The notes under the pieces are model-generated. The model saw only the letters and a list, made by a program, of their open reading frames with translations. It had not been told where the DNA came from and did no database searches. Positions 1 to 64,000 of a DNA stretch of 64,000 bases are shown piece after piece. The translations under genes were made by a program, and so were the position numbers. Every line of letters starts with the position of its first letter. Positions within the stretch are counted from its first letter, which is position 1. The stretch covers positions 60,278 through 124,277 of the forward strand of contig DBYS01000016.1 of the NCBI GenBank assembly GCA_002310195.1. The letters are read 5' to 3'. This DNA comes from Bacteroidales bacterium UBA1180 (lineage in GTDB: Bacteria > Bacteroidota > Bacteroidia > Bacteroidales > Paludibacteraceae).

Positions 1-55
1 ATTTCACGTACGCAAAAATTCATCCGCAAAATCCGAGAATTTTACCCGAATTTCT

Positions 56-83
56 GCATTTTGCATTTTGCATCTTACATTTT
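56..83. repeat. Four heptamer units GCATTTT GCATTTT GCATCTT ACATTTT, which read (AAAATGC)n on the minus strand, directly downstream of the MBL-hydrolase stop codon
   Basis: Read directly from the sequence: 7-nt period at 56, 63, 70 and 77. Confidence 0.8.
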
Positions 84-85
84 CG

Positions 86-1573
86 CTACAATTCCACAAC
101 ATCGCGCTTCTTTGGTATGTTCAAGTTGCGGAAACCGACATCATGCAGGTGTCCCTTGAATGCCTCTTGCGCCGTCGGTTCGCCGTGAACGATAAATGTC
201 TGTTTCACCTGCTTCGGATCGATACTTTTGCTCAGATAATCAGTCATTTCCTGATAGTCGCCGTGACCGGAGAAAGCCTCGATCTTGATGATCTCCGCGT
301 TAATCTTCCTGTCCATGCCGAATATACTTATCCAGCGCTTGGACGGGTCTTGTATTCGCGCGCCCAACGACGTCGGCGTACAGTAGCCCACAATCAGGAT
401 CGTCGTACTCGGATCGGCTATGTGATTGGCTACGTGGTGTTTGATGCGTCCGGCCTCCAACATGCCCGACGCTGCGATGATGATGCTCGGCTCATCAGTG
501 TGGTTGAGCTGCTTCGACTCATTGATATCTTTGATATACTTGAGCGTATTGAATCCGAACGGATCATCGTCGAAGCGCAGCACGTCTTGTACGCCCTCGT
601 TTAGGTCGGACATATACATCCGGAAGATCTCCGTCGCGTTCACTGCCAGCGGCGAATCGACATATACGGGTATGTGCGGCAACCGGCCGTCGTTGTACAG
701 GTTATTCAACACATATACGATCTCTTGCGTCCTGCCTACGGAGAACGACGGGATGAGCAGTTTGCCTTTCTTTTCCACGCAGGTATGCTCTACCACCTCC
801 AACAGCTCCTCCTCGGTAGCCTGTTCGCCTTCGTGCAGGCGGTCGCCGTATGTAGATTCGGTGATGAGGTAGTCGCATTGCGGGAATGCCATCGGCGAGG
901 GCAGAATATGGCTCTCCGGACGGCCTATATCCCCCGTGAAAGCAATACGTTTCTTCACTACGTTCTTCGGCGCGGGAGCAAAAGCGGACATATTCTCCAT
1001 GTACCACTGGTCTTTCTTTGTCGGCTTGGGCACGAACCCTTCCTGTTCAGTTATCTCAAGGTTACAGATCGCCGACCCGAGCATGTGACCGGAGTTGGTG
1101 AACGTGAGCATCGTGTCGTCAAACAGCCGTATCGGCCGGTCGTAACTGACTGTCACGAAGTGCTTCATTACCCCGTCAACCTGCTTGAGGTCGTACAGCG
1201 GTTCGATCTTTGGCAGGTGCTGCTTGTCCATCTTCTTGTTGTACCATTTCACATCCTGTGCCTGAATATACGCCGTGTCGGCCAGCACGATCGAGCACAG
1301 GTCGCGCGTCGCGGGCGTACAATATATATCCCCGCGGAAGCCTAACTTGTATATATACGGAAGCAGTCCCGAATGATCGATATGCGCATGGCTGAGCACT
1401 ACGCAGTCCAGCGTCTTCGGATCGAAACCCAGGTCACGGTTAGCCGCATCGGTTTCCATGCCTTTACCTTGGTACATTCCGCAATCCAGAAGGATCGTAT
1501 GCCCGTTGTTAGTGGTGATGAGATGTTTGCTGCCGGTCACCTCCTCTGCAGCACCGAGGAATTGGATTTTCAT
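86..1573 (-). CDS. MBL-fold metallo-hydrolase of the beta-CASP / RNA-metabolising type
   Basis: The ORF track extends to 1792, but homolog-like sequence starts at MKIQFLGAAEEVTGSKHL (ATG at 1573). It carries the HAHIDHSG metallo-beta-lactamase motif and a C-terminal beta-CASP-like region ending in FIVHGEP. Confidence 0.8.
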   Translation of the reverse strand: MKIQFLGAAEEVTGSKHLITTNNGHTILLDCGMYQGKGMETDAANRDLGFDPKTLDCVVLSHAHIDHSGLLPYIYKLGFRGDIYCTPATRDLCSIVLADTAYIQAQDVKWYNKKMDKQHLPKIEPLYDLKQVDGVMKHFVTVSYDRPIRLFDDTMLTFTNSGHMLGSAICNLEITEQEGFVPKPTKKDQWYMENMSAFAPAPKNVVKKRIAFTGDIGRPESHILPSPMAFPQCDYLITESTYGDRLHEGEQATEEELLEVVEHTCVEKKGKLLIPSFSVGRTQEIVYVLNNLYNDGRLPHIPVYVDSPLAVNATEIFRMYMSDLNEGVQDVLRFDDDPFGFNTLKYIKDINESKQLNHTDEPSIIIAASGMLEAGRIKHHVANHIADPSTTILIVGYCTPTSLGARIQDPSKRWISIFGMDRKINAEIIKIEAFSGHGDYQEMTDYLSKSIDPKQVKQTFIVHGEPTAQEAFKGHLHDVGFRNLNIPKKRDVVEL

Positions 1574-1691
1574 GGTAGAATGATTTAATACATTTTTCAC
1601 TACAAAAATCATACCTAACTCTCCGTCGCATGCCCACTTTCTCGCAAATTGTTGCAATTCTTTCTGCAAAATACAAATAAATTGCAAAATA

Positions 1692-1723
1692 TTTGCAAAT
1701 GTGCAAAATTTTTCGTACCTTTG
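1692..1723 (+). promoter_or_regulatory. Bacteroidota-type promoter for tyrS (-33 TTTG 1692-1695, -7 TACCTTTG 1716-1723)
   Basis: Matches the TTTG / TAnnTTTG consensus with a 20-nt spacer. The ATG lies 32 nt downstream of the -7 box. Confidence 0.6.
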
Positions 1724-1754
1724 TAGGCTTTTTGAATATTTTGATACGTTAGAT

Positions 1755-3050
1755 ATGAAAAATTTTGTTGAAGAACTCCGCTGGCGTGGCATGCTTCATG
1801 ACATCATGCCCGGCACGGAAGAGCAATTGATGAAAGAGATGACCGTCGCCTATGTAGGTATCGACCCGACGGCTGACAGTCTGCATATAGGTCACCTGTG
1901 CGGCATCATGATGCTGCGCCATCTGCAGCAGTGCGGCCACAAACCCATCGCCCTCATTGGTGGAGCGACAGGTATGATTGGCGACCCTTCGGGTAAGTCC
2001 GCCGAGCGCAACCTGCTTACGGAAGAGGTGCTACGTCACAATGTTGCCGCCATACGGGCGCAACTTGAGCATTTCCTCGATTTCAACTCTGACGCACCCA
2101 ACGCCGCCGAGCTCGTGAACAACTACGATTGGATGAAGGATTACACCTTCCTCGATTTCACGCGCAATATCGGCAAGCTCATTACAGTCAACTACATGAT
2201 GGCTAAGGATAGTGTCAAGAAGCGCTTCAACGGCGAGTACAGCCAGGGCATGTCATTTACCGAGTTCACCTACCAGTTGCTGCAAGGCTATGATTTCGTC
2301 TATCTGAACGAACACAAGAACTGCAAGCTGCAAATGGGCGGCTCCGACCAATGGGGAAACATCACCACGGGTACCGATCTGATCAAGAAGATCAGCGGCA
2401 ACGAGGCCTTTGCCCTCACCTGCCCGCTCATCACCAAAGCCGACGGAGGCAAGTTCGGCAAGACCGAGTCAGGCAATGTCTGGCTATCGAAGGATTACAC
2501 CTCGCCCTACAAGTTCTACCAGTTCTGGCTCAACGTCAGCGACGATGATGCCAAACGCTACATCAAGATCTTCACATCCTTGGAGCGCGAAGAGATCGAA
2601 GCGCTCATTGCCGAGCATGAGCAGGCACCGCATCTACGCACGCTGCAGAAGCGCCTGGCCAAAGAAGTGACGATCCTCGTGCATAGCGAGGCAGACTACA
2701 ACGCAGCCGTCGAAGCCAGCAACATCCTCTTCGGCAACGCTACGGCCGAAGCACTGCACAAGCTCGACGAGCAGACGTTCCTTCAGGTGTTTGAGGGCGT
2801 TGAGCGCTACGACATCAGCCTCGACGAGCTCCGCGCCGGCATCGGACCGCTCGACCTGCTGGCCGAGAAGACGCAGATCTTCCCGTCCAAGGGCGAGGCA
2901 CGCAAGATGATCCAGGCCAACGGATTCTCGATGAACAAGGAGAAACTCACCGACCCGCAAACCCCGATCACCGACGCTGCCCTACTCAACGGCAAGTACC
3001 TACTCTTCCAGAAAGGCAAGAAGAACTACTACCTCGTAACAGCGAAATAA
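1755..3050 (+). CDS. tyrS: Tyrosine--tRNA ligase
   Basis: Has the HIGH motif (SLHIGHL), a KFGKT (KMSKS-type) motif and a C-terminal S4-like domain. The start is set at [12 protein letters not shown]. Confidence 0.95.
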
Positions 3051-3083
3051 ATCAAAAATCACAAATCATAAATCTATAGCATT
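3051..3083 (+). repeat. Heptamer-phased A-rich tract ATCAAAA ATCACAA ATCATAA ATC directly 5' of the deoD start codon
   Basis: ATC recurs every 7 nt. An 18-nt core, ATCAAAAATCACAAATCA, is identical to the tract at 35262-35289 on the minus strand. Confidence 0.8.
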
Positions 3084-3809
3084 ATGGCAAAGGAAAACAC
3101 CCCGACCCCGCATATTGGGGCACAGTATGGCGAAATTGCTAAAACCGTAATCATGGCGGGCGATCCGCTGCGTGCAAAGATGATGGCCGAGCGCTATCTC
3201 GAGAACCCTGTTCTCTTCAACCAGGTACGCGGCATGCTCGGCTACACAGGTACATACAAAGGCCAGCGCATCAGCGTTATGGGCCACGGCATGGGTATAG
3301 CATCCATCGGTATCTACACCTACGAGCTGTTCAATTTCTACGACGTCGATACGATTATCCGCGTGGGCTCATGCGGAGCACGTCAGATGTACGTCAATCT
3401 CGGCGATATCGTTATCGCTCAGGCTTGCTGCACCGACAGCAACTATGCTCTGCAGTTCCACCTGCCGGGTGACTTCGCTCCGATCGGCGATTTCCAGCTC
3501 TGCCGTCTGGCAGTGGAGTCTGCTGAGAAACGCGGTTACAAGTACCACGTAGGCAACGTCTTCTCCACCGACGCTTTCTACTGCGAGGATGACCGCAAGG
3601 TCAACTGGACGAAGATGGGCGTGCTCGCTGATGAGATGGAAGCTCCCGCTCTGTACATGAACGCCGCACGCGCAGGCAAGAAAGCCCTGTGTATCTGCAC
3701 CGTAAGCGATCATATCATCACTGGAGCAGCTACCTCCGCCGAGGAGCGCCAAACGACGTTCACCAAGATGATGGATATCGCTTTCGACGTAGCTACCAAC
3801 CAGAAGTAA
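3084..3809 (+). CDS. deoD: Purine nucleoside phosphorylase, DeoD type
   Basis: The N-terminus TPHIGAQYGEIAKTVIMAGDPLRAK and the MGHGMGIAS motif are typical of DeoD, and the length is about 240 aa. Confidence 0.9.
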   Translation: MAKENTPTPHIGAQYGEIAKTVIMAGDPLRAKMMAERYLENPVLFNQVRGMLGYTGTYKGQRISVMGHGMGIASIGIYTYELFNFYDVDTIIRVGSCGARQMYVNLGDIVIAQACCTDSNYALQFHLPGDFAPIGDFQLCRLAVESAEKRGYKYHVGNVFSTDAFYCEDDRKVNWTKMGVLADEMEAPALYMNAARAGKKALCICTVSDHIITGAATSAEERQTTFTKMMDIAFDVATNQK

Positions 3810-3812
3810 TCC

Positions 3813-4361
3813 ATGGAAGTTCTGAAAACTTCGATAGAAGGGCTGCTGATCATCGAACCCCGGGTGTTCAACGACGCCCGCGGTTTCTTCCTGGAGTCCT
3901 ACAACGAGCAGCGTTACCGCGAGGCAGGGATTGACGTGCAATTTGTGCAGGACAACCTGTCTGCCTCTTGCTACGGCGTGGTGCGCGGACTGCATTTTCA
4001 ACGACCGCCGTTCACCCAGGCCAAGCTTGTGACCTGTATCGAAGGTGCGGTACTCGATGTGGCTGTCGATCTGCGCAGCGGCAGTCCTACCTTCGGGCAG
4101 CATGTGGCGGTCGAGCTCACTGCTGATAACCACCGGCAGTTCTTCATTCCCAAGGGCTTTGCCCACGGCTTCAGCGTGCTCAGCGAACATGCGCTGTTCA
4201 GCTACAAGTGCGACGAGCTCTATCACCCCGAGGCCGACGGCGGTATCTTGCTCTCCGATCCTGCGCTCGCTATCGATTGGCGTATACCTGAGGCCGAACG
4301 CATCCTCTCGGACAAAGATACCCGTCATCCCTTACTCAAAGATTTAGGCTACACGTTATGA
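3813..4361 (+). CDS. rfbC: dTDP-4-dehydrorhamnose 3,5-epimerase
   Basis: RmlC cupin signature: FNDARGFF, RGLHFQ, and FIPKGFAHGF. Confidence 0.9.
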   Translation: MEVLKTSIEGLLIIEPRVFNDARGFFLESYNEQRYREAGIDVQFVQDNLSASCYGVVRGLHFQRPPFTQAKLVTCIEGAVLDVAVDLRSGSPTFGQHVAVELTADNHRQFFIPKGFAHGFSVLSEHALFSYKCDELYHPEADGGILLSDPALAIDWRIPEAERILSDKDTRHPLLKDLGYTL

Positions 4362-5323
4362 CTATTCTGATCACCGGCGCCAACGGCCAGTTAGGCAACG
4401 AGATGCGTATCCTTTCGGCCGCGCATCCCAAGCACACATACCTCTTCAGCGACGTTATTGTTCCTGAGGCGAGTCCTGTTGCTATCCATCCGCTCGACAT
4501 TACCGACGAAGCGGCTGTCTGCGGGTTTGTTGGCGAGCATTGCGTGGATGTCATCGTCAATTGTGCTGCCTATACCAATGTCGATAAGGCTGAGCAGGAC
4601 GAACCCACCGCGCTGCGCATCAATGCCGATGCCGTGGCCAACCTCGCGCGTAGCGGCGCACGCATTATTCATATCAGCACCGATTACGTCTTCTCCGGCG
4701 ATGAGCACTTGCCCTGCCGCGAAGATGATCCTGTCGCTCCGCGTACTGCCTATGGCCGCACGAAGCTGGCAGGCGAACAGGCCTTGCTCGCAGAGCAGCC
4801 TGATGCGATTATTTTCCGCACGGCGTGGCTGTATTCGGAGTTCGGCAACAATTTCGTCAAGACGATGCTCCGCCTCGGTCAAACCAAACAGGAGATCGGT
4901 GTCGTCTATGACCAGATCGGCACTCCCACCTACGCCCTCGATCTTGCCCGGGCGATCTTTGCGGCCATCGAGTCGGCCGCCAATGCCGACGGCTCATTCA
5001 ACCCCAACGGCTGGCACGCCGGTATCTATCACTTTACGGATGAAGGTGTCTGCTCGTGGTACGATTTTACCCTCGCCATCCACGAGATCTATAATTCTAT
5101 CCTTGCCCATAGCGCTCAGCCTGCCACCAATCCAAAGGATTGTTGTGCCTCGCCTGCCGAGCCTATACGCTGCAAGGTCCGTCCTATCCTGAGCGAGGAG
5201 TACCAGTACCTCACTCCCCGTCCCCACTATTCTGTACTAAACAAGGCGAAAGTCCGTCAGACTTTCGCCCTCACTATCCCCCACTGGCGCGATTCCCTCA
5301 TCGCCTGCCTGCGTAACATGTAA
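4358..5323 (+). CDS. rfbD: dTDP-4-dehydrorhamnose reductase
   Basis: Has the Rossmann motif ILITGANGQLG, the STDYVF motif and the PRPHYSVL C-terminal motif. It overlaps rfbC by 4 nt (ATGA). A roughly 20-aa insertion sits near the C-terminus. Confidence 0.85.
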   Translation: MTILITGANGQLGNEMRILSAAHPKHTYLFSDVIVPEASPVAIHPLDITDEAAVCGFVGEHCVDVIVNCAAYTNVDKAEQDEPTALRINADAVANLARSGARIIHISTDYVFSGDEHLPCREDDPVAPRTAYGRTKLAGEQALLAEQPDAIIFRTAWLYSEFGNNFVKTMLRLGQTKQEIGVVYDQIGTPTYALDLARAIFAAIESAANADGSFNPNGWHAGIYHFTDEGVCSWYDFTLAIHEIYNSILAHSAQPATNPKDCCASPAEPIRCKVRPILSEEYQYLTPRPHYSVLNKAKVRQTFALTIPHWRDSLIACLRNM

Positions 5324-5372
5324 TTCCCACCTGGGGAAAAGGCAGTATCACGCCATACATTTGAACAACTTC

Positions 5373-5436
5373 ATCGGGGTTTCATCGGCCCATTATCGAG
5401 CCATTATCGAGAGTATATCGGGAGTGATCGCCAATC
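5373..5436. repeat. Degenerate 11-bp tandem array anchored on ATCG (six units)
   Basis: ATCG occurs at 5373, 5384, 5395, 5406, 5417 and 5427. Units 3 and 4 share CCATTATCGAG. The array lies in the convergent spacer between rfbD and the GH9 gene. Confidence 0.8.
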
Positions 5437-7218
5437 TTACCGGCCAAGAGCGTCAAGGCCGGCGGAGAGGGCGAAGAGTGTGACATTCCAGTTGATGGTG
5501 ACCTCGTTGGAGGCGTAACTGGGTTGCTCGTCGAGGTAGCTCTCGTCGGCCGGGACATCCTTCGGGTAGATCACACCATCGGTCTCGGCATCCTGGCGCA
5601 TGCGGTTAGGTCCGCCAACAAGGAAACCCGGGTGCGTGCCCTTAGGATGGCTATACGACAGGCGGTGATGCGGATGAGACGACGGCTGGCTGCCAAAGCC
5701 CGTGACGTAACAATAGCCGGTGCTGTTCTGGCCGAGAATATAGTTCAGGCACTGCTCGGCAGCAATGCGGTATTGCGCATCGCCGGTCAGACGGTAAGCA
5801 TACAGGCACTCTACCCCACGCCAGCAGCAGCCCTCGGAATTGCAGCCCCAGAAGAATTCCTCCTCACGGTTGCCGTACGGACAACGGTGAACGGAGACAG
5901 AGTCTGCCTCCTTGATGAACGGCCGGAGATGATCGGTCAGTACGCCCTTGAGACTCTCAGCCATCGGATCTTCCGGCGAGAGATGCATCAGCCGGTCGAG
6001 TGACGCAAGTTCGGCCACATTGCCCCAGACGGATGGAGTGAACGCCGGCAGCGAGTCAGCCGCAGCCAACGCATCGGTTCGGAACGACTCCTGCTTAGTG
6101 AGCAGATAGAGTTCCGTGGCAGCCCAGTAGAACTCGTCGGTGACATCGAAATCATCGTAGGCACCGGTGGTTATCTCGGGTTGGAATTCCGCATTCATCT
6201 TCGGCTGATCGTAATACACGGCAGGGTTAGCCTGTGCCCAGGCATAAGCACGAAGCGCCGCTTCCTTGGCTTGCGCACAGAAATCGGGGTCGTGAAGCGC
6301 ATAGACGCGTGCGGCGAGCGCCATCGCAGCAGCGAAATCGAGCGATGCAGCGGTGGTCTTGAGCACCACATAACGCGGTTTGCAGCACTCGTCGGGACGA
6401 ATGAACCCCTCGAAAGCCGGTTCGGTGAGCTTGTGATACACACCGCCATCCAGATCCTGCATGGTAAGCATCCAGCGGATGTTGTACATGGCCTCGGATA
6501 ACATGTCGGGACATTTCGCCGTGCCGGCTATTTTTGATTTTTGATTTTTGATTTCAAATTTTGGGATGTTGAGGTTGAGCGTATCGAAGTAGGCCTTGTT
6601 CAGCTCGTAGGCCATGAGCCAGACGCCCATGGTATAGCCGGAGTTGACGATGTACTTGTTGTAATCGCCGGCATCGTACCAGCCACCCGGAGAGGAGATG
6701 ATAGTACCTTCCGGCCGTTCGGCAGTAGCCGCCGATGCGTGGACAAGCACACGATCGTCAGGATGCCCCGCCTTGCGTTCGTAGCCCTCGGCGTACGGCT
6801 CAACGATATCCATTGATGCGCGCTGGTAATAGAAGGCGCGGAGGGCCTTGCGCGTGAGTTCGCGATATGGATGCTCGGCAACAGTAAACGGGCATGTGAC
6901 AAGGGTTGAGCCGTTGTCCACATAGAGCGTGTAGGTGCCGAGGCGATTGAACGAGGAGAAATCAACAATCTGCCGGGGTTTGCCGGAAACGGGATTGAGC
7001 ATCGTAGCAGAAGCTGTGCCGTGCCACAGCAGATCGCCGTTGTCGTTCGTTATAGCTACATAACACGGCTCGGCATCGGGCGAGCATACATCGATAGTAG
7101 CGGTTTTCTCCTGGTCAGGAGCAAAACCGACCTGATTCAAGCGCACCTGTTGAGATGCAGAATGCTTGCACCCTACCAAGAGGGCACAAGCACTTAGAAT
7201 GCAAAATATCTTTTTCAT
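5437..7218 (-). CDS. Glycoside hydrolase family 9 endoglucanase-like lipoprotein with an N-terminal Ig-like domain
   Basis: Has a lipoprotein signal (MKKIFCILSACALLVGC) and the GH9 motifs GGWYDAGDYNKY, DGGVYHK and SYASNEVTINWN. Confidence 0.85.
   Translation of the reverse strand: MKKIFCILSACALLVGCKHSASQQVRLNQVGFAPDQEKTATIDVCSPDAEPCYVAITNDNGDLLWHGTASATMLNPVSGKPRQIVDFSSFNRLGTYTLYVDNGSTLVTCPFTVAEHPYRELTRKALRAFYYQRASMDIVEPYAEGYERKAGHPDDRVLVHASAATAERPEGTIISSPGGWYDAGDYNKYIVNSGYTMGVWLMAYELNKAYFDTLNLNIPKFEIKNQKSKIAGTAKCPDMLSEAMYNIRWMLTMQDLDGGVYHKLTEPAFEGFIRPDECCKPRYVVLKTTAASLDFAAAMALAARVYALHDPDFCAQAKEAALRAYAWAQANPAVYYDQPKMNAEFQPEITTGAYDDFDVTDEFYWAATELYLLTKQESFRTDALAAADSLPAFTPSVWGNVAELASLDRLMHLSPEDPMAESLKGVLTDHLRPFIKEADSVSVHRCPYGNREEEFFWGCNSEGCCWRGVECLYAYRLTGDAQYRIAAEQCLNYILGQNSTGYCYVTGFGSQPSSHPHHRLSYSHPKGTHPGFLVGGPNRMRQDAETDGVIYPKDVPADESYLDEQPSYASNEVTINWNVTLFALSAGLDALGR
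6531..6564 (-). repeat. (TTTTGAT)x3 on the plus strand, reading (ATCAAAA)x3 on the coding strand, embedded in frame in the GH9 gene
   Basis: The units are at 6532-6538, 6539-6545 and 6546-6552. They encode the EIKNQKSKIAG segment, which is longer than the loop I recall in other GH9 enzymes. Confidence 0.8.
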
Positions 7219-7221
7219 ACG

Positions 7222-8565
7222 TTATTTATGCAAAGGGAATTTATATGCCAGCCAGCCCATGATCGCGGCTATGACAGCCGGAAAGACGGAGAACAGGCAC
7301 CAAATCATCATCTGCACAGACTGCTCGTCGGTGATCGAGACGATCGTTTCGCCGGTGGTCATATCCTGATGTGACACCAGTCCAGCCGCACCGAGCAGCA
7401 AGGCGATCAGACTGCCGGAGATAGCTCCTCCGAACTTCTGTGCCATCGTACCAGACGAGAAGATCAGACCGGTTGAGGATGTGCCGTTTTTCTCGGTAGC
7501 ATAGTCCGCCACATCGGCGTACATTGACCAGATCAGCGGGGAGTAGAGACCGACGCCAATAGACGTGAGCACCGCCACAGCCAGCATGAGCCAGATATAC
7601 GAAGCGTCCATCGGGATGAAGAAGTACGCCACGGAAAACACCAGGCAGATCACCGACGCCCATACGAACGCCATACGCTTGGAGCCCACCCAACGGGTGA
7701 ACGCGGGGCTGAGCGCACCGAACACCATACAGGTCACCTCGTTGAAGGCGATGAACACCGTATAGTTGATGATCAGCTTGCCCACGGTAATATCGCCGCC
7801 AAGGCAGTACATGATCATGTAGCCCACCACAGCGTAACGGAAGCCGTTGAAGAAATTGGTGCAGAACGCCACGAGGGTCATATACACCCACGGGCAGTTG
7901 CGCACGAGATCGGCGAACTGCTTGAACTCGAACTTCTCCGCACGTATCGGTTCGTGCCGCTCACGGGTAAGCAGACCGCAAGCGAGGGTCATCATGGCAG
8001 CTATCAGTCCAAACACCGCGCCAACCACAGCGTACTGATGCTGCGCCGAGCCGCCGACCATCCGCTGCACATACGGGAAAGCGATCATCGTGACGAACCC
8101 CATGGCATAGGCGCCGACCATACGGAAAGCGGAGAACTGGTTCTTCTCATTGTCATCGGTGGTCATCACTCCGAGCAGCGAGCCGTAAGGCACGTTGACA
8201 GCGGTATAGACAGCCATCATCAGCAGATAGAGCGTATAAGCGTAGATGCGCTTGCCCACAGGTCCGAGATCGGGCGTGAACAGCAGCAGGGCGAAGATCA
8301 GTCCGAACGGTATAGACCCGAAGATCAGCCACGGCCGATAGGTGCCCCAGCGCGAACGGGTGCGGTCAGCCAGACTGCCCATGAGCGGGTCGGTGAACAC
8401 ATCGAAGATTCGCGCTGCGAGCATCAACGCCGCCGCGTCGGCAAACGTCAGGCCGAACACATTCGTGAAGTACAGCGGGAAAGCGACTGACATAATCTTC
8501 CAGGTGATGCCGCCGGAAGCGGCATCACCCAGAGCATAACCTATCTTTTCGCGAAACGGAGCCAT
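7222..8565 (-). CDS. Glycoside-pentoside-hexuronide (GPH):cation symporter family MFS transporter
   Basis: A 12-TM-like hydrophobic profile with the GPH-type N-terminus KIGYALGDAASGG and the motif DRTRSRWG(T)YRPW. Confidence 0.85.
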   Translation of the reverse strand: MAPFREKIGYALGDAASGGITWKIMSVAFPLYFTNVFGLTFADAAALMLAARIFDVFTDPLMGSLADRTRSRWGTYRPWLIFGSIPFGLIFALLLFTPDLGPVGKRIYAYTLYLLMMAVYTAVNVPYGSLLGVMTTDDNEKNQFSAFRMVGAYAMGFVTMIAFPYVQRMVGGSAQHQYAVVGAVFGLIAAMMTLACGLLTRERHEPIRAEKFEFKQFADLVRNCPWVYMTLVAFCTNFFNGFRYAVVGYMIMYCLGGDITVGKLIINYTVFIAFNEVTCMVFGALSPAFTRWVGSKRMAFVWASVICLVFSVAYFFIPMDASYIWLMLAVAVLTSIGVGLYSPLIWSMYADVADYATEKNGTSSTGLIFSSGTMAQKFGGAISGSLIALLLGAAGLVSHQDMTTGETIVSITDEQSVQMMIWCLFSVFPAVIAAIMGWLAYKFPLHK

Positions 8566-9797
8566 TACTTGTAGGTAATCTTAGTAACATTCAATCCGAA
8601 TCCGACAACGGACATTGCACCGGTCTCGTCAACGAGAGCCTTACAAGCATCGGTGTACTCGAACGGATAGGGGTTAGCCTGCGATTCCATCCCGTCAACC
8701 TGCGGCAGCAGGTCACCGTTCCACCACGGCGTAGTAACACGCAAAGCGTGGTATTCTGCATCAATGACGCTGTAGTAAACGAAGATTATAGCACCAATAG
8801 GCACTGCTGCCATAACGGAAGACTCGACCTTAACCAGATCTGCATCCCAGGCAATATCCACCGAACCACTCCAAATAATGGTCTCGGTGCTAACCTGCGC
8901 AATAACCTCGTAAACCAGACCTGCTTCGGTAACGAACTTAACCTGCGTGCCGTCCTGGTTGAGCATCGACAATGTGTACTTGCCTTCGTCAACAGCCGGA
9001 GCAGTGAACGTAACCGACGAAGCAGTAGCGGTAACAGAGGTGACCACATTCTCGCCCAACTTGACAGAAGCCACGTTCTGCAGGTTCAGGCCCGTGATGG
9101 TCCATTCCTCACCGGGGATGAACTCGGCATAGCCGTCGAGCACCGTAGCTTCGTTGTAGATATTGAGCACATCGGCACCGTAGAGCTTACCGTCAGCATC
9201 TCTGAGGCGGATATGGTATGCGCCGTTAGGCAGAGCAGGCACAGTAAACGTCAGTGCATCCGCAGTCTGCGAGTCAGGATTGACCTCCATAGCTATATCG
9301 ATACCGAACAGGTCATTGCACAGGGCAACAGATTTGACCATGTTCATGTTCTGACCGTCGATGGTGACAACCATAGCCGGAGCGGCGTGGCGTCCAATAG
9401 CGGGAGCGGCTGAGTACGGGTCGTTGTCATAAGGATTGACCACCACCGTACCGGTACGTGTCGTACGTTTGCCGGCATCGGTCACCGCTTCGATAGTGAG
9501 CGCATACGTACCTGCGTAGAAGCACATATTGATCTTCTCGCCCGTATAAACGAGTTCACCGTCGAGGTACCAGTTGATCTTAGTATAAGCCGAAGGAGTG
9601 ACGGTAACAGAATCATACAACGGGGTATCCGGGTTAGCCAGTAGGTAGGTAAACGAACCTGTACCGGACTCGTTGTACGGCCGGAGGATCAGCGGCGCAT
9701 CGTCCGGCGACTGCGTGTCGAACGGCTCCTGCGGGTTACAGCCGCTGAACACGAACATCGTAGCAAGAGCTGCTATATATAAAAACTTCGTTTTCAT
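8565..9797 (-). CDS. Cell-surface lipoprotein with PKD-like and IPT/TIG-like domains, in the SusE/F-position glycan-binding slot
   Basis: Has a lipoprotein signal (FVFSGC) and lies immediately downstream of SusD. The beta-sandwich-like repeats were judged by eye. Its stop codon overlaps the MFS start codon (TAATG). Confidence 0.65.
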   Translation of the reverse strand: MKTKFLYIAALATMFVFSGCNPQEPFDTQSPDDAPLILRPYNESGTGSFTYLLANPDTPLYDSVTVTPSAYTKINWYLDGELVYTGEKINMCFYAGTYALTIEAVTDAGKRTTRTGTVVVNPYDNDPYSAAPAIGRHAAPAMVVTIDGQNMNMVKSVALCNDLFGIDIAMEVNPDSQTADALTFTVPALPNGAYHIRLRDADGKLYGADVLNIYNEATVLDGYAEFIPGEEWTITGLNLQNVASVKLGENVVTSVTATASSVTFTAPAVDEGKYTLSMLNQDGTQVKFVTEAGLVYEVIAQVSTETIIWSGSVDIAWDADLVKVESSVMAAVPIGAIIFVYYSVIDAEYHALRVTTPWWNGDLLPQVDGMESQANPYPFEYTDACKALVDETGAMSVVGFGLNVTKITYK

Positions 9798-9849
9798 AAT
9801 ATTTCAAATTTCAAATTTATGGTTTCAAATTTCCAATAGCCGCAGGGCG

Positions 9850-11532
9850 TTATTTCACATCCCACCAGAGGCGAGCGTGCCATGAGTAATCACCTACCCG
9901 ATCTTTAGCCTCCTGATAAGCATCCTTGCTGTAGGTCTCCTCCTTGATAGGATAGCACAGGCGTACGGGGATGTCCGCTCCGTCGATGAGCGGGTTCTTG
10001 GTGTTCGGTGCCTGGAGCTTAGGATAGTCCGCACGACGTACGTTTGCCCACGCCTCAGCAGGGTTGTGGAAATGCAGAATCCAAGCCTGGGTGTTGATCT
10101 GACTCTTCTGCTGTTCTGCCACTGCGCCGAAGGCTACAGAGGTCTCAGCGATGTACGCAGCGAACTCGGCGTCGGTAACAACGGAGCAGCCGTAGTAAGT
10201 AGCCAGGAGGTCCATGGCGGCACGGATACCGCTCTCATAGAAATCCTTGGCATTGTCGGCCGTCCATCCCAACACAGCAGCCTCAGCACGCAGGAAGCAT
10301 ACCTCAGCGTAAGTCATCAGAATGCCAGGGTTATCAGAACGCAGGAAATTGCCGGCGAGCTTAGGCATCAACCAACGGGGATTGGAACCCGGGTTGTAGT
10401 CAGGATGTGCGGCCTGGATCTCGGCAATCTGCGTAGCCAGCGGGCTGCCGAGTATGTCGGTGTACGAAGGCCAGTTGTCCCAGGAGAACTCACCCGGAGC
10501 GATCATGTAGATGACATCGGCCGACGGGTTGGCAGCTTGCGTAGCCAGCACGGCGTCAGTGACGTCAATACGTCCGTCACCGGTAGAGATAGACATAAAG
10601 TCGTCGATATAGAACCGGCAGAGACGTGTAGTACGTGGGTCGTTATTCTTGTAGAGCTGCTCCCAGAAGGTCTGGCAGAGGTACGAGGGGTTATTGGCAG
10701 GGTCGTTGCCATAGAAATACTTAGCCATAGCATTGCCACGGATATCCCTGTAAGCCTCCTGACCGAAGCTGTAGCTGACATTCATGTGCTTGATGCACGC
10801 ATCGTCCGTACCGCTCACCATCACACCATCCTCCAGTGCTGCAACGAACTCGGTCTTAGCCAGATCGGGCAACACGTCGGACAGACGCATAGCATAACGC
10901 AGACGCAACGAGTTGGCGAATGTAATCCACTCGGCGATATTACCACCGAACAGCGGATCGCTGGTGATTGCCTTGGCGTTGATGTCGAACAGACCGGCAG
11001 CTTCCTTCAACTCGCTGAAGAAGAAGCGGTAAAGATCCTCCTGCTTGTCGTATTTCGGCTTGGAGTTACCGGTGATGTAACCCAGACCTGCCTCGGTGAA
11101 CGGTATATCGCCGTAATAATCCGTCAGCAGTGCGCCAACATATACGCGGAAGATACGCAGCGCAGCGTAAACGTTCACCTGCGTGCCATCGTCCTTGGTA
11201 GCCTCGATGGCATCCGTGAGGTTACGCATAGCACCCGGGTAGAGATTGTTCCAGGGACGGGACATCTCGTTGTCGTCCATACGATGCTGGCCGCCGTAGT
11301 TAGTAGTGTTCCAGCAACCCATGAGGTGCTGCGTGAACGCGTACGTATAGAGTCGATGAACATCGACATAGTTCATATCGCCGTAGATCTGCAACTCAGC
11401 ATAAGAGAGCTGCGACGACGGGTTAACGTGATCCGCTTTGGTGGGATCAGTATTGATCTCCTCGTAAATCTCGTCAGAGCAAGAAGCGAGAACAGCCGCA
11501 AAAGCGAGCAGTATAAATAATTTCTTTTTCAT
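9850..11532 (-). CDS. susD: SusD/RagB family nutrient-binding outer-membrane lipoprotein
   Basis: Has a lipoprotein signal (VLASC), SusD-like TPR-type helices, and a position directly after SusC. Confidence 0.9.
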   Translation of the reverse strand: MKKKLFILLAFAAVLASCSDEIYEEINTDPTKADHVNPSSQLSYAELQIYGDMNYVDVHRLYTYAFTQHLMGCWNTTNYGGQHRMDDNEMSRPWNNLYPGAMRNLTDAIEATKDDGTQVNVYAALRIFRVYVGALLTDYYGDIPFTEAGLGYITGNSKPKYDKQEDLYRFFFSELKEAAGLFDINAKAITSDPLFGGNIAEWITFANSLRLRYAMRLSDVLPDLAKTEFVAALEDGVMVSGTDDACIKHMNVSYSFGQEAYRDIRGNAMAKYFYGNDPANNPSYLCQTFWEQLYKNNDPRTTRLCRFYIDDFMSISTGDGRIDVTDAVLATQAANPSADVIYMIAPGEFSWDNWPSYTDILGSPLATQIAEIQAAHPDYNPGSNPRWLMPKLAGNFLRSDNPGILMTYAEVCFLRAEAAVLGWTADNAKDFYESGIRAAMDLLATYYGCSVVTDAEFAAYIAETSVAFGAVAEQQKSQINTQAWILHFHNPAEAWANVRRADYPKLQAPNTKNPLIDGADIPVRLCYPIKEETYSKDAYQEAKDRVGDYSWHARLWWDVK

Positions 11533-11553
11533 AATAGTGACAGATTTACAATA

Positions 11554-14500
11554 TTAGAATTTGAGATTGAAGTTTAGACCGTAGCTACGACGGCTCGGCA
11601 GCGAACCGTACTCCAAGCCAAGGCCGGATGTATTGTACTGTGCATCGGGGTCGATATCCTTGATGTTCTTCCACACGATGAAGGGGTTACGAGCCACGAA
11701 ACTGATGCTCACGTTCTTGAGCACTCCCCCCTTGTCGAGCCACTCCTTGGGGAAGGTAACGCCAAAGGTAAGTTCGCGGCACTTGATGTACGAGTTGTCG
11801 TAGATGAACAGTTCCGGCGACTTACGCGACACTTCCATCCAGTAATCTTCGGGGTTGATGTAGATGTCGTTTTCGCGATATGTACCGTCGCCATTGTCGA
11901 TGACGCCGTCAACGAGGTAACCGCCTGTAGCGACCCATCCGCTGGTAACGCCTGCAGCCTTGCGCGCCTCCTCGGAAGCATACCACTCGGCACGTCCAGC
12001 CAGGGTCTCGATAGCCTTACCGGTCTCATACGACGAGCGCTCGGACATCGAGAAGATATCAGCACCGACCTTAACGTCGAACAATGCGGTAAGGGTAAAC
12101 ATCTTATAGCGGAGCGTAGTGTTCAGACCACCGGTCCACTTCCATTGTGCATTGCCGAGCACTTTGTTCTCCGTAGTAAACGCAGGCAGACCGGTCAAGC
12201 CGTCAACGATAACACGTCCGTCGTCGGTGCGCGCGAGCGCCGGGCCGCAGATGGCACCGTACTCCTCACCCTCGCGAGCGGAAACATATACATTACACCA
12301 GGTAGCCTTAGCCAACTCGAGCTCGGTCGTTCCCTCGGTAAGAGAAAGCACCTTGTTGGTGTTCTTCGACCAGTTGATGTTCAAGTCCCAACTGAAATCT
12401 TTCGTTTGCACAAGGCGCGAACCGAAGGTAATCTCAAAACCTTGGTTAAGGATCTCACCGGCGTTGATCATACGGTACTCGTAGCCGCTGGTAGGCGATG
12501 TAGCCATACCGATGATCTGATCGCGTGACTTCTGGTGATAGAACGTGAAGTCGAGGCTGATACGGCTGTTGCACCACTTGGTTTCAAAACCTGTCTCGAT
12601 CGAACGGGTACGTGTCGGTTTGAGGTCGGCGTTCGGCACTGTATTGCCATACACCGAACCGATGGTGTAACCCGGATAACCGAACTGCGACTTGGCATAA
12701 CGCAGGCTGAGTTGGTACGGATCGGTATCGCTACCTACCTCTGCCCAGCTCAAGCGAACCTTACCGTAAGGCAGCACCTTGCGGTTGCCCTTGATGAGCT
12801 CGGAGAATACAAATGAACCGCTGACCGAAGGATAGACGTACAGGTTCTTGCCGCTAGCAAGGGTCGAAGACTTATCGCCACGAACTGTAGCATCCAAGTA
12901 CAACATGTGACGCCAACCGAGGTTAACCGAACCGAAGACGGAAACGATACGTTTGTTGTAGGTCGATTCCTCAACCGATTGCTCCTCGAAGCTCGACATA
13001 GCCACGACCTCGCGGATACCCATGTCCGTGCCGGTATTGACCGTTGTAGCGTTGTGTACGTTGTAGATGTTAGCACCGGCAGTGGCGGTGAAGTCGAAGT
13101 CACCCCAGTTGTCGTTGTATATACCGAGGAACTCGGCATTGATCATGCGATTGTTGAAATACATATTCTGCAAGCGTCCGGACTCGTAACCCGGAGTAGT
13201 CGGGTACTTGAAATCCGAGAACTCAAAGCGGTTGAGCTCGGCACCTACCGTAGCCTGAATCTTCAACTGCGGGATGATATTGTACACGATCTTGCCGTTC
13301 ATACGGAGCAGATCCTTGTAGGACTGGTTCTTGTTTTTGTTAATATCCCAGTACGGGTTGACATTGTACGGGTCCATACCATTCCAGTTCTGGTACTCGC
13401 CTTCGGCCGTCTCGTAGTTTCTCAACCACTCCTGATTGTAGGTTGTAGCGAGCGTCATAAGGTTTTTGCCAACGTTCGATTTGTCGTCACCCAGAGCGGG
13501 ACGGTTGGTTACATCCTCGTGGGTGAAGTTAGCCGTGAAATCCAGGTCAACCGGTCCGAGGCTCGTGTTGGCACGCAGGTTCAGCGTGTTACGGCTCATT
13601 TTCGAGTTAGGCAGGATATCCTTGTTACGCATATCGGTGTAAGCGAAGCGGATACCCGTGCGGCCAGTGTTCATCGATACGACAGCCGTGTTCGTAGCAG
13701 TAAGGCCGAGTTGGAAGAAGTTAGCCGTATTGTTCGGAATGATTTGGAACGGATGTTCCTGGCCGTCGAAGTAACGAAGCATCAAGCCATTGTCAGCCTT
13801 GGGTCCCCAGGACTTGTTGGTATTGCTTACGGCATCGATATTGTACTGGCCGTCGGAACCCATACCATACACTTGCTGTACATTGTCCCATTTGCTAAGT
13901 TGGGAATCGAAGGTAAGCGTACCGTTGTACTCGACCGACCACTTGGCATCGCCTGTATCGGCTTTCTTGGTAGTGATGAGGATCACGCCGTGACTGGCTC
14001 GGCTACCGTAGAGTGCAGCAGCAGCCGGACCCTTGAGGACAGACATCGACTCGATATCATCCGGGTTGATGGCAGATATACCGTCACCGAGGTCGTAACC
14101 TCCTTCCGTGCCGGCCGAACCGAAGTTCGTATTATCCATAGGCACACCGTCGATCACGTAGAGCGGCTGGTTGTTGCCGGTCATCTCCGTTGTACCACGT
14201 AGCATGACGCGCGTAGAACCGGCAGGGCCACCGGCCGTACCTTGTACAACCAAACCGGCCACACGTCCTGCGAGCGAGTTGGCCACATTGGTCTCCTTGG
14301 CTTTGGTGAGATCTTCGCCCTTCACCTCGCCCACTTCGTAACCAAGCGCTTTGCGGTCACGCTTGATACCCATGGCGGTAACAACCACCTCGGAGAGCAC
14401 TTCGGTGTCCTCAGACATCGTTACGTTGATAACATTGCTCGTAACGGCAATCGTCTGAGCACTGTAACCCATGTACGAGAACTCCAGTTCGTCACCGATA

Positions 14501-14706
14501 TTCGCCTGGATGGAATACTGTCCGTCCATGTCGGTAATCGTACCACGGGTGGTTCCTTTGACGAGCACACTGGCGCCGATGAGCGGACCATCGGCATCCC
14601 CAACAACGCCCGTCACAATGTTTTGTGCAAATGCCCAACCCGTAGAACTGATGATCAACGCTACGAGCAGGAGCGCACGCTTGCACTGTTTAAGTGAGTG
14701 TCTCAT
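11554..14706 (-). CDS. susC: SusC/RagA family TonB-linked outer-membrane transporter
   Basis: Has an N-terminal carboxypeptidase-regulatory-like domain (GVVGDADGPLIGASVLVKGT), a plug domain (GSRASHGVILITTKK) and a C-terminal barrel ending in NFNLKF. Confidence 0.95.
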   Translation of the reverse strand: MRHSLKQCKRALLLVALIISSTGWAFAQNIVTGVVGDADGPLIGASVLVKGTTRGTITDMDGQYSIQANIGDELEFSYMGYSAQTIAVTSNVINVTMSEDTEVLSEVVVTAMGIKRDRKALGYEVGEVKGEDLTKAKETNVANSLAGRVAGLVVQGTAGGPAGSTRVMLRGTTEMTGNNQPLYVIDGVPMDNTNFGSAGTEGGYDLGDGISAINPDDIESMSVLKGPAAAALYGSRASHGVILITTKKADTGDAKWSVEYNGTLTFDSQLSKWDNVQQVYGMGSDGQYNIDAVSNTNKSWGPKADNGLMLRYFDGQEHPFQIIPNNTANFFQLGLTATNTAVVSMNTGRTGIRFAYTDMRNKDILPNSKMSRNTLNLRANTSLGPVDLDFTANFTHEDVTNRPALGDDKSNVGKNLMTLATTYNQEWLRNYETAEGEYQNWNGMDPYNVNPYWDINKNKNQSYKDLLRMNGKIVYNIIPQLKIQATVGAELNRFEFSDFKYPTTPGYESGRLQNMYFNNRMINAEFLGIYNDNWGDFDFTATAGANIYNVHNATTVNTGTDMGIREVVAMSSFEEQSVEESTYNKRIVSVFGSVNLGWRHMLYLDATVRGDKSSTLASGKNLYVYPSVSGSFVFSELIKGNRKVLPYGKVRLSWAEVGSDTDPYQLSLRYAKSQFGYPGYTIGSVYGNTVPNADLKPTRTRSIETGFETKWCNSRISLDFTFYHQKSRDQIIGMATSPTSGYEYRMINAGEILNQGFEITFGSRLVQTKDFSWDLNINWSKNTNKVLSLTEGTTELELAKATWCNVYVSAREGEEYGAICGPALARTDDGRVIVDGLTGLPAFTTENKVLGNAQWKWTGGLNTTLRYKMFTLTALFDVKVGADIFSMSERSSYETGKAIETLAGRAEWYASEEARKAAGVTSGWVATGGYLVDGVIDNGDGTYRENDIYINPEDYWMEVSRKSPELFIYDNSYIKCRELTFGVTFPKEWLDKGGVLKNVSISFVARNPFIVWKNIKDIDPDAQYNTSGLGLEYGSLPSRRSYGLNFNLKF

Positions 14707-14734
14707 GCTTAATTGATTTTATGTTGAGTTATTA

Positions 14735-15982
14735 TTATTTGCGAGAGGATTCGGGCGCTGAATCGTAGATCGATTGCAGCGTGTAGTTCGGGTCGTTGTT
14801 CTCCCACGAGTCAATCATCGCCCGTACGGCCTGTTCGCCATTGCCGATGAACCGTCCTGTAGCATGATCAATCACACCGAAGCCGTCGTTGCCGGCTTTG
14901 CTATTGCCATTATCCCAATACAGGGCAGATATACGGCGGTCGCGCATAGCCTTGCATATATAGCGGAAGTAATAGAGCCGGAACTCCTCGTCGGCCTTGC
15001 TTGCACGACGCACTGCGCCGAACTCGCCGAAATACACAGGTACACCGCGGCGGATATACATGTTGAACAGGCGGTTGAGCATACCTACGTATGCCTCCTC
15101 ACCTACTCCGGGCACGACATCTTTGCCGGTGTGTCCCCACTCGTTGTACTTAGCCGAACCGGCATAATCCCACGGATCGTAACTGTGTACAGCCACCATC
15201 AGGCGGTTGGGTACAACATCTTCGGGCAGGACGAGATTCTCGACCGTTAGATCGGGGTTACATACGTAGCCCGGCACGCCGATGTAGCGTGTCTCGTTCT
15301 TGCCACCGGCAGCGCGGATAGCATCGACGCATACCTGGTTCCACTCGTTGAGCACGCGGTATTGTGCGCCACCGTCCCTGCGGTTGTTGCCATTGCCCCA
15401 GTCGCCGTCCTGTATCTCGTTGAGCGTCTCGAACACAAGCCACTCGCCATCGTTGGCAAAGCGCTTGCCGATCTGCAACCAGATCATGGTCAGTTCCTGC
15501 TTGATGAGCTGATTGCGCTCTTCGCTGGCAACAGCAGCCGGCAGATCGAGCCAATGGGAGCCCTTGCTGGGCGTGTCAGCCGCACCAAAACCGTCGTGGT
15601 GGATATTGATGATCACGATGAGTCCGGCCTTGTGGGCCATATGAACGAGTTCGTCGACACGATCCAACCAGCCGCGCTCGATAGCGTACGTAGGAGCATT
15701 GCCGATGTGTCCCATCCATGTTACAGGGATACGCACCGAACGGAAGCCGGCCTTAGCCAAACCGTTGAAGGTCTGCTGCGTAGCCGCTTTGTTGCCCCAG
15801 CCAGTCTCGTACGAACAGCCGTCATAGTGGGCGTCCATCTGATTGCCAAGGTTCCAGCCGATGCCCATCGACATGCCGAACTGAACGGCCTCGTTGTCCA
15901 TCGGACGCCGTTTCTTCTCCTGTGCATTGCAAGCAGTAAGAACTACAAGCAAAGCAACAAATAATGCTGATAATTTCTTCAT
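14735..15982 (-). CDS. Glycoside hydrolase family 5 endo-beta-1,4-glucanase-like lipoprotein
   Basis: Has a lipoprotein signal (VVLTAC), the motifs NIHHD and FETLNE (putative acid/base Glu), and FGEFGA (putative nucleophile Glu). Confidence 0.85.
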   Translation of the reverse strand: MKKLSALFVALLVVLTACNAQEKKRRPMDNEAVQFGMSMGIGWNLGNQMDAHYDGCSYETGWGNKAATQQTFNGLAKAGFRSVRIPVTWMGHIGNAPTYAIERGWLDRVDELVHMAHKAGLIVIINIHHDGFGAADTPSKGSHWLDLPAAVASEERNQLIKQELTMIWLQIGKRFANDGEWLVFETLNEIQDGDWGNGNNRRDGGAQYRVLNEWNQVCVDAIRAAGGKNETRYIGVPGYVCNPDLTVENLVLPEDVVPNRLMVAVHSYDPWDYAGSAKYNEWGHTGKDVVPGVGEEAYVGMLNRLFNMYIRRGVPVYFGEFGAVRRASKADEEFRLYYFRYICKAMRDRRISALYWDNGNSKAGNDGFGVIDHATGRFIGNGEQAVRAMIDSWENNDPNYTLQSIYDSAPESSRK

Positions 15983-16013
15983 GGCATTAATATAATATTT
16001 TTAGAGTTTTACC

Positions 16014-18467
16014 TTAAAGTGTTACCGTTATTTCGTGGTGACCGGGAGCGTACGGCAGGATGGTCGGGCGGTCGGGATGCTGATGACCGTTCGGGTTCTT
16101 GACGGTGATGACATACTCGGCGTCACGCCACTTGCGCGTAACCTTGTACTCCTTAAGATCAGACGGAATGCACGGATTGACTTCGAGTCCTTCGTACGTC
16201 GGCCGTATACCGAGGATATACTGACTGACTGTCAGCCAGTTCCAGGCAGCAGTACCGGTGAGCCAGGAGTTCTTGCCCTCGCCGGGCTTGGCAGCTTCCT
16301 TGCCGGCCACCATCTGACAATAGACGTAAGGCTCAACCTTGTGCAGATCCTGATTCTCGATCCATGCGGGAGTAATCTTGCGGTAGAGGTTCCACGCGTC
16401 GTTGCCGCGTCCGGCAAGTGCCTGAGCGATGATCACCCACGGGTTGTTGTGGCAGAAGATGCCACCGTTCTCCTTGTAACCTGCAGGATAGGTCGATTGC
16501 TCGCCAAGCTCGATGTGATAGGTCGTGTAAGCCGGCCAGTTAAGAACCATGCCGTGCTCGCTGTCCAGCAGTCGTGCAGCGCTGTCAAGAGCCTGCTCGG
16601 GCAAGCCTTGCTCCGCACCGATACGCGCCATAGCACACCATCCCTGGCTCTCGATGAAGATCTTGCCTTCAGCGTTTTCGTTGGAGCCGACCTTGTTACC
16701 ATAATAATCGTACGCGCGCAGGTACCACTCGCCGTCCCAGCCAAACTGCTCGACGGCTTGACACATGGCATTGATATGCTGCTCGGCGCGGTCGGCCTCG
16801 CCAGACAGGTTGCGTGTGCGGCAAAGCTCCACATACTGGCGTCCGCAGAACACGAACAAGCCGGCAATCATCAGCGATTCAGCCTTACTGCCCTCGGTCT
16901 TGTTGCCCGTGGTCTGGAACGACTCGTTGGGATCGCTGGAGAAACAGTTGAGATTCAGACAATCGTTCCAGTCGGCACGTCCGATAAGCGGCAGCCCGTG
17001 AGGACCGAGGTTCTCCACTACATGGTTGAAACTGATGCGCAGGTGCTCCATCAGAGGCACTTCGCTGCCGGGCTGATTGTCCCAAGGCACAAGCTCGTCA
17101 AGGATGGAGAAGTCACCCGTTTCGCGGATATATGCCGTAGTGCCGAAGATGAGCCACATAGGATCGTCGTTGAAGCCTCCGCCTATATCGTTGTTGCCAC
17201 GCTTGGTGAGCGGCTGATACTGATGGTAACAACCGCCGTCAGGGAACTGCGTAGAGGCTATATCGATAATGCGCTGGCGCGCGCGTGAAGGAATCTGATG
17301 AACGAATCCAACCAAATCTTGGTTGGAATCCCTAAATCCCATACCGCGGCCTATGCCCGACTCGAAGAACGATGCCGAACGGCTCATGCAGAACGTGATC
17401 ATGCATTGGTACTGATTCCAGATGTTCACCATTCGGTTGAGGCGCTCGTCGCTGCTCTCAACGCTATACTTGCTGAGCAACTCGTCCCACAACGCACGAA
17501 GTTCGGCAAACACTGCGTCCACTGCCTCGACAGAAGCAAAGCGGCTGATCACCTCATGCGCGCGCGCCTTGTTAATAATGTGATGATCCTTGTCGCCAAG
17601 GCTGGTGAGTTCACCACGATTGGCGGCAAACTTCTGATCTTCGGGGTTCTCCTCGTAGCCAAGGATAAAGATGAAATCGCGACTCTCGCCGGCCTTGAGC
17701 TCCACTTCGATATAATGGCTTGCGATCGGACTCCAGCCGTGTGCAAGACTGTCAGTGGAATGGCCGTTGAGCACAGCCTGCGGTTCGGAAAGCTCGTTGT
17801 ACAAGCCGACAAACGACTCGCGGTCGGTATCATAACCCTGAACGGGGCTGTTGACGGAATAGTAAGCGTAATGATTGCGGCGCTCCTTGTATTCGGTCTT
17901 ATGGTAGAGGGCCGTGAAATCTGCGGCTTGCTCAATCTCCACCTCACCGGTAGAAAGGTTGCGCTGGAAGTTCTCACCGTCCGTGGCACCGTTCCAGAGG
18001 CACCACTCGGTATAACTGAAGAGCTTGATGCTCTTTGACCCGTCACCAAGATTGGTGAGCGTCAGCTTCTGGATCTCAGCTTTTACGCCCAGGGGAACAA
18101 AGTGCAGCACGCTCGCGCGAACATTGTTCTTCACACCCGTGATGCGCGTATAGTTCAAGCCGTGACGGCACTCATAGTTGTCAAGCGGTGTCTTGCAAGG
18201 TTTCCAGCCAGGGTTCCAAACAACATCACCGTCTTTGAGATAAAAGTAGCGTCCGCCATTGTCCATCGGCACGCTGTTGTAGCGATAACGGGTGATGCGG
18301 CGGAACTTGGCGTCCTTGTAGAAGTTATAACCTCCGGCGGTATTGCTGATCAGACCGAAGAAATCTTCATTGCCGAGATAATTGATCCAAGGGAAAGGTG
18401 TCTTGGGATTGGTGATGACATATTCGCGATTGGCGTCATCAAAATGTCCGTATTGATTGTGTGTCAT
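16014..18467 (-). CDS. GH94 cellobiose/cellodextrin phosphorylase (cytoplasmic)
   Basis: The start is set at [32 protein letters not shown], the canonical N-terminus of cellobiose phosphorylases. It also has the RADWNDCLN catalytic region, is about 817 aa long, and has no signal peptide. Confidence 0.9.
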
Positions 18468-18491
18468 GATACAGTGATTCAAAAAACAATG

Positions 18492-18523
18492 CAAAGGTAC
18501 TGCTTTTAATTGACATATACAAA
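18492..18523 (-). promoter_or_regulatory. Promoter of the PUL1 operon (-7 TACCTTTG is the reverse complement of 18492-18499; -33 TTTG is the reverse complement of 18520-18523)
   Basis: Consensus match with a 20-nt spacer, about 25 nt upstream of the GH94 ATG. Confidence 0.6.
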
Positions 18524-18573
18524 TACTTTTCCGACCGTTTTTATGCGTTTTTTGTAAAATAGTGCAAAAAACG

Positions 18574-18605
18574 TTTGCATATATCATTTTTTTTCATTAC
18601 TTTTG
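18574..18605 (+). promoter_or_regulatory. Promoter of the AraC-family regulator (-33 TTTG 18574-18577, -7 TACTTTTG 18598-18605)
   Basis: Consensus match with a 20-nt spacer, divergent from the PUL1 promoter. Confidence 0.6.
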
Positions 18606-18655
18606 TGTCGTACAACATATTTTGGTCGCAGACTATCGGCCATTTGCTATCAGCC

Positions 18656-19513
18656 ATGAAAGAATCATTCACCGAAATTACCCGCCTTGAACCCCTCGAT
18701 GTTTTCTATGTAGGCGAGCGCATAAAGACGTACTTTGAATACCCGGCACACTGCCACGAAGTATATGAACTGAACTTCGTGGAGAACGGTGCAGGCGTTG
18801 TACGTACCGTAGGCGACAGCAGGGAAACGATTGGTAATCTGGATCTTGTGTTTATCACAGGCAGCAAACTTGTGCATGTATGGGAACAAGGTACATGTCC
18901 GGAACAGGAGATCTACGAAATCACGGTACATATCGATCCCGATACGTTTCACGGTCCGATGATCGACAAACGCGCTTTTGCGTCAATACGAAGGATGTTT
19001 GAACGTGCCCAGCGCGGCCTGGCTTTTCCTGAGGCGGCGATACAGATTGTGCATGACGACATCATCAACCTGGCGCACAGCACTGATAGTTTTGCGTCGG
19101 TTATACGCTTATTCAACCTACTCTACCGTTTGTCGCTGGTAGAGAATGCGCGGGAGCTGTCGTCGCAATCGTTCATCAATGCCGAGGAGGGCAACGAAGA
19201 TGAGCGTGTGCAGCAAGTGAAGGAGTATATAGCCGCCAATTACATGCACGATATTTGTCTGCAAGACCTTGCGGACATCGCCTGTATGTCAGCCGATTCG
19301 TTCTCGCGGTTCTTCCACAACCGCACCGGCCGCACGCCGAACCGTTACCTGATCGACTACCGCCTAGGTATAGCTGCGCGAATGCTGCTGACCACGAAAC
19401 AATCCGTTTCGGAGATAGGCTATGCGTGCGGTTTCAACACGCTCAGTCACTTCAACAGGCTGTTCCGTGAGTCGAAAGGTTGCACGCCATCGGAGTTCCG
19501 CGAGCAGTTCTGA
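18656..19513 (+). CDS. AraC/XylS family transcriptional regulator (N-terminal cupin, C-terminal dual HTH)
   Basis: The C-terminus YACGFNTLSHFNRLFRESKGCTPSEFR is a classical AraC HTH. The start is set at MKESFTEI, downstream of the mapped promoter. Confidence 0.85.
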   Translation: MKESFTEITRLEPLDVFYVGERIKTYFEYPAHCHEVYELNFVENGAGVVRTVGDSRETIGNLDLVFITGSKLVHVWEQGTCPEQEIYEITVHIDPDTFHGPMIDKRAFASIRRMFERAQRGLAFPEAAIQIVHDDIINLAHSTDSFASVIRLFNLLYRLSLVENARELSSQSFINAEEGNEDERVQQVKEYIAANYMHDICLQDLADIACMSADSFSRFFHNRTGRTPNRYLIDYRLGIAARMLLTTKQSVSEIGYACGFNTLSHFNRLFRESKGCTPSEFREQF

Positions 19514-19547
19514 GGTTATTGGTTCGTGTGAGAAGTACAGCATTATA

Positions 19548-19570
19548 TATATAATACTACGTATTATATA
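19548..19570. other. AT-rich inverted repeat TATATAATAC-TAC-GTATTATATA downstream of the AraC gene
   Basis: A perfect 10-bp stem read from the sequence, with no flanking T-run. It could be a weak terminator or a protein-binding site. Confidence 0.4.
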
Positions 19571-19602
19571 GTGTCCGTAAAAGAATAAAAAATGAGGGCT
19601 TT

Positions 19603-19646
19603 ATCCTATGGTTATCATATGGATATCATTTGGATATCATTTGGTA
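19603..19646. repeat. 11-bp tandem array ATCCTATGGTT / ATCATATGGAT / ATCATTTGGAT / ATCATTTGGTA
   Basis: ATC occurs at 19603, 19614, 19625 and 19636. The two central units are nearly identical. Confidence 0.8.
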
Positions 19647-19725
19647 AAGGTTCGAAACATGCCCGAAGGAGGATCGAATACGGGCGAATACAATAACAAA
19701 TAAAGTTGGCAAATTTCAGTAAATA

Positions 19726-19757
19726 TTTGCATATATCAAATATTTTTTGTAACTTTG
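19726..19757 (+). promoter_or_regulatory. Promoter (-33 TTTG 19726-19729, -7 TAACTTTG 19750-19757) driving the leader and the OMP/S41 genes
   Basis: Consensus match with a 20-nt spacer. Confidence 0.6.
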
Positions 19758-19761
19758 CAAG

Positions 19762-19880
19762 CGCGTTCGGTAAACCGCGCTAACAGATGCCGCTCAGCGG
19801 CATAAAGCGCACGGTTGCCTCCGCGCTCCCCACCACAACAAGTTGTGTCGGGGGCCCCACATAAAACAACCTAATTCAAC
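19762..19880 (+). promoter_or_regulatory. Structured 5' leader RNA, copy B of a paralogous leader family
   Basis: Contains the hairpins GCGCG-N10-CGCGC (19761-19780), ATGCCGC-TCA-GCGGCAT (19787-19803) and CACAA-CAAG-TTGTG (19834-19847), then GTGTCGGGGGCCCCA (19845-19859). It is block-wise homologous to the reverse complement of 32667-32787. Confidence 0.55.
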
Positions 19881-20762
19881 ATGAACAATATAACCCATTT
19901 TAGGCGTGGTATAGGGCGAACACTCGGCGTGTTGGGCATCGTTGTGTCCACAACTGTTGTGCTCACAATGAGTGCATTGCCGATGTACGCGCAAGGGCAG
20001 AAGACCAACAACCGCGGTATGTACACCGCTCCTGCTCCTGTGCAACGCAGTGAGATCCGTTCGGGTCGTAGCGGCGTGGAGTATGAGAAAGTGCGCCGCA
20101 CGCGGCGCGGTGCCCAGTACAAGAGCCACCGCTACAGCGATATTGACCGTTCGGCGCACCCTGGCATATGGACGCTGGGCGCAACAATCGGCGCGACGTA
20201 CAACTGGCAGACACGCGAAGCAGGTTACGCGTACGACATGTCGTTCAAAGGCGGCTGGGGCGCCAACGCCGGTGTAACAGCCACATTCAAAGCATTGGAA
20301 TGGCTGAGCATCCGCGCCGATGTGCTGTTCACACAGAAGAACTTCGGCATGGAGCGAATGCAGCCCGAACTACGCGAGCAGAACATCCACTCCGACTATA
20401 TGTGCCATTACCTGCAGATCCCCGTGATGGCCGACTGGACGTTCGGCGGAGAGATAAAGAGCCATATCTACACCGGCGCTTACGGCGGAGCATGGCTCGG
20501 CGGCAACGTCAGCCGCAAGACGCTGCTGGTGACTGACGAATACCGCGCGCGGTACGAATTTACGCCCGAGGATAACCGCATAGACGGCGGTCTGGTAGGC
20601 GGTCTGGGCGTGTCGTGGGACCCGATGCCATACCTGAGAATAGGTTTTGAGGCACTGTTCTACTACAGCATGGCGAACACCGTCAAACGCCAAGCGCTGA
20701 TGAACGATACGCGATATAACAACACCGTAGTGGTGGGAGTGTCAACGAAATACGTATTCTGA
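19881..20762 (+). CDS. Outer-membrane beta-barrel protein (OMP_b-brl-like) with a long basic N-terminal extension
   Basis: Has a signal-like segment (LTMSALPMYAQGQ), alternating amphipathic beta-strands and a C-terminal aromatic residue (TKYVF). Confidence 0.65.
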   Translation: MNNITHFRRGIGRTLGVLGIVVSTTVVLTMSALPMYAQGQKTNNRGMYTAPAPVQRSEIRSGRSGVEYEKVRRTRRGAQYKSHRYSDIDRSAHPGIWTLGATIGATYNWQTREAGYAYDMSFKGGWGANAGVTATFKALEWLSIRADVLFTQKNFGMERMQPELREQNIHSDYMCHYLQIPVMADWTFGGEIKSHIYTGAYGGAWLGGNVSRKTLLVTDEYRARYEFTPEDNRIDGGLVGGLGVSWDPMPYLRIGFEALFYYSMANTVKRQALMNDTRYNNTVVVGVSTKYVF

Positions 20763-20763
20763 T

Positions 20764-21990
20764 ATGAAACATAAACTACTCTATATAATCGCAATAAGCC
20801 TGCTGGTGACCGGTTGCCGTCAGAAAGGTGACATCTACGTCGATCCGAACGACCCGATGAACCTCAACTACACGAGTTATGCCAAGCAGTTCGACATATT
20901 CTGGCAAGGCATGAACACGTACTATGTGTTCTGGAGCGAGGATGAAACCGACTGGGATGACGTATATACGCGCCTTAAACCTAAGTTCGACGCACTGGAT
21001 GAAGCCTACAAAGCCGACGGCAGTGTACCTGACTCGCTGACATTCATCGCGCTCTATCAGGACGCTACATCGAGCCTGATTGACCATCACCTGGTTCTTA
21101 GGCTGCGCGACGTTCATACCGACCAGCTCTATGTGTACAGTCCGGGATCGGAAGAGGTAAAGAGCCGCGAATATGTGGCCGGACAGAAGTACGGCAAGAA
21201 AGTGATGAAAGAGGAGATACAGAAATGCATCGATCAGAAACTGCTTGATGCCGGCACATGGGGTGAGAAAGGCGATGATGCAAACTTCTTTGGCATCCGT
21301 ACGCTTGACGACGGGCGGAAAGTTGCGTACCTGTGGCAGAGTTCGTACAACATGCTCGCATCGTTGAAGGAAGAAGGCGAAACCGACGAAGAACGCGTGT
21401 ACATCAACAATATAGAGGCCTGGATGGATATGTGCTTGACCGAAACACGGCTCGCAGGTATCATCCTCGATAACCGTTGCAACCGCGGCGGCAAGGTAGC
21501 TGACCTTGAGCTGGTGGTAGGCTCATTCATCAACGAAAAAGTACACTACGCCGACCTGCGCTACAAGGAAGGTCCGGGGCGTTACGACTACACCGACTGG
21601 ATGCCCGCGTACGTTGAGCCAGCCGCCAAACGGCGTGACATAGAGACTGAGAACATTCCGTACATCGTACTGACGAACGCATATAGTATAAGCATGGCTG
21701 AGACATCTTCGGAGATCATCAAGAAGCTGCCTACCGGCCGAATGATCGGCGAGCGTACGTACGGCGCACACGGACAACTGATGCCCTACAACACGTACTT
21801 CCACGACGGCACGTTCGGCGACATCAACAACGGCAAGCACTATGTGTACACATCCAGTCTGCAAGTGCGGTTCGTGGATGACGGCATACTTGAGGGCGTG
21901 GGTATAACGCCAACAAAAGCCATCTACCAAGCGGAAGACGGCTATATTGGCGCGATGAACAAAGCGCTGGATTACATCAAGGCGTACTAA
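20764..21990 (+). CDS. S41-family (tail-specific protease-like) peptidase lipoprotein
   Basis: Has a lipoprotein signal (LLVTGC), ILDNRCNRGG (the DxRxNxGG-type motif) and VLTNAYSISMAE (the region of the putative catalytic Ser). Confidence 0.65.
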   Translation: MKHKLLYIIAISLLVTGCRQKGDIYVDPNDPMNLNYTSYAKQFDIFWQGMNTYYVFWSEDETDWDDVYTRLKPKFDALDEAYKADGSVPDSLTFIALYQDATSSLIDHHLVLRLRDVHTDQLYVYSPGSEEVKSREYVAGQKYGKKVMKEEIQKCIDQKLLDAGTWGEKGDDANFFGIRTLDDGRKVAYLWQSSYNMLASLKEEGETDEERVYINNIEAWMDMCLTETRLAGIILDNRCNRGGKVADLELVVGSFINEKVHYADLRYKEGPGRYDYTDWMPAYVEPAAKRRDIETENIPYIVLTNAYSISMAETSSEIIKKLPTGRMIGERTYGAHGQLMPYNTYFHDGTFGDINNGKHYVYTSSLQVRFVDDGILEGVGITPTKAIYQAEDGYIGAMNKALDYIKAY

Positions 21991-22487
21991 CAGACCATGT
22001 TCGCGTTGTAGTAACGCGGATCGTGGGTAACCTCTTCGCCGATGAACGGCGGACGAACGAACTCCGTATCAACTGACGGCAACTCAATCTCCGCCATGAT
22101 CAGGCCTGCGTTAGGCTGACGGAACTCGTCAATCTCCCATTTCAGTTTAGCCGGTTCTTCGGAATCGGCTTTTTTGTTGGCCGCCTCAGCCGGCAAGATA
22201 TATCGGGTCTTGTCGATGATCCGGTTGCCACAAGTAGAGAGCAACGCCTTGAAATCTTCAATGCTGATCTCCCGTTCCCACTCAAAGCGTACCATCTGTG
22301 ACAGGCGCGACTTGATGGTCAGCCACGCTTGTTGCGTGCCGTCGGCGTTCGTGCACAAGCGGATACGAACGGTCTTGCCGGGTTCACGGCACACGTAGCC
22401 TTGCACAATATCGTAATGCGTGCTTGCGAGCGCACGAAAACTATCGTCCTTGACGAGGAACTTGCGTTCAATCTCTCTGTTTTCCAT
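21987..22487 (-). CDS. CYTH domain protein (CyaB/thiamine-triphosphatase-like)
   Basis: Has the N-terminal EIERKFLV signature and is about 166 aa long. Its stop codon overlaps the convergent S41 stop codon. Confidence 0.85.
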   Translation of the reverse strand: MENREIERKFLVKDDSFRALASTHYDIVQGYVCREPGKTVRIRLCTNADGTQQAWLTIKSRLSQMVRFEWEREISIEDFKALLSTCGNRIIDKTRYILPAEAANKKADSEEPAKLKWEIDEFRQPNAGLIMAEIELPSVDTEFVRPPFIGEEVTHDPRYYNANMVC

Positions 22488-22488
22488 A

Positions 22489-25269
22489 TCAGTCAGGATT
22501 AGATGCCATCAACACGAGATGGACAATATTCAGGTACGGTATACCGCCGTGGTGCATCAAGCCGATCTCGCACGTACGGGAGTTGGAGAAACCAAGCGTA
22601 GCCCCCGTGCGCTCAATCTCCTCGCGCAAGTGGCGTAATGCCCACTTGTTGAGTTCAGGATGCGTAAAGCCCTTGTCGCCTGCAAATGCACAGCACCCCA
22701 CTCCTTCCGGCACAACCACCTCGCGTGCACAAGCTTTGGCCACCTCAACGAGCGCCTGCTCCAAGTGCATCTTACGGGTCGTACAGGTCGGGTGAACAGC
22801 CACAACCGTGTTGAGCTTGCGGATAGTGAGTCGCGGCAGCACAAACTGCCGAATGAACTCGACAGGTTCGTAGAGCTGCAGACCTTCCATCGTATGGCGC
22901 ATCCGATACAGGCACGGACTTTGGTCACAGAGCACGGGATACTCGCCATTGTTCGATGCGCGCAGCAGCGCCTCACGCAGTTCACCGGACTTGCGGTTCG
23001 CCTCTTCGGGCATACCTTTGCTCTCCCAGATCGTGCCGCAGCAGAGCGTTTCCATCCGTTCGGGATAGATGACCTCAAATCCTGCGCGTGCGAGCAAGGC
23101 AGCCGTTGCCTCCAAGGTGGACGGATAACCGGTGTCGGGCACTGCGCCCAAGCGTTGATTGAGGCAGGACGGGAAGTAAACGACCTTGCGGGATTGATCG
23201 TCCCGGAAGCTATTGATGATTGCTAGTTTTGCCTTGCGAATGCGGCGTTTGGTGAGCGCATTCGGCACGGCAGGTGTCCAGAGCGGGAAGGTCTTGCCGG
23301 AAGCGTAATGCAAACCTTTGCACATACCTGCCGTCATCGTGTTGCCAAGCACTGCTCTTACACCGTTCGCCACTGCCAGAGCAGATGCTACCGAGCCTGC
23401 CACACCGGCAAAATGCTTGCCGGCAAACCGGCCGAGGCGTTTGGCAGCGCCAGATAATTGTTGTTCGCGCAACAGATGGATATATTCGCCTACATTGATG
23501 CCAATCGGGCAAGACGTGGAGCATAGTCCGTCGCCGGCACAGAGTTCTTCGCCATCGCCCGTAAACGCTTTGGCCAATGCTTTGGCTTGTCGCGTCTCAC
23601 CGATGGATTGCAGGCGGCTGATCTCACGCTGAATAACGATGCGTTGCCGCGACGACAGGGCGAAACCGCACGATACGCAATTCACCTCACAGAAGCCGCA
23701 CTCGATACAACGGTCGATGAGCGCGTTGACCTCAGGCAGAGGTTTGATGTGTTGGATATACGATTGCTCGTCTTCGCAGAAGATCACTCCCGGGTTCAGG
23801 ATATTATCGGGATCAAACAGCCGCTTGATGTCGCGCATCAGTTCGTAGGCTTCATCACCCCATTCGCGGCGCACGAACGGCGCCATATTTCGACCTGTGC
23901 CGTGCTCGGCTTTCAGGCTGCCGTGATACTTGTCAACGACCAGATCAACCACAGCGTGCATCATTCGGTCGTACTGCGCAATGGCTTCCGGCGTATCGAA
24001 ACGCTGGTTGAGAATGAAGTGGTAATTGCCCTCCAGCGCGTGGCCGTAGATAACCGCATCGGGGTAGTTGTGCTCGCGGAAGAGCTGCTGCAAGTCGCGT
24101 GTAGCCTGAGCGAGGTGTTCGATGGGGAAAGCGATGTCCTCAATCAGGCAGGTCGTGCCGATAGGACGTGTGCCGCCTACCGCGGGGAAAATGCCCGAGC
24201 GCATAGCCCAGTATTTGGTTACCAAATCCCTGTCAGAGGTTATATTAGCCGGCCGGCAGAGCGTATATGCCGACAGGAGCTTGAGCAGTTTGTCGCGTTT
24301 CTGCTGCAGCGCTTTGTCGTCCGGCGCATCCAGACGGATGAGCACCGCGCCGGCATCTTCGGGGAGTCCGCGCAGTTCGGGGAAATCGTTCTCAACGGTA
24401 AGCATCGCCTTGCGGTCGAAGAACTCCGCGGCACTGACTTCGCCCTGCTGCTTCATTGCTGTAACAGCTTCGCAAGCCGATTGAGTGGTAGGAAACAGCA
24501 GCAAGGCTGAAGCTGAAGCAGGCTGAATGGCCGCTGTACGCATTGTGACGGACGAGAGGAATGCCAGTGTACCTTCCGAACCGACTATAAGATGTGCGAT
24601 GATATCGAACGGATCATCAAACTCAAGAACGGGCAAGATATTCAGGCCTGTGACGTTCTTGATGCTGTACTTGCGCCGTATACGTTCGGCCAGCGGCCGA
24701 TTGGCCACAACACGCTCGTGCATATCGCGCAAAGCCTGCAAGAACGCACTATGCGTGCGGCTGAACTCTTCGCGGCTATTGGGGTCTGCAGTGTCCAGCA
24801 GCGTGCCGTCGGCAAGGATGATCCGTGCGGACTCAAGCATCCGATAACTGTTGGCATGCGTACCGCAGCACATGCCTGAGGCGTTGTTCATCACAATGCC
24901 ACCGACCATTGCCGAACGGATAGATGCCGGATCGGGCGTGAAGTAGCGTCCGTAGGGACGAAGGATATCGTTGACCCGTTGCCCAACTATACCGGGCTGC
25001 AGCGTGATTGTCTCACCGCCGTTGTGCAGCTCGTAGCGTTCCCACTTCTTGCCACATACAACAAGCAGGCTATCGGAAATAGCCTGCCCTGACAGCGACG
25101 TGCCGGCCGCACGGAAAGTGATGTGTTTGCCTTCGCGGTGCGCACGTGCGATGATCTGCTGCACCTGAATCTCGTCAGACGGATGCAAGACCTGTTCGGG
25201 GATTAGTCGATAGAATCCTGCGTCCGTTCCCCACGCCAAACGCTGGATATATGCCTTCGATTGTTGCAT
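22489..25269 (-). CDS. FAD-binding plus (Fe-S)-binding oxidoreductase, YdiJ / D-2-hydroxyacid dehydrogenase-like
   Basis: Has an N-terminal FAD_binding_4-like region, 4Fe-4S Cys clusters (CIECGFCEVNCVSC and CAGDGLCSTSCP) and C-terminal CCG-type Cys repeats. The start is set at MQQSKAYIQ (ATG at 25269), 2 nt after the upstream stop codon. Confidence 0.85.
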   Translation of the reverse strand: MQQSKAYIQRLAWGTDAGFYRLIPEQVLHPSDEIQVQQIIARAHREGKHITFRAAGTSLSGQAISDSLLVVCGKKWERYELHNGGETITLQPGIVGQRVNDILRPYGRYFTPDPASIRSAMVGGIVMNNASGMCCGTHANSYRMLESARIILADGTLLDTADPNSREEFSRTHSAFLQALRDMHERVVANRPLAERIRRKYSIKNVTGLNILPVLEFDDPFDIIAHLIVGSEGTLAFLSSVTMRTAAIQPASASALLLFPTTQSACEAVTAMKQQGEVSAAEFFDRKAMLTVENDFPELRGLPEDAGAVLIRLDAPDDKALQQKRDKLLKLLSAYTLCRPANITSDRDLVTKYWAMRSGIFPAVGGTRPIGTTCLIEDIAFPIEHLAQATRDLQQLFREHNYPDAVIYGHALEGNYHFILNQRFDTPEAIAQYDRMMHAVVDLVVDKYHGSLKAEHGTGRNMAPFVRREWGDEAYELMRDIKRLFDPDNILNPGVIFCEDEQSYIQHIKPLPEVNALIDRCIECGFCEVNCVSCGFALSSRQRIVIQREISRLQSIGETRQAKALAKAFTGDGEELCAGDGLCSTSCPIGINVGEYIHLLREQQLSGAAKRLGRFAGKHFAGVAGSVASALAVANGVRAVLGNTMTAGMCKGLHYASGKTFPLWTPAVPNALTKRRIRKAKLAIINSFRDDQSRKVVYFPSCLNQRLGAVPDTGYPSTLEATAALLARAGFEVIYPERMETLCCGTIWESKGMPEEANRKSGELREALLRASNNGEYPVLCDQSPCLYRMRHTMEGLQLYEPVEFIRQFVLPRLTIRKLNTVVAVHPTCTTRKMHLEQALVEVAKACAREVVVPEGVGCCAFAGDKGFTHPELNKWALRHLREEIERTGATLGFSNSRTCEIGLMHHGGIPYLNIVHLVLMASNPD

Positions 25270-25271
25270 AA

Positions 25272-26465
25272 TTACTTGTAGAGATAATACGGCTCTGAAG
25301 CCTTGCGGTAGGCCTCGGCATCTTTGTACCAGTAGTCGCGGATATCCGCCCACTTGTAGCGTTTGCTGAACTCGGCACGGATGAACGGCGAGCCGCAGAC
25401 CTTGTCGAACATGTTCAGGCGCTTCTGGTTGCAGAGTTTGAACACATCCCTGTCAGGATAAAGTTCCATCAATGCCTCCACCACAATGAACTGCAAATCA
25501 CTCAGGTGAGCCTTCGAGTAATCGAGTATATGTATCTGTACGCCTTGCGACTGTTCGCCGTTGAAATTGCCGTAGTACGGCTTAAAGTATATAGGTCGGA
25601 ACACCACGCCCGGCACATTTCGCGCATTGAGCGATGCAGCAAGTTTGTTGGCATCGATCCACGGCGCACCGATCAGTTCGAACGGTAAGGTATAGCCCAC
25701 GCCGATGCTCACGTAGCCCAGTTCGCCGAATATTCCCGTGGCGGGATAGAAGTACGCTGTCTTGGCTTGCGGTATATGCGGCGAGGCAACGATCCACTCG
25801 AGGCCTGTCTGCTCCCATGTCATGTCACGCCGCCAACCCTCCATCGGGATGACCTTAAGGCGGCAGGGCTTGTCGGTCTGGGCATTGAGATACAGCGCCA
25901 GTTCACCGCAAGTCTGACCATAGACGTACGGGATCTTGAACTGCGAGACAAACGATATGTAGCCATCCTCAACGAGGTTGCCTTCGATCTTCAGGCCACC
26001 TAACGGGTTAGGCCGGTCAAGAACGATGAGCTCCTTGTCATTCTCAGCGCAAGCCTGCATGAGCATGCCCATCGTGGAGATATACGTAAACGAGCGGCAG
26101 CCTATATCCTGAATGTCATACACGATGCAATCGATACCTTCGAGCATCTCGGCGGAAGGCTTGCGAGTCTTGCCGTAGAGGGACATCATCGGGATGCCTG
26201 TCACCTCATCCACCTCATTGCTCACGGCATCACCGGCGTGTGCATTGCCGCGCACACCATGCTCAGGGCCGAACAGAGCCACAAGCTGATAGCCGCCCTG
26301 CTGCTGGCCGGCATACAGGATATCAACCGTCGAGCGTAACTGATGGTCAACGCCCGTAGGATTAGTGCATAGAGCAACACGCTTGCCCTGAAGCGGTTCA
26401 AACTGTTGCTGCTCAAGCACCTCGACGCCGAGGGTGAGCAAGAATGCCAATAAGAAATGCACCAT
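25272..26465 (-). CDS. DUF1343 family protein (NamZ-like exo-beta-N-acetylmuramidase)
   Basis: Shows YbbC/NamZ-like sequence throughout (GKRVALCTNPTGV, GPEHG.RG and DIQD.G.R.YTY-type motifs). Confidence 0.8.
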   Translation of the reverse strand: MVHFLLAFLLTLGVEVLEQQQFEPLQGKRVALCTNPTGVDHQLRSTVDILYAGQQQGGYQLVALFGPEHGVRGNAHAGDAVSNEVDEVTGIPMMSLYGKTRKPSAEMLEGIDCIVYDIQDIGCRSFTYISTMGMLMQACAENDKELIVLDRPNPLGGLKIEGNLVEDGYISFVSQFKIPYVYGQTCGELALYLNAQTDKPCRLKVIPMEGWRRDMTWEQTGLEWIVASPHIPQAKTAYFYPATGIFGELGYVSIGVGYTLPFELIGAPWIDANKLAASLNARNVPGVVFRPIYFKPYYGNFNGEQSQGVQIHILDYSKAHLSDLQFIVVEALMELYPDRDVFKLCNQKRLNMFDKVCGSPFIRAEFSKRYKWADIRDYWYKDAEAYRKASEPYYLYK

Positions 26466-26507
26466 GGTATTTACGATTTGGACATTTACTATTTATGATC
26501 GGGGCAA

Positions 26508-27117
26508 CTATTCGTCAATCGGGAAGATTCCCGTCGGACGACGAATAGTATATTTGGTCATCTCCTGATTGGACTCAAATCCTACGCCCTTGATGATCGT
26601 GCCGCGCGCACTGTCACCTTTTGCCTGAACGGCTGCCTGTGTAGGCGGCTGGGTGATGGTTATGGAGGAGTCGGAATAGACACGTTCCTCCTTCTGACTC
26701 CAGTACAGTTCGGGTGTCTCAAACTGCTCGCCGTTGACATTCGTGGCAAAGACATTGCCCGTCAGATGCCAGATCTCCGCCTGATCGTCGTAATACGCAT
26801 AATCAGAGCGTAAGGTGGCAGCGGTACTGAGCTGCTTGTCGAACTGCTCAAGATAGATACCGTCGGGAAACTCCCAATGCGAAGGTTCAGCCTTGTCGAA
26901 GACGAGCCACTGGCGTGCCGTGATGCGAAAACGTGTGACGCCTGAATCGGAGATAAGCGTCGTAACCTCCTGAGCATCAAGCACCGGCATAGCCGCACGA
27001 TTGTCGATCGCGTCCATACGAAGCTTCACCTCCTTGCGACGGCAAGAGGGAAAGACAAGCATTGCCACCATAACGATGGCAATGCTCAGAATAATATGCC
27101 GTTTGTTACTTAGCAGC
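26508..27117 (-). CDS. lptC: LPS export system periplasmic/anchored protein LptC
   Basis: LptC/OstA-like fold, judged by eye. The start codon is uncertain. The ORF opens with GTG at 27149; GTG at 27117 would give the lipoprotein-like signal MLLSNKRHIILSIAIVMVAMLVFPSC; the first ATG is at 27071. Confidence 0.6.
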
Positions 27118-28512
27118 ACGACAGGTTGTAGTCTCCTGGATCCATCCACCTACGGTGAACGATGCGCCATCCTGAAGCTCCGGCAGGTCGAAGATCTCCT
27201 CCTTGGTGGGGAAGTACTTCGAGTACGAAGCAATCAGTTTGTTGGCATCATCAGCCACGTCAGGATCAACCATCTTTGCCTTCTGGAACTTATCCACAGC
27301 AGCCCAGAACACGGTCTTGTTCAGGATAGCAGCCTTGGCGGCAGCCATTCCTTCGCCGTAAGGCTTGGAAGCAGCGTACAGCATACCCATCAGGATGTAG
27401 CAGCGGCCTTGGTTAGCCTGGAGCTCCAGCGAGCGGCGCAGATAGTTGCGCGACAGCTGATACGATTTGATCTTGTCGAAATAGATGTACGCGATGTTGA
27501 ACAGGTACTCGGCGCGATCCTCTTTGTCATCTTCCGGAGCGAGTTCGATAGCCTGCTCGTAGTAGTTGACAGCGTCTTTGTACTCACCCTTCTTCATACA
27601 CATCTTGGCGCAACCTGCAGCACTTTCCTCGGTCGGCTCAAGCTTGTGAACGGCAGCGGCAGCGGTGAAGTAGATCTCACTCTCCGTGCACTTCACGCGG
27701 CGGTACATGCCCATGATCTTGTTGAGGATGTCAAGGTTACTGATGTTTTCGCTCACAATCGGGCCGAAGATCTCGTCGAGCTTGTCGCAATCGGCGGCAC
27801 CAGAAGATGCGAACATCTGATCAACATAATCCTTGTTCTCCTGTGCACGCATAGCGTTCTTGTTCTTCGGGTCAGAAGCCTGCGCAGCAAGAATCATCGA
27901 AACGGCCTGATAGTCAGCAATATATGCAGCACCATATTTCTCGGGATCGAGTTTGTAACGTGCGTTACTCAGGTCAGCGAACTGCTTGAGCACCTGGATC
28001 TGCGATTTCTCTCTCATGCCTTCGATGGACTCCTTGAGCCACTCGTAAGCGGGATCCTTAAGCGGATCTTCTTTGTAGAAGTTGCAGTAGTCAACACCCT
28101 TCAGGCCAAGGATATATGCCTTCGGGTACTTCGGATCATCACCGAAATACTTAATACGGCTATCATGGAGCTTGAGCAGCAACTGACGCAACTCATCATA
28201 CTCCTTCGGGTCTTGCGTCTGCGAGATCTTCCACTCAACAAGTTCGTCACCACGGGTATAGATAGCCTTGTTGGCGTTCGGGCAAGTGGTATAAACCTGC
28301 CACCAGGGATCCCAAGCGTCAGCGTACTGTTTGTTCTTCACCGACTCGTTGAACAGTGATACGTTGATCACACACTCCTCGGTTACCGTGGGTTCAGCCT
28401 CCTCAACAACAGGTGCAGCCTGAGCGGGCTCAGCAGCCTTCTGGGGTTTCTTTGCAAGGGCGAACGCAGGCAGCGTTGCCACCAATACTAATGCAATAAT
28501 GTACTTTTTCAT
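27106..28512 (-). CDS. Secreted tetratricopeptide-repeat protein
   Basis: Has a signal peptide (LPAFALA) and TPR-like helical repeats. The gene context coaX-OMP-TPR-lptC is conserved in Bacteroidales as far as I recall. Confidence 0.7.
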   Translation of the reverse strand: MKKYIIALVLVATLPAFALAKKPQKAAEPAQAAPVVEEAEPTVTEECVINVSLFNESVKNKQYADAWDPWWQVYTTCPNANKAIYTRGDELVEWKISQTQDPKEYDELRQLLLKLHDSRIKYFGDDPKYPKAYILGLKGVDYCNFYKEDPLKDPAYEWLKESIEGMREKSQIQVLKQFADLSNARYKLDPEKYGAAYIADYQAVSMILAAQASDPKNKNAMRAQENKDYVDQMFASSGAADCDKLDEIFGPIVSENISNLDILNKIMGMYRRVKCTESEIYFTAAAAVHKLEPTEESAAGCAKMCMKKGEYKDAVNYYEQAIELAPEDDKEDRAEYLFNIAYIYFDKIKSYQLSRNYLRRSLELQANQGRCYILMGMLYAASKPYGEGMAAAKAAILNKTVFWAAVDKFQKAKMVDPDVADDANKLIASYSKYFPTKEEIFDLPELQDGASFTVGGWIQETTTCRAAK

Positions 28513-28528
28513 ATCGACTAAGTTTTAG

Positions 28529-29734
28529 TTATAATTTGCGTTTGAAGAACCAGTTCTCGCAGATGGCTGCGTTGATGGTGAGCTTCAGATAATCCTCCTT
28601 GAGCAACGCTCCGCGGTGACCGTACTCAAGGGTAGTATTGAATATCGTGCCGGCATTACGCAACGGGAATCCTACACCCAGCGACACTTTGATCTCCTTA
28701 CCGTTGACGTTCTGCTGATAGGGATCGGTCAGTTTAGCTCCTACTCGCCAGCACACGCGCTCCACATAACTGCGTCCTTGCGGGTTGTGGCGGTACTCAG
28801 CACCTACGGCATAGATCGATCGCGAACGGAGCGTCTGGTTGCTGAACGTCTGTACGTTGCCCCAGCCCTGCCATGTATAATCGAAGGCTACAGTCAGACG
28901 TTGCTGCCATGTGTAGGACGCGCCTACACCCCATTGCATCGGCACTTGCATTGCTGCGCCACCGGTTTGGATTGTGTCTGCCCAGCTCGTTTCGATGACC
29001 GAATATTCGCCTCGCAGCGGCAGTTGCGGTTCCCAAACTGCACCTAACGTGAACGAGTCCTCGTTGCGGAATGTGTGGAACAGCTGTGCTCCTACGCGGG
29101 TGCGGACACTGCTTACGTTCAGCGTGCTGTACTGCGCTACGTCTTGCATCCCGGATTCGGTGAATGTTAGTGCGCGGTAGTTCGCTACTTCGCCGAACAT
29201 ATAATAAACGTTCGCGCCGACTGCAAACCAATCCATGATGTTGAAACTCAAGCCGCCATACACCTCGGTTATGCCACCCTCGCCTGCATAGGTGGTCGTA
29301 TAATGATAATCCGAACCGATGGAGTCTGCCAATGCGAAGTTGTATCCGACTGACGAGAACGGCATCACACCAGCGCTGACAGCTATGTATCGCTTGTACA
29401 GCGGCAGCTGCAGACTGAGGTACTCAAGGTTACCGTTCGCGCGGTTGCGCCGTCCTGTGGCATCACTGTATGTGGTCCACATCACGCTACCCGCCAGGTC
29501 GAACATGAACGTTACGCTATCGCAAGCGGTGTACGACGCCGGCTGCAGCGGGTTGATAGCCTTGTTAGAACGCATTCCTATTCCTACTCCACCCATTCCC
29601 CTGTAGGTGTTCGGCGTATCATCGCCGAGATCGCCGTACGCGAAGCGCGAATATGGCGAACTGGTCATGTTCTGCGCACCGGCTGCAAAAGCCATGAGGA
29701 TGAGGATGTATGTCAACAGTAGTTTCTTCATCAA
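28529..29734 (-). CDS. Conserved outer-membrane beta-barrel protein (putative porin)
   Basis: Has a signal peptide (AFAAGAQN), the SPYSRFAYGDLG N-terminal motif and alternating beta-strands with a C-terminal FFKRKL. Confidence 0.65.
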   Translation of the reverse strand: MMKKLLLTYILILMAFAAGAQNMTSSPYSRFAYGDLGDDTPNTYRGMGGVGIGMRSNKAINPLQPASYTACDSVTFMFDLAGSVMWTTYSDATGRRNRANGNLEYLSLQLPLYKRYIAVSAGVMPFSSVGYNFALADSIGSDYHYTTTYAGEGGITEVYGGLSFNIMDWFAVGANVYYMFGEVANYRALTFTESGMQDVAQYSTLNVSSVRTRVGAQLFHTFRNEDSFTLGAVWEPQLPLRGEYSVIETSWADTIQTGGAAMQVPMQWGVGASYTWQQRLTVAFDYTWQGWGNVQTFSNQTLRSRSIYAVGAEYRHNPQGRSYVERVCWRVGAKLTDPYQQNVNGKEIKVSLGVGFPLRNAGTIFNTTLEYGHRGALLKEDYLKLTINAAICENWFFKRKL

Positions 29735-29763
29735 TTATCAAAATGCAATTATCGTGCCAAACT

Positions 29764-30507
29764 CTACTGCTCTTGTCGCGTGTTGTAGAGTAAGATCTGG
29801 TTCAAGCCCATCAGTACAAGGTGCCGTTCGAAGCGTATATCGACCTGCAGACCGTGCAGTATGAACGGTGCGTTACCACCGGTGATGATGGTCTTGTAGT
29901 GCGGTATTTGTTCCTGTAAATCACGCATATAGCCCTTAACCTCGAAGATGATACCGCGTATCACTCCGGCCGCAATGGCGTCGCGTGTGTTGCGCCCGAA
30001 CAGCGGCAGCAACTCGTTCTCTTCAGCCTCCACGAGCGGCAATTTTTTTGTCATTCGGTGCAGGATAGTGAAGCGCATCTTAATGCCCGGAGCGATGTTG
30101 CCGCCCACAAAACTGCCGTCCTCCGACACAAAGTCGTACGTGATAGCCGAACCGGCATCGATGATCAGCACGTTCTCCTTCGGATAGATTGCGCTTGCCC
30201 CTACCGAGGCAGCCAGACGGTCCTGGCCCAACGTAGCCGGCGTGCCGTAACCGTTACTAATCGGCAACGGGGTGTTGTGGTCAAACAGAACGAAGTGCCG
30301 CGAGTGTTTGTGCAACGCATTGACCACAGCCGGCTCGATGTTCACCACCGAGGAGATGATACTGTCCTCGATCTTGTACAACTGGAACAATTGCTCCACC
30401 TCAGCAGAAGCGAAGTGCTTGTAGATGAAGTGCTTCGCTATGCTGCCGTTCTCACGAAAGAGTGCTACCTTCGTGCGGGAGTTGCCTTGATCAATACAGA
30501 GGTTCAT
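29764..30507 (-). CDS. coaX: Type III pantothenate kinase
   Basis: Has the N-terminus LCIDQGNSRTK and the motifs IIDAGSAITYD and GGNIAPG. Confidence 0.9.
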   Translation of the reverse strand: MNLCIDQGNSRTKVALFRENGSIAKHFIYKHFASAEVEQLFQLYKIEDSIISSVVNIEPAVVNALHKHSRHFVLFDHNTPLPISNGYGTPATLGQDRLAASVGASAIYPKENVLIIDAGSAITYDFVSEDGSFVGGNIAPGIKMRFTILHRMTKKLPLVEAEENELLPLFGRNTRDAIAAGVIRGIIFEVKGYMRDLQEQIPHYKTIITGGNAPFILHGLQVDIRFERHLVLMGLNQILLYNTRQEQ

Positions 30508-30534
30508 ATCTTTTATTTTGGGGTCCCCGACACG
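30508..30534 (-). promoter_or_regulatory. GGGG-N-CCCC box (GTGTCGGGGACCCCAAAATAAAAGAT) filling the whole fadD-coaX spacer
   Basis: The sequence is the reverse complement of 30508-30533. The same box ends both structured leaders (19845-19859 and 32684-32697). Confidence 0.5.
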
Positions 30535-32214
30535 TCAATCTGCCATGTTAGTATATAAGAACCGCTTGATGGACTTCTTCGGGGTCTTTTCGAACTCGTG
30601 CGGGTAGATCTTGATCTTCACGATCGGTTCGTAGGATGCCAGTAGCGGGTTCAGTGCATGACGGTTAGCCTCCATCGCTTCCTCGAGTTGCGCTTCGGTC
30701 AATCCGTTCGCATCAGCCGCTTCCATATCCGGACAAACGAGGGCAATGAGTTGGTTATCTTTGTTCTGCAGCACGAGCGACTCGCTCACGTAAGGCATAT
30801 TATCAAGCTTTGCCTCGATCTCTTCGGGGTAGATGTTCTGCCCTGACGGACCAAGAAGCATCGTTTTGCTACGCCCCTTGATGAAGATGAACCCATCCTC
30901 GTCGATCGTACCAAGATCGCCGGTCTTGAGCCAGCCGTCCTCGGCGAACGTGAGGCGCGTGGCCTCGTCATTCTTGTAATAGCCGTACATCAGGTGCTCG
31001 CCGTTCACCTCAATCTCTCCCACGCCGTCGGCATCGGGATTGGCAATACGCGCTTCCATCAGTCCGGGCAGTGCCTGACCGCAACTGAAGGTCTTGTACT
31101 CCGTCCACTTGGTGAACGATATCAGCGGTGCGCACTCCGTCATGCCATAGCCCACCGACACAGGGAACTTGATGCGTCTGAGGAACGCTTCTACCTCGGC
31201 GTTCAGCGGTGCGCCGCCGATGATGATCTGCTGGAACTCGCCGCCGAAAGCGTTAATCAGCGTCTCACGAATCTTACTGAGCACAATCTCGTCCAGATAA
31301 GGGATCTTCAGCACCCAGCTGACCGGTGCCTTGCTTATCTGCGGAACGATCATCTTCTTGTAGATCTTCTCCAGTATCAGCGGCACGGACAGGATCAATG
31401 TCGGCTTAACATCGGCAAAGGCCTTCAGTAATATCTTCGGCGCAGGCGTACGGCCGATGAGGAACGAGTGACCGCCGGCTGCCAGACAAGCGAGGAAGTC
31501 AAACGCGCAGCCGTAGGCGTGTGCCAGAGGCAGGAACGCTACGTGGCGGCATCCTTTGTAAACCAAATGGCTGTCATCCATGCCAAACTTGATGTTACCC
31601 GCCAGCGCATTGCACGGCGTGATCACGCCCTTGGAGAATCCTGTAGTGCCCGAGGTGTAGTTAATCGAAGCAACCGAATCGTTCGGGCGCTCGTCGTAGC
31701 ATACCTTGTCGGGCGTGAGGCGACCGCCGTACTTCTTCACAAACTGCTTCTGGATGTACAGCATCGTGATATGCGCCACCTCCATGTGCTGCGATATCGG
31801 ATGCCAGTCGTTGAGTGAGACAACGACCTTCACGTTCGGAATCTGCTCCAGATCAATGCCTTCCCATATATTATCGCTGATGAACAGCAGCTTGGCATCG
31901 GAGTGATTGATGATATGTATCGCATCGGCTGCATTGAAGTCCTGCAGGATCGGCACAACGATAGCGCCGTAGGTGATTGTAGCAAGGAACGTAGCCACCC
32001 AGCAGGAGTTGTTCCTGCCCATCAAGGCGACCTTGTCTTCCTTCTGCAAACCGTTCTCCTCGAACATCACATGCAGATGAGCGATTACTGTAGCCAGTTG
32101 GCCGTAGGTCAACGTCTTGTCCGTTCCCCAGTCGGTCACGGCAGGCAGATCCCAGTTCTCGCGGAACGAGCGCTCGTAGATCTTAACCAGATTATATCTT
32201 TCGTCAGTTAACAT
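30535..32214 (-). CDS. AMP-dependent synthetase / long-chain-fatty-acid--CoA ligase
   Basis: Has the AMP-binding motif YTSGTTGFSKGV, plus GYGMTE and DGWLKTGD. Confidence 0.85.
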   Translation of the reverse strand: MLTDERYNLVKIYERSFRENWDLPAVTDWGTDKTLTYGQLATVIAHLHVMFEENGLQKEDKVALMGRNNSCWVATFLATITYGAIVVPILQDFNAADAIHIINHSDAKLLFISDNIWEGIDLEQIPNVKVVVSLNDWHPISQHMEVAHITMLYIQKQFVKKYGGRLTPDKVCYDERPNDSVASINYTSGTTGFSKGVITPCNALAGNIKFGMDDSHLVYKGCRHVAFLPLAHAYGCAFDFLACLAAGGHSFLIGRTPAPKILLKAFADVKPTLILSVPLILEKIYKKMIVPQISKAPVSWVLKIPYLDEIVLSKIRETLINAFGGEFQQIIIGGAPLNAEVEAFLRRIKFPVSVGYGMTECAPLISFTKWTEYKTFSCGQALPGLMEARIANPDADGVGEIEVNGEHLMYGYYKNDEATRLTFAEDGWLKTGDLGTIDEDGFIFIKGRSKTMLLGPSGQNIYPEEIEAKLDNMPYVSESLVLQNKDNQLIALVCPDMEAADANGLTEAQLEEAMEANRHALNPLLASYEPIVKIKIYPHEFEKTPKKSIKRFLYTNMAD

Positions 32215-32240
32215 AACAAACTGTTTTTATTTCTGTTTAA

Positions 32241-32666
32241 CTATTCCGTCGGCATCGGCGGCAAGCTTTGCTCAAACGGATCGCCCGTTTGCGGCCGTGT
32301 GCCCACGCTGTAGATCGAGTCCACCACGTACTGGCTGTTACCGCGCCAGGGCAGCGTACCGAGGTAACGCTTCCAATGCAACTTGATCTGACGGCCGGAG
32401 GCATTATCAATCTGCTGGGCTATACGCTCATCCTCCACCGAGAACTTAAACTCGTTGGATTGAATGGTCGAAGAGGTGTTCTTCGAATTGTAACCCGATT
32501 GAATCATCTTACCTTCGTAAGTCTTGAAGATAAAGCCTTCACGCTGGAAGTAGTTGATGTCACCCTCGTTCACGCCTGTGCTGTACACAAACCAGAACTT
32601 ATAAAACAAGAAGATACCGAGTACTACAATGAGTACAGCGGATACGATTGTAATAACTTTTTTCAT
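32241..32666 (-). CDS. Hypothetical N-terminally membrane-anchored small protein (141 aa)
   Basis: The start is set at MKKVITIVSAVLIVVLGIFLF, downstream of the mapped promoter and leader. I recognise no family. Confidence 0.6.
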   Translation of the reverse strand: MKKVITIVSAVLIVVLGIFLFYKFWFVYSTGVNEGDINYFQREGFIFKTYEGKMIQSGYNSKNTSSTIQSNEFKFSVEDERIAQQIDNASGRQIKLHWKRYLGTLPWRGNSQYVVDSIYSVGTRPQTGDPFEQSLPPMPTE

Positions 32667-32787
32667 GTCACAACAATATATTTTGGGGTCCCCGATGTAA
32701 CCGTAGGTTGCGTTGGGGAGAGCCGAGGTTGCGGTCGCTTTATGGTGCAGAGCACCATCCGCGCGAGCCACATACCGAAGGCGACTG
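32667..32787 (-). promoter_or_regulatory. Structured 5' leader RNA, copy A of the paralogous leader family
   Basis: On the minus strand it contains TTCGGTA (reverse complement of 32773-32779), the hairpin ATGGTGC-TCT-GCACCAT (32742-32758), CTCCCCA (32714-32720) and TCGGGGACCCCA (32684-32695). Confidence 0.55.
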
Positions 32788-32819
32788 CAAAGATACAAAA
32801 AAAATCCCACATTTGCAAA
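32788..32819 (-). promoter_or_regulatory. Promoter (-7 TATCTTTG is the reverse complement of 32788-32795; -33 TTTG is the reverse complement of 32816-32819)
   Basis: Consensus match with a 20-nt spacer. Confidence 0.6.
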
Positions 32820-32856
32820 TTTTGTGAGACTTTTTTTGAGAATATCTATATTTTTA

Positions 32857-34116
32857 CTATTGTTTTAGCAATAGTAGTAGTTTTCCGAGGGCTGCCATAG
32901 CGGCATTGTTAGTAATCTGTGCGCGGTCACCGCCGAAGTGCCGGCACTCGGCAAACGTGCCGTTAGGTGTAGCCCATGCGAGCCAGACTGTGCCGACGGG
33001 TTTGTCCGGTGTGCCGCCCGTAGGCCCTGCAATGCCGGAGGTGGCTATAGCATAATCGGTCTTCAGCAACCGGCGCACTCCCTCGGCCATCTGACGCACA
33101 CAAGCCTCGCTTACCGCGCCATCCGCAGCCAATGTTTCCGGCAGTACGCCGAGCACTTGCTGCTTGACGCTGTTGTCGTAGGCTATGACGCTTCCCATGT
33201 AATATACCGAACTGCCTGACTGCTCGTTCAGCAGCGCTGCCAACCGGCCGCCCGTGCAGGATTCCGCCGTGGCGATGGTCTGCTTGCGCTCCGTGAGCCA
33301 ACGGCCGAGCACAACGTTCGGTGCCAGGTCATCGGTGGCAAGCACATGATCGGCAATCAACGGCAGCAACGCGTCGATCTGCTGCTGAACCTCATCTGCA
33401 CTCGCCTCGCCGTAGGACGAGAGGCGCAGACGTACAACGCCCTGCTTGGGCAGATAGGCCAGATGGATCGTTGGCGGCAGGGCTTGTTCCCACTGCTCGA
33501 TACGCAGTGCAAGGGTCGATTCGGGTATGCCGTACACCACTATCGTGCGGTGAATGATGTCGGCTGCAAGGGCGAAATGTTCCTTCAGGTAAGGCATGAT
33601 CTGTTCGGTCATGGCAATCTGCATCTCGTGCGGCACGCCCGGCAGGCTGATCAGAACTTTAGGCTGTTGGACATTGGTGGCCGACCGGTGGAAGACCATC
33701 AGCGGTGCGCTGCCTACGCGGTTGGGAAGGATCACTGCCGCCTCGGGCACCAGCCATTGCGTGGCAGTAAGGCTATTGAGCACCTCCGGACGGTTAGCGT
33801 AGAGTGTGCGAACATGCTCGCGCACCTCGGGACTCTCCACCAGACGAGTGTGGAACAGCTCGCATAGCACGGTCTTGGTTATATCGTCCTTCGTCGGCCC
33901 AAGACCGCCGGTAGTAAGCACCATATCCGCACGCTGCATGGCGGCAGACACGGCCTCGGTTATCGCCTGGCGGTCATCACGAACGGTAGTGACCTGCACG
34001 ACTGTTATGCCGGCGTGGTTAAGCGTCTGCGCCATCCACGAGGCGTTGGTGTTGACAACCTGCCCGATGAGCAGCTCGTCACCTATAGAGATTATTTCAG
34101 CAAGAAGTGCTTTCAT
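32857..34116 (-). CDS. cinA: CinA family protein (competence/damage-inducible; MoCF-binding plus nicotinamide-nucleotide amidase domains)
   Basis: The start is set at MKALLAEIISIGDELLIGQVVNTN. It has the motifs TTGGLGPTKDD and ATAESCTGG. Confidence 0.85.
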   Translation of the reverse strand: MKALLAEIISIGDELLIGQVVNTNASWMAQTLNHAGITVVQVTTVRDDRQAITEAVSAAMQRADMVLTTGGLGPTKDDITKTVLCELFHTRLVESPEVREHVRTLYANRPEVLNSLTATQWLVPEAAVILPNRVGSAPLMVFHRSATNVQQPKVLISLPGVPHEMQIAMTEQIMPYLKEHFALAADIIHRTIVVYGIPESTLALRIEQWEQALPPTIHLAYLPKQGVVRLRLSSYGEASADEVQQQIDALLPLIADHVLATDDLAPNVVLGRWLTERKQTIATAESCTGGRLAALLNEQSGSSVYYMGSVIAYDNSVKQQVLGVLPETLAADGAVSEACVRQMAEGVRRLLKTDYAIATSGIAGPTGGTPDKPVGTVWLAWATPNGTFAECRHFGGDRAQITNNAAMAALGKLLLLLKQ

Positions 34117-34682
34117 GATTGCATTTGTTTTTTCCACTCGTCGGCGGTGAGGCAGAGCTCGTCGTACCACGCCTGTCCGAAGCGTCGGATGAGCGGTTCT
34201 TTTAGGAACTTGTACAACGGCAAGTGGAGCTTGTGACCAAGTTGCCTGGACGAATGGCAGATATCCCAACGGTGGTACTCCACCCCTACACGCTCGCCGA
34301 TCTTCGTCAGACGGATCGGATACAAGTGGCAGGAGATGGGTTTCTTGAACGGCAGAGCCAATCGCTCGATCGCACAGTAGCACCAGCCGTTATGATCCGT
34401 GCGGGCGAAGATACAATCCTTGTCGTTGACTATCGACAGCACCCGTTCGCCGGACGGATCGTTGTAGGCTATGCCTTGTCTGTCCACAACCTCCCGCGCC
34501 TCTTTGGTCATGTGCGGCAGCAGTTCGGGCAGCATGGCGTTCAGCAGCTCCTCCTCTTCCGGCGTGACCGGCGCACCGGCATCGCCCTCGATACAGCAGC
34601 AGCCCTTGCAGGTATCGAGATCGCAGCAGAACTCCTTCTCAATAACCTCCAGACTGACTATCGTATCCTGTATAAGAATCAT
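34113..34682 (-). CDS. DUF3109 family Cys-rich protein
   Basis: Has the motif CCDLDTCKGCCC and is about 189 aa long. Its 3' end overlaps the cinA start by 4 nt. Confidence 0.75.
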   Translation of the reverse strand: MILIQDTIVSLEVIEKEFCCDLDTCKGCCCIEGDAGAPVTPEEEELLNAMLPELLPHMTKEAREVVDRQGIAYNDPSGERVLSIVNDKDCIFARTDHNGWCYCAIERLALPFKKPISCHLYPIRLTKIGERVGVEYHRWDICHSSRQLGHKLHLPLYKFLKEPLIRRFGQAWYDELCLTADEWKKQMQS

Positions 34683-34712
34683 TGCTAACAGCGTCAGCCA
34701 AATTGGCTGACA

Positions 34713-35261
34713 TTATCGCTTGTACTTGTACTTAGCGCCCGTCTTGCCCTTGGCGATGTTCGTCAGTTTGCCTTTGCAGAACTGCCGGCGTATGGGCGAT
34801 ATACGGTCGGTGAACACATGTGCCTCAAGGTGGTCGTACTCATGGAGAACGATGCGCGCCTTGAAGTCGGTGAAGGTCTCTTCGTGTTCCTTGAAATCTT
34901 CGTCGAGGTAACGGATAGTGATCGTCTTCGGGCGAACGACGTTCTCGCTGATGCCCGGTAGCGACAGGCAGCCTTCGGAATAGACCGATGTATCCTCGCT
35001 CTCCTCAAGCAGCTCGGGATTGATGAACGCTTGCTTGAAATCCGCGCACTCGGGGTAGTCCTCCGCAAGCTCTGTGCCATCCACTACGAACAGACGTTTC
35101 GACAGGCCGATCTGCGGTGCGGCAAGTCCGCAACCCTCAGCAGCCTGCAGGGTCTCGTACATATCTGCTACGAGCTGCTTCACATCCAGTTCGCCCTCTT
35201 CGATATCCTCCGTCGGACGGCGCAGCACCGGCTGACCATATAGATAGATTGGAAGAATCAT
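34713..35261 (-). CDS. def: Peptide deformylase
   Basis: Has the motifs GCGLAAPQIG, EGCLS and HEYDHL. Confidence 0.95.
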   Translation of the reverse strand: MILPIYLYGQPVLRRPTEDIEEGELDVKQLVADMYETLQAAEGCGLAAPQIGLSKRLFVVDGTELAEDYPECADFKQAFINPELLEESEDTSVYSEGCLSLPGISENVVRPKTITIRYLDEDFKEHEETFTDFKARIVLHEYDHLEAHVFTDRISPIRRQFCKGKLTNIAKGKTGAKYKYKR

Positions 35262-35289
35262 TTACGATTTTTGATTTGTGATTTTTGAT
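35262..35289 (-). repeat. Heptamer-phased tract ATCATAA ATCAAAA ATCACAA ATCAAAA ATCG (minus strand) between ruvX and def
   Basis: The sequence is the reverse complement of 35262-35289, with a 7-nt ATC period. It shares an 18-nt core with 3051-3083. Confidence 0.8.
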
Positions 35290-35703
35290 TTATGATTGAT
35301 GCTCGAGGTAGCCTTCGAGGATGATACATGCCGCCAACTTATCGACATTGGCCTTGTTCTGACGGTCCTTGCGTTTCATGCCGCCGGCTATCATCGCCTG
35401 GTGTGCCAGCACGCTGGTGAAGCGCTCGTCGTACTCCACTACGGGTATCTGCGGCCATCGGGCACGCAGCTGGTCCTCGAGGGCACGTATCGCCGGCACA
35501 GTCTCGGAGTCCTGGCCGTTCATCTGCCGCGGGTAGCCTACCACGATCGTATCGACCTGTTCGCGGCGAACATAATCATCCAGCCAGCTGAGCAGTCCCG
35601 ACGTATCTATCGTAAGCAACGGATTAGCCGTTATGCGGAGCATGTCCGTAACGGCTAATCCTGTGCGTCGCTTACCATAATCTATGGCGAGGATACGTCC
35701 CAT
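35290..35703 (-). CDS. ruvX: Holliday junction resolvase-like protein RuvX (YqgF)
   Basis: Has the N-terminus ILAIDYGKRRTGLAV and is about 137 aa long. Confidence 0.9.
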   Translation of the reverse strand: MGRILAIDYGKRRTGLAVTDMLRITANPLLTIDTSGLLSWLDDYVRREQVDTIVVGYPRQMNGQDSETVPAIRALEDQLRARWPQIPVVEYDERFTSVLAHQAMIAGGMKRKDRQNKANVDKLAACIILEGYLEHQS

Positions 35704-36944
35704 TAATAGTTCTGCATCTCCTCGGAGAGTTTCTCATACTCCTTCTCCATCTTCAGGCGGTAGTAGCACTGACGGAGCGCGCGGGCGTAGGTCATATCGC
35801 CGGGAGCGAGTTCATGAGCTTTCTCGTAGTACGGCAGCGCGAGTTTGAGCACCTCGTCGCTTTTCTTCTTCACTGCCATGTACTCCTTCTGCGACAGGTT
35901 GTCGGTGCCCTCAAGCATCGTGGTAGCCTTGTCGTTGTAGGCGTACGCGTAGTTCAGGTAGTACTCGGCGTTGTTCGGCTCCATCTGGATAGCCTTGTCG
36001 AAGTACGTGAATGCCTCGTCAAAGCGGCGGAGCGTACTGAGCAGCGTAGCCTTGGTGTGGAAGTACTGTGCCTGCGAGGGATCGTTCTCGATAGCTTTGT
36101 CGAGGTATGCCACTGCACCGAGGGTATCCTTGGCTTGCACGAGGTCGTTGATCATGTTCTGGATGAACCAAGCCTCTTTCGGGAACTTCTCCACAGCCTC
36201 TGTCAGCACGGCTTTGGCTTTCTCGGGTTCGCCTTTGAGTTTGTACAGGTCATAGTAGTACTGATAAGCGGTCACCTCGTGTGCCGGATCGGCAGCGATA
36301 CGACGGGCCATAGCCAGTGCTTCGTCATAAGCCTTGGCGCGGTAGTAGTACGACAGCGAGTAGCTCATGTACTGGTAGTACGTCGTGTCCTTCACCATCT
36401 TTGCCTGCAGCTTCGGGTCCTGCATCATCTCCATATCGGGTATATCGCAGTGGAGCTTGAAGGCGTTAGCCACACCCAGATCGTCGTTCTGCTCAGCCAG
36501 ATGCGATGCGTAAATCGCCAGATCCTGACGCTGGAAGTACTCGAGCACGCGCTCGGCAATGTTCTTGCGGGTACGCAGATCATACTTCGGGTTACCTTTC
36601 TTGTCATAGGTCGGAACCATCGCCAGCGAGTCGGCCACCTTCCAGTAGTTGATACTCTCAACCACGGCAGCACCTTTCACAGCGTTGTCAACGGTCTGTC
36701 CCATCTGACCCATCAGCCAGATGTGCTCGTTCTGCTTGTAACCGATCAAGCCGGCTACATACCAGGTATCAGCCTTATCCTTGGTCTCTTCGTTCTCCAG
36801 AGCACCCTTGATGGCAGCGCGTGCGCCATCGAAGTCAGGAGTCTCCTGCAGGGCAAGGTTCTTGGCTGTACTGACAGCTTTCTTCTGGGCAAAGCAGCAT
36901 GTGCTTATCAGCACCAACGCTGCGAGAAAAATACTCTTTTTCAT
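35703..36944 (-). CDS. Secreted tetratricopeptide-repeat protein
   Basis: Has a signal peptide (STCCFAQ) and repeated TPR-like A..Y...A patterns. Its stop codon overlaps the ruvX start codon (TAATG). Confidence 0.7.
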   Translation of the reverse strand: MKKSIFLAALVLISTCCFAQKKAVSTAKNLALQETPDFDGARAAIKGALENEETKDKADTWYVAGLIGYKQNEHIWLMGQMGQTVDNAVKGAAVVESINYWKVADSLAMVPTYDKKGNPKYDLRTRKNIAERVLEYFQRQDLAIYASHLAEQNDDLGVANAFKLHCDIPDMEMMQDPKLQAKMVKDTTYYQYMSYSLSYYYRAKAYDEALAMARRIAADPAHEVTAYQYYYDLYKLKGEPEKAKAVLTEAVEKFPKEAWFIQNMINDLVQAKDTLGAVAYLDKAIENDPSQAQYFHTKATLLSTLRRFDEAFTYFDKAIQMEPNNAEYYLNYAYAYNDKATTMLEGTDNLSQKEYMAVKKKSDEVLKLALPYYEKAHELAPGDMTYARALRQCYYRLKMEKEYEKLSEEMQNY

Positions 36945-36956
36945 TGTCGTATTGTT

Positions 36957-39530
36957 TTATTCGTTTGTTTCTTGAGGTTCTTGTGTCTCCGTTGCTTCCG
37001 GTGTCTCTGCACCCTCTACAGGCTGTTCGTCCTCTTCTTCTTTCGGTACTACGCAGCCGAACATCAGTGTGTCGTTGCGTTTCTGCAGTTCGATGAGTTT
37101 CACGCCTTGTGTAGCACGGCCTTGAACGCGGATGCTGTCCATCGCCATACGGATGGCTGTGCCGCTCTTGGTGATGAGCATCAGATCTTCGTCATCCTTT
37201 ACTGCGTGCAGACCTACGAGGCTGCCTGTCTTGTCGGTCAGTGCAATGGTTTTCACGCCCTTGCCGCCACGGTTTGTGATGCGATAGATCGGTTCGCCGT
37301 TCTCGTCGTCGAGGGCTGTACGTTTGCCGAAGCCCTTCTCGGAAATCACGAGCACCGTCTCCTCACCTTTACTATCTACACAAATCATGCCAATCGCGTG
37401 ATCTTGGCCATCTTCGTCTAATTTTATTGCACGAACGCCGGTCGCAGTACGTCCCATTGGACGGACTGTATTCTCCGGGAAGCGCACGAGTTTGCCGTTG
37501 CTCGAAGCGATTAGCATCTGGCTCTCGCCGTCGGTCAGTGCTACGCTGATCAGGCTGTCGCCCTCACGCAATCCGAGCGCGATTATACCGTTCGCACGCG
37601 GACGGCTGTAGTCCTCCAGCGTCGTCTTCTTCATCAATCCGTTGCGGGTAGCGAAGATCAGGTAGTGGTTCTTCACGTACTCGGGATCGTTCAGACCCTT
37701 GACGTTGATGAACGCGCAAACCTTCTCGTCCTTCTGCAGGTTAATCACGTTCTGCATAGCGCGACCCTTCGACTGGCGGTTGCCCTCCGGCAGGTCATAC
37801 ACCTTGATCCAGTACAGACGGCCGAGGTTCGTGAAGAACATCATCGTCGAGTGCATCGATGCGGTGTGTACGTACTCGATAAAGTCCTCGTCGCGGGTGT
37901 TGCTTGCCTTCGAGCCTATGCCACCTCTACCCTGCTGACGGAAGTCAGCCAGCGGCGTGCGCTTGATATATCCGAGGTGTGAGATGGTGATCACCATGTC
38001 GTCGTCGGCATACATATCTTCGGGGTTGAACTCCGTAGCCATCTTCACGATGCGCGTGCGGCGCTCGTCGGCGTACTTGTCCTTGAGCTCCTGCAGCTCG
38101 CTTGCAATCAGTTCGTAACGCAGACTCTCGTTGGCGAGCAGATCGTTCAGATGAGCGATCTCTTTCTCCAGTTCGGCGTACTCTTCTTTCAACTTGTCAA
38201 TTTGCAGTCCTGTCAACTGCGACAGACGCATCTCCACGATAGCCTTGCTCTGCGGAGCGTCCAGGCCGAAGCGCGCCTCGAGGTTAGTCTGCGCGTCAGC
38301 CGGTGTGCGGCTTGCGCGGATGATACGTACCACCTCGTCGATGTTATCCACAGCGATGATCAAGCCTTCCAAAATATGTGCGCGCTCCTGCGCTTTCTTC
38401 AGCAGGAAGCGTGTGCGGCGCGTAACCACATCCATACGGTGCTCGATGAAGTTGCGTACGAGATCCTTCAGGTTCAGCAACATCGGACGGCCTTTCACCA
38501 GCGCGATGTTGTTCACGGCAAACGAGCTCTGCAGGGCGGTGAACTTGTACAGCTTGTTCAGCACCACCTGTGCGTTTGCGTCGCGCTTGATGTCGATTAC
38601 GATGCGTATATCACGCTTCGACTGGTCGCTGATATCCGTTATGCCCTCGATGCGCTTGTCGTCCACCAGCGCAGCGATGTTCGACACCAGGTCGGCTTTC
38701 ACTACGCCGTACGGCAGCTCGGTGATGATGATGTGCTCACGGCCGTTGTTGTCGGTCTCTATATCCGCGTTCGAACGGATGATCACGCGGCCACGGCCGG
38801 TCTCAAACGCGTCACGTACGCCCTGGTAGCCGTATATCGTACCGCCGGTCGGGAAGTCCGGAGCTTTGATGTACTCCATCAGCCCTTCCACGGTTATCTC
38901 TTCGGCTTCGGGATTGGCTATACGCGCCTCGATGTTACGGATATATGCCAGGCAGCCGTCGATCACTTCGCCGAGGTTGTGCGTCGGCATGTTCGTAGCC
39001 ATACCTACGGCTATACCGCTCGCGCCATTCACCAGCAGGTTCGGGAACCGCGTCGGCAGCACCGTCGGCTCGCGACGGCTGTCGTCGTAGTTGAGCTGCA
39101 TATCTACGGTATCCTTGTCGATATCGTTCAGCATCTCCTCGGCGAGCTTCTCCAGCCGTGCCTCGGTGTAACGCATAGCAGCCGGACTGTCACCGTCCAC
39201 ACTGCCGAAGTTACCCTGACCATACACCAGCGGATAACGCATCGCCCACGGCTGTGCCAGACGAACCAGCGTACCGTATATACTGCTGTCACCGTGCGGG
39301 TGGTACTTACCCATCACCTCTCCGACGATTGCTGCACTCTTCTTCGTCGGCTTGTCACTTGTGTTACCCATATCCCACATCGCGTACAGCACACGGCGGT
39401 GAACAGGCTTGAAGCCGTCACGCACGTCTGGCAACGCACGGGATACAATCACGCTCATCGAATAATCGATGTAGGAGGTTCGCATCTCCTCATCAATCTT
39501 CACAGGAATAATTCTGTCTTCTGTAATCAT
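36957..39530 (-). CDS. gyrA: DNA gyrase subunit A
   Basis: Has the N-terminus SYIDYSMSVIVSRALPDVRDGFKPVHRR, the region HPHGDSSIYGTLVRLAQ and C-terminal beta-pinwheel repeats. Confidence 0.97.
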   Translation of the reverse strand: MITEDRIIPVKIDEEMRTSYIDYSMSVIVSRALPDVRDGFKPVHRRVLYAMWDMGNTSDKPTKKSAAIVGEVMGKYHPHGDSSIYGTLVRLAQPWAMRYPLVYGQGNFGSVDGDSPAAMRYTEARLEKLAEEMLNDIDKDTVDMQLNYDDSRREPTVLPTRFPNLLVNGASGIAVGMATNMPTHNLGEVIDGCLAYIRNIEARIANPEAEEITVEGLMEYIKAPDFPTGGTIYGYQGVRDAFETGRGRVIIRSNADIETDNNGREHIIITELPYGVVKADLVSNIAALVDDKRIEGITDISDQSKRDIRIVIDIKRDANAQVVLNKLYKFTALQSSFAVNNIALVKGRPMLLNLKDLVRNFIEHRMDVVTRRTRFLLKKAQERAHILEGLIIAVDNIDEVVRIIRASRTPADAQTNLEARFGLDAPQSKAIVEMRLSQLTGLQIDKLKEEYAELEKEIAHLNDLLANESLRYELIASELQELKDKYADERRTRIVKMATEFNPEDMYADDDMVITISHLGYIKRTPLADFRQQGRGGIGSKASNTRDEDFIEYVHTASMHSTMMFFTNLGRLYWIKVYDLPEGNRQSKGRAMQNVINLQKDEKVCAFINVKGLNDPEYVKNHYLIFATRNGLMKKTTLEDYSRPRANGIIALGLREGDSLISVALTDGESQMLIASSNGKLVRFPENTVRPMGRTATGVRAIKLDEDGQDHAIGMICVDSKGEETVLVISEKGFGKRTALDDENGEPIYRITNRGGKGVKTIALTDKTGSLVGLHAVKDDEDLMLITKSGTAIRMAMDSIRVQGRATQGVKLIELQKRNDTLMFGCVVPKEEEDEQPVEGAETPEATETQEPQETNE

Positions 39531-39619
39531 TGTATCGTGTTATTATATTTTTTTCGATTTTACCAGACTACTAGGTCCCTTGTTTCCTAGTCTCCTAGGG
39601 TCCTAGCCCAAAAAGCGTA

Positions 39620-39651
39620 CAAAAGTAATAAAAAAAAATGACATTTGCAAA
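39620..39651 (-). promoter_or_regulatory. gyrA operon promoter (-7 TACTTTTG is the reverse complement of 39620-39627; -33 TTTG is the reverse complement of 39648-39651)
   Basis: Consensus match with a 20-nt spacer. It implies a 5' UTR of about 85 nt. Confidence 0.6.
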
Positions 39652-39834
39652 TTTTTTGCGCATTTTTTTGCGTTTTGACGCATTTTTATTAAAAATAGTG
39701 TACCTGTCGATAGCAAACAGCCGTGCGCGCATATCGCTCGTAACACATGTTTTTCAGCCTACACGCCTTTTCGCACTTTTGCGCCTACGCGCCACACGCG
39801 CGTGCGAACTTAGAAAAGTTACATGATCCCATCT

Positions 39835-39856
39835 AAAAATCCTCAAAAGCATGAGG
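39835..39856 (-). terminator. Putative intrinsic terminator after the PPTase gene
   Basis: The minus strand reads CCTCA-TGCTTT-TGAGG followed by ATTTTT. The stem is only 5 bp. Confidence 0.45.
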
Positions 39857-39870
39857 TAATAACAGTGCAA

Positions 39871-40518
39871 TCACTTTTGTATGGCAACGGACCAAGCGTA
39901 GGTGTCGGTGTGACCGGAGAGGAACGTAAAGGGATGATCTGTTTGAAACAGATCAGGTAAGGTGTCGAGATTAAGGCCTGTGCCGATGGCTTTGACGAGG
40001 GCTTCCTTGCGCGTCCAGAGTTCAGTGAAGGCCAGGCACGGATCGACGGCATTGCAGATAACAGTCTGCTCGGCGGCGCTCATCGTACGGTTGAGGAACA
40101 GCGGCTCCTCTATTCGCCGCGGCGAGGCAACAGTCTCAACGTCGATGCCTACAGGCTGCCAATCGATAGCGACCGCAAGGGCGGTCTTGGTGTGAGAAAT
40201 TGAGAAGTGTGCCCTGCGGGCGATTGATGGTTGATGAATTGATGATTGATTGTCCTGCAGGGGGCAAGTGAGCGAGGGCTTGCCGTAGGAGTCAACGGTG
40301 TAGGTGAGATCGGCGAGCGGGAGACCGGCAGGGATAAAGCCGTGCTCGATAAGCAGCGAGTGCAAGAGTTGCCACGCGCGCAGACAACAATACCGGCCAT
40401 GCAGATGTACGAATCGCAAAGCCTGCTCGCGGCGCGCAAAAGGAACAAGCGGTAGTAGTTCGGCTACTACCGCTTGCATTGTTTGCTCGTCAGGAATATT
40501 TTCTACTTTGTAGTACAT
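39871..40518 (-). CDS. 4'-phosphopantetheinyl transferase (Sfp-type)
   Basis: Has the motifs GKPSL, SISHTKT, GIDVE and WTRKEALVKAIG. Confidence 0.8.
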   Translation of the reverse strand: MYYKVENIPDEQTMQAVVAELLPLVPFARREQALRFVHLHGRYCCLRAWQLLHSLLIEHGFIPAGLPLADLTYTVDSYGKPSLTCPLQDNQSSIHQPSIARRAHFSISHTKTALAVAIDWQPVGIDVETVASPRRIEEPLFLNRTMSAAEQTVICNAVDPCLAFTELWTRKEALVKAIGTGLNLDTLPDLFQTDHPFTFLSGHTDTYAWSVAIQK

Positions 40519-40521
40519 GTA

Positions 40522-41934
40522 TTATCTGCGAGTTGAGCCACCGCCGGAGCGACCGCCACCGCTATGGCCACCGCTACTGTGTCCGCCTCCGCTGAAGCCT
40601 CCGCCTGAACGGCCTCCGCCGCTATAGCTGCTTGAGCTTGAGCGACTGCTGCCGCCACTGTAGCTGCTGCTCGAACGAGACGAGCTACCGCTATGGCTAC
40701 TGGAGCTGCTTGAACGGCTTGAACTGCTGTAACTGCTTGAGCGATGACTGCTTGCTGCAGGCTGCGAGCTGCTGGAGCGATGCGTGCTTGCCGTTGCGCC
40801 TGAGCGTGAACTCGACGAACTGCTTGAACGGTGCGTAGTAGCTGTAGGCCGGCTGCTTGACGAACCGCTTGAGCGGTGCGTGGTTGCCGTAGGGATCTGG
40901 CCGGTTGTGGCACGCTGGCTGACAGCTGTGGGGCGCTGACTGCCGCGCTGGTTGATCGACACGCTGCTTGAGCGCTGTGCAGGTTGTGCGCCTTGACGTG
41001 CGCTGACCTGACGTCCGTTGGCCGCAGCCTGACGGGTCGATACAGCCGACGAGCGACTTACGCCTGCGCTGCCGAACGTGTTGTCGTAACCGCGAGTGGA
41101 TCGTCCGCCCGGTGCACCTACCCTTGTAGCGGCAGTGCTTCCCTGACGCGATACGCCTCCTCCCGCACGGGATGAACGGATAGCCGTGGCACGCGATGCG
41201 TCAAGATGGCGAGCGTTGGTCACGCCGCTGTTGCGCGTTGCAAATGCACGGTCGTGATGCGCTGTTGCGTAATCGCGACGGCTGACTCCGCCATGCATGT
41301 CGTGGTACGCAGGACGCGGATAACGTGCGTAACGGAACGAGCAGTAGGGATGATGGTGATGCCAGTGGTAGCAATGATCCCAGTAGCGGTGCATCGGCCA
41401 GCAACGCCAGCTATACCACCAGTGAGGATAATAGCCCCAGTACCAAGGCGAATGCCAGCAGCACCATGTGGGTCCCCAGAACCAGTCGTAGATATACGGA
41501 CGGTAGATATATACCGGTTCGATGACGTAGTTCGCACCATATACGTACTCATCACCGATCACCTGTGTGCTGACCTGACCCGTCGCTTCATCCTTCTCGA
41601 CATAGATTGATGCAACATCCTGGAACACATCCTGTGCCAGCACGGCCTGGATAACTACCAGGTGCTTGTTGCCGTTGTTGGTCTCCACAACGCGAAGGTA
41701 ATCGACTGATCCGTCACCGTTGAGGTCAAGATTGGTGAAAGCGGAGTCAGGGTTGTTCAGGAGTGTCTCAAACTCCTCAACGTTCTTAACTGTGCCGAAC
41801 AATGTAGCCACCGCCTTCAAATCGAGCGCTTGGCTTATGTCCTCTGAGTTGGCAGAGATCGTGATCGTTTCATCTGCCCACGTACTCCAGCTAACTGTAG
41901 CCAGGAGAACGAGTAGTGATAGCAAGCGTTTCAT
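40522..41934 (-). CDS. Secreted hypothetical protein with an N-terminal globular domain, a Trp/Tyr/His/Cys-rich core and a C-terminal tail of about 230 aa rich in Ser/Arg/Gly
   Basis: Has a signal peptide (SWSTWADE), an EF-hand/dockerin-like DLNGDGSVDY motif, the core DWFWGPTWCCWHSPWYWGYYPHWWYSWRCWPMHRYWDHCYHWHHHHPYC, and a tail ending in GGGRSGGGFSGGGHSSGGHSGGGRSGGGSTRR. Confidence 0.75.
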   Translation of the reverse strand: MKRLLSLLVLLATVSWSTWADETITISANSEDISQALDLKAVATLFGTVKNVEEFETLLNNPDSAFTNLDLNGDGSVDYLRVVETNNGNKHLVVIQAVLAQDVFQDVASIYVEKDEATGQVSTQVIGDEYVYGANYVIEPVYIYRPYIYDWFWGPTWCCWHSPWYWGYYPHWWYSWRCWPMHRYWDHCYHWHHHHPYCSFRYARYPRPAYHDMHGGVSRRDYATAHHDRAFATRNSGVTNARHLDASRATAIRSSRAGGGVSRQGSTAATRVGAPGGRSTRGYDNTFGSAGVSRSSAVSTRQAAANGRQVSARQGAQPAQRSSSVSINQRGSQRPTAVSQRATTGQIPTATTHRSSGSSSSRPTATTHRSSSSSSSRSGATASTHRSSSSQPAASSHRSSSYSSSSRSSSSSSHSGSSSRSSSSYSGGSSRSSSSSYSGGGRSGGGFSGGGHSSGGHSGGGRSGGGSTRR

Positions 41935-41981
41935 AGCAATAATTTTTTTTTGTAAACGCCGCCCGAAAGCGAACGTTTGAG

Positions 41982-43238
41982 TTAAACAAGGTGTAATGTG
42001 TGATGCATCTTTTCCTTCTTCGTTCGCATGTAGCGAAGGTTGTAAGGATTGGGTTGCACCTCTATTGCTATGTTCTGTACAATAACTATGCCATAACTTT
42101 CAAGTCCGATTCTTTTTACAGGATTATTTGTCATAAGTCGCAGATTTTTAGCGCCCATTGAACGTAAAATTTGTGCACCGATTCCGTAATCCCGTTCATC
42201 AGCATCGAACCCGAGATGCACATTTGCCTCGACTGTATCCTCACCCTGTTCCTGTAATTTGTACGCTTTGATTTTGTTCATCAGACCTATACCCCGCCCC
42301 TCCTGGTTGAGATAGACGAGAATGCCTTTCCCCTCCTGTTCGATGCGCCTCATTGCCTCGTGAAGTTGTTCGCCGCACTCGCAACGTTTGCTACCGAATA
42401 TATCTCCTGTCATGCACGACGAGTGTACACGGCACAGGATCGGCTCGTCCTCGGCCCACGTGCCCTTAGTGAGCACTATATGCTCCAGTCCGTTGCTCAG
42501 CTGGCGGAAAGGCGTGAGGTGGAACTCGCCATACTCAGTAGGCAGCAATACGGTGTCGCCGCGCTCGATCAGTCCGCCGCACTGCTCGGCATCGGCAGGC
42601 TGGCCATCGGCTGCCGGTTGCTGGCCGCTATCGGTTTGCGCGAGACGATAGGCGATTAGATCCTTGATGGAAATGATATGCAATCCGAACTCTTGGGCCA
42701 CCTTCTCCAGTTGCGGCATTCGTGCCATGGTGCCGTCCTCGTTCATTATCTCAATGAGTGCGGCGCACGGGCGCATGCCCGCGAGGCGCGCCAGATCAAC
42801 CGCCGCCTCAGTGTGTCCGGCACGTTTGAGCACGCCGGCCGCCTGTGCGTACAGAGGATTGATATGTCCCGGACGGCCAAAGGTCTGTGCCGTGGAAGCC
42901 GGATCAGCCAGTGCGCGGATAGTAGCCGCACGATCCTCGGCCGACACGCCGGTGGTGCAACCCTCGAGCTTATCGACGGTGATCGTGAACGGCGTACCGA
43001 GCATCGAGGTGTTGTTAGCCACCTGATGCACAAGGTCGAGCTCCGCACAACGTTCTTCGGTAAGCGGACAGCACAGCACACCGCGGCCGTTGTGAAGCAT
43101 GAAGTTCACTTTTTCTGCCGTGATCGTCTCAGCCGCTGTGATGAAGTCGCCTTCGTTCTCGCGGTCCTCGTCATCAACTACGATGACAAACTTACCCTGA
43201 CGGATGTCCTCTATAGCTTGTGGAATGGTTGATAGCAT
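41982..43238 (-). CDS. ribBA: Bifunctional 3,4-dihydroxy-2-butanone-4-phosphate synthase / GTP cyclohydrolase II
   Basis: Has [10 protein letters not shown] (RibB) and the RibA zinc site CRVHSSC..GD..GS.RCECG. A Q/A/D-rich inter-domain linker is inserted. Confidence 0.95.
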
Positions 43239-43265
43239 ATATTACAGATTCAAAAGTTCAAAAAT

Positions 43266-44780
43266 TTATTCGTCGGTTAATCCAAGTTTGCGTTTGAGCG
43301 GTTCGAAGATCTTCGCCCACGCCTCGGGGTTGAACAGAGCGGAGTCCGTAGCCGCCTTGTAAGTGAGGAAGATACCGATAGGCAGCAGCACAAACGAACT
43401 GAGCCACATTCCCGCCCAGCACGGCCATATAGCCTCACGCGCCATCTTGTAACCCGTGTTGTCGATGATGTAATAGAAAATGAACATCACCACGGATATG
43501 ATCACCGGCGTACCCAAACCGCCCTTGCGGATGATAGCACCAAGCGGTGCACCGATGAAGAAGAAGATCAGGCAGGCAAACGCGAGCGTGAACTTGCGGT
43601 GCAGTTCCACCTCATGCTTGCGGATGTACCGCTGGTAATCGTCGAGCACAATAGCGTTATAGTCAATCTGATCGCGCTGTGCACGCGCACGCTCAAGTGC
43701 TACGGCAAGTACGCGCTCCTTGTATGTATTGTTGAACGATGCAAACAGCGAGTCGGGGTTGTAGCGGACACGCCAATCAACACCGTCGGTCTCCGCCTTA
43801 GCCATAAGCCGCTCATGTTTCTTCTCCAGCTCCTCCATCCGCTCCACAGTATGCCGTTCGCGCCCGAAGTACCGCGACTCGACCATCTGTTGGCTCTGTT
43901 CGTTGCCTTTCTCCACACTGAGCGCCTGCACCGAATCGATGGAGTGCAGCAGTTGGCGCGTGTCCTTGCTCACGTGCTGGTCAGCCAGCAGGCTCTCGTC
44001 ATAGCGGGTGAGATCGGAGTCAAAGTCGATAAGGATCTGCTTCTCGGCAAACGACTCGCGGCGGTAAGGGATGTTCTTGGTCGTACCGGTGGCACGCTGC
44101 TGCTTGCGGCTGAGGTTCTCGAATGACTCGCCCGAGTAGAGGTGAAGCATCAGGTAGTGCTTGTCGTCCGACACAACAATCTTGCCCGAGTCAGCAAGCA
44201 TCACCGTCGCATCCTTGAAGCCCTTGCTGTAGTCGTAGATCATCATGTCGTATAGCATACCGCGGCGGGGATTCTTGTGGCGGACGTAGATGTGAAAACC
44301 GTGAATGCCGTCGTAGAACTCACCCTCAGGTATATCGAGCTCGGGAGACTTCTGCCTAAGGGAGAAGATCAGCGTCCAGAGTTTGACCTGCGAAACCGGC
44401 AATATGCTGTTGGAGAAATAGAACGCGCCTGCACAGATCACCATCACCGCCACGACGAGCGGGCGGATAATCCTGAACAGCGACACACCTGCCGCTTTCA
44501 TAGCCGTCAGTTCGACCTGTTCGCCGAGATTGCCGAACGTCATGAGCGACGACAGCAGCACCGCCAGCGGCAACGCCAACGGTACAACAGATGCTACAGC
44601 ATACACAAAGAACTCCGCGAGCACACTCAGTCCGACACCCTTGCCCACGAGGTCACGCACATGCAGCCAGACGAACTGCATCAACAGAATAAAAATACAG
44701 ATCACCAACGTAAGCACGAACAAGCCGAGGAAATTCCTCAGCATATACATGTCCAAACGTTTGATAGGTGATCTGAGCAT
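43266..44780 (-). CDS. LptF/LptG (YjgP/YjgQ) family permease
   Basis: Has the N-terminus LDMYMLRNFLGLFVLT, and TM segments flank a large periplasmic insert. Confidence 0.8.
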   Translation of the reverse strand: MLRSPIKRLDMYMLRNFLGLFVLTLVICIFILLMQFVWLHVRDLVGKGVGLSVLAEFFVYAVASVVPLALPLAVLLSSLMTFGNLGEQVELTAMKAAGVSLFRIIRPLVVAVMVICAGAFYFSNSILPVSQVKLWTLIFSLRQKSPELDIPEGEFYDGIHGFHIYVRHKNPRRGMLYDMMIYDYSKGFKDATVMLADSGKIVVSDDKHYLMLHLYSGESFENLSRKQQRATGTTKNIPYRRESFAEKQILIDFDSDLTRYDESLLADQHVSKDTRQLLHSIDSVQALSVEKGNEQSQQMVESRYFGRERHTVERMEELEKKHERLMAKAETDGVDWRVRYNPDSLFASFNNTYKERVLAVALERARAQRDQIDYNAIVLDDYQRYIRKHEVELHRKFTLAFACLIFFFIGAPLGAIIRKGGLGTPVIISVVMFIFYYIIDNTGYKMAREAIWPCWAGMWLSSFVLLPIGIFLTYKAATDSALFNPEAWAKIFEPLKRKLGLTDE

Positions 44781-45277
44781 TATCTTTCGCGTACTCCTCC
44801 CTTGAGGTCATCGCTAATGAAGCTGAACGGCAGCAGGCTCTCGGCACTGCTGAACTCATACACATGATTCGCGCCGAACAGCAACACGCGCATTGGCTGC
44901 TTATAGCGATGCTCTGTCTCCAGCATCACCTGACGGCAAGCGCCGCAAGGGGAGACAGGGTCTTCAGTAAAATGGCCGTTGGTAAACGCAGCTATGGCCA
45001 AAGCCAGTACCGGCTGATGGGGATGTTGTGCTCCTGCGGCAAACAACACAGTGCGCTCGGCACACAACCCGCTCGGGTAAGCTGCGTTCTCCTGATTACA
45101 CCCCTCAACAATCGTGCCATCAGCCAACAATGCAGCCGCGCCGACACAAAAATGCGAGTACGGCGAATAAGAGTCCTGCGTCTTGCGTTTGGCCACTTCA
45201 AGCAACTGCTTGTCGGCAACCGGCAGCTCATCCCATGAATAGCTGCGAATACGCGTATCAATCGTGAATTCTTTCAT
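44780..45277 (-). CDS. cdd: Cytidine deaminase
   Basis: Has the zinc motifs CAERT and PCGACRQ. Its stop codon overlaps the lptF/G start codon (TAATG). Confidence 0.9.
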   Translation of the reverse strand: MKEFTIDTRIRSYSWDELPVADKQLLEVAKRKTQDSYSPYSHFCVGAAALLADGTIVEGCNQENAAYPSGLCAERTVLFAAGAQHPHQPVLALAIAAFTNGHFTEDPVSPCGACRQVMLETEHRYKQPMRVLLFGANHVYEFSSAESLLPFSFISDDLKGGVRER

Positions 45278-45306
45278 GATATGACCTATTTTGATATTTT
45301 AGCCTG

Positions 45307-45338
45307 CAAAGATACAAAAAATATTTGATTATTCCAAA
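45307..45338 (-). promoter_or_regulatory. Promoter of the cdd operon (-7 TATCTTTG is the reverse complement of 45307-45314; -33 is the reverse complement of 45335-45338)
   Basis: Consensus match with a 20-nt spacer. It interdigitates with the divergent plus-strand promoter. Confidence 0.55.
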
Positions 45339-45355
45339 ATTTTTTTGTAATTTTG
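45324..45355 (+). promoter_or_regulatory. Promoter (-33 TTTG 45324-45327, -7 TAATTTTG 45348-45355) of the 45365 gene
   Basis: Consensus match with a 20-nt spacer. It argues against the TTG at 45353 as the start codon. Confidence 0.55.
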
Positions 45356-45364
45356 TACGCTGAA

Positions 45365-48082
45365 ATGAAATTATCATCAAAAATGAGCAAAATATACCTT
45401 ACTCTGGTTACAATTTTATGCCTTTCGTTGCAGGTTTACGCTATACCTGTGCGTGCACTCGGTGACAGTCTGACCGCCTACGCCAATCAGAAAGCGCAGG
45501 TGGGCAAAGTTACCGTCAAACGTATCCGCACGAGCGGGAACACAGCCAACATCTATACCTGCAAAGTTCTGAGCGGATTGAGTCTCTCGCCGAAAGAGTT
45601 GCAAGAGCTGCGCAAGCAGGCAAGCCTGCTCGTATTCGGCCACACTACCGGCGACATACATATCTACAGCGACGGCTACGAGCTGAACGAACTCATCCCG
45701 ATGCGCTACCGCAGCGTGGAACATGCACACGTACGCAATGCCGTGGCACCGCTGGTAAAGAACACCGACCTACCCTACAAGAGCCCGAACGGTCTGGACG
45801 GCAAGCATATAGCACTATGGGGCAGTCACGGCTGGTACTACAACAAACAGCTTGACCGCTGGCTATGGCAACGCGCAAGGCTGTGGACCACAGTCGAAGA
45901 CCTGTACACCTCATCCTACACAATGCCTTACCTCGTACCGATGCTCGAGAACGCCGGAGCAATCGTTCTGCAGCCGCGAGAGCGCGACACACAGACGGAG
46001 ATGGTGATCATCGAACGCTCGGACATGCGCGAAGAGGATGGCAAGACCGTAGCCGAGACAATCGTGCCCGCCGACGGCGAGTACGGCATATATATCCGCT
46101 ACAAACATAACCCGAACGCCTCGGCACACACACGATGCGAGGTGGAGCACAAGGACCAAACGACCGTCTATAACCTGAATATGCAGATGGGTGCAGGCAC
46201 GTGGATATACATAGGCAAGCACGCTTTCTCGACCCAACAGGAGGCAAGCCTGAAGATCAGCAGCCCGAAGCAGTATATCGACGCCGTTCGTCTGGGCGGC
46301 GGCATCGACACCACAGCCGGTGTACCGCGATTCGTAGTGGGAGCATCGGAGTACCTAAAGTTCGCCAACATACCCGACTCGATCCTCGACTATACCAAGG
46401 GCGAGAACACCTATACGAACGATTATGCCTGCCGCGGACAATGGGTGAACTACCTGCTCGGCGGTTCGCAACTCGCGCCACAGGAAGAGGGGCTGAACAT
46501 CCCGATCGACATGAGCATGGCGTTTCACTCCGATGCCGGTGTGCGTCAGGGCGACTCGATCGTAGGCACACTGCTGATCTACTACACCAAGGACGACAAC
46601 AACAGCCGTACGTTGCCGCTGGGCGACTCGCGCCTGCATTGCCGTTACCTCGCCGATTATGTGCAGACGCAGATCGTGGAAGATATGCGCGCCTTGCACA
46701 CACCGCTCTGGACACGCCGTTCGCTGAAGAACGCCGGTTATGCCGAAGCACGTCAGCCGCGTGTACCGTCGTTCCTGCTTGAGTTGCTCTCGCACCAGAA
46801 CCTCAACGATATGCGTTACGGTTTGGATCCGAAGGTGAAGTTCACCATCTCACGCGCTATATACAAAGGCATACTCAAGTACCTTGCCACCGCCCGTGGC
46901 GAAAAGTACGTGGTGCAGCCGCTACCTGTTCAGGCCTTTAGTGCAACGCTGCATCAGACCGAGAGCGAGGACAAGCAGGACAGCATCATCCTGAGTTGGC
47001 AGCCTACAACCGATCCGTTGGAGGCGACCGCGAAGGCGCAGTATTACGTCGTATATACGCGCCGCACACGCTCAACGAACGGCCAGACGATAGCCGGCGA
47101 CTGGAACGACGGCACGCGCGTGCAGGGCACACGCTATGCGTTCGTGCCCGACCGAGGGATACGTTATGACCTACGCGTGGCGGCAGGTAACAAAGGCGGA
47201 ATAAGCATGCCTTCGGAGACGCTGTGCGCGTACATTGCCCCCGAACCGAAAGGTACGGCGATGATCGTTAACAACTTCTCGCGCGTGGCAGCACCTACAT
47301 TCTTTGCCGACAGTCTGTACGCAGGTATCAACCCGCAGAGTTACGCCGTGGCCGACGGCAAAGATATATCGTTCATGGGCGAGCAGTATGATTACCTGCG
47401 CAGCAGCCAATGGGTGTCGGACGACAATTGCGGTTGGGGTTCGTCGTACGCCGATCAGCAGTTTGTGCTCACCGCCGGCAATACGCACGACTACCCGCTT
47501 ATGCACGGACGTGTGCTGAGCGAACTGGGTTACTCGTACGGCAGCTGCTCGACGGCAGCTATCAGCGATTCGGCAGCCCTGCGCGGGTACAGTTTTGTTG
47601 ACTTGATCTGCGGCAAGCAACTAACCGACAGCACCTACAAGATGTTTCCCGACAATCTGCGTGCGGCACTGGTCGATTATTCGCAGCAAGGCGGCGGTGT
47701 ACTGCTATCAGGCATGTACATCGGCAGCGAAGCCGCAGCGGTTAACGACACTGCGTTCACACGCCAAATACTGCGCTACACCTATCGCGGCGATCATGCT
47801 ACGCGCGGCGGAACAATGCTGCTGAACAGGGCAGCATGGCCGGTACAGCTCGTGCGACTGGTAACGCAACCTAACCCCAATATCATTTGCTGCGAGAACG
47901 CACAAGGTATCATGCCTGTGCGCGGCGCTGTCAGCATCGGCACGTACACCGACAGCGGCATGACCGCGGGCATAGCGTACAGCGGCGAGTACAAGATGAT
48001 TGCATTGCCGTTCATCATGGAGAGTGTCGAAGATTTCGGGGCACTGTACCGCAATTGCGTACACTACATAACCCAACGATAA
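45365..48082 (+). CDS. Large secreted protein with an Amidase_3-like (zinc MurNAc-L-Ala amidase-like) core and an FN3-like domain
   Basis: Has a signal peptide (CLSLQVYA) and the motifs AFHSDAG and FLLELLSHQN, which resemble Amidase_3 metal ligands. The start may instead be ATG 45383 (MSKIYL). The function is uncertain. Confidence 0.55.
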   Translation: MKLSSKMSKIYLTLVTILCLSLQVYAIPVRALGDSLTAYANQKAQVGKVTVKRIRTSGNTANIYTCKVLSGLSLSPKELQELRKQASLLVFGHTTGDIHIYSDGYELNELIPMRYRSVEHAHVRNAVAPLVKNTDLPYKSPNGLDGKHIALWGSHGWYYNKQLDRWLWQRARLWTTVEDLYTSSYTMPYLVPMLENAGAIVLQPRERDTQTEMVIIERSDMREEDGKTVAETIVPADGEYGIYIRYKHNPNASAHTRCEVEHKDQTTVYNLNMQMGAGTWIYIGKHAFSTQQEASLKISSPKQYIDAVRLGGGIDTTAGVPRFVVGASEYLKFANIPDSILDYTKGENTYTNDYACRGQWVNYLLGGSQLAPQEEGLNIPIDMSMAFHSDAGVRQGDSIVGTLLIYYTKDDNNSRTLPLGDSRLHCRYLADYVQTQIVEDMRALHTPLWTRRSLKNAGYAEARQPRVPSFLLELLSHQNLNDMRYGLDPKVKFTISRAIYKGILKYLATARGEKYVVQPLPVQAFSATLHQTESEDKQDSIILSWQPTTDPLEATAKAQYYVVYTRRTRSTNGQTIAGDWNDGTRVQGTRYAFVPDRGIRYDLRVAAGNKGGISMPSETLCAYIAPEPKGTAMIVNNFSRVAAPTFFADSLYAGINPQSYAVADGKDISFMGEQYDYLRSSQWVSDDNCGWGSSYADQQFVLTAGNTHDYPLMHGRVLSELGYSYGSCSTAAISDSAALRGYSFVDLICGKQLTDSTYKMFPDNLRAALVDYSQQGGGVLLSGMYIGSEAAAVNDTAFTRQILRYTYRGDHATRGGTMLLNRAAWPVQLVRLVTQPNPNIICCENAQGIMPVRGAVSIGTYTDSGMTAGIAYSGEYKMIALPFIMESVEDFGALYRNCVHYITQR

Positions 48083-48097
48083 GAGCAAACAACAGAT

Positions 48098-49537
48098 ATG
48101 AAGAAAAAGAACTTACCGCTACTCCCGTCCGTAACCATTACCGGTATAGGTGCGGAGGGCAAAGCCATCACTCGCGTGCCGATGCCAAACGGCGAAGGCG
48201 GAACGAGTGAGATCGTGTGCTTTGTGCCCTACTGCGTGCCTGGCGACGTGGTTGACCTGCAGGTAACGAAAAAGAAACACTCGTACATGGAAGCGCGCGT
48301 GGAGCGAATAGTCACATATTCCGACCAGCGCTGTGCGCCCGAGTGCCCGCATTACGGCGAGTGCGGCGGTTGCAAGTGGCAGATACTGCCTTACACCGAG
48401 CAGTTACGCTACAAGCAGCAGCAAGTAGCAGATAACCTCACGCGTATAGGTAAAGTAGCCCTGCCGGAGATCTCGCCAATCATCGGCAGCAAACATATAT
48501 ACGAATACCGCAACAAACTGGAGTTCTCTTGTGCCGACAGAAAATGGCTGTCGTGGGACGCTATCCACGCAGCCGGCGGACTGGAGAACATCGATACGTC
48601 ATACGGCCTGGGATTCCATATACCGAACTGCTTCGACAAAGTGCTGGACATCGAGACCTGCCGTTTGATGCCCGACATCAACAACCGCATCCGCAACGGA
48701 GTACGGACCTTTGCGCGCGAGCACGGACTGACGTTCTACAACGAACATTCGCACCAAGGGAAACTGCGCACACTGATCCTGCGCACGAACCATAAGGGCG
48801 AGATGATGCTGATCGTATCTTTCGGCGAGAAAGTCAGCAAGCCGTGCATGGCTCTGCTCGAATGGCTGCACAAGGAGTTTGAAGAGATAACCTCCCTACT
48901 CTACGTGGAAAACATGAAGATGAATGACACGATTGCCGACCAGGAAATACACGTGTACTACGGGCAGGATCATATCATCGAAGAGATGGAAGGCTTGCAG
49001 TTCAAGGTCGGACCGAAATCGTTCTACCAGACGAACACCGAGCAGGCGTACGAACTGTACAAGGTTGCCCGCGAGTTCGCAGCACTGACAGGCGATGAGC
49101 TGGTATATGACCTTTATACAGGCACAGGTACTATAGCCAACTTCGTTGCACGGCAAGCCAAGCAGGTGATCGGCATCGAATATGTGCCGGAGGCGATAGA
49201 GGATGCAAAAGTTAATTCCGAGATCAACGGCATCAGCAACACGCTGTTCTTTGCCGGCGATATAAAGGACGTGCTCAGCGACGCGTTTTTTGCCCAGCAC
49301 GGCCGTCCGGATGTGATCATTACTGACCCGCCGCGCGCAGGCATGCACGAGGATGTGATCGCCACTATCCTTCGCGCTGAGCCCAAACGGATCGTATATG
49401 TGAGTTGCAACCCCGCTACGCAGGCACGCGATCTGGCGATGCTTGATGCGCTGTACAGCGTAGCAAAAGTGCAACCGGTAGATATGTTCCCCCACACGCA
49501 GCATGTGGAAAACGTCGTACTGCTAATACACAGGTAA
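48098..49537 (+). CDS. rlmD: 23S rRNA (uracil-C5)-methyltransferase RlmD/RumA family
   Basis: Has a TRAM domain, the Fe-S Cys cluster CPHYGECGGCKWQ, a SAM-binding motif (DLYTGTGTI) and the catalytic motif YVSCNP. Confidence 0.9.
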   Translation: MKKKNLPLLPSVTITGIGAEGKAITRVPMPNGEGGTSEIVCFVPYCVPGDVVDLQVTKKKHSYMEARVERIVTYSDQRCAPECPHYGECGGCKWQILPYTEQLRYKQQQVADNLTRIGKVALPEISPIIGSKHIYEYRNKLEFSCADRKWLSWDAIHAAGGLENIDTSYGLGFHIPNCFDKVLDIETCRLMPDINNRIRNGVRTFAREHGLTFYNEHSHQGKLRTLILRTNHKGEMMLIVSFGEKVSKPCMALLEWLHKEFEEITSLLYVENMKMNDTIADQEIHVYYGQDHIIEEMEGLQFKVGPKSFYQTNTEQAYELYKVAREFAALTGDELVYDLYTGTGTIANFVARQAKQVIGIEYVPEAIEDAKVNSEINGISNTLFFAGDIKDVLSDAFFAQHGRPDVIITDPPRAGMHEDVIATILRAEPKRIVYVSCNPATQARDLAMLDALYSVAKVQPVDMFPHTQHVENVVLLIHR

Positions 49538-49538
49538 A

Positions 49539-50945
49539 ATGATACAATTACTGATAACCCTATTCGTGTACTTCGTCAGTTTTACTGACAAGCCGGAGAA
49601 GACCGCACCGCAGTTGTCGCCGCGGGCGATAGAGCAACGCCGGAAGTGGAACATTCCGACGGACGAGATGGATTATCCGGTCAGTGGGATGTACCTTTCG
49701 CAACTGCGTGCAAAAGGTATCAAAGTGTATCACGTGAGCCGCTGGTTCAACGGAGCGACGGTGGAAATGGACGAAGAGACGGCAGTCTCGTTGAAGAAAC
49801 TGAACTTCGTGAAGAGCGTGGAGATGACCCGCGATGACTCGGAGCACGACGCATATCTGTCGCGCAGGAAAATCAGCGCCGTAACGAATATAACGAGCGA
49901 GGATATGCAGGCTATGGCTATGCAGTCAGACAAACAACTGGCGCTATACAATCTGCTGCCGCTGCATGAAGCGGGATATCACGGACAAGGAATACTGATC
50001 ACGATGTGCGACGGCGGGTTTATGGATGTGGACAAACTCAGCTGTTTCCGCCAGAAACAGGAGCTCGGACACTTTGACTTCACCGATGACGGCGATGACT
50101 TTTACGGCGAGAGCGGAGCACACGGGCTGTACTGCCTGAGTCTGGTATCCGGCAAGACCGACGAATATACGGGCGCAGCTACCGAAGCCGATTACTACCT
50201 GATGCGTTCGGAGGAATCAGAGCCAGAGTCACCGAAAGAGATGGATAACCTTGTGGCCGCGCTGGAAAAAGCAGACTCGCTGGGAACGAACGTTTTCTCG
50301 GTGTCGCTGGGTTACTCACTGTTTGATAACGAAGAATGGACACTTGAGTACAACATGCTGAACGGCAAGACCACACGCGCCAGTCGCGCAGCAACGATCG
50401 CGGCAAGAAAAGGCATGCTTGTGTGTGTATCGGCAGGCAACGACGGTAACAAACCGTGGCATTACATCTCCTCGCCGGCTGATGCCGACTCGGTGCTGAC
50501 CGTAGGCGCAGTGACGACGGACAGTGTGATAGGCGATTTCTCCAGTTTCGGTCCGAGTGCCGACGGCCGGATCAAGCCTGAAGTGTGCGCAGTAGGTGTA
50601 CGCGCTGCCGTACTGGGCGTGAACGGTCAAGTCACGCACGGCAACGGCACAAGCTTCGCCGCGCCGCTGATGGCAGGTTTGGCAGCAACACTATGGTCGG
50701 CACTGCCTGACGAAAACGCCATGCAGATCCGCGAACGGATCATCCGTTCCGCCGACCGTTACGGCAATCCTGACCGCGATCAGTACGGCTACGGCATACC
50801 CGATGCCTACGCCGCGTACCTGGGGCGCACCGCTACAATGAACGAGACGCCGGTCAGCAAACGCTCGGTCAAGTATATTAGGGGAAACAATCTGTATATC
50901 GACTGCAACAGCAAGACGTACGATATATTGGGGAGAACTCGTTAA
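49539..50945 (+). CDS. S8 family (subtilisin-like) serine peptidase
   Basis: Has the motif GNGTSFAAPLMAG (catalytic Ser) and upstream regions resembling CDGGF (Asp) and HG..C (His). Confidence 0.85.
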   Translation: MIQLLITLFVYFVSFTDKPEKTAPQLSPRAIEQRRKWNIPTDEMDYPVSGMYLSQLRAKGIKVYHVSRWFNGATVEMDEETAVSLKKLNFVKSVEMTRDDSEHDAYLSRRKISAVTNITSEDMQAMAMQSDKQLALYNLLPLHEAGYHGQGILITMCDGGFMDVDKLSCFRQKQELGHFDFTDDGDDFYGESGAHGLYCLSLVSGKTDEYTGAATEADYYLMRSEESEPESPKEMDNLVAALEKADSLGTNVFSVSLGYSLFDNEEWTLEYNMLNGKTTRASRAATIAARKGMLVCVSAGNDGNKPWHYISSPADADSVLTVGAVTTDSVIGDFSSFGPSADGRIKPEVCAVGVRAAVLGVNGQVTHGNGTSFAAPLMAGLAATLWSALPDENAMQIRERIIRSADRYGNPDRDQYGYGIPDAYAAYLGRTATMNETPVSKRSVKYIRGNNLYIDCNSKTYDILGRTR

Positions 50946-50950
50946 GACAC

Positions 50951-51067
50951 AAAAAAGGGAAGCGATCTACATCGCACCGCTACAACCTCTTACCCTTGCT
51001 TCGGTCAAGACCTGGGGGAGTTCAGAGGGAGCTGGTCGTGCAGGACTTCCCTATATTTTGCTAAAAG
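50951..51067 (-). ncRNA. ffs: Probable signal recognition particle RNA (small bacterial SRP / 4.5S RNA)
   Basis: Has its own promoter. It forms a long imperfect hairpin whose closing stem is GGGAAG/CTTCCC (51046-51051 with 50957-50962). The apical region, CCCCC-AGG-UC-UUGACC-GA-AGCA-AGGG-UAAG-AGG, matches the SRP domain IV pattern (5' AGG with 3' AGCA in the symmetric loop, and GA after the apical loop). A 3' T-run follows. Confidence 0.6.
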
Positions 51068-51073
51068 CGGGTG

Positions 51074-51105
51074 CAAAGATAATACAATATTTTCATATTT
51101 GCAAA
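51074..51105 (-). promoter_or_regulatory. Promoter of the putative ffs gene (-7 TATCTTTG is the reverse complement of 51074-51081; -33 TTTG is the reverse complement of 51102-51105)
   Basis: Consensus match with a 20-nt spacer. No minus-strand ORF lies downstream of it. Confidence 0.6.
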
Positions 51106-51109
51106 TATT

Positions 51110-52579
51110 TTGCTCGAAAATTTCATTTCACATAGGATTTTCAGTAATCTGCGAACTCAAGCAGTCAATGCGGACGGTGAACCGGTACCGTTCGTGCCGA
51201 ACGAAGGGCAGCGCGAACTGATCGACAAACTCGGCACGTTCCTGCTGGACAGCACCGAGGGCAAACTGTTTATCCTGCGCGGTTATGCAGGCACGGGCAA
51301 GACGAGTATAGTCAGTGCGCTGGTTCGGACACTGCGCAGTCTCGGGCAGAAATGCATATTGATGGCACCTACGGGTCGCGCAGCAAAAGTGCTCAGCCGC
51401 TACGCTTCATTGGATGAGCGTGTGCCGGCTTACACGATCCACAAGTACATCTACCGTCAGAACGAACTGGGCAAACAGTCGTTCAGCCTGGGTGACAATC
51501 TGTTTCACCACGCGCTATTCATCGTTGACGAGGCATCGATGCTCTCGGATATCCGCGAACCGGGTTCGCCATTCGGCAGCGGTTGCGTGCTGGACGACCT
51601 GATGCGGTTCGTGTACAACGGCCAGGGGTGTTCGCTGATGCTCGTAGGCGATACAGCGCAGTTGCCGCCTGTAGGACATTCGACCTCACCGGCATTGAGC
51701 GACGATTATATGGCACGGTACGCGGTGCCCAACCTGCATATCAGTTCGCACACGCTGACCGAAGTTGCGCGGCAAGCGGACAGTTCGGCCATACTAAAGA
51801 ACGCTACGGCCATCCGCGAACATATAAGCGAGCTCTCGGAAAAATTGACGCCTGCAACCGGCGAACATGTGGCGATAGCGAGTGCGCCCGAACTGGTGCT
51901 ACTCAGCGGTGCAGATCTGCAGCAGAGTCTGGAGAAGTCGTACAACGAGTGCGGCATGGCGCAAACGCTGATCGTAACGCGGTCGAACAAACGCACGAAC
52001 CTGTACAACCAAGGCGTGCGCGCGTATATATTATGGAAAGAGGACCAACTATCGTCCGGCGACCGGGTGATGGTGAACAAGAACAACTACTTCTGGGGCA
52101 AGGATTATGAGGGCGTAGAATTTATAGCCAACGGCGATATGTTCGAGGTGACGCGCATCAGGAACTTCCGCGAGCTATATGGTTTTCACTTCGCCGATGC
52201 CACGCTGCAGAACGTTGATTATGAGGCCGAGCGGGAGATGGAATGCATCGTTTGGCTGGATATATTGCAGGCAGAGAGCGACGAACAGATTTATCAAATG
52301 CAGCAAGATCTGTTCTACCGTATAGCGGAAGACTATCCGGAGATACACAACAAACGCGAACTGATCAAGACGATATACGACTCACCGTATTACAACGCCC
52401 TGCATATCCGCTATGCGTACGCCGTGACCTGCCACAAGGCGCAAGGCGGACAATGGCAGCACGTGTATATCGACCAAGGTCCTGTGCCCGATGAACAACG
52501 CGACATCACGTACCTCCGGTGGCTCTATACAGCCCTGACGCGAGCAACGGAACAAGTGTATCTGATCAACTACGAATAA
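51110..52579 (+). CDS. RecD/Pif1-like superfamily I DNA helicase (AAA_30 plus UvrD_C_2-like)
   Basis: Has Walker A (GYAGTGKTS), Walker B (FIVDEASM), GDTAQLPPV and a C-terminal YAVTCHKAQG. It uses a TTG start at 51110, and there is no in-frame ATG until far inside the Walker region. Confidence 0.8.
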   Translation: MLENFISHRIFSNLRTQAVNADGEPVPFVPNEGQRELIDKLGTFLLDSTEGKLFILRGYAGTGKTSIVSALVRTLRSLGQKCILMAPTGRAAKVLSRYASLDERVPAYTIHKYIYRQNELGKQSFSLGDNLFHHALFIVDEASMLSDIREPGSPFGSGCVLDDLMRFVYNGQGCSLMLVGDTAQLPPVGHSTSPALSDDYMARYAVPNLHISSHTLTEVARQADSSAILKNATAIREHISELSEKLTPATGEHVAIASAPELVLLSGADLQQSLEKSYNECGMAQTLIVTRSNKRTNLYNQGVRAYILWKEDQLSSGDRVMVNKNNYFWGKDYEGVEFIANGDMFEVTRIRNFRELYGFHFADATLQNVDYEAEREMECIVWLDILQAESDEQIYQMQQDLFYRIAEDYPEIHNKRELIKTIYDSPYYNALHIRYAYAVTCHKAQGGQWQHVYIDQGPVPDEQRDITYLRWLYTALTRATEQVYLINYE

Positions 52580-52582
52580 ACA

Positions 52583-52610
52583 AATAGCCCGAGCAAATGC
52601 CCGGGCTATT
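52583..52610. terminator. Hairpin AATAGCCCG-N10-CGGGCTATT between the convergent helicase and SGBP genes
   Basis: A perfect 9-bp stem. The minus-strand reading is followed by the T-rich TGTTTATT. Confidence 0.6.
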
Positions 52611-52644
52611 GTTATGATGACTATGTCATCCGAGAAATTTGCGA

Positions 52645-53760
52645 TTACTCTTCGCATTTTTTCCACTTACCAGTGCTGTAATCAATCGCGAACTCTGTCT
52701 GATCACCGAACTGAATGTTCGGGTTGTTTTCTTTAAGTTCATCGTTTTCAGCATCGTAAGCACGAATCTCGTTGTCCCAGCCACTTACAGAGCCTGCGAA
52801 CTTGAACTCGTCAGAAGCGTCGGCCTCAACAGTAGCCTCATACTTGCCATCCTGACCAGCAACCGGAGTCATAGCGATCTCAGTTGCATTCCAACCATTG
52901 AACGAGCCAACGATTGACGGAACTTCAGCACCGCAGTCGTTTGTCGGAACAGTAAGAACCACGTGACGCTTAACCAGAACAACCTGAACGCACTCAGACT
53001 TGTTCCAACCACCAATCTTGAGGTAGAGCAGACCGCCGTTAGCGCCGATCTCTTTAACCTGACCATCGCCGGCAATAGTCGGCTCAATGTTCGAGAAGTT
53101 GCAGCTGTGCAGAGCAACGTCCTTAGCCTGGCCTTCCCAGCTAGCGTCACCAGCGTAGATCAAGCAAACCTTGAACTCCATAGCTTCAGCAGCAGGAACT
53201 TCTACCTGGAACCAGTTAGCGTAGCCTTCAACCTTCGTGAACTTGTAGATAGCGCCATCAACCGGAGTAGCAGCACCGTTTTCACCGATATAGGTGTTCT
53301 CGCCAGACCACACATAGCCGTCACCGGCCTCATTCGGCTCACCGAGCGTACCCTTCAGCGCGATACCGTTGCACTCCGAACCGGCAGGAATCTCAATAAC
53401 AACGCGCAGTTTGCCGGCAGCAGGAGCGTCCAGGTCAGGAGCACCACCTTCGCCACCACCATCATTAGCAACAGTTACATCAACAGTAGCAACAGCCTTG
53501 CCAACAGTAGCTGTGATAGCAGCACTACCCTCAGCAACAGCGGTAACAGTACCTTGCTCGTTAACAGTAGCAACAGCAGGGGCCGACGAAGCCCATGCGA
53601 TTGTACCCGAAGCTTTCTCTACGGGGATCGTGTAGGTCTCACCAACCTTCAAACTCATTTTGTTGAGTTTCAGTTTGATTACGTCAGTGTCATTTTTACA
53701 TGCTACGAAAGCAAATGCAACGATTGCCAACATAGCAGCAACAATCTTGTTAAATTTCAT
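52645..53760 (-). CDS. Surface lipoprotein with a Big_2 (Ig-like) domain and CBM-like beta-sandwich domains, in the SusE/F-position glycan-binding slot
   Basis: Has a lipoprotein signal (AFAFVAC) and Big_2-like sequence (GTVTAVAEGSAAITATV). Aromatic-rich segments such as GSFNGWNATEIAMTP resemble starch-binding modules. Confidence 0.65.
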   Translation of the reverse strand: MKFNKIVAAMLAIVAFAFVACKNDTDVIKLKLNKMSLKVGETYTIPVEKASGTIAWASSAPAVATVNEQGTVTAVAEGSAAITATVGKAVATVDVTVANDGGGEGGAPDLDAPAAGKLRVVIEIPAGSECNGIALKGTLGEPNEAGDGYVWSGENTYIGENGAATPVDGAIYKFTKVEGYANWFQVEVPAAEAMEFKVCLIYAGDASWEGQAKDVALHSCNFSNIEPTIAGDGQVKEIGANGGLLYLKIGGWNKSECVQVVLVKRHVVLTVPTNDCGAEVPSIVGSFNGWNATEIAMTPVAGQDGKYEATVEADASDEFKFAGSVSGWDNEIRAYDAENDELKENNPNIQFGDQTEFAIDYSTGKWKKCEE

Positions 53761-53843
53761 AACTTTGATTTTTTAATTGTTAATTGGTTTATAATGTCAT
53801 CCTTTGTGATGAGTTCAAATTTGGTGTACAAAACCGCGAGCGA

Positions 53844-55640
53844 TTAATAGCCCGGGTTTTGTACGATGTTGGAGTTAGCAACAACATCTCCCTCCGGAAT
53901 AGGATAGAGCGTCATCTTCGCATCAAGTTCAACGACCTTGGTGTTCCATGAGTCTGGATTGTCATATGACTTGATATCGCCAGTCTTCTTCGCTCCACGA
54001 CCTTCCCATGTACGGGTAACGGTCGGACCAACGAACTGGCCGAAGCGGATGAGGTCGATACGACGACGTCCTTCGTGATAGAACTCGCGAAGCCACTCGT
54101 CAAGCACTTCGTCATCGTTAAGCGAAGCGAGCGGTGTAGCGTGTGCACGCGAACGAACAGCGTTGATATCAGCCAATGCCTCAGAAGTCTTGCTCTGACG
54201 ATAGCGAGCCTCAGCACGTGTCAGGAAGGCCTCAGCAGTACGCATAATAGGCACATCAGCGTCGCAGAACGAAGGATCGTGTTGCGGAGCAGCGTGGTCA
54301 TCGTTGAGCGGGTGCAAGGTTGCATCGAACTCAGTAGAGTACAGATTCGTCCATTTGCAGATAGCCCAGCATGAATCAAAGCCGTCACCGTTATCAGGCA
54401 CGAGTCCGGCAAAGCCCTTGACATTCAGCGTACCATCGCCCGGATCGACGTTCGTGGCAGAGAACATTGCACGGTCGTCACCAGCGATAGCCGGCATATC
54501 GAACTCGTCGTATGCACCACCGAGAGCGATGATCTCGTTAGGCGTCTTACCCTGGAAGTTACCGAACTTAGCCACGAGTTCAGGCGATGTTCGCCAGCAG
54601 CCCCAACTGTTGTTACTCGAACCACAACCGTTCATCTTCGTGTTACGCGTGGAGCAGATGGTATATTGTGAACCAGCATACGAACGGATGAGTACACCAT
54701 CGCAGGCAGCGAGGAAGACCATCTCTTCACGAGCGACCTTGTCGTTATCGCCCATGAAAACCTCTGCATAAACAGGGTGCATAGTCGGATACGACTCGAT
54801 CACTTTACCGGCAGCCTCTTCGGCCTTAGCCCACTCAGCCTTGCCAACATATACCTCAGCGTTAAGATACAGACGAGCAAGAAGCATGTAAGCAGCAGGC
54901 TTGGTTACGCGATAGATAGTAGTAGCGTCCTTGTCATACAAGTCCTGAAGGAAGCCGTGGTCAGCGTCACCTGTCGGGGTGTAGGTGGCCAGTGCCTCAC
55001 CGGTCTTGCGGTTCTTATATACCTTGCCTGTGTGGCCGCCGTCGATCTCGTCGATAAGCCAGTTGTAGAGGCTCTCGCGGTCGATCTGCTCAGGGTTATT
55101 TGTAGCGATAGTAGCCGTGAACGGAACAGAACCAAACATATCCAACATATGGTAGTAGTTCAGCGCACGGATGAAACGCACCTCAGCACGTTTGTGTATC
55201 ATCTCAGCGTCGGTCGTGCCCTCTGTCTCGTCGAGGAAAAGGTTCGACATCGTCACGGCATAGTTCAAACGGTTATACAGTTTGGAAACAAAGGGGTTAG
55301 CCGGGGTCCAAGCAAGCATCAACAAATCGGAGCAACCGGCATCACCACGCCATGTCCACCAGCCGGCGTCTGTCGGGAATTCGTTGAGCACGCACAGCGT
55401 ACGATAGAAGCCCGAGTAGCCCTCGTCATCGGTGATGATATCGGCGTTGCCACCACCACCCGACTGACCTGTCTGTACGAACGCGCAGTACAACTTGGCA
55501 TAGAGCGCGTCGATGACCTGATCGTGGTTCTCAGAATTAATCTGAACAGAATTCGGATCAATAGGATCCAGATTCATACACGCAGTGAACGTCATTGCTA
55601 ACGCTGCTGCGATAAATAATTTAATACTATTCTTTTTCAT
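53844..55640 (-). CDS. susD: SusD/RagB family nutrient-binding outer-membrane lipoprotein
   Basis: Has a lipoprotein signal (AMTFTAC) and SusD-like helical repeats, and follows SusC. Confidence 0.9.
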   Translation of the reverse strand: MKKNSIKLFIAAALAMTFTACMNLDPIDPNSVQINSENHDQVIDALYAKLYCAFVQTGQSGGGGNADIITDDEGYSGFYRTLCVLNEFPTDAGWWTWRGDAGCSDLLMLAWTPANPFVSKLYNRLNYAVTMSNLFLDETEGTTDAEMIHKRAEVRFIRALNYYHMLDMFGSVPFTATIATNNPEQIDRESLYNWLIDEIDGGHTGKVYKNRKTGEALATYTPTGDADHGFLQDLYDKDATTIYRVTKPAAYMLLARLYLNAEVYVGKAEWAKAEEAAGKVIESYPTMHPVYAEVFMGDNDKVAREEMVFLAACDGVLIRSYAGSQYTICSTRNTKMNGCGSSNNSWGCWRTSPELVAKFGNFQGKTPNEIIALGGAYDEFDMPAIAGDDRAMFSATNVDPGDGTLNVKGFAGLVPDNGDGFDSCWAICKWTNLYSTEFDATLHPLNDDHAAPQHDPSFCDADVPIMRTAEAFLTRAEARYRQSKTSEALADINAVRSRAHATPLASLNDDEVLDEWLREFYHEGRRRIDLIRFGQFVGPTVTRTWEGRGAKKTGDIKSYDNPDSWNTKVVELDAKMTLYPIPEGDVVANSNIVQNPGY

Positions 55641-55682
55641 AATCGTAGTTATTATCGAATTGTAGTTATTTGTCGTGCAACA

Positions 55683-58600
55683 TTAGAAATTCAACGAAAG
55701 TCCTACAACCGTAGTCATACAACGCGGATACATATTGTAGTCAATACCGCCGGAGATTTCCGGATCAAGACCTTTGTAGCCAGAGATTACGAACGGGTTG
55801 CTAACAGTGCAGTAAACACGTCCATTCAGCTTGATGTCCTTCGGATCGAACGAATAACCGAGCGTAATATTGTCGCAGCGGAGGAACGAAGCTCTCTGTA
55901 CGAAGTACGTACTGATACGTCCGTCGCCGAGCTCGTTACGCAGGTGGCAACCGTCATCGTAATAAGCAACATAAGCCTGACGGAGCACATTGTGGTAACC
56001 GTCGAACTTAGCATCATAAAGCGTAGTCACGTACTGCAACTGGTCTTGGAGAACCGAGTTGTACACGTAGTTACCGATGTTCGAGTGGAAAGCGATACCG
56101 AGGTCAACACCGTAGAATTGGAACTTTGTGTTGAAGCCCATGGTAACAGGAGCAGCAGCGCTGTGGTAGAAGATCTTATCCGAAGCTTCCAAGCTGTAGT
56201 CTGCGTCGCCCGGCAGAGCATCCGGATGCTGCTGATCAACGAGGTAGAGCGTACCCGTATTCGGGTTCATCTTCGACTCATATACGTAGAACGAGTTGGC
56301 AGCGTGACCTACAGCATTAGCCTGAACGTACGCACCGTTGCCAATACCCGAACCGGTGTTGTACTCATAATAACCCGGATCGTCCGAACCGGTGAGATTC
56401 AGGATCTTGTTGTCGTTCCAAGCTACGTTATAGCCCAGATCCCACTTGAAGTTCTTCGTGTCAATAGCCACGGCGTTGATAGCGAACTCAACACCCATGT
56501 TCGACAGCGAACCTACATTGCGGATCACGCGGGTCTTGAAGTTCGAGCCTGCAGCTACGTCCACCCAGTTGATCAGGTCATTGGTGAGACGATAGTAGTA
56601 GTCGATGTTACCCGAGATTCGGTTGTTGAGGAACGCAAAGTCAAGACCGGCATTGTATGTCGTGGTCTTCTCCCAAGTCAGGTCGGGGTTATATTCGTTC
56701 GGACGATAAGTCATGTAGTATACATAGCCGTCGTTACCGATAACGTAATCGGTACCGTCAACCTTGCCCGTCAGGTCAACCTGAGCAGGTGTCTCGCCGA
56801 GGGTTGACCATGCACCGGTCTGGTTCTGAACGAATACAGGCAGGTACTGGAAGTCTCCCTGGTTCAAGTTCTGCTGACCGGTAATACCGTAGCCGAGACG
56901 GAGCTTGAGGTCATTGAGCCAGTTAACATCCTTGAGGAAGGTCTCCTTGATCTTCCAACCGAGGGCGACAGAAGGGAACAGGCCCCAACGCACCTTAGGA
57001 GCGAAACGTGTCGAAGCATCAGCACGCAGCGTAACGGTAGCCATTACCTGGTTCCATCCTACCCAGTTGGCCCGACCGAAGAATGATAGCAATGCCGATT
57101 GTGTAGCGTAGGTGTAATCGCTGTAATCCTTCTTCTGCCCACGCAGAGCGGGATCGTTGTTCGTATCCGGATAAGTCTTCCAGCCTTCGGTATAGCTGTT
57201 ACGATGGAACTTCTGGTACTCACCACCAGCCATGATGTCGAAATGCTGATCCTCAGAGAAATCCTTATAATACTGCGCGTACGCGTTGAACGAGAGGTTA
57301 TACTTCTTCTCCCAAGTATATCCGGTATAGCCGTAATAGCCATTGCTTACATCTTGGATAAGACGGTCGATATCGGTGTTTTGCTTACCGTAAGAGTAGT
57401 CTGCACCAAAGTTAGCATGGATATGCAGATCTTCAAAGCCGTGGATCTTATAGTCTGCCTCAATGTTTCCTACAAACGAACCTGAATGTGCACGATCGTT
57501 GGTATAAGCCAGTGTGTTGGCAGGGTTAGCTGCGGTCTGAGTGTTAAACTGATAGTTCCACTCAGAGTCATTCAGCGTGGCAGGCTGCGTACGTCCGAAG
57601 TATCCACCGAAAATCTGGTCAAGCACTGCCTGAGATGCGCCCAGTGTTGTACCGGTCAGATAACCGGTAGCCTCGCCCTTCACAGGAACAGTCGGGTCGT
57701 AAGCAATAGCAGCACCGGTCACACCCGGAGCATAGCGGTTGTAGATATACATTCCCTTGGCGTTCAGGTTGAACACAAGGTGCTTGTCGAGGAACGACGG
57801 GTTCAAGTTGATCGACGCCGTTACACGTTGCATGTTCGAAGTCTTGATGATACCGTTCTGGTCAGTGTAGCCGATGGAAAAGCGGTAAGGCATGTTCTTT
57901 GTACCACCCATCAAGCTGATATTGTGGTCAGTGGAGATAGCCGTGCGGTATATCTGGCTCTGCCAATCCGTGTCAGAGTCACCGAGGTAGTTGAGCACCT
58001 TCGGACGATAGGAATCGGGGTGCAGTACTTTGTCGTTATACAACTCCTGTGCGTAGTCACGCAACTCTGAGCCACTGAAAACGTCGATGGTTTTGAGCAG
58101 TGTACCGATTGATACGTTGCCGTTGTACGACACTTTCAGTTTCTGATTAGCAGAACCTTTCTTCGTTGTGATGATGATGACGCCGTTTGATGCACGCGAA
58201 CCATAGATAGCGGTTGCCGAGGCATCTTTAAGCACGGTAAAGCTTTCAATATCGGCAGGATTAACCATTGCCAAGGGGTTAGCCACACCCTTGATACCGT
58301 CGTTATCCATCGCCAGACCATCAATCACTATCAACGGGTCGTTCGATGCCGACAATGACGAACCACCGCGGACACGGATCGTAGCGCCGCCGCCCGGCGT
58401 ACCGTCGTTCGTGGTAACTGCGACACCTGCAATCTTACCGGACAACATATCCGTTGCCGTTGTTTGCAGACCTTTGTTCATCTCATCGGGCTTAATAGCC
58501 GTTACAGAGCCGGTTGCATCGTGTTTTTTCACAACACCGTAGCCGACTACTACGACTTCCTCCAAGAGCTCGGAATCCTCGCCCAAACGTACGTTCAGAC

Positions 58601-58871
58601 GCGGAGCGGCATCAAGCTCCTGAGTCTTATAACCCATGTAAGAGATGGCAAGCTTGCCACCGGATTTGACGTTCAGCGTAAAGTTACCGTCAAAGTCGGT
58701 GATTGTACCGTTGGTTGTACCAATCTCCAGCACAGAAGCGCCGATAATAGGCTCATCATTCGCTGCATCAACAACCGTACCTTGTACGGTGATCTGAGCG
58801 AATGCCGTCATTCCCGCTACGAGCAGGAACAACATCAGCACGGCGCGTAATGAAATGCGATTGTTTTTCAT
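55683..58871 (-). CDS. susC: SusC/RagA family TonB-linked outer-membrane transporter
   Basis: Has an N-terminal carboxypeptidase-regulatory-like domain (GTVVDAANDEPIIGASVLE), a plug domain (GSRASNGVIIITTKKG) and a barrel ending in GLSLNF. Confidence 0.95.
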   Translation of the reverse strand: MKNNRISLRAVLMLFLLVAGMTAFAQITVQGTVVDAANDEPIIGASVLEIGTTNGTITDFDGNFTLNVKSGGKLAISYMGYKTQELDAAPRLNVRLGEDSELLEEVVVVGYGVVKKHDATGSVTAIKPDEMNKGLQTTATDMLSGKIAGVAVTTNDGTPGGGATIRVRGGSSLSASNDPLIVIDGLAMDNDGIKGVANPLAMVNPADIESFTVLKDASATAIYGSRASNGVIIITTKKGSANQKLKVSYNGNVSIGTLLKTIDVFSGSELRDYAQELYNDKVLHPDSYRPKVLNYLGDSDTDWQSQIYRTAISTDHNISLMGGTKNMPYRFSIGYTDQNGIIKTSNMQRVTASINLNPSFLDKHLVFNLNAKGMYIYNRYAPGVTGAAIAYDPTVPVKGEATGYLTGTTLGASQAVLDQIFGGYFGRTQPATLNDSEWNYQFNTQTAANPANTLAYTNDRAHSGSFVGNIEADYKIHGFEDLHIHANFGADYSYGKQNTDIDRLIQDVSNGYYGYTGYTWEKKYNLSFNAYAQYYKDFSEDQHFDIMAGGEYQKFHRNSYTEGWKTYPDTNNDPALRGQKKDYSDYTYATQSALLSFFGRANWVGWNQVMATVTLRADASTRFAPKVRWGLFPSVALGWKIKETFLKDVNWLNDLKLRLGYGITGQQNLNQGDFQYLPVFVQNQTGAWSTLGETPAQVDLTGKVDGTDYVIGNDGYVYYMTYRPNEYNPDLTWEKTTTYNAGLDFAFLNNRISGNIDYYYRLTNDLINWVDVAAGSNFKTRVIRNVGSLSNMGVEFAINAVAIDTKNFKWDLGYNVAWNDNKILNLTGSDDPGYYEYNTGSGIGNGAYVQANAVGHAANSFYVYESKMNPNTGTLYLVDQQHPDALPGDADYSLEASDKIFYHSAAAPVTMGFNTKFQFYGVDLGIAFHSNIGNYVYNSVLQDQLQYVTTLYDAKFDGYHNVLRQAYVAYYDDGCHLRNELGDGRISTYFVQRASFLRCDNITLGYSFDPKDIKLNGRVYCTVSNPFVISGYKGLDPEISGGIDYNMYPRCMTTVVGLSLNF

Positions 58872-58912
58872 TTGCTTGTGTTTTTTGTTTAGATTAATTA
58901 TGTTAGTTTTTG

Positions 58913-58945
58913 TTGATTGTCAATCAATTGACCACAACTGGTCAA
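58913..58945 (-). promoter_or_regulatory. Two adjacent perfect inverted repeats, TTGATTG-T-CAATCAA and TTGACCA-CAAC-TGGTCAA, between the MFS stop codon and the SusC start codon
   Basis: Read from the sequence: arms of 7 bp each, and both begin TTGA and end TCAA. Confidence 0.5.
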
Positions 58946-58949
58946 TGGC

Positions 58950-60302
58950 TTAGTCGTCCTCATGTTCGCGAATAAGGAAGACGGACGCGGCACCTAATAG
59001 CAACAGCACACCTGCCACTACAAGCATTCCTGCCTGCTCGTGGCCACAGACGAACTTCAGCAGCAGACCACCGCACAATGCAGCAACGATCTGCGGCACG
59101 CAAATTGTGCAGTTGAACAAACCGAGATAGTAGCCCATGTTTCCGCCCTTGATGGCGTTCGTCACGATAGTGAACGGAAGCGCCAGCATTGCAGCCCATG
59201 CCGCACCAATCAGGGCATAACTGATCCAGAGCACATATTGGTCGTTCACAAAGAACACCGATACAAAGCCTATTGCGCCCACAACGAGGGACACAGCGTA
59301 AGCACCTTTGTTTCCGAACCACTGCTCAAGCTTCGGCAGGAACGCAGCCCAAAGCAGCGAACCAACAGCCTGCACGCAGAACACTACTCCAACCCAGTTG
59401 CCGGCATCCTGGAAAGCCACATCCTTGGCATCCAAGCCGTCCCAACCGAAGCAGTTGGCGGCGATAGCACCGTTGGAGTAAGTCCACATATACATGAACG
59501 CCGACCAGCAGAAGAACTGCACCAGACCAACTGTCCAGAACGCTGACGGAGCGTCACGGAGCAACTCGATGAAGCCCTTGTCAGGCTCTTGGCTCTGTGC
59601 CGAAGATTCCTGGCTAATGCCGTGGAACTCAGCATATTCCTCAGGGTTAAGCTCCTTAACCGTGCAGAAGGTATAAAGCGAGCAGAGGATAAGGATTGCC
59701 GCGCCGGCATAGAACGACCACTTGACGGAGTCAGGGATGACGCCCTCGGGAGCCGTGTTAGCTATACCGATCCATGTAAAGAATATCGGGAACAAGTAAC
59801 CAACCACCGAACCTGCGTTGCACAGCGCCGACTGGATGGCGTAAGCCGTACCTTTCTGTTCCTCGTTGACCATGTCGCCGACCATCATCTTGAACGGCTG
59901 CATGGCAATGTTGATACTTGTGTCAAGGAACATAAGGCTGAACAATCCAAACCACATAGCGGCATTCAGGCCAAGGAACGCGGACTGCGCGAAGGTGAAG
60001 TTTCCGGCATTCGGCAACAGCAGCATCACAGCCACAGCAATCAAAGCGCCTACCAACAGATACGGCTTGCGGCGACCGAGACGATTCCACGTCTTGTCAC
60101 TGTACTTGCCCACCAACGGCTGAACAATCATACCCATCAGTGGCGGAAGAATCCAAAAGAAACTCAAAGTGTGCGGGTCAGCACCGAGAGTGGCGAAGAT
60201 TCGCGAGATGTTGGCACTCTGCAAGGCGTAAGCAATCTGCACGCCGAAGAATCCGAAACTCAGATTAAATAATTGCCCAAACGAGCGATTCGTATTTTTC
60301 AT
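58950..60302 (-). CDS. MFS transporter, SLC45 / sucrose-maltose:H+ symporter-like
   Basis: Has 12 predicted TM-like segments and the N-terminal motifs GFFGVQIAYALQ and DKTWNRLGRRKPY, typical of GPH/SLC45-type sugar transporters. Confidence 0.8.
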   Translation of the reverse strand: MKNTNRSFGQLFNLSFGFFGVQIAYALQSANISRIFATLGADPHTLSFFWILPPLMGMIVQPLVGKYSDKTWNRLGRRKPYLLVGALIAVAVMLLLPNAGNFTFAQSAFLGLNAAMWFGLFSLMFLDTSINIAMQPFKMMVGDMVNEEQKGTAYAIQSALCNAGSVVGYLFPIFFTWIGIANTAPEGVIPDSVKWSFYAGAAILILCSLYTFCTVKELNPEEYAEFHGISQESSAQSQEPDKGFIELLRDAPSAFWTVGLVQFFCWSAFMYMWTYSNGAIAANCFGWDGLDAKDVAFQDAGNWVGVVFCVQAVGSLLWAAFLPKLEQWFGNKGAYAVSLVVGAIGFVSVFFVNDQYVLWISYALIGAAWAAMLALPFTIVTNAIKGGNMGYYLGLFNCTICVPQIVAALCGGLLLKFVCGHEQAGMLVVAGVLLLLGAASVFLIREHEDD

Positions 60303-60423
60303 ATACGTATTATTGTACGTTTTATTTGGTTATCAATATATTTACCTATCTCGCGATGCTCGAACGATTTGGTTCGTCATCCGAAACCTTTCGGAACATT
60401 CTGCTTTTCCATAAAAAAGCTTA

Positions 60424-60455
60424 CAAAGATACAAAAATCTTTTTGAATTTGCAAG
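60424..60455 (-). promoter_or_regulatory. Promoter of PUL2 (-7 TATCTTTG is the reverse complement of 60424-60431; -33 CTTG is the reverse complement of 60452-60455)
   Basis: Match to the -7 consensus with an imperfect -33 element and a 20-nt spacer. It implies a leader of about 115 nt with two small hairpins. Confidence 0.5.
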
Positions 60456-60562
60456 ACCTAAATGCATTTTTTTTCAAAAAAGTTGCATTTTGCGCAAAAT
60501 CGCCTAAATAGCGCACTCCGCAAGAGGAAAATTGCACGAATCTTTTCCACACGGGCTATTAT

Positions 60563-60601
60563 AGAAAAACACGGAGAACCACGCTATTCGTGATTCTCCG
60601 T
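60563..60601 (-). terminator. Intrinsic terminator after the coiled-coil OMP gene
   Basis: The hairpin ACGGAGAA-C-CACG ... CGTG-A-TTCTCCGT (60571-60601) is followed on the minus strand by GTTTTTCT. Confidence 0.7.
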
Positions 60602-60631
60602 ATTTCGTTTGTTTCGTCGAGCTCTCTGCTC

Positions 60632-62191
60632 TTACCACATCATGAAATGGTAGATTACCTTCAAACCGAAGTCAAAGAATCCCAGTCCGTTCTTCTGGAC
60701 GAAGGCTTCTGTGGTCGGGCTGACAGTCACGACCGAAGGTGCTTCATCTGACGGCGTGGTGATACTGATCAGGTTCTTACCCGTCGGATCGTTCGGGTAT
60801 AGCGAGAACACACTGTAATTGGTGTAAACGCCACCTCCGAGGATATGTCCGTTCGGCAACTTGTATTCATAGCCCACCTCTGCCGACAACTGGATGTTCA
60901 GTCGCGAGAGTCTAGTCGAAGCTTTCTGGCGCAACATATCGTCAGTTACCTTACCGGTAATGATCTCATCGGCCACATGGACGTTTTTCGTCACGTTCCA
61001 CGCGTCGATATGCGTTGCCGTCAGATCCTGGTTATAATGGCTATATACAGGAATCGAGATGCGCGGACCGACATTCACAAATATCTGATCCATGATGAGC
61101 ATCGAGAACATTGCCGGAATCTCGAACACTATTGTTCCGTCATTCTCCTTGGCATCCGCACCGGTGATAGTGTAATGCAGTTGGTCGCCGTCCTCGTCAG
61201 TCACGTCAAACTCACGGTTGCCGTTAGCCGTCACGCCGTTGCGCGTGTAGCCGAAACTCAATCCGGTCATCACACCGTACGCCAACTGGCTGTCACGTTG
61301 CCGCCAGTAGTGCGCGTACTGGGCATCGGCGAGAATATCAAAGCCAGCTTTCCATTTGCCGTTAGCCTCAGGAAGCGTCTTCTGCATCAGCGAAGCAACG
61401 CCTACGCGCAGTCCTGCTCCGACGCGGTTGAACTGCAGTTTAGCGCGCGCTGCCTCCAAACTGTCTTTGAGAGCCTGCTGATAAGCCTGCTCAACGGCTG
61501 ACAGACTATCCTTGAAAACTTTTTCGCGGGCAAGTTGTGCGGCTTCAATACTGTCCTTATAGTGCCGTGCAAGTGCCTGCTGCGCTGCCAGACTATCCTG
61601 CAACGCGCGTTGCTGCGCCTCAACGGCAGCTATACTATCGCGCAACTCGCGTTCACGCTCCTGCTGCACAACAAACTTGCTATAACGTTTGGCTTCTTCA
61701 CGCGCCTCATCAACCATCGCGGTCATGTGGTGTTGCTCGGCGAGTTTCTGGATAGTAGCCTGCATGCCCTCGTCCATATCATTGAGTTCCAACAGACGCT
61801 CAAGGATAAGCGGACGGTCGGTATTTTCCTTGACCGTCGAGGTATCTGTCTTCTCTCTAGCGCCCATAAGCAACAAACCATGAGGCTCGATCCACGAATT
61901 GATACCTGCCAGCAATATACCATTGGGGAAACGCTTACCGCCGACCTGTTGAATCATGTGGCGGACGTAATATGCCCAATTAGCTATATTCTCACCGGTC
62001 AGGTAGTTCGTTTGCTGCTTATTGATGATGATCGTATCGCCTTCCTTGAAGCGATAATCCTCAGCAGCAATATGGCCTTGCTGTTGCAGCGTAGTGTCAC
62101 GTTCGGCGGTATGACCTACAAGCGTAGGCTCATTGGCGAACGCTGTCACTCCGAACAGGAGAAGCATGTATGTAATCAATAGCTTTTTCAT
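60632..62191 (-). CDS. Outer-membrane protein with an N-terminal domain, a central coiled coil of 14-15-aa (K/R/Q)DS(L/I) repeats and a C-terminal beta-barrel
   Basis: Has a signal peptide (GVTAFANE). The repeats are RDSIAAVEAQQRAL, QDSLAAQQALARHY, KDSIEAAQLAREKVF, KDSLSAVEQAYQQAL and KDSLEAARAKL. The C-terminus ends in an aromatic residue (YHFMMW). Confidence 0.7.
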   Translation of the reverse strand: MKKLLITYMLLLFGVTAFANEPTLVGHTAERDTTLQQQGHIAAEDYRFKEGDTIIINKQQTNYLTGENIANWAYYVRHMIQQVGGKRFPNGILLAGINSWIEPHGLLLMGAREKTDTSTVKENTDRPLILERLLELNDMDEGMQATIQKLAEQHHMTAMVDEAREEAKRYSKFVVQQERERELRDSIAAVEAQQRALQDSLAAQQALARHYKDSIEAAQLAREKVFKDSLSAVEQAYQQALKDSLEAARAKLQFNRVGAGLRVGVASLMQKTLPEANGKWKAGFDILADAQYAHYWRQRDSQLAYGVMTGLSFGYTRNGVTANGNREFDVTDEDGDQLHYTITGADAKENDGTIVFEIPAMFSMLIMDQIFVNVGPRISIPVYSHYNQDLTATHIDAWNVTKNVHVADEIITGKVTDDMLRQKASTRLSRLNIQLSAEVGYEYKLPNGHILGGGVYTNYSVFSLYPNDPTGKNLISITTPSDEAPSVVTVSPTTEAFVQKNGLGFFDFGLKVIYHFMMW

Positions 62192-62203
62192 GCGTCAATC
62201 CTC

Positions 62204-64000
62204 CTATTCCCGAATGATGAACGGCATAGCCGCTCGGTCAACACCGTTGTTAATATGCAACATATATACTCCTGCGGGCAGGGCATCGGTCGTGATGCGC
62301 ATTATGCCGTTCAAATCCGAGGCATCGGCTTCGTAGTGAAGCACACGTGCGCAGACGCCATTGGCGCTGAAGATATGCACCTCGCCGCTTGCGTGGAGAT
62401 GATAAAGCCACATCGGTTCGCCCTGCCGAACGGCGTTCGGAGCTAACATTGGCGCACTGTCAGACGTACGCACAACTATACGTGTGCGCCACGAGCCACC
62501 ACAGGCGTCAGTCTCCTCAGGCAGAGTGATGATAGCGTAGTACGAACCTACCAGATGACGGTCATCAGTGTAGTAATAACCTGTGCCGACCAGCTCATCT
62601 GCATCAATATCAGGGTCTGTACCGGTTATGTGGAACCAGCGAACACTGTCGGGCTCGGGATACAAACCATAAACCTTGTTCAGTGAGTCGAGATCAATCA
62701 TCAGCAACCAGTCGCTGTATTTCGATACGGCAGGCATATCGGCGAACTCGTCTGACAACTCATAATCAGGCTTCTGAATGCTCAACGTATGGTCGAACTG
62801 CACAGTCGTACAAGCATTGCTTACCTCTGCACGCAGATCTATCTCTTCTGCCTCAGGCGACATCTCGGCACCCGTGTAAGGAACATATTCACCGTTCGCG
62901 TCTTTCCAAAGCAGCGACAGTGTAGTATCTTTCTCAAACAAATCGTCCGCCTCTATTGCCTCTCGCAACGCACCAAGCACCTCATCTGCGCCATTGTACG
63001 GCGTGCCGCAGAACGCATTGCCCCACTCGATCTCAGCATCCAGTTCGTTGTGCCAAACAAGAATATTATAGGTTGTTATCGAATCTGTGAATGGACGGGC
63101 ATCGATAATCGTATCCCTAACGATTGTATCTTGAGTGATCGTCAGCATTTGACTGCCGGCAGTGTACACGCCACTGAGACAAACAGTGTCATACACCTCT
63201 GCAAACACCTCTTCGATAACAGTCAGTTCCAAAGTCGTAATACTATCGCAACCGTGTATATTGGGAACAGTATCGTTGTATGTATACAGACCAGATTCAG
63301 TCGGGGTCAGATCCTCGTCGCTGAAGACGTATGACTCACCAAGTTTGATACTATCTTGTAGAGTTATATCGGTGCTTGCCCAAACGTGGAGGTTGTATGT
63401 CGTCACAGAGTCAATGTATGTCAGCGTATGAAGAATACTATCTTTCAATTGACGTACATCCCGCAAGGTATCCGTTACGGTTGTATCGTTGAACACTTCG
63501 AACGTGCGGCTGAGTTCAGGATCAATAGCCTCGATGGTAAAGTTTGCGCCTACACACAACGTGCTATCCACAGCGGCATCTACCGTTTTGCGCAACTCGA
63601 TTACTTCGAATACCTTTAGTTCGACAACAATGAAACTATCGCACTTATGAATGTTCTGCAATGTATCGTAGAGGGGGATGATACCTGGCTCTTCCGGGGT
63701 GAACTTTTTGCCCTTGAAGGTGTACGACTGGCCAAGTTCAATGCTGTCTTGCAGCGTCGTGTCGGTTCGCTGCCAAACAGAAAGGTAATAGATATATAAC
63801 GAATCAGTGTGGATTTTCCGATGCAATTCTTCATCGACATACACAATGGCATCAAATACCGTGTCATTTACTGCCGTATCAGCGTCCAGAGTGAGCGTCT
63901 GCAAGCGAGTGTTATACTGGCTGCCCACGCAGATCGTATCATATATGGTATACGGGCATACGCGCACGGAGTCGTATTCAGGAAGGAAAGAAACAGTGAG
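62204..64000 (-). CDS. T9SS-sorted surface protein built from tandem Cys-containing modules of about 115 aa (5' end lies outside the window)
   Basis: The reading frame stays open to the window edge. It has a C-terminal Por secretion-tail-like domain (GVYMLHINNG..MPFIIRE) and three module copies, each ending in the H(K/G)CDS..(V/T).EL.V motif. Confidence 0.75.
   Translation of the reverse strand, partial: LTVSFLPEYDSVRVCPYTIYDTICVGSQYNTRLQTLTLDADTAVNDTVFDAIVYVDEELHRKIHTDSLYIYYLSVWQRTDTTLQDSIELGQSYTFKGKKFTPEEPGIIPLYDTLQNIHKCDSFIVVELKVFEVIELRKTVDAAVDSTLCVGANFTIEAIDPELSRTFEVFNDTTVTDTLRDVRQLKDSILHTLTYIDSVTTYNLHVWASTDITLQDSIKLGESYVFSDEDLTPTESGLYTYNDTVPNIHGCDSITTLELTVIEEVFAEVYDTVCLSGVYTAGSQMLTITQDTIVRDTIIDARPFTDSITTYNILVWHNELDAEIEWGNAFCGTPYNGADEVLGALREAIEADDLFEKDTTLSLLWKDANGEYVPYTGAEMSPEAEEIDLRAEVSNACTTVQFDHTLSIQKPDYELSDEFADMPAVSKYSDWLLMIDLDSLNKVYGLYPEPDSVRWFHITGTDPDIDADELVGTGYYYTDDRHLVGSYYAIITLPEETDACGGSWRTRIVVRTSDSAPMLAPNAVRQGEPMWLYHLHASGEVHIFSANGVCARVLHYEADASDLNGIMRITTDALPAGVYMLHINNGVDRAAMPFIIRE

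Follow-up and report, generated by a model that had tools for sequence, protein, structure and literature searches.

Two leaders in the window, i.e. the whole 64-kb stretch of DNA analysed here, carry a folded sequence between a promoter and a start codon, raising the question of whether these are regulatory RNAs dedicated to the genes behind them or copies of something that has spread for other reasons. The two elements, copy B (19761-19859, plus strand) and copy A (32684-32784, minus strand), are homologous. Both begin ~3 nt past a Bacteroidetes-type promoter box. They are on the strand that is transcribed, with the promoter upstream and an ATG downstream (19881 for copy B; 32666, minus strand, for copy A). 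The boxes were judged against the Bacteroides promoter consensus, TTTG / TAnnTTTG. The features of the two loci are as follows.

19726-19757, plus strand: Bacteroidetes-type promoter of copy B, read from the sequence; -33 TTTG at 19726-19729, -7 box TAACTTTG at 19750-19757.
19761-19826, plus strand: 5' domain of copy B; MFE fold, consensus structure, covariation and covariance-model match.
19761-19765 with 19822-19826, plus strand: P1 of copy B; MFE fold and family consensus.
19769-19781 with 19806-19819, plus strand: long arm P2 of copy B; MFE fold and family consensus.
19787-19793 with 19797-19803, plus strand: P3 hairpin of copy B, followed by the junction CATAAAGCG.
19827-19859, plus strand: 3' domain of copy B; fold and family alignment.
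19827-19831 (UCCCC) with 19850-19854 (GGGGG), plus strand: P4 of copy B, with a variable hairpin inside.
19834-19838 with 19843-19847, plus strand: inner hairpin of P4 in copy B; fold.
19855-19859, plus strand: tail CCCCA of copy B; fold.
19860-19880, plus strand: A-rich native leader of the OMP gene, 21 nt, predicted unpaired; alignment with L001, L004, L158 and L160.
19881-20762, plus strand: OMP beta-barrel gene (OMP_b-brl_2, Pfam PF13568) downstream of copy B.
20764-21990, plus strand: S41 peptidase gene (Pfam PF03572) downstream of copy B.
32241-32666, minus strand: gene for a 141-aa conserved protein downstream of copy A, followed by acyl-CoA ligase, CoaX and BamG.
32684-32784, minus strand: copy A, with the P1-P4 layout of copy B and a P1 of just GCC:GGC; models, fold and alignment.
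32788-32819, minus strand: promoter of copy A, read from the sequence; -33 TTTG at 32819-32816, -7 box TATCTTTG at 32795-32788.

The sequence-only reading had described paralogous leaders behind promoters at these two places, and both copies and their boxes were verified in the sequence. It had also listed blocks shared in the same order, and this holds: the window contains the pair CATAAAGCG..CTCCCCA exactly two times, against 0 in the 100 shuffles made, and copies A and B can be aligned across the entire element. Covariance model R1 returned two matches only in the 64 kb (copy B, 103.8 bits; copy A, 91 bits), and model R2, run with filters off, returned the same two (96 and 87.3 bits, respectively); no third copy was found in the window by either model. 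The proposal that both downstream genes encode envelope proteins is clear for copy B, with its OMP and S41 products, and fits copy A only loosely. The 141-aa protein behind copy A has no match in Pfam or NCBIfam. The copy A promoter overlaps a terminator-like hairpin downstream of cinA.

At the gathering threshold of Rfam 15, the whole window contains only the Bacteroidales small SRP RNA (50952-51059), and at E <= 10 the two copies draw chance-level matches only (12-18 bits), in line with the earlier statement that no Rfam family could be assigned. Twelve loci of other subfamilies gave tRNA and tmRNA alone. We did not find this structured repeat in Rfam 15 or in the literature searched, and we regard it as previously unclassified.

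The element is not confined to the window. A strict pattern search across 185,579 species genomes matched six Bacteroidales/Paludibacteraceae MAGs with 1-4 loci each, and the covariance model found more; a second pattern gave at least 120 loci in metagenome contigs. The covariance-model search for further members, which had been suggested along with the first description, yielded 144 copies in rumen-type Bacteroidales contigs, among the matches listed. Copy length ranges from 95 to 148 nt (median, 106 nt), and the family includes tandem arrays (e.g., in L062) and duplicated P4 modules. Elements that are 93-99% identical sit in dissimilar flanks; for example, one pair identical at 94% lies beside tRNA-Leu in one case and tRNA-Glu in the other. 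Conversely, in one pair of loci the flanks are 93-97% identical and the 5' domain merely ~50%. The proliferation is within a narrow group, Paludibacteraceae and relatives among the rumen-type Bacteroidales. Two possibilities were rejected at this stage. A leader peptide could start at the ATG that both window copies have in the GATG block, giving ORFs of 25-31 codons, but a 1-nt indel shifts the frames and no reading frame is kept open across the 144 copies. A phage origin was rejected since IMG/VR viral contigs gave 0 matches to the core pattern and the three small proteins adjoining antisense copies have no PHROG match. These three proteins, two of 127-130 aa beginning 'MAKV...' and one of 153 aa, abut the antisense copies with their ATGs.

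Throughout the family, the two arms are free to vary in sequence and length with base-pairing maintained, and the inner P4 hairpin is highly variable in both respects and still paired. The core reads TCGCGTTCGGCAA ... TGCCTC(C/G)GCTCTCCCCA ... TCGGGGACCCC. The blocks CATAAAGCG, GCCTCSGCTCTCCCCA and TCGGGG were demanded by the search patterns, and their conservation is partly a collection effect; the 5' block TCGCGTTCGGCAA was demanded by neither pattern and is conserved at 84-99% per base except for its first T (79%). Copy B folds more stably than its shuffles (z = -4.1), and copy A does so more weakly (z = -2.1). The central hairpin differs between the copies as first reported, ATGCCGC/GCGGCAT against ATGGTGC/GCACCAT, with two pairs altered on both strands. 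The wider claim that structure is kept by compensatory changes was borne out in an alignment of 115 sequences, in which 95% of the cells are paired and 29 of the 33 pairs show changes on both sides, a level reached by 0 of 500 shuffles. The 5'-end pairing had to be redrawn: it had been given as GCGC with the GCGC of AAAGCGC, and the family instead pairs the first CGC(G/C) with the (C/G)GC past the long arm, which in copy B joins 19761-19765 to 19822-19826 and in copy A gives GCC:GGC.

The covariation had been taken as a sign of an RNA and not a DNA site. Selection on one RNA strand should leave G-U tolerated far more than A-C, and this is not what the family shows. Among 3269 cells, G-U occurs 31 times and A-C 69 times, the pairs being nearly all Watson-Crick in an alignment that was fitted to the model. 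The counts are alike when the copies are sorted by transcription, 14 against 24 in the sense-transcribed and 7 against 9 in the antisense-transcribed copies. Since the pairs are almost purely Watson-Crick with no preference for G-U, the argument for RNA over DNA fails. In addition, the antisense strand gives the more stable fold in 16 of 16 seed copies. Neither strand is clearly the functional RNA strand, by folding energy or by wobble counts.

The genomic context is equally mixed. Among the first 105 copies, the gene flanks are same/same in 32, opposite/opposite in 18, divergent in 20 and convergent in 5. Both orientations relative to the adjoining genes occur, and in 18 cases a tRNA or tmRNA has the antisense strand as its 5' leader. 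The neighbours are unrelated to one another: tRNAs, tmRNA, and ORFs whose opening residues, inspected by eye, read as those of secG, rsgA and rpsB. What recurs is the position of one end. The P1 end is no more than ~3 nt from a functional boundary in ~73 of 142 copies, namely at ~20 transcription starts, 17 stop codons, ~10 opposite-strand ATGs, 8 tRNA/tmRNA 3' ends and 18 opposite-strand tRNA/tmRNA 5' ends, almost all at 0-3 nt; five copies reading TACTTTTGCCAT, the reverse complement of ATG, were counted in the ATG class and not as transcription starts. The P4 end is flush in just 10 of 143 copies, 0 of them at a tRNA or transcription start, and 20-30 nt typically separate it from a downstream ATG, as in a normal leader. 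In L097 and L049, the element occupies the entire gap from a stop codon to the next ATG. This one-sided flush junction is an unusual feature of the element.

The junctions themselves carry few marks of a known insertion mechanism. Beyond the promoter subclass, no target consensus was found at upstream positions -12 to -1. Candidate target-site duplications exist in L100 (17-nt direct repeats flush with both ends) and in L140 and L089 (12-14 nt), and flanking direct repeats of at least 7 nt are found at 25 of 139 copies against 10 of 133 controls; most copies have no target-site duplication. Inverted repeats between the flanks, which could form a P0 helix, show no excess over the control. With the direct-repeat excess weak and the inverted excess absent, neither a general target-site duplication nor a flank helix was retained. 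The alignments show no inverted match between the two ends, TCGCGTTCGG... and ...TCGGGGACCCC(A/G), i.e. there are no terminal inverted repeats. Lacking these, mostly lacking target-site duplications and having no upstream consensus, the element does not qualify as a canonical MITE. The 29 window ORFs scanned include no transposase, integrase or reverse transcriptase.

Empty sites were found via protein orthologues of the neighbouring genes; the pattern-selected loci include none, as expected from the way those loci were selected. At the OMP/S41 locus, the element is confined to strains 99% identical to the window (L162, L163) and is missing in six orthologous lineages (48-72% aa identity) that keep the promoter, the gene pair being retained in relatives without the element. 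The 21-nt leader of copy B together with the 3 nt ahead of the element makes 24 nt, near the 27-28 nt found in the element-free orthologues. At the copy A locus, the element is missing upstream in 12 loci (86-87% aa identity), again with the promoter kept. The third polymorphic site is inside a gene. An in-frame copy of 34-35 codons is present in DapB in 13 of 24 close orthologues and absent from 10, one having a different segment there; the insert, seen as 34 or 35 additional codons in L076 and L094, takes the place of ~45 nt of native loop. Other in-frame copies occur in L092/L093 and L150, one of the host ORFs being 412 aa long. Such in-frame insertion with the protein-coding genes still intact is RPE-like, and the element as a whole, which is multi-copy, small and non-coding with insertion polymorphism at three loci, resembles MITE/RPE/REP-like elements in the broad sense.

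The explanation that we favour, with a probability of about 60%, is that both leaders belong to a family of non-coding insertion elements that are dispersed in rumen-type Bacteroidales, conserve their structure and have an RPE/REP/MITE-like character. The spread through rumen Paludibacteraceae genomes, next to tRNAs, promoters and stop codons and even into the interior of genes, suggests that we are most likely dealing with selfish insertional DNA, rather than with a regulator dedicated to envelope genes. The fold would then serve propagation, as folded single-stranded DNA or as an either-strand intermediate on which a putative enzyme supplied in trans would act, and would not do regulatory work at individual loci. 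P1 may be the active end: insertion would be precise at the edge of functional units, or repeated adjacent deletions would have been halted only by essential sequence. Judging from the comparison with element-free orthologues, both window copies appear to be lineage-specific insertions between the transcription start and the native leader, of which 18 nt are left downstream in copy A and 21 nt in copy B. Insertion at this position would result in mRNAs with a stable 5'-terminal structure, which may change mRNA stability as a side effect. On this explanation, the window leaders are not ligand- or signal-responsive switches.

The closest parallel in behaviour is provided by the RPEs. These are also short, non-coding, highly structured, multi-copy repeats that invade intergenic DNA, the surroundings of RNA genes and coding genes in frame. 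We know of no mobilising enzyme for RPEs and, to our knowledge, a single boundary-flush end, which the element shows in about half of its copies, has not been described for them. In Rickettsia felis, 728 RPEs have been counted, with 85 within ORFs and 3 in RNA genes (PMC1166351). However, the likeness is one of behaviour, with no sequence relationship expected. The element belongs to free-living rumen anaerobes of another phylum, Bacteroidota, and has a two-domain fold with a conserved core, whereas an RPE is a single palindrome. With REP/BIME, ERIC, BOX and Correia repeats and MITEs, the element shares being small, structured, intergenic and transcribed in either orientation, as well as a mosaic build (here, duplicated P4 modules and tandem arrays) and presence/absence polymorphism; such repeats may have side effects on mRNA stability. 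In contrast to the REP and MITE types, it lacks terminal inverted repeats and a GTAG-type REP head, and no fixed length of target-site duplication is apparent, a few copies having flanking repeats of 12-17 nt. Integron attC sites and IS200/IS605-type ends, both of them DNA sites that are recognised when folded as single strands, are alike in having conserved ends, a variable paired centre, mostly no target-site duplication and essentially Watson-Crick covariation without an RNA-type wobble bias, and the 17 cases in which the element end is flush with the stop codon of an upstream ORF are a further likeness. The neighbours, however, are not cassettes, being syntenic housekeeping genes, tRNAs and tmRNA, and there are no R/L core-site motifs; integrase or TnpA was not found in the loci examined. 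An integron attC site was therefore rejected, given the syntenic housekeeping genes and tRNAs around the copies and no integrase among the window proteins scanned, and an IS200/IS605-derived element (PATE) was rejected as well, as no tetranucleotide or other target of 4-5 nt is conserved immediately before the left end.

Among the alternatives, the one that survives best, though we consider it unlikely, is an RNA 'punctuation' module, in which the fold, formed on either strand, makes the P1 boundary an RNA end. It would either cleave itself, as a putative new class of ribozyme, or attract an endonuclease such as RNase P or RNase Z. In this way tRNAs, tmRNA and mRNAs would be freed with defined termini or would receive a terminal helix as a protective cap, and the module could have spread by being useful in compact operons. 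P1 does coincide with known or expected RNA termini at the ~20 transcription starts, the 8 tRNA/tmRNA 3' ends and the 18 opposite-strand 5' ends; the wholly filled stop-to-ATG gaps of L097 and L049 and the leader-like P4-to-ATG spacing of 20-30 nt also agree with it. So does the strong conservation of the core. One pair of orthologues has 97% identity in the element against 83-89% in the coding flanks, and a second pair has the core blocks conserved at 100% at a shared site. Both pairs fit purifying selection in place, i.e. a host function, and are points against the favoured explanation, as are the flush junctions with RNA ends, which an RNA-processing module would show as well. A precedent exists in the HDV-like theta ribozymes, whose cleavage site is within 1 nt of phage tRNA 3' ends (PMC10879173), much as the 5' boundary of the element lies within ~1 nt of the tRNA/tmRNA 3' end in 8 copies. 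However, the G-U tolerance expected on the module's own strand is absent even when the copies are sorted by transcribed strand, the copies translated in frame in DapB and other ORFs cannot be cleavage signals, and start and stop codons are not RNA ends in ordinary operons. The likeness to theta ribozymes is also limited, as P1 has 3-6 bp against ~7 bp, the copies that abut opposite-strand tRNA 5' ends are more numerous (18), and there is no IMG/VR viral match. Rfam gave no match to a ribozyme or RNase P-substrate family. Hand threading found neither the HDV nested double pseudoknot nor the J4/2 catalytic C context, with the short P1 and an ACCCC tail that has no 5' partner for P2, and together with the absence of an Rfam HDV match this led us to reject an HDV-like (theta) ribozyme. 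The more specific proposal, a self-propagating mobile RNA punctuation mark that would be either a new putative class of self-cleaving ribozyme or a portable RNase P/Z substrate, is in our view doubtful, the chances being perhaps one in eight or so. Transcripts of mitochondria are punctuated by tRNAs; a mobile mark of this kind would excise tRNAs, tmRNA and cistrons in a comparable manner and would explain why one end is flush at tRNA ends, transcription starts and stop/start codons.

We consider it highly improbable that the copies form a family of small RNAs that act in trans, being freed from tRNA/tmRNA co-transcripts or mRNA 5' ends and directed at G-rich targets by C-rich seeds (CUCCCCA, ACCCC). 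In favour of this reading, Firmicutes have multi-copy C-rich sRNAs, the family conserves its C-rich blocks, several paralogues occur per genome (including the tandem array in L062), and some copies, as in L022, lie behind a tRNA and end in a terminator. Yet about a third of the copies have only the antisense strand co-transcribed with the neighbouring gene, most copies lack their own terminator, P4 locks up the first CCCC block, and there are in-frame copies inside ORFs.

The sequence-only reading had tied an RNA under structural selection to envelope genes, a view that gives way before the two orientations, the unrelated neighbours and the empty orthologous sites. Of the features by which a riboswitch would be recognised, fixed sense orientation and a coherent gene set are lacking in the family, and conservation among orthologues and an expression platform are lacking for the two window copies. 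No terminator-like site was found in either window leader, the last 25 nt ahead of the ATG are predicted unpaired in copy B, and a predicted pairing to the start region in copy A is not common to copy B. Thus a cis-regulatory 5' leader (a riboswitch, or one responsive to a protein or sRNA) switching envelope genes by a signal is scarcely credible: the two sense-strand window copies running from promoter to ATG, the covarying structure, the lack of an Rfam match, by which it would be new, and the envelope proteins encoded after copy B speak for it, but the family lies beside unrelated genes in both orientations and in certain cases within ORFs, orthologous leaders of the same genes keep the promoter without the element, there is no terminator or conserved helix sequestering the start codon, and the arms, which any binding pocket would need, are wholly different among copies, only helix-proximal blocks being conserved.

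These results bear on how such structures are to be interpreted. Paralogous, covarying, promoter-proximal structures resembled a new riboswitch, and the wider family shows otherwise; covariation by itself is no proof of RNA function, and a wobble-bias test combined with a survey of orientation and context is a cheap way to tell an RNA from a DNA element. The element will confuse gene callers, possibly through extended or false ORFs, and will mislead riboswitch and sRNA screens in rumen MAGs; the covariance model can serve to mask it. The precision of one end would point either to an insertion or deletion mechanism that senses the edges of functional units or to an activity that defines RNA ends. 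If the best explanation, that of an insertion element, is true, rumen Paludibacteraceae harbour an abundant structured repeat that remodels 5' leaders, tRNA and tmRNA precursors, operon junctions and protein loops, one of them in DapB.

The two homologous structured leaders of the sequence-only reading are confirmed as copies, here called A and B, of one element of about 100 nt. Promoters and transcription starts were placed from consensus boxes, and statements at the RNA level are predictions throughout. A cellulose/cellodextrin-type polysaccharide utilisation locus (5437-19513) is found just upstream of copy B.

Features of the window (the first seven lines form the utilisation locus)
5437-7218: GH9
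between GH9 and the SusD-like gene: MFS sugar transporter, then TIG-domain protein
9850-11532: SusD-like
11554-14706: 1050-aa ORF, probably SusC
14735-15982: GH5 cellulase
16014-18587: GH94 phosphorylase
18575/18656-19513: AraC regulator, divergent
19750-19757, plus strand: -7 box of copy B, TAACTTTG, Bacteroidetes-type, with the -33 TTTG at 19726
19761-19859, plus strand: element, copy B
32795-32788, minus strand: -7 box of copy A, TATCTTTG
32784-32684, minus strand: element, copy A
50952-51059, minus strand: Bacteroidales small SRP RNA, RF04183 (Rfam, 105.5 bits)

Each copy begins 3 nt after its -7 box, and the ATG follows at 19881 (copy B) and 32666 (copy A). The copies can be aligned over their entire length, and the window contains exactly two instances of the block pair CATAAAGCG..CTCCCCA, against none in 100 shuffles. 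As had been claimed, the central hairpins differ by two pairs, both fully compensated. The proposed pairing of the 5' end, helix P1, needs one correction: the family supports pairing of the first CGC(G/C) with (C/G)GC located after the long arm. Rfam 15 gave no match to either copy at the gathering threshold or at E <= 10, in agreement with the claim that the element is unclassified, and other subfamilies of the element have no Rfam match either; RF04183 is the window's only match at the gathering threshold. Copy B is followed by OMP_b-brl_2 and an S41 peptidase, and the OMP protein places the host as an uncultured member of the Paludibacteraceae. Copy A precedes the gene of a conserved 141-aa protein that is assigned to no family; acyl-CoA ligase, CoaX and BamG come next. 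No terminator-like site is present in either leader, and folding predicts no pairing in the 25 nt preceding copy B's ATG. A terminator-like hairpin directly 3' of cinA (CUCACA...UGUGGG + U8, 32800-32840, minus strand) overlaps copy A's promoter, so that a single sequence would end one transcript and start another.

A strict three-block pattern was found at 14 loci in six Bacteroidales/Paludibacteraceae MAGs (1-4 loci per MAG); chance could account for the number of its other matches, 17 in unrelated phyla, and the one of these scanned with the covariance model R1 (L014) gave no match. A second pattern, using the middle and 3' blocks only, found at least 120 loci in metagenome contigs. The 16 seed copies from which R1 was built share a four-helix consensus (P1 to P4, from the 5' to the 3' side), in which 20 of 33 pairs are changed on both sides. 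The search for further homologues suggested by the sequence-only reading yielded at least 144 copies with R1, their scores lying between 118 and about 30 bits; the host genomes are fragmentary MAGs. In a 115-sequence alignment, which was fitted to the model, 95% of cells are paired and 29/33 pairs show both-side changes; neither shuffles nor slid registers came near these values. The conserved core reads TCGCGTTCGGCAA ... TGCCTC(C/G)GCTCTCCCCA ... TCGGGGACCCC. The core-anchored search patterns demanded its middle and 3' blocks but not the 5' block, where conservation is 79% at the first base and 84-99% at the other positions. Two arms, distal P2 with P3 and distal P4, are free to vary in sequence and length while pairing is kept.

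Orthologous OMP/S41 loci (L001/2, L004, L006, L158, L159 and L160/1, from relatives; 48-72% aa identity) have a very similar promoter and a leader of 27-28 nt and lack the element, which is present only in strains 99% identical to the window (L162, L163). At the copy A locus, 12 loci (141-aa protein 86-87% identical) likewise have the promoter and a 30-nt leader without the element. Therefore, both window copies are lineage-specific insertions, each seated after the transcription start and ahead of the native leader. The element-free copy A leader (L165:1170-1200, L173) begins with TCGCGTTTG immediately after the -7 box, in agreement with eight of the first nine nt at the element's 5' end, TCGCGTTCG; this could be chance, insertion microhomology or an element footprint. 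Within the element, L162/L163:217-315 differs from window 19761-19859 by one base (ACAAC to ACTAC, P4 inner stem), which breaks one pair without compensation.

Among 26 copies abutting a tRNA or tmRNA gene, contact is always by the P1 end and almost always within 0-3 nt. Eight of them come after the gene's 3' end, on its own strand. The other 18 lie back-to-back with a gene on the opposite strand, P1 against its 5' end, and there the 5' leader of the tRNA is the element's antisense; in L063, two antisense copies are spacers inside a tRNA operon. The tmRNA gene has a sense copy on either side in L032 (6672-7318) and L106 (2864-3484), in the order promoter, element, 14 nt, tmRNA, element, whereas in L059 and L101 an antisense copy abuts its 5' end, which suggests that the element reached this gene more than once, independently. 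The P1 end is also flush with a -7 box plus 2-3 nt in about 20 copies, with a same-strand stop codon in 17 and with an opposite-strand ATG in about 10. Flush P1 junctions of all classes amount to about 73/142 copies among the matches listed; in the mirror-image test, the P4 end is flush in 10/143 among the matches listed, none of these beside a tRNA or a transcription start. No target consensus was found upstream of the element. Relative to the flanking genes, the first 105 copies include 32 same/same, 18 opposite/opposite, 20 divergent and 5 convergent cases. The adjoining genes are mutually unrelated; judged by eye from first residues, neighbouring ORFs presumably include secG, rsgA, rpsB and a DUF2723-type protein. 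A small-protein family (126-130 aa, starting MAKV(E/N/Q)W.. or MAKATV..) is encoded from the P1 end on the opposite strand in L088, L111, L050, L149 and L104, its ATG flush with the antisense copy. The copies concerned have a tail of their own, ACCCTC..GAGGG, and the two proteins of the family that were scanned had no PHROG match.

Elements 93-99% identical occur in unrelated flanks; in one 94%-identical pair, the first copy has tRNA-Leu as its neighbour and the second tRNA-Glu. L062 holds five copies on one 5-kb stretch (1036-1427, 4170-4609), three of them head-to-tail and separated by some 42 nt of conserved spacer (ACACGTAATGCTAT..TTAATAAGCGGTAATCC); copies 1 and 3 have identical 5' domains (P1 to P3) and unrelated P4 hairpins. 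Duplicated P4 modules are present in L086, L042 and L106. Between the orthologous loci L032 and L106, identity is 93-97% in the flanks and only about 50% in the 5' domain of the post-tmRNA copy. L091 and L054 (flanks 82-85% identical) carry the element at the same site with identical core blocks and unalignable arms, and in L097/L049 the element is 97% identical versus 83-89% for the flanks. Direct repeats of 17 nt are flush at both element ends in L100, and repeats of 12-14 nt occur in L140 and L089; most copies lack flanking direct repeats. In L140, L089, L118 and L100, reversed -7 boxes (TGCAAAGGTAC) flank antisense-transcribed copies on both sides, at a distance of 0-3 nt on the P1 side and about 15 nt on the P4 side, with a common tail ..CTTTGCGG ahead of the downstream box; the promoter could have been duplicated at insertion.

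The element also lies in frame within genes, as described for Rickettsia palindromic elements (PMC1166351). In dapB of L076 and L094 it spans 34 and 35 codons, translated as VAFGN...ASALPKNWKFSGTP, and further in-frame copies occur in L092/L093 (412-aa ORF) and L150; no open reading frame is maintained across the family. Among 24 close DapB orthologues, 13 have the insert, with differing arm sequences, 10 lack it and one has an unrelated segment at this position. In the DNA, the insert takes the place of some 45 nt of native loop beside a conserved GTTGW motif. The inserted loop itself keeps changing: in the orthologue P0038, the element-derived segment is interrupted by a second insert of about 15 residues (columns 195-225 of the DapB alignment A10).

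Taken as a whole, we favour, with a probability of roughly 0.6, a new insertion element of the RPE/REP/MITE kind, non-autonomous and structure-dependent, whose fold would be required for propagation and whose P1 end would be the active end; no mobilising enzyme was found for it. The flush P1 junction might arise because insertion is targeted precisely to the edges of functional units, or because deletions next to the P1 side recur and halt at essential sequence; the 45-nt loss in dapB fits the latter. The main rival, which we consider doubtful, is a "punctuation" module that defines RNA ends: P1 coincides with transcription starts and tRNA ends, and theta ribozymes offer a precedent (PMC10879173). 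However, in-frame copies are translated and the strand signature is absent. The antisense strand has the more stable fold in all 16 seed copies, and in the large alignment, fitted to the model, G-U is rarer than A-C (31 vs 69 of 3269 cells), also by co-transcribed strand (sense 14 vs 24, antisense 7 vs 9), thus giving no sign of selection on a single RNA strand at each locus. Such Watson-Crick-only compensation fits a fold formed as single-stranded DNA or the use of both strands and, we infer, templated correction of quasi-palindromes. A trans-acting sRNA family seems very unlikely. The tRNA/tmRNA contexts, mixed orientation and unrelated genes weigh heavily against a dedicated cis-regulatory leader, and we consider a riboswitch or leader model the least credible of all.

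For the window genes, the insertion element that we favour means mRNAs predicted to carry a stable 5'-terminal structure, which possibly affects their stability as a side effect.

Follow-up and report, generated by a model that had tools for sequence, protein, structure and literature searches.

The 121 nt on the minus strand between a Bacteroidetes-type promoter and the ATG at 32664–32666 (32667–32787) contain one copy (copy A) of a previously undescribed family of structured repeats, which resemble Rickettsia palindromic elements (RPEs) and MITEs and have no Rfam family. Our analysis indicated that copy A is probably a lineage-specific insertion of this non-autonomous, GC-rich interspersed repeat and that it is either neutral or a generic stabilizer of the mRNA 5′ end. 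The family would behave as a selfish or mobile repeat of the RPE type, whose copies may be retained wherever they are harmless, such as in 5′ and 3′ UTRs, tRNA spacers, a peripheral helix of rnpB and in-frame protein loops. In the present case the element would have landed exactly at the transcription start of the ancestral promoter of the downstream gene (gene A), and the mRNA of the gene A operon would carry a stable structure of about 100 nt at its start and, behind it, a free 18-nt A-rich stretch for translation initiation. The effect of copy A on this operon is most likely neutral or mildly stabilizing, as opposed to signal-responsive control.

Copy A, copy B and their common fold

The window, i.e. 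the whole 64-kb stretch of DNA that was analysed, was searched for promoters with the Bacteroidetes consensus of TTTG at −33 and TAnnTTTG at −7 (PMC7366714). Copy A is preceded on the minus strand by a −33 TTTG (32816–32819) and a −7 box, TATCTTTG (32788–32795), and P1, the first helix of the element, begins 4 nt downstream of this box. The −33 TTTG lies inside the loop of a terminator-like hairpin 3′ of cinA (AAAAAAAGTCTCACA...TGTGGGATTTTTTTT; 32797–32837, minus strand) that overlaps the promoter and was aligned as a terminator stem in the Rfam E-value scan. Since this hairpin is kept, together with the promoter, in the orthologous loci L001, L003 and L013, the promoter of copy A is marked as ancestral. 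The copy A mRNA should begin with the element, P1 being predicted at about 4 nt from +1.

The conserved unit at copy A comprises 101 nt (32685–32785, minus strand), which is shorter than the interval 32667–32787 given in the initial annotation, and matched two covariance models over its full length (R1, 83.1 bits, E = 1.5e-12; R2, 74.1 bits, E = 2.6e-14). According to the pair map from the model alignment and the covariation of each helix, its 5′ domain (32722–32782) is a single long bulged hairpin composed of P1 (32780–32782 with 32722–32724), P2 (32768–32776 with 32727–32734), P2b (32763–32766 with 32735–32738) and P3 (32752–32758 with 32742–32748, loop UCU), all on the minus strand. The 3′ domain is formed by hairpin P4 (32689–32719, minus strand), in which UCCCC (32715–32719) pairs with GGGGA (32689–32693) around a variable inner stem-loop (AACC UAC GGUU), and alignments of copies showed that the unit is closed by an invariant CCCC tail (GGGGNCCCC; 32685–32688, minus strand). 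Between the element and the ATG lies an A/U-rich unstructured spacer of 18 nt that is outside the repeat (32667–32684, minus strand) and unpaired in the centroid fold; in Bacteroidetes an A-rich region upstream of start codons serves in place of a Shine-Dalgarno sequence (PMC7366714). Fold prediction gave no terminator and no alternative fold sequestering the start region, and no U-tract follows P4.

Gene A (32241–32666, minus strand) encodes a 141-aa N-terminally anchored membrane protein with no Pfam or NCBIfam family and is followed by genes for an acyl-CoA ligase and CoaX; the window can be assigned to the Paludibacteraceae by the names of close protein homologues. An open reading frame extended to 189 aa from a GTG at 32808–32810 (extension 32667–32810, minus strand) reads through the stop-free element and had been flagged as non-coding in the initial annotation. 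We agree, as homologues of gene A (>2000) have about 138–145 aa and start at the methionine of MKK while orthologous leaders are unrelated, and to judge by these homologues the 189-aa frame is an artefact that is not to be annotated. A 185-aa frame in another assembly (P0001) is over-extended in the same way, and most copies of the element are stop-free in one or two frames, on both strands about equally often. Gene callers thus extend ORFs through these stop-free repeats, which annotators could also mistake for riboswitch-like leaders, and a family model would clean the annotation of an abundant rumen lineage.

Two promoter-plus-leader units about 13 kb apart on opposite strands had been described in the initial annotation. 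The second unit holds copy B of the same repeat (19760–19858, plus strand; matched by R1 and R2), with a −33 TTTG at 19726–19729 and a −7 box, TAACTTTG, at 19750–19757, upstream of an OMP_b-brl_2 gene (19881–20762, plus strand) and an S41 peptidase gene. The claim that both leaders are colinear with compensatory changes was borne out, as 32667–32787 (minus strand) aligned colinearly with 19762–19880 (plus strand) and the hairpin arms differed by paired substitutions (AUGGUGC/GCACCAU in copy A and AUGCCGC/GCGGCAU in copy B). Model R2 was built from metagenome copies only, without the window sequence, and run with filters off; it returned 19760–19858 (82.8 bits, E = 3e-16) and 32685–32785 (74.1 bits, E = 3e-14) in the 64-kb window, where the next best match had E = 1. 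These values, the nhmmer search and single-sequence folds more stable than shuffled sequences (z = −2.2 for copy A and −3.9 for copy B) place the likeness beyond chance, as had been claimed. Searches of the window with nhmmer, R1 and R2 found no copies other than A and B. At the gathering threshold, Rfam 15 matched SRP RNA alone in the whole window, and all that E-value scans of copies A and B produced were weak matches to unrelated models (E of 0.4 or higher), most of which covered the promoter or terminator. The consensus of the promoters preceding A and B recurs in eight others in the window, and what the promoter parts of A, B and further copies have in common is the general consensus of this genome; such generic promoter similarity is the sole point in favour of a chance reading.

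Among all copies the unit is GC-rich, 95–117 nt in size and bounded by (T)CGCG on the 5′ side and GGGGNCCCC on the 3′ side. Two hairpins make up its layout, the first long and bulged (P1-P2-P2b-P3) and the second formed by P4, with constant junctions (UUCGGCAA, ACAGA/AAA and UGCCUCCGCUCUCCCCA) and stems that vary freely. P1 pairs GCG with CGC and is followed by the internal loop UUC/UC, P2 consists of GGCA plus 4–5 variable pairs with a bulged A, and P2b has 4 bp. The ACAGA/AAA internal loop separates P2b from P3, a variable hairpin, and a UCU linker precedes P4, where UCCCC pairs with GGGGR round a variable inner hairpin before the CCCC tail. This fold is a real constraint: standard pairs made up 92.0% of cells in alignment A4 and 93.3% in alignment A6, in comparison to 71% after shuffling and 35–51% after sliding, with 26 and 28 of the 31 pairs, respectively, changed on both sides and several paired positions showing all four Watson-Crick types. 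Covariation in these two alignments bears out the claim of a structured family with compensatory changes. Selection at the RNA level usually leads to a clear excess of G.U pairs; G.U and A.C cells in the stems were about equally frequent (131:108), without a strand asymmetry of the RNA type. This ratio is either uninformative or speaks against selection on RNA alone, and DNA hairpins could be under the constraint just as well.

Host range, placement and dynamics of the family

A scan of one genome per species (185,579 species) for the pattern AAAGCG-N5-14-CCTCNNNNCTCCCCA-N8-30-GGGGNCCCC identified 62 loci in 39 assemblies, where about 0.25 matches were expected by chance according to our own estimate. 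All hosts were Paludibacteraceae or unclassified Bacteroidales MAGs from ruminant guts with the exception of Pampinifervens, whose match (L045) was attributed to chance as it is not matched by model R1. The family is thus found in 38 Paludibacteraceae/Bacteroidales assemblies plus metagenome contigs and is confined to ruminant-gut members of these groups. Model R1 detected 78 copies in the pattern-scan loci, some of them diverged, at a density of up to 5 per 8 kb, and at least 93 further copies were confirmed in metagenome contigs using a looser pattern. In total this amounted to at least 171 model matches of 95–117 nt, from which 155 distinct copies entered the context analysis. The 5′ half of the unit, (T)CGCGTTCGGCAA ... 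CAGA, lies outside the scan pattern and was equally conserved. IMG/VR gave 0 matches to the element pattern, and a phage origin was rejected on this basis although one prophage-like lysis cassette carries several copies.

The initial annotation had named a lack of conservation at orthologous loci as an outcome that would refute its reading, and this is what our comparison found. The orthologous loci of gene A (L001–L012; seven distinct loci, 77–87% aa identity) keep the operon and promoter and lack the element, their leaders being about 25–75 nt, unrelated and usually opening with a small GC hairpin. Likewise, the four orthologous loci of the gene behind copy B (L076–L079, 63–72% identity) have retained both the promoter and the OMP-S41 operon; their leaders measure about 28–60 nt and contain no element. 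Model R1 gave zero matches to these element-less loci of either gene. Outside the window, the element at the gene A locus was found only in L013 (same species from another sample, 99% identical), where copy A differs by one substitution, C>A in the inner stem of P4. Because the orthologues keep the promoters without the element, both window copies appear to be recent, lineage-specific arrivals behind pre-existing promoters. Movement of promoter and element as one unit was rejected for copy A, as the promoter with its terminator hairpin is common to the element-less orthologues. An empty allele of the copy A site was also sought in metagenomes (0 matches).

Mapping of the 155 distinct copies identified an assortment of sites. 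A full TAnnTTTG box lies exactly 4 nt before P1 in 23 of them (about 15%), including A and B, while four others have the box at 2, 3 or 6 nt, i.e. 23 of the 27 copies with a box within 6 nt show the exact spacing. A matching −33 TTTG peak at the expected distance was seen among these promoter-proximal copies, which account for about 15–19% of the total (23–29/155). As predicted from the −7 consensus (PMC7366714), their +1 would fall on the first nucleotides of the unit, and random insertion followed by tolerance does not easily explain the fixed 4-nt spacing. The genes behind promoter-proximal copies are unrelated and include secA, secG, nadE, ksgA, yhcH-like and LytTR genes, genes for secreted proteins and the two window genes. 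Further copies occur just 3′ of genes and in convergent gaps, and sense copies outnumbered antisense copies 18:5 in co-directional gene contexts.

Several copies are associated with genes for stable RNAs. In two species (L040 and L054) it is helix P12 of RNase P RNA (rnpB) that contains the element, and at tmRNA the 3′ end directly adjoins the element 5′ end in a head-to-tail junction. In L122 (two cases) and L153, antisense elements fill the spacers of a tRNA Gly-Leu-Leu operon, and their 5′ ends abut the tRNA +1 with single-nucleotide precision; another tRNA is abutted likewise in L028, these tRNA junctions being head-to-head. In-frame, stop-free copies were found within genes encoding a class-I aminoacyl-tRNA synthetase (IleS-like), RecF (two species), DapB, an MTS methyltransferase, Ham1/RdgB and a DUF5723-like OMP, and the ORF of an S66 LD-carboxypeptidase (S66 peptidase) hosts a stop-free copy in antisense. 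Relative to PDB homologues of DapB and RecF, the insert adds about 33 residues between conserved blocks, and an alignment of DapB relatives showed at least six lineages with the ...AFGN...DASALPKNWKFSGTP... segment and others without it. We propose that such in-frame copies persist in surface loops of proteins. The prophage-like lysis cassette holds four to five copies. All-against-all clustering of the flanking ORFs at the 62 loci found no recurrent family, transposase or reverse transcriptase.

Comparison of related loci provided insight into how copies change. Copies in coding sequences and rnpB scored as high as UTR copies with R1 (66–107 bits), which fits recent arrival better than a locus-specific RNA function. 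A filled dapB allele (L053) and a near-identical unfilled one (L080) differ over an exchanged tract longer than the element, which leaves any target-site duplication unreadable there and suggests that the element moved between lineages by homologous recombination of dapB; spread would thus also occur through recombination of flanking DNA. The rnpB copies of two species have flanks that are about 92% identical and identical constant blocks in comparison to variable stems that are entirely different. Such a pattern suggests that the element was replaced, or inserted anew, at an unchanged position, and exchange between copies may be a further route of spread. The recF insertion common to two species has diverged like its flanks and lost part of the 5′ strand (66–87 bits), and seems to behave as a passenger would. 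Over 100 nt, the copy upstream of the prophage holin shows 98–100% identity among four species, in comparison to 70–85% for its flanks. At least some copies would accordingly be either constrained or very recently renewed, and the holin-upstream conservation suggests selection on at least some of them.

The ends of the unit, TCGCGTTCGG... and ...GGGGNCCCC, are not reverse complements and thus form no terminal inverted repeats, and the flank profiles of the copies revealed no repeated flank that would represent a target-site duplication. In the left flank, T at −1 (84%) was the only conserved position, with no conserved 4–5-nt target. An integron attC site was rejected, as the 5′ block GTTCGGC and its partner GCCTCCGC form no RYYYAAC/GTTRRRY core pair and copies lie inside genes and RNA genes. 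A self-cleaving ribozyme or small intron was likewise rejected given the lack of an Rfam match, the positions in ileS, recF and dapB, the in-frame and stop-free state of copies in coding sequences and the conservation of the peptide in DapB lineages. IS200/IS605-derived PATEs and REP/REPIN sequences fit poorly in view of the missing left-end target and a compound fold of 100 nt in comparison to palindromes of 20–40 nt.

Candidate roles and routes of spread

From this distribution we infer that the element is or was mobile. That the 5′ boundary of the unit coincides with RNA ends (promoter +1, tRNA +1 and tmRNA 3′ end) speaks for a specific mechanism of spread, which could be RNA-templated or could target DNA hairpins or ssDNA, as the data fit both. 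Points that stand against mobility are that no partner gene lies near the copies, that no inverted repeats or target-site duplication were read and that no empty copy A allele was found. The exact 4-nt spacing in 23/155 copies, the 18:5 sense bias and the holin-upstream conservation are in turn difficult for a reading in which all copies are merely harmless.

A tentative possibility, which partly overlaps our preferred reading, is that the promoter-proximal copies including A and B were exapted as 5′ modules and kept for a structure near the RNA 5′ end that would act in cis, through protection from 5′-end-dependent decay (ompA-type) or through action on polymerase or a bound protein (put/LoaP-type antitermination). 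Such a role is consistent with the −7-to-P1 spacing of exactly 4 nt in 23/27 copies with a box within 6 nt, the preference for sense (18:5), the junction sequences that are constant in all copies and a holin-upstream copy far better conserved than its flanks. At gene A itself, the A-rich start region is free and the ancestral leaders also begin with small GC hairpins. However, close relatives lack the element at both loci, the downstream genes have no common function, and identical units occur antisense in tRNA spacers and within ORFs, where this role is impossible; the fold offers no terminator or start-sequestering alternative, and the transcription start is itself read from the consensus. 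If 5′-terminal copies do stabilize mRNAs, they would represent a natural and portable expression module for Bacteroidota.

It is somewhat doubtful that the element acts at the DNA level, either as ssDNA or a cruciform recognized by a trans-encoded HUH/Y1 transposase or recombinase (in the manner of IS200/IS605 PATEs, REPINs or attC-like sites) or with stems kept perfect by hairpin-templated repair. The G.U:A.C ratio of 131:108, with both strands folding equally well, and the intact state of antisense copies would be expected of such an element. An inverted P4 loop in one copy in comparison to its orthologue can be interpreted as a DNA hairpin event, the insertions are located at the feet of tRNA and tmRNA cloverleaves and in an rnpB hairpin, and the dapB loop has been a preferred site of other small palindromes as well. 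Nevertheless, the left end has no conserved 4–5-nt target, a GTTRRRY/RYYYAAC core pair is lacking, no transposase or integrase is present nearby, and sites of this kind do not usually combine several nested helices with constant junctions.

A rather speculative extension is that the family represents a new kind of bacterial mobile element, with insertion tied to RNA ends (promoter +1, tRNA +1 and tmRNA 3′ end) and variable stems exchanged between copies at fixed sites. If this were true, it would amount to integration targeted to transcription starts or structured ends, or to RNA-templated (SINE-like) copying.

The RNA-templated version in its strict form, a SINE-like retroposition in which the unit copies RNA starting at the transcription start of promoter-bearing sources and promoterless copies are retro-copies, is unlikely. 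The 5′ similarity boundary does coincide with the predicted +1 of promoter-bearing copies, the element 5′ end follows the tmRNA 3′ end in a head-to-tail arrangement as would result from template switching, and orientation is biased towards sense. Yet copy A lies behind an ancestral promoter, which makes it an insertion and not a source gene, and the tRNA junctions are head-to-head. Neither a reverse transcriptase near the copies, an excess of G.U over A.C in the stems, a 3′ tail nor variable 5′ truncation was observed.

The initial annotation had interpreted the leaders as a dedicated cis-regulatory RNA, a riboswitch or protein-binding leader, defining a regulon of envelope genes. This reading has become very improbable and is largely refuted by the distribution of the element, despite strong covariation, conserved unpaired junctions and a number of downstream genes with envelope or secretion functions (OMP, small membrane protein, secA, secG and holin). 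The element is absent at the orthologous loci, and promoter-proximal copies make up only about 15–19% and also precede housekeeping and other genes (nadE, ksgA, yhcH-like and LytTR). The remaining copies lie 3′ of genes, antisense in tRNA spacers, in RNase P RNA and in ORFs, and the fold has neither an expression platform nor an Rfam relative. Chance similarity or an assembly artefact can be practically dismissed given the R2 E-values, the more than 170 further copies in independent assemblies and the presence of the same copy in L013.

Comparison with known repeats and leaders

The family was not described in the literature that we searched for repeats and structured RNAs of this group. Its unusual traits are the single-nucleotide placement at transcription starts and at tRNA/tmRNA ends and the wholesale exchange of stems at fixed sites. 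To our knowledge, it is the first RPE-like family outside Rickettsia-type genomes found in essential proteins (IleS, RecF, DapB), RNase P RNA, tRNA spacers and transcription starts.

Riboswitches and other cis-regulatory leaders in Rfam have in common with the element the 5′ UTR site, conserved junctions, covarying stems and several copies per genome, but the element has no Rfam match, coherent gene set or expression platform and occurs also in ORFs, RNA genes and antisense. The ompA-type 5′-terminal stabilizer stem-loops have a helix that begins within a few nt of the 5′ terminus of the RNA and leaves the translation start behind it accessible, and promoter-proximal copies would share both the helix near the predicted 5′ end and the free start region. 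Such leaders are locus-specific and conserved with their gene, whereas the element is an interchangeable repeat absent from orthologues.

In cyanobacterial RNase P RNA, repeats (STRRs) are tolerated in P12 (Vioque 1997). This peripheral rnpB helix is the one that holds the element in L040 and L054; STRRs are however tandem arrays of heptamers, unlike a structured unit of 100 nt that is also found in ORFs. MITEs and repeats of the Correia/ERIC and REP/REPIN types are short, multi-copy, structured non-coding sequences that are co-transcribed with their neighbours and can alter mRNA stability or supply regulatory signals (PMC10969869; PMC8049555). The element is similarly short, multi-copy, structured and lineage-restricted, but it lacks terminal inverted repeats and a readable target-site duplication, its copies have no related IS or RAYT nearby, and its stem covariation is much stronger than would be expected of decaying transposon copies.

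By its behaviour, the closest analogue of the element appears to be the RPEs. In the account of Ogata et al. (2000, 2002) relayed in PMC10969869, RPEs are found in-frame in unrelated ORFs and adopt stable folds, and the mechanism of their spread is given as unknown. Both families are dispersed and non-autonomous, measure about 100–150 bp, form stable hairpins and occupy intergenic regions, stable RNA genes and, in-frame and stop-free, unrelated housekeeping ORFs, to which they add a stretch of peptide. RPEs occur in tmRNA too, and how they move is still an open question after 25 years; the single-nucleotide precision of the present family at promoters and tRNA/tmRNA ends offers a concrete handle on how orphan repeats move. 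The hosts differ, Rickettsia in comparison to free-living gut anaerobes of the Bacteroidota, and the likeness is one of behaviour, with no sequence relationship claimed. Finally, RPEs are simple palindromes, whereas the two domains of the element form a compound fold in which the junctions are constant and the stems covary freely, and a sizeable fraction of its copies, unlike RPEs, lies exactly at transcription starts and tRNA/tmRNA ends.

Element copies in tRNA operons and lysis cassettes

Among loci fetched from other assemblies and metagenome contigs, antisense copies of the element were found to fill the inter-tRNA spacers of a tRNA Gly-Leu-Leu operon in L122 (7030-7535) and L153 (3035-3429), where they adjoin tRNA +1. 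In L028 (6316-6671), by comparison, the spacers of this operon are short and lack the element. Four to five copies were also present in a prophage-like lysis cassette (L025, 1250-4100; also L017, L031 and L062) encoding a holin, an endolysin-like protein and a lipoprotein spanin-like ORF, and a conserved hydrophobic 21-codon ORF (MKRLQLTTA...LAFGN*) terminates within the element upstream of the holin gene.

Loop inversion and possible composite arrays

Two orthologous copies (L017, 2860-2959; L025, 4206-4305) are nearly identical apart from the loop of hairpin P4, which is inverted between them (GTTACAGAC versus GTCTGTAAC). An inversion of this kind is the characteristic mark left by a DNA hairpin event or a template switch. 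The short repeat GTTTAGAGGACGC flanks one element subfamily on both sides (L022, L024, L029, L036, L039, L058 and L074), and because this subfamily is embedded between GTTTAGAGGACGC copies, the arrangement suggests composite repeat arrays.

Small palindromes in dapB

The dapB gene also harbours GC-rich palindromes of a second class, smaller than the element at about 20 nt. They were observed in the allele carrying the element (L053, about 690-720), in the near-identical allele without it (L080) and in the DapB alignment A5. Up to three occur per gene and are read in frame, as CCCTCCCTGAAGGGAAGG (PSLPEGK), CCCTTCCCTAAAAGGAAGGG (PSLKGRE) and CCCTTCCCTTCAGGGAGGGG (PSLQGG). Depending on lineage, the DapB loop after GSTGW holds either a small palindrome or the large element.

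Other repeats and the SRP RNA of the window

Four tandem copies of the 11-nt unit TTATCATATGG (19601-19645, plus strand) lie between an AraC-family gene and the OMP operon, some 80 nt upstream of the promoter that precedes element copy B (promoter B). A canonical promoter precedes the gyrA leader (39545-39620, minus strand), in which there are imperfect repeats rich in CTAGG (GGGCTAGGACCCTAGGAGACTAGGAAACAAGGGACCTAGTAG); these are resembled by heptamer-like repeats (GGACCAAGG/GGACTAAGG) in the RNase P RNA gene of L054, inside a helix other than that occupied by the element. A tandem repeat with a 45-nt unit (40765-40893; 2.7 copies, 75% matches) and the adjoining 9-15-nt repeats (40584-40740) apparently fall within a coding region. 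The window also encodes an SRP RNA (50952-51059, minus strand) with its own canonical promoter upstream, the -7 box ending at 51074, and it matches the Bacteroidales small SRP RNA family (Rfam RF04183) at 105.5 bits.
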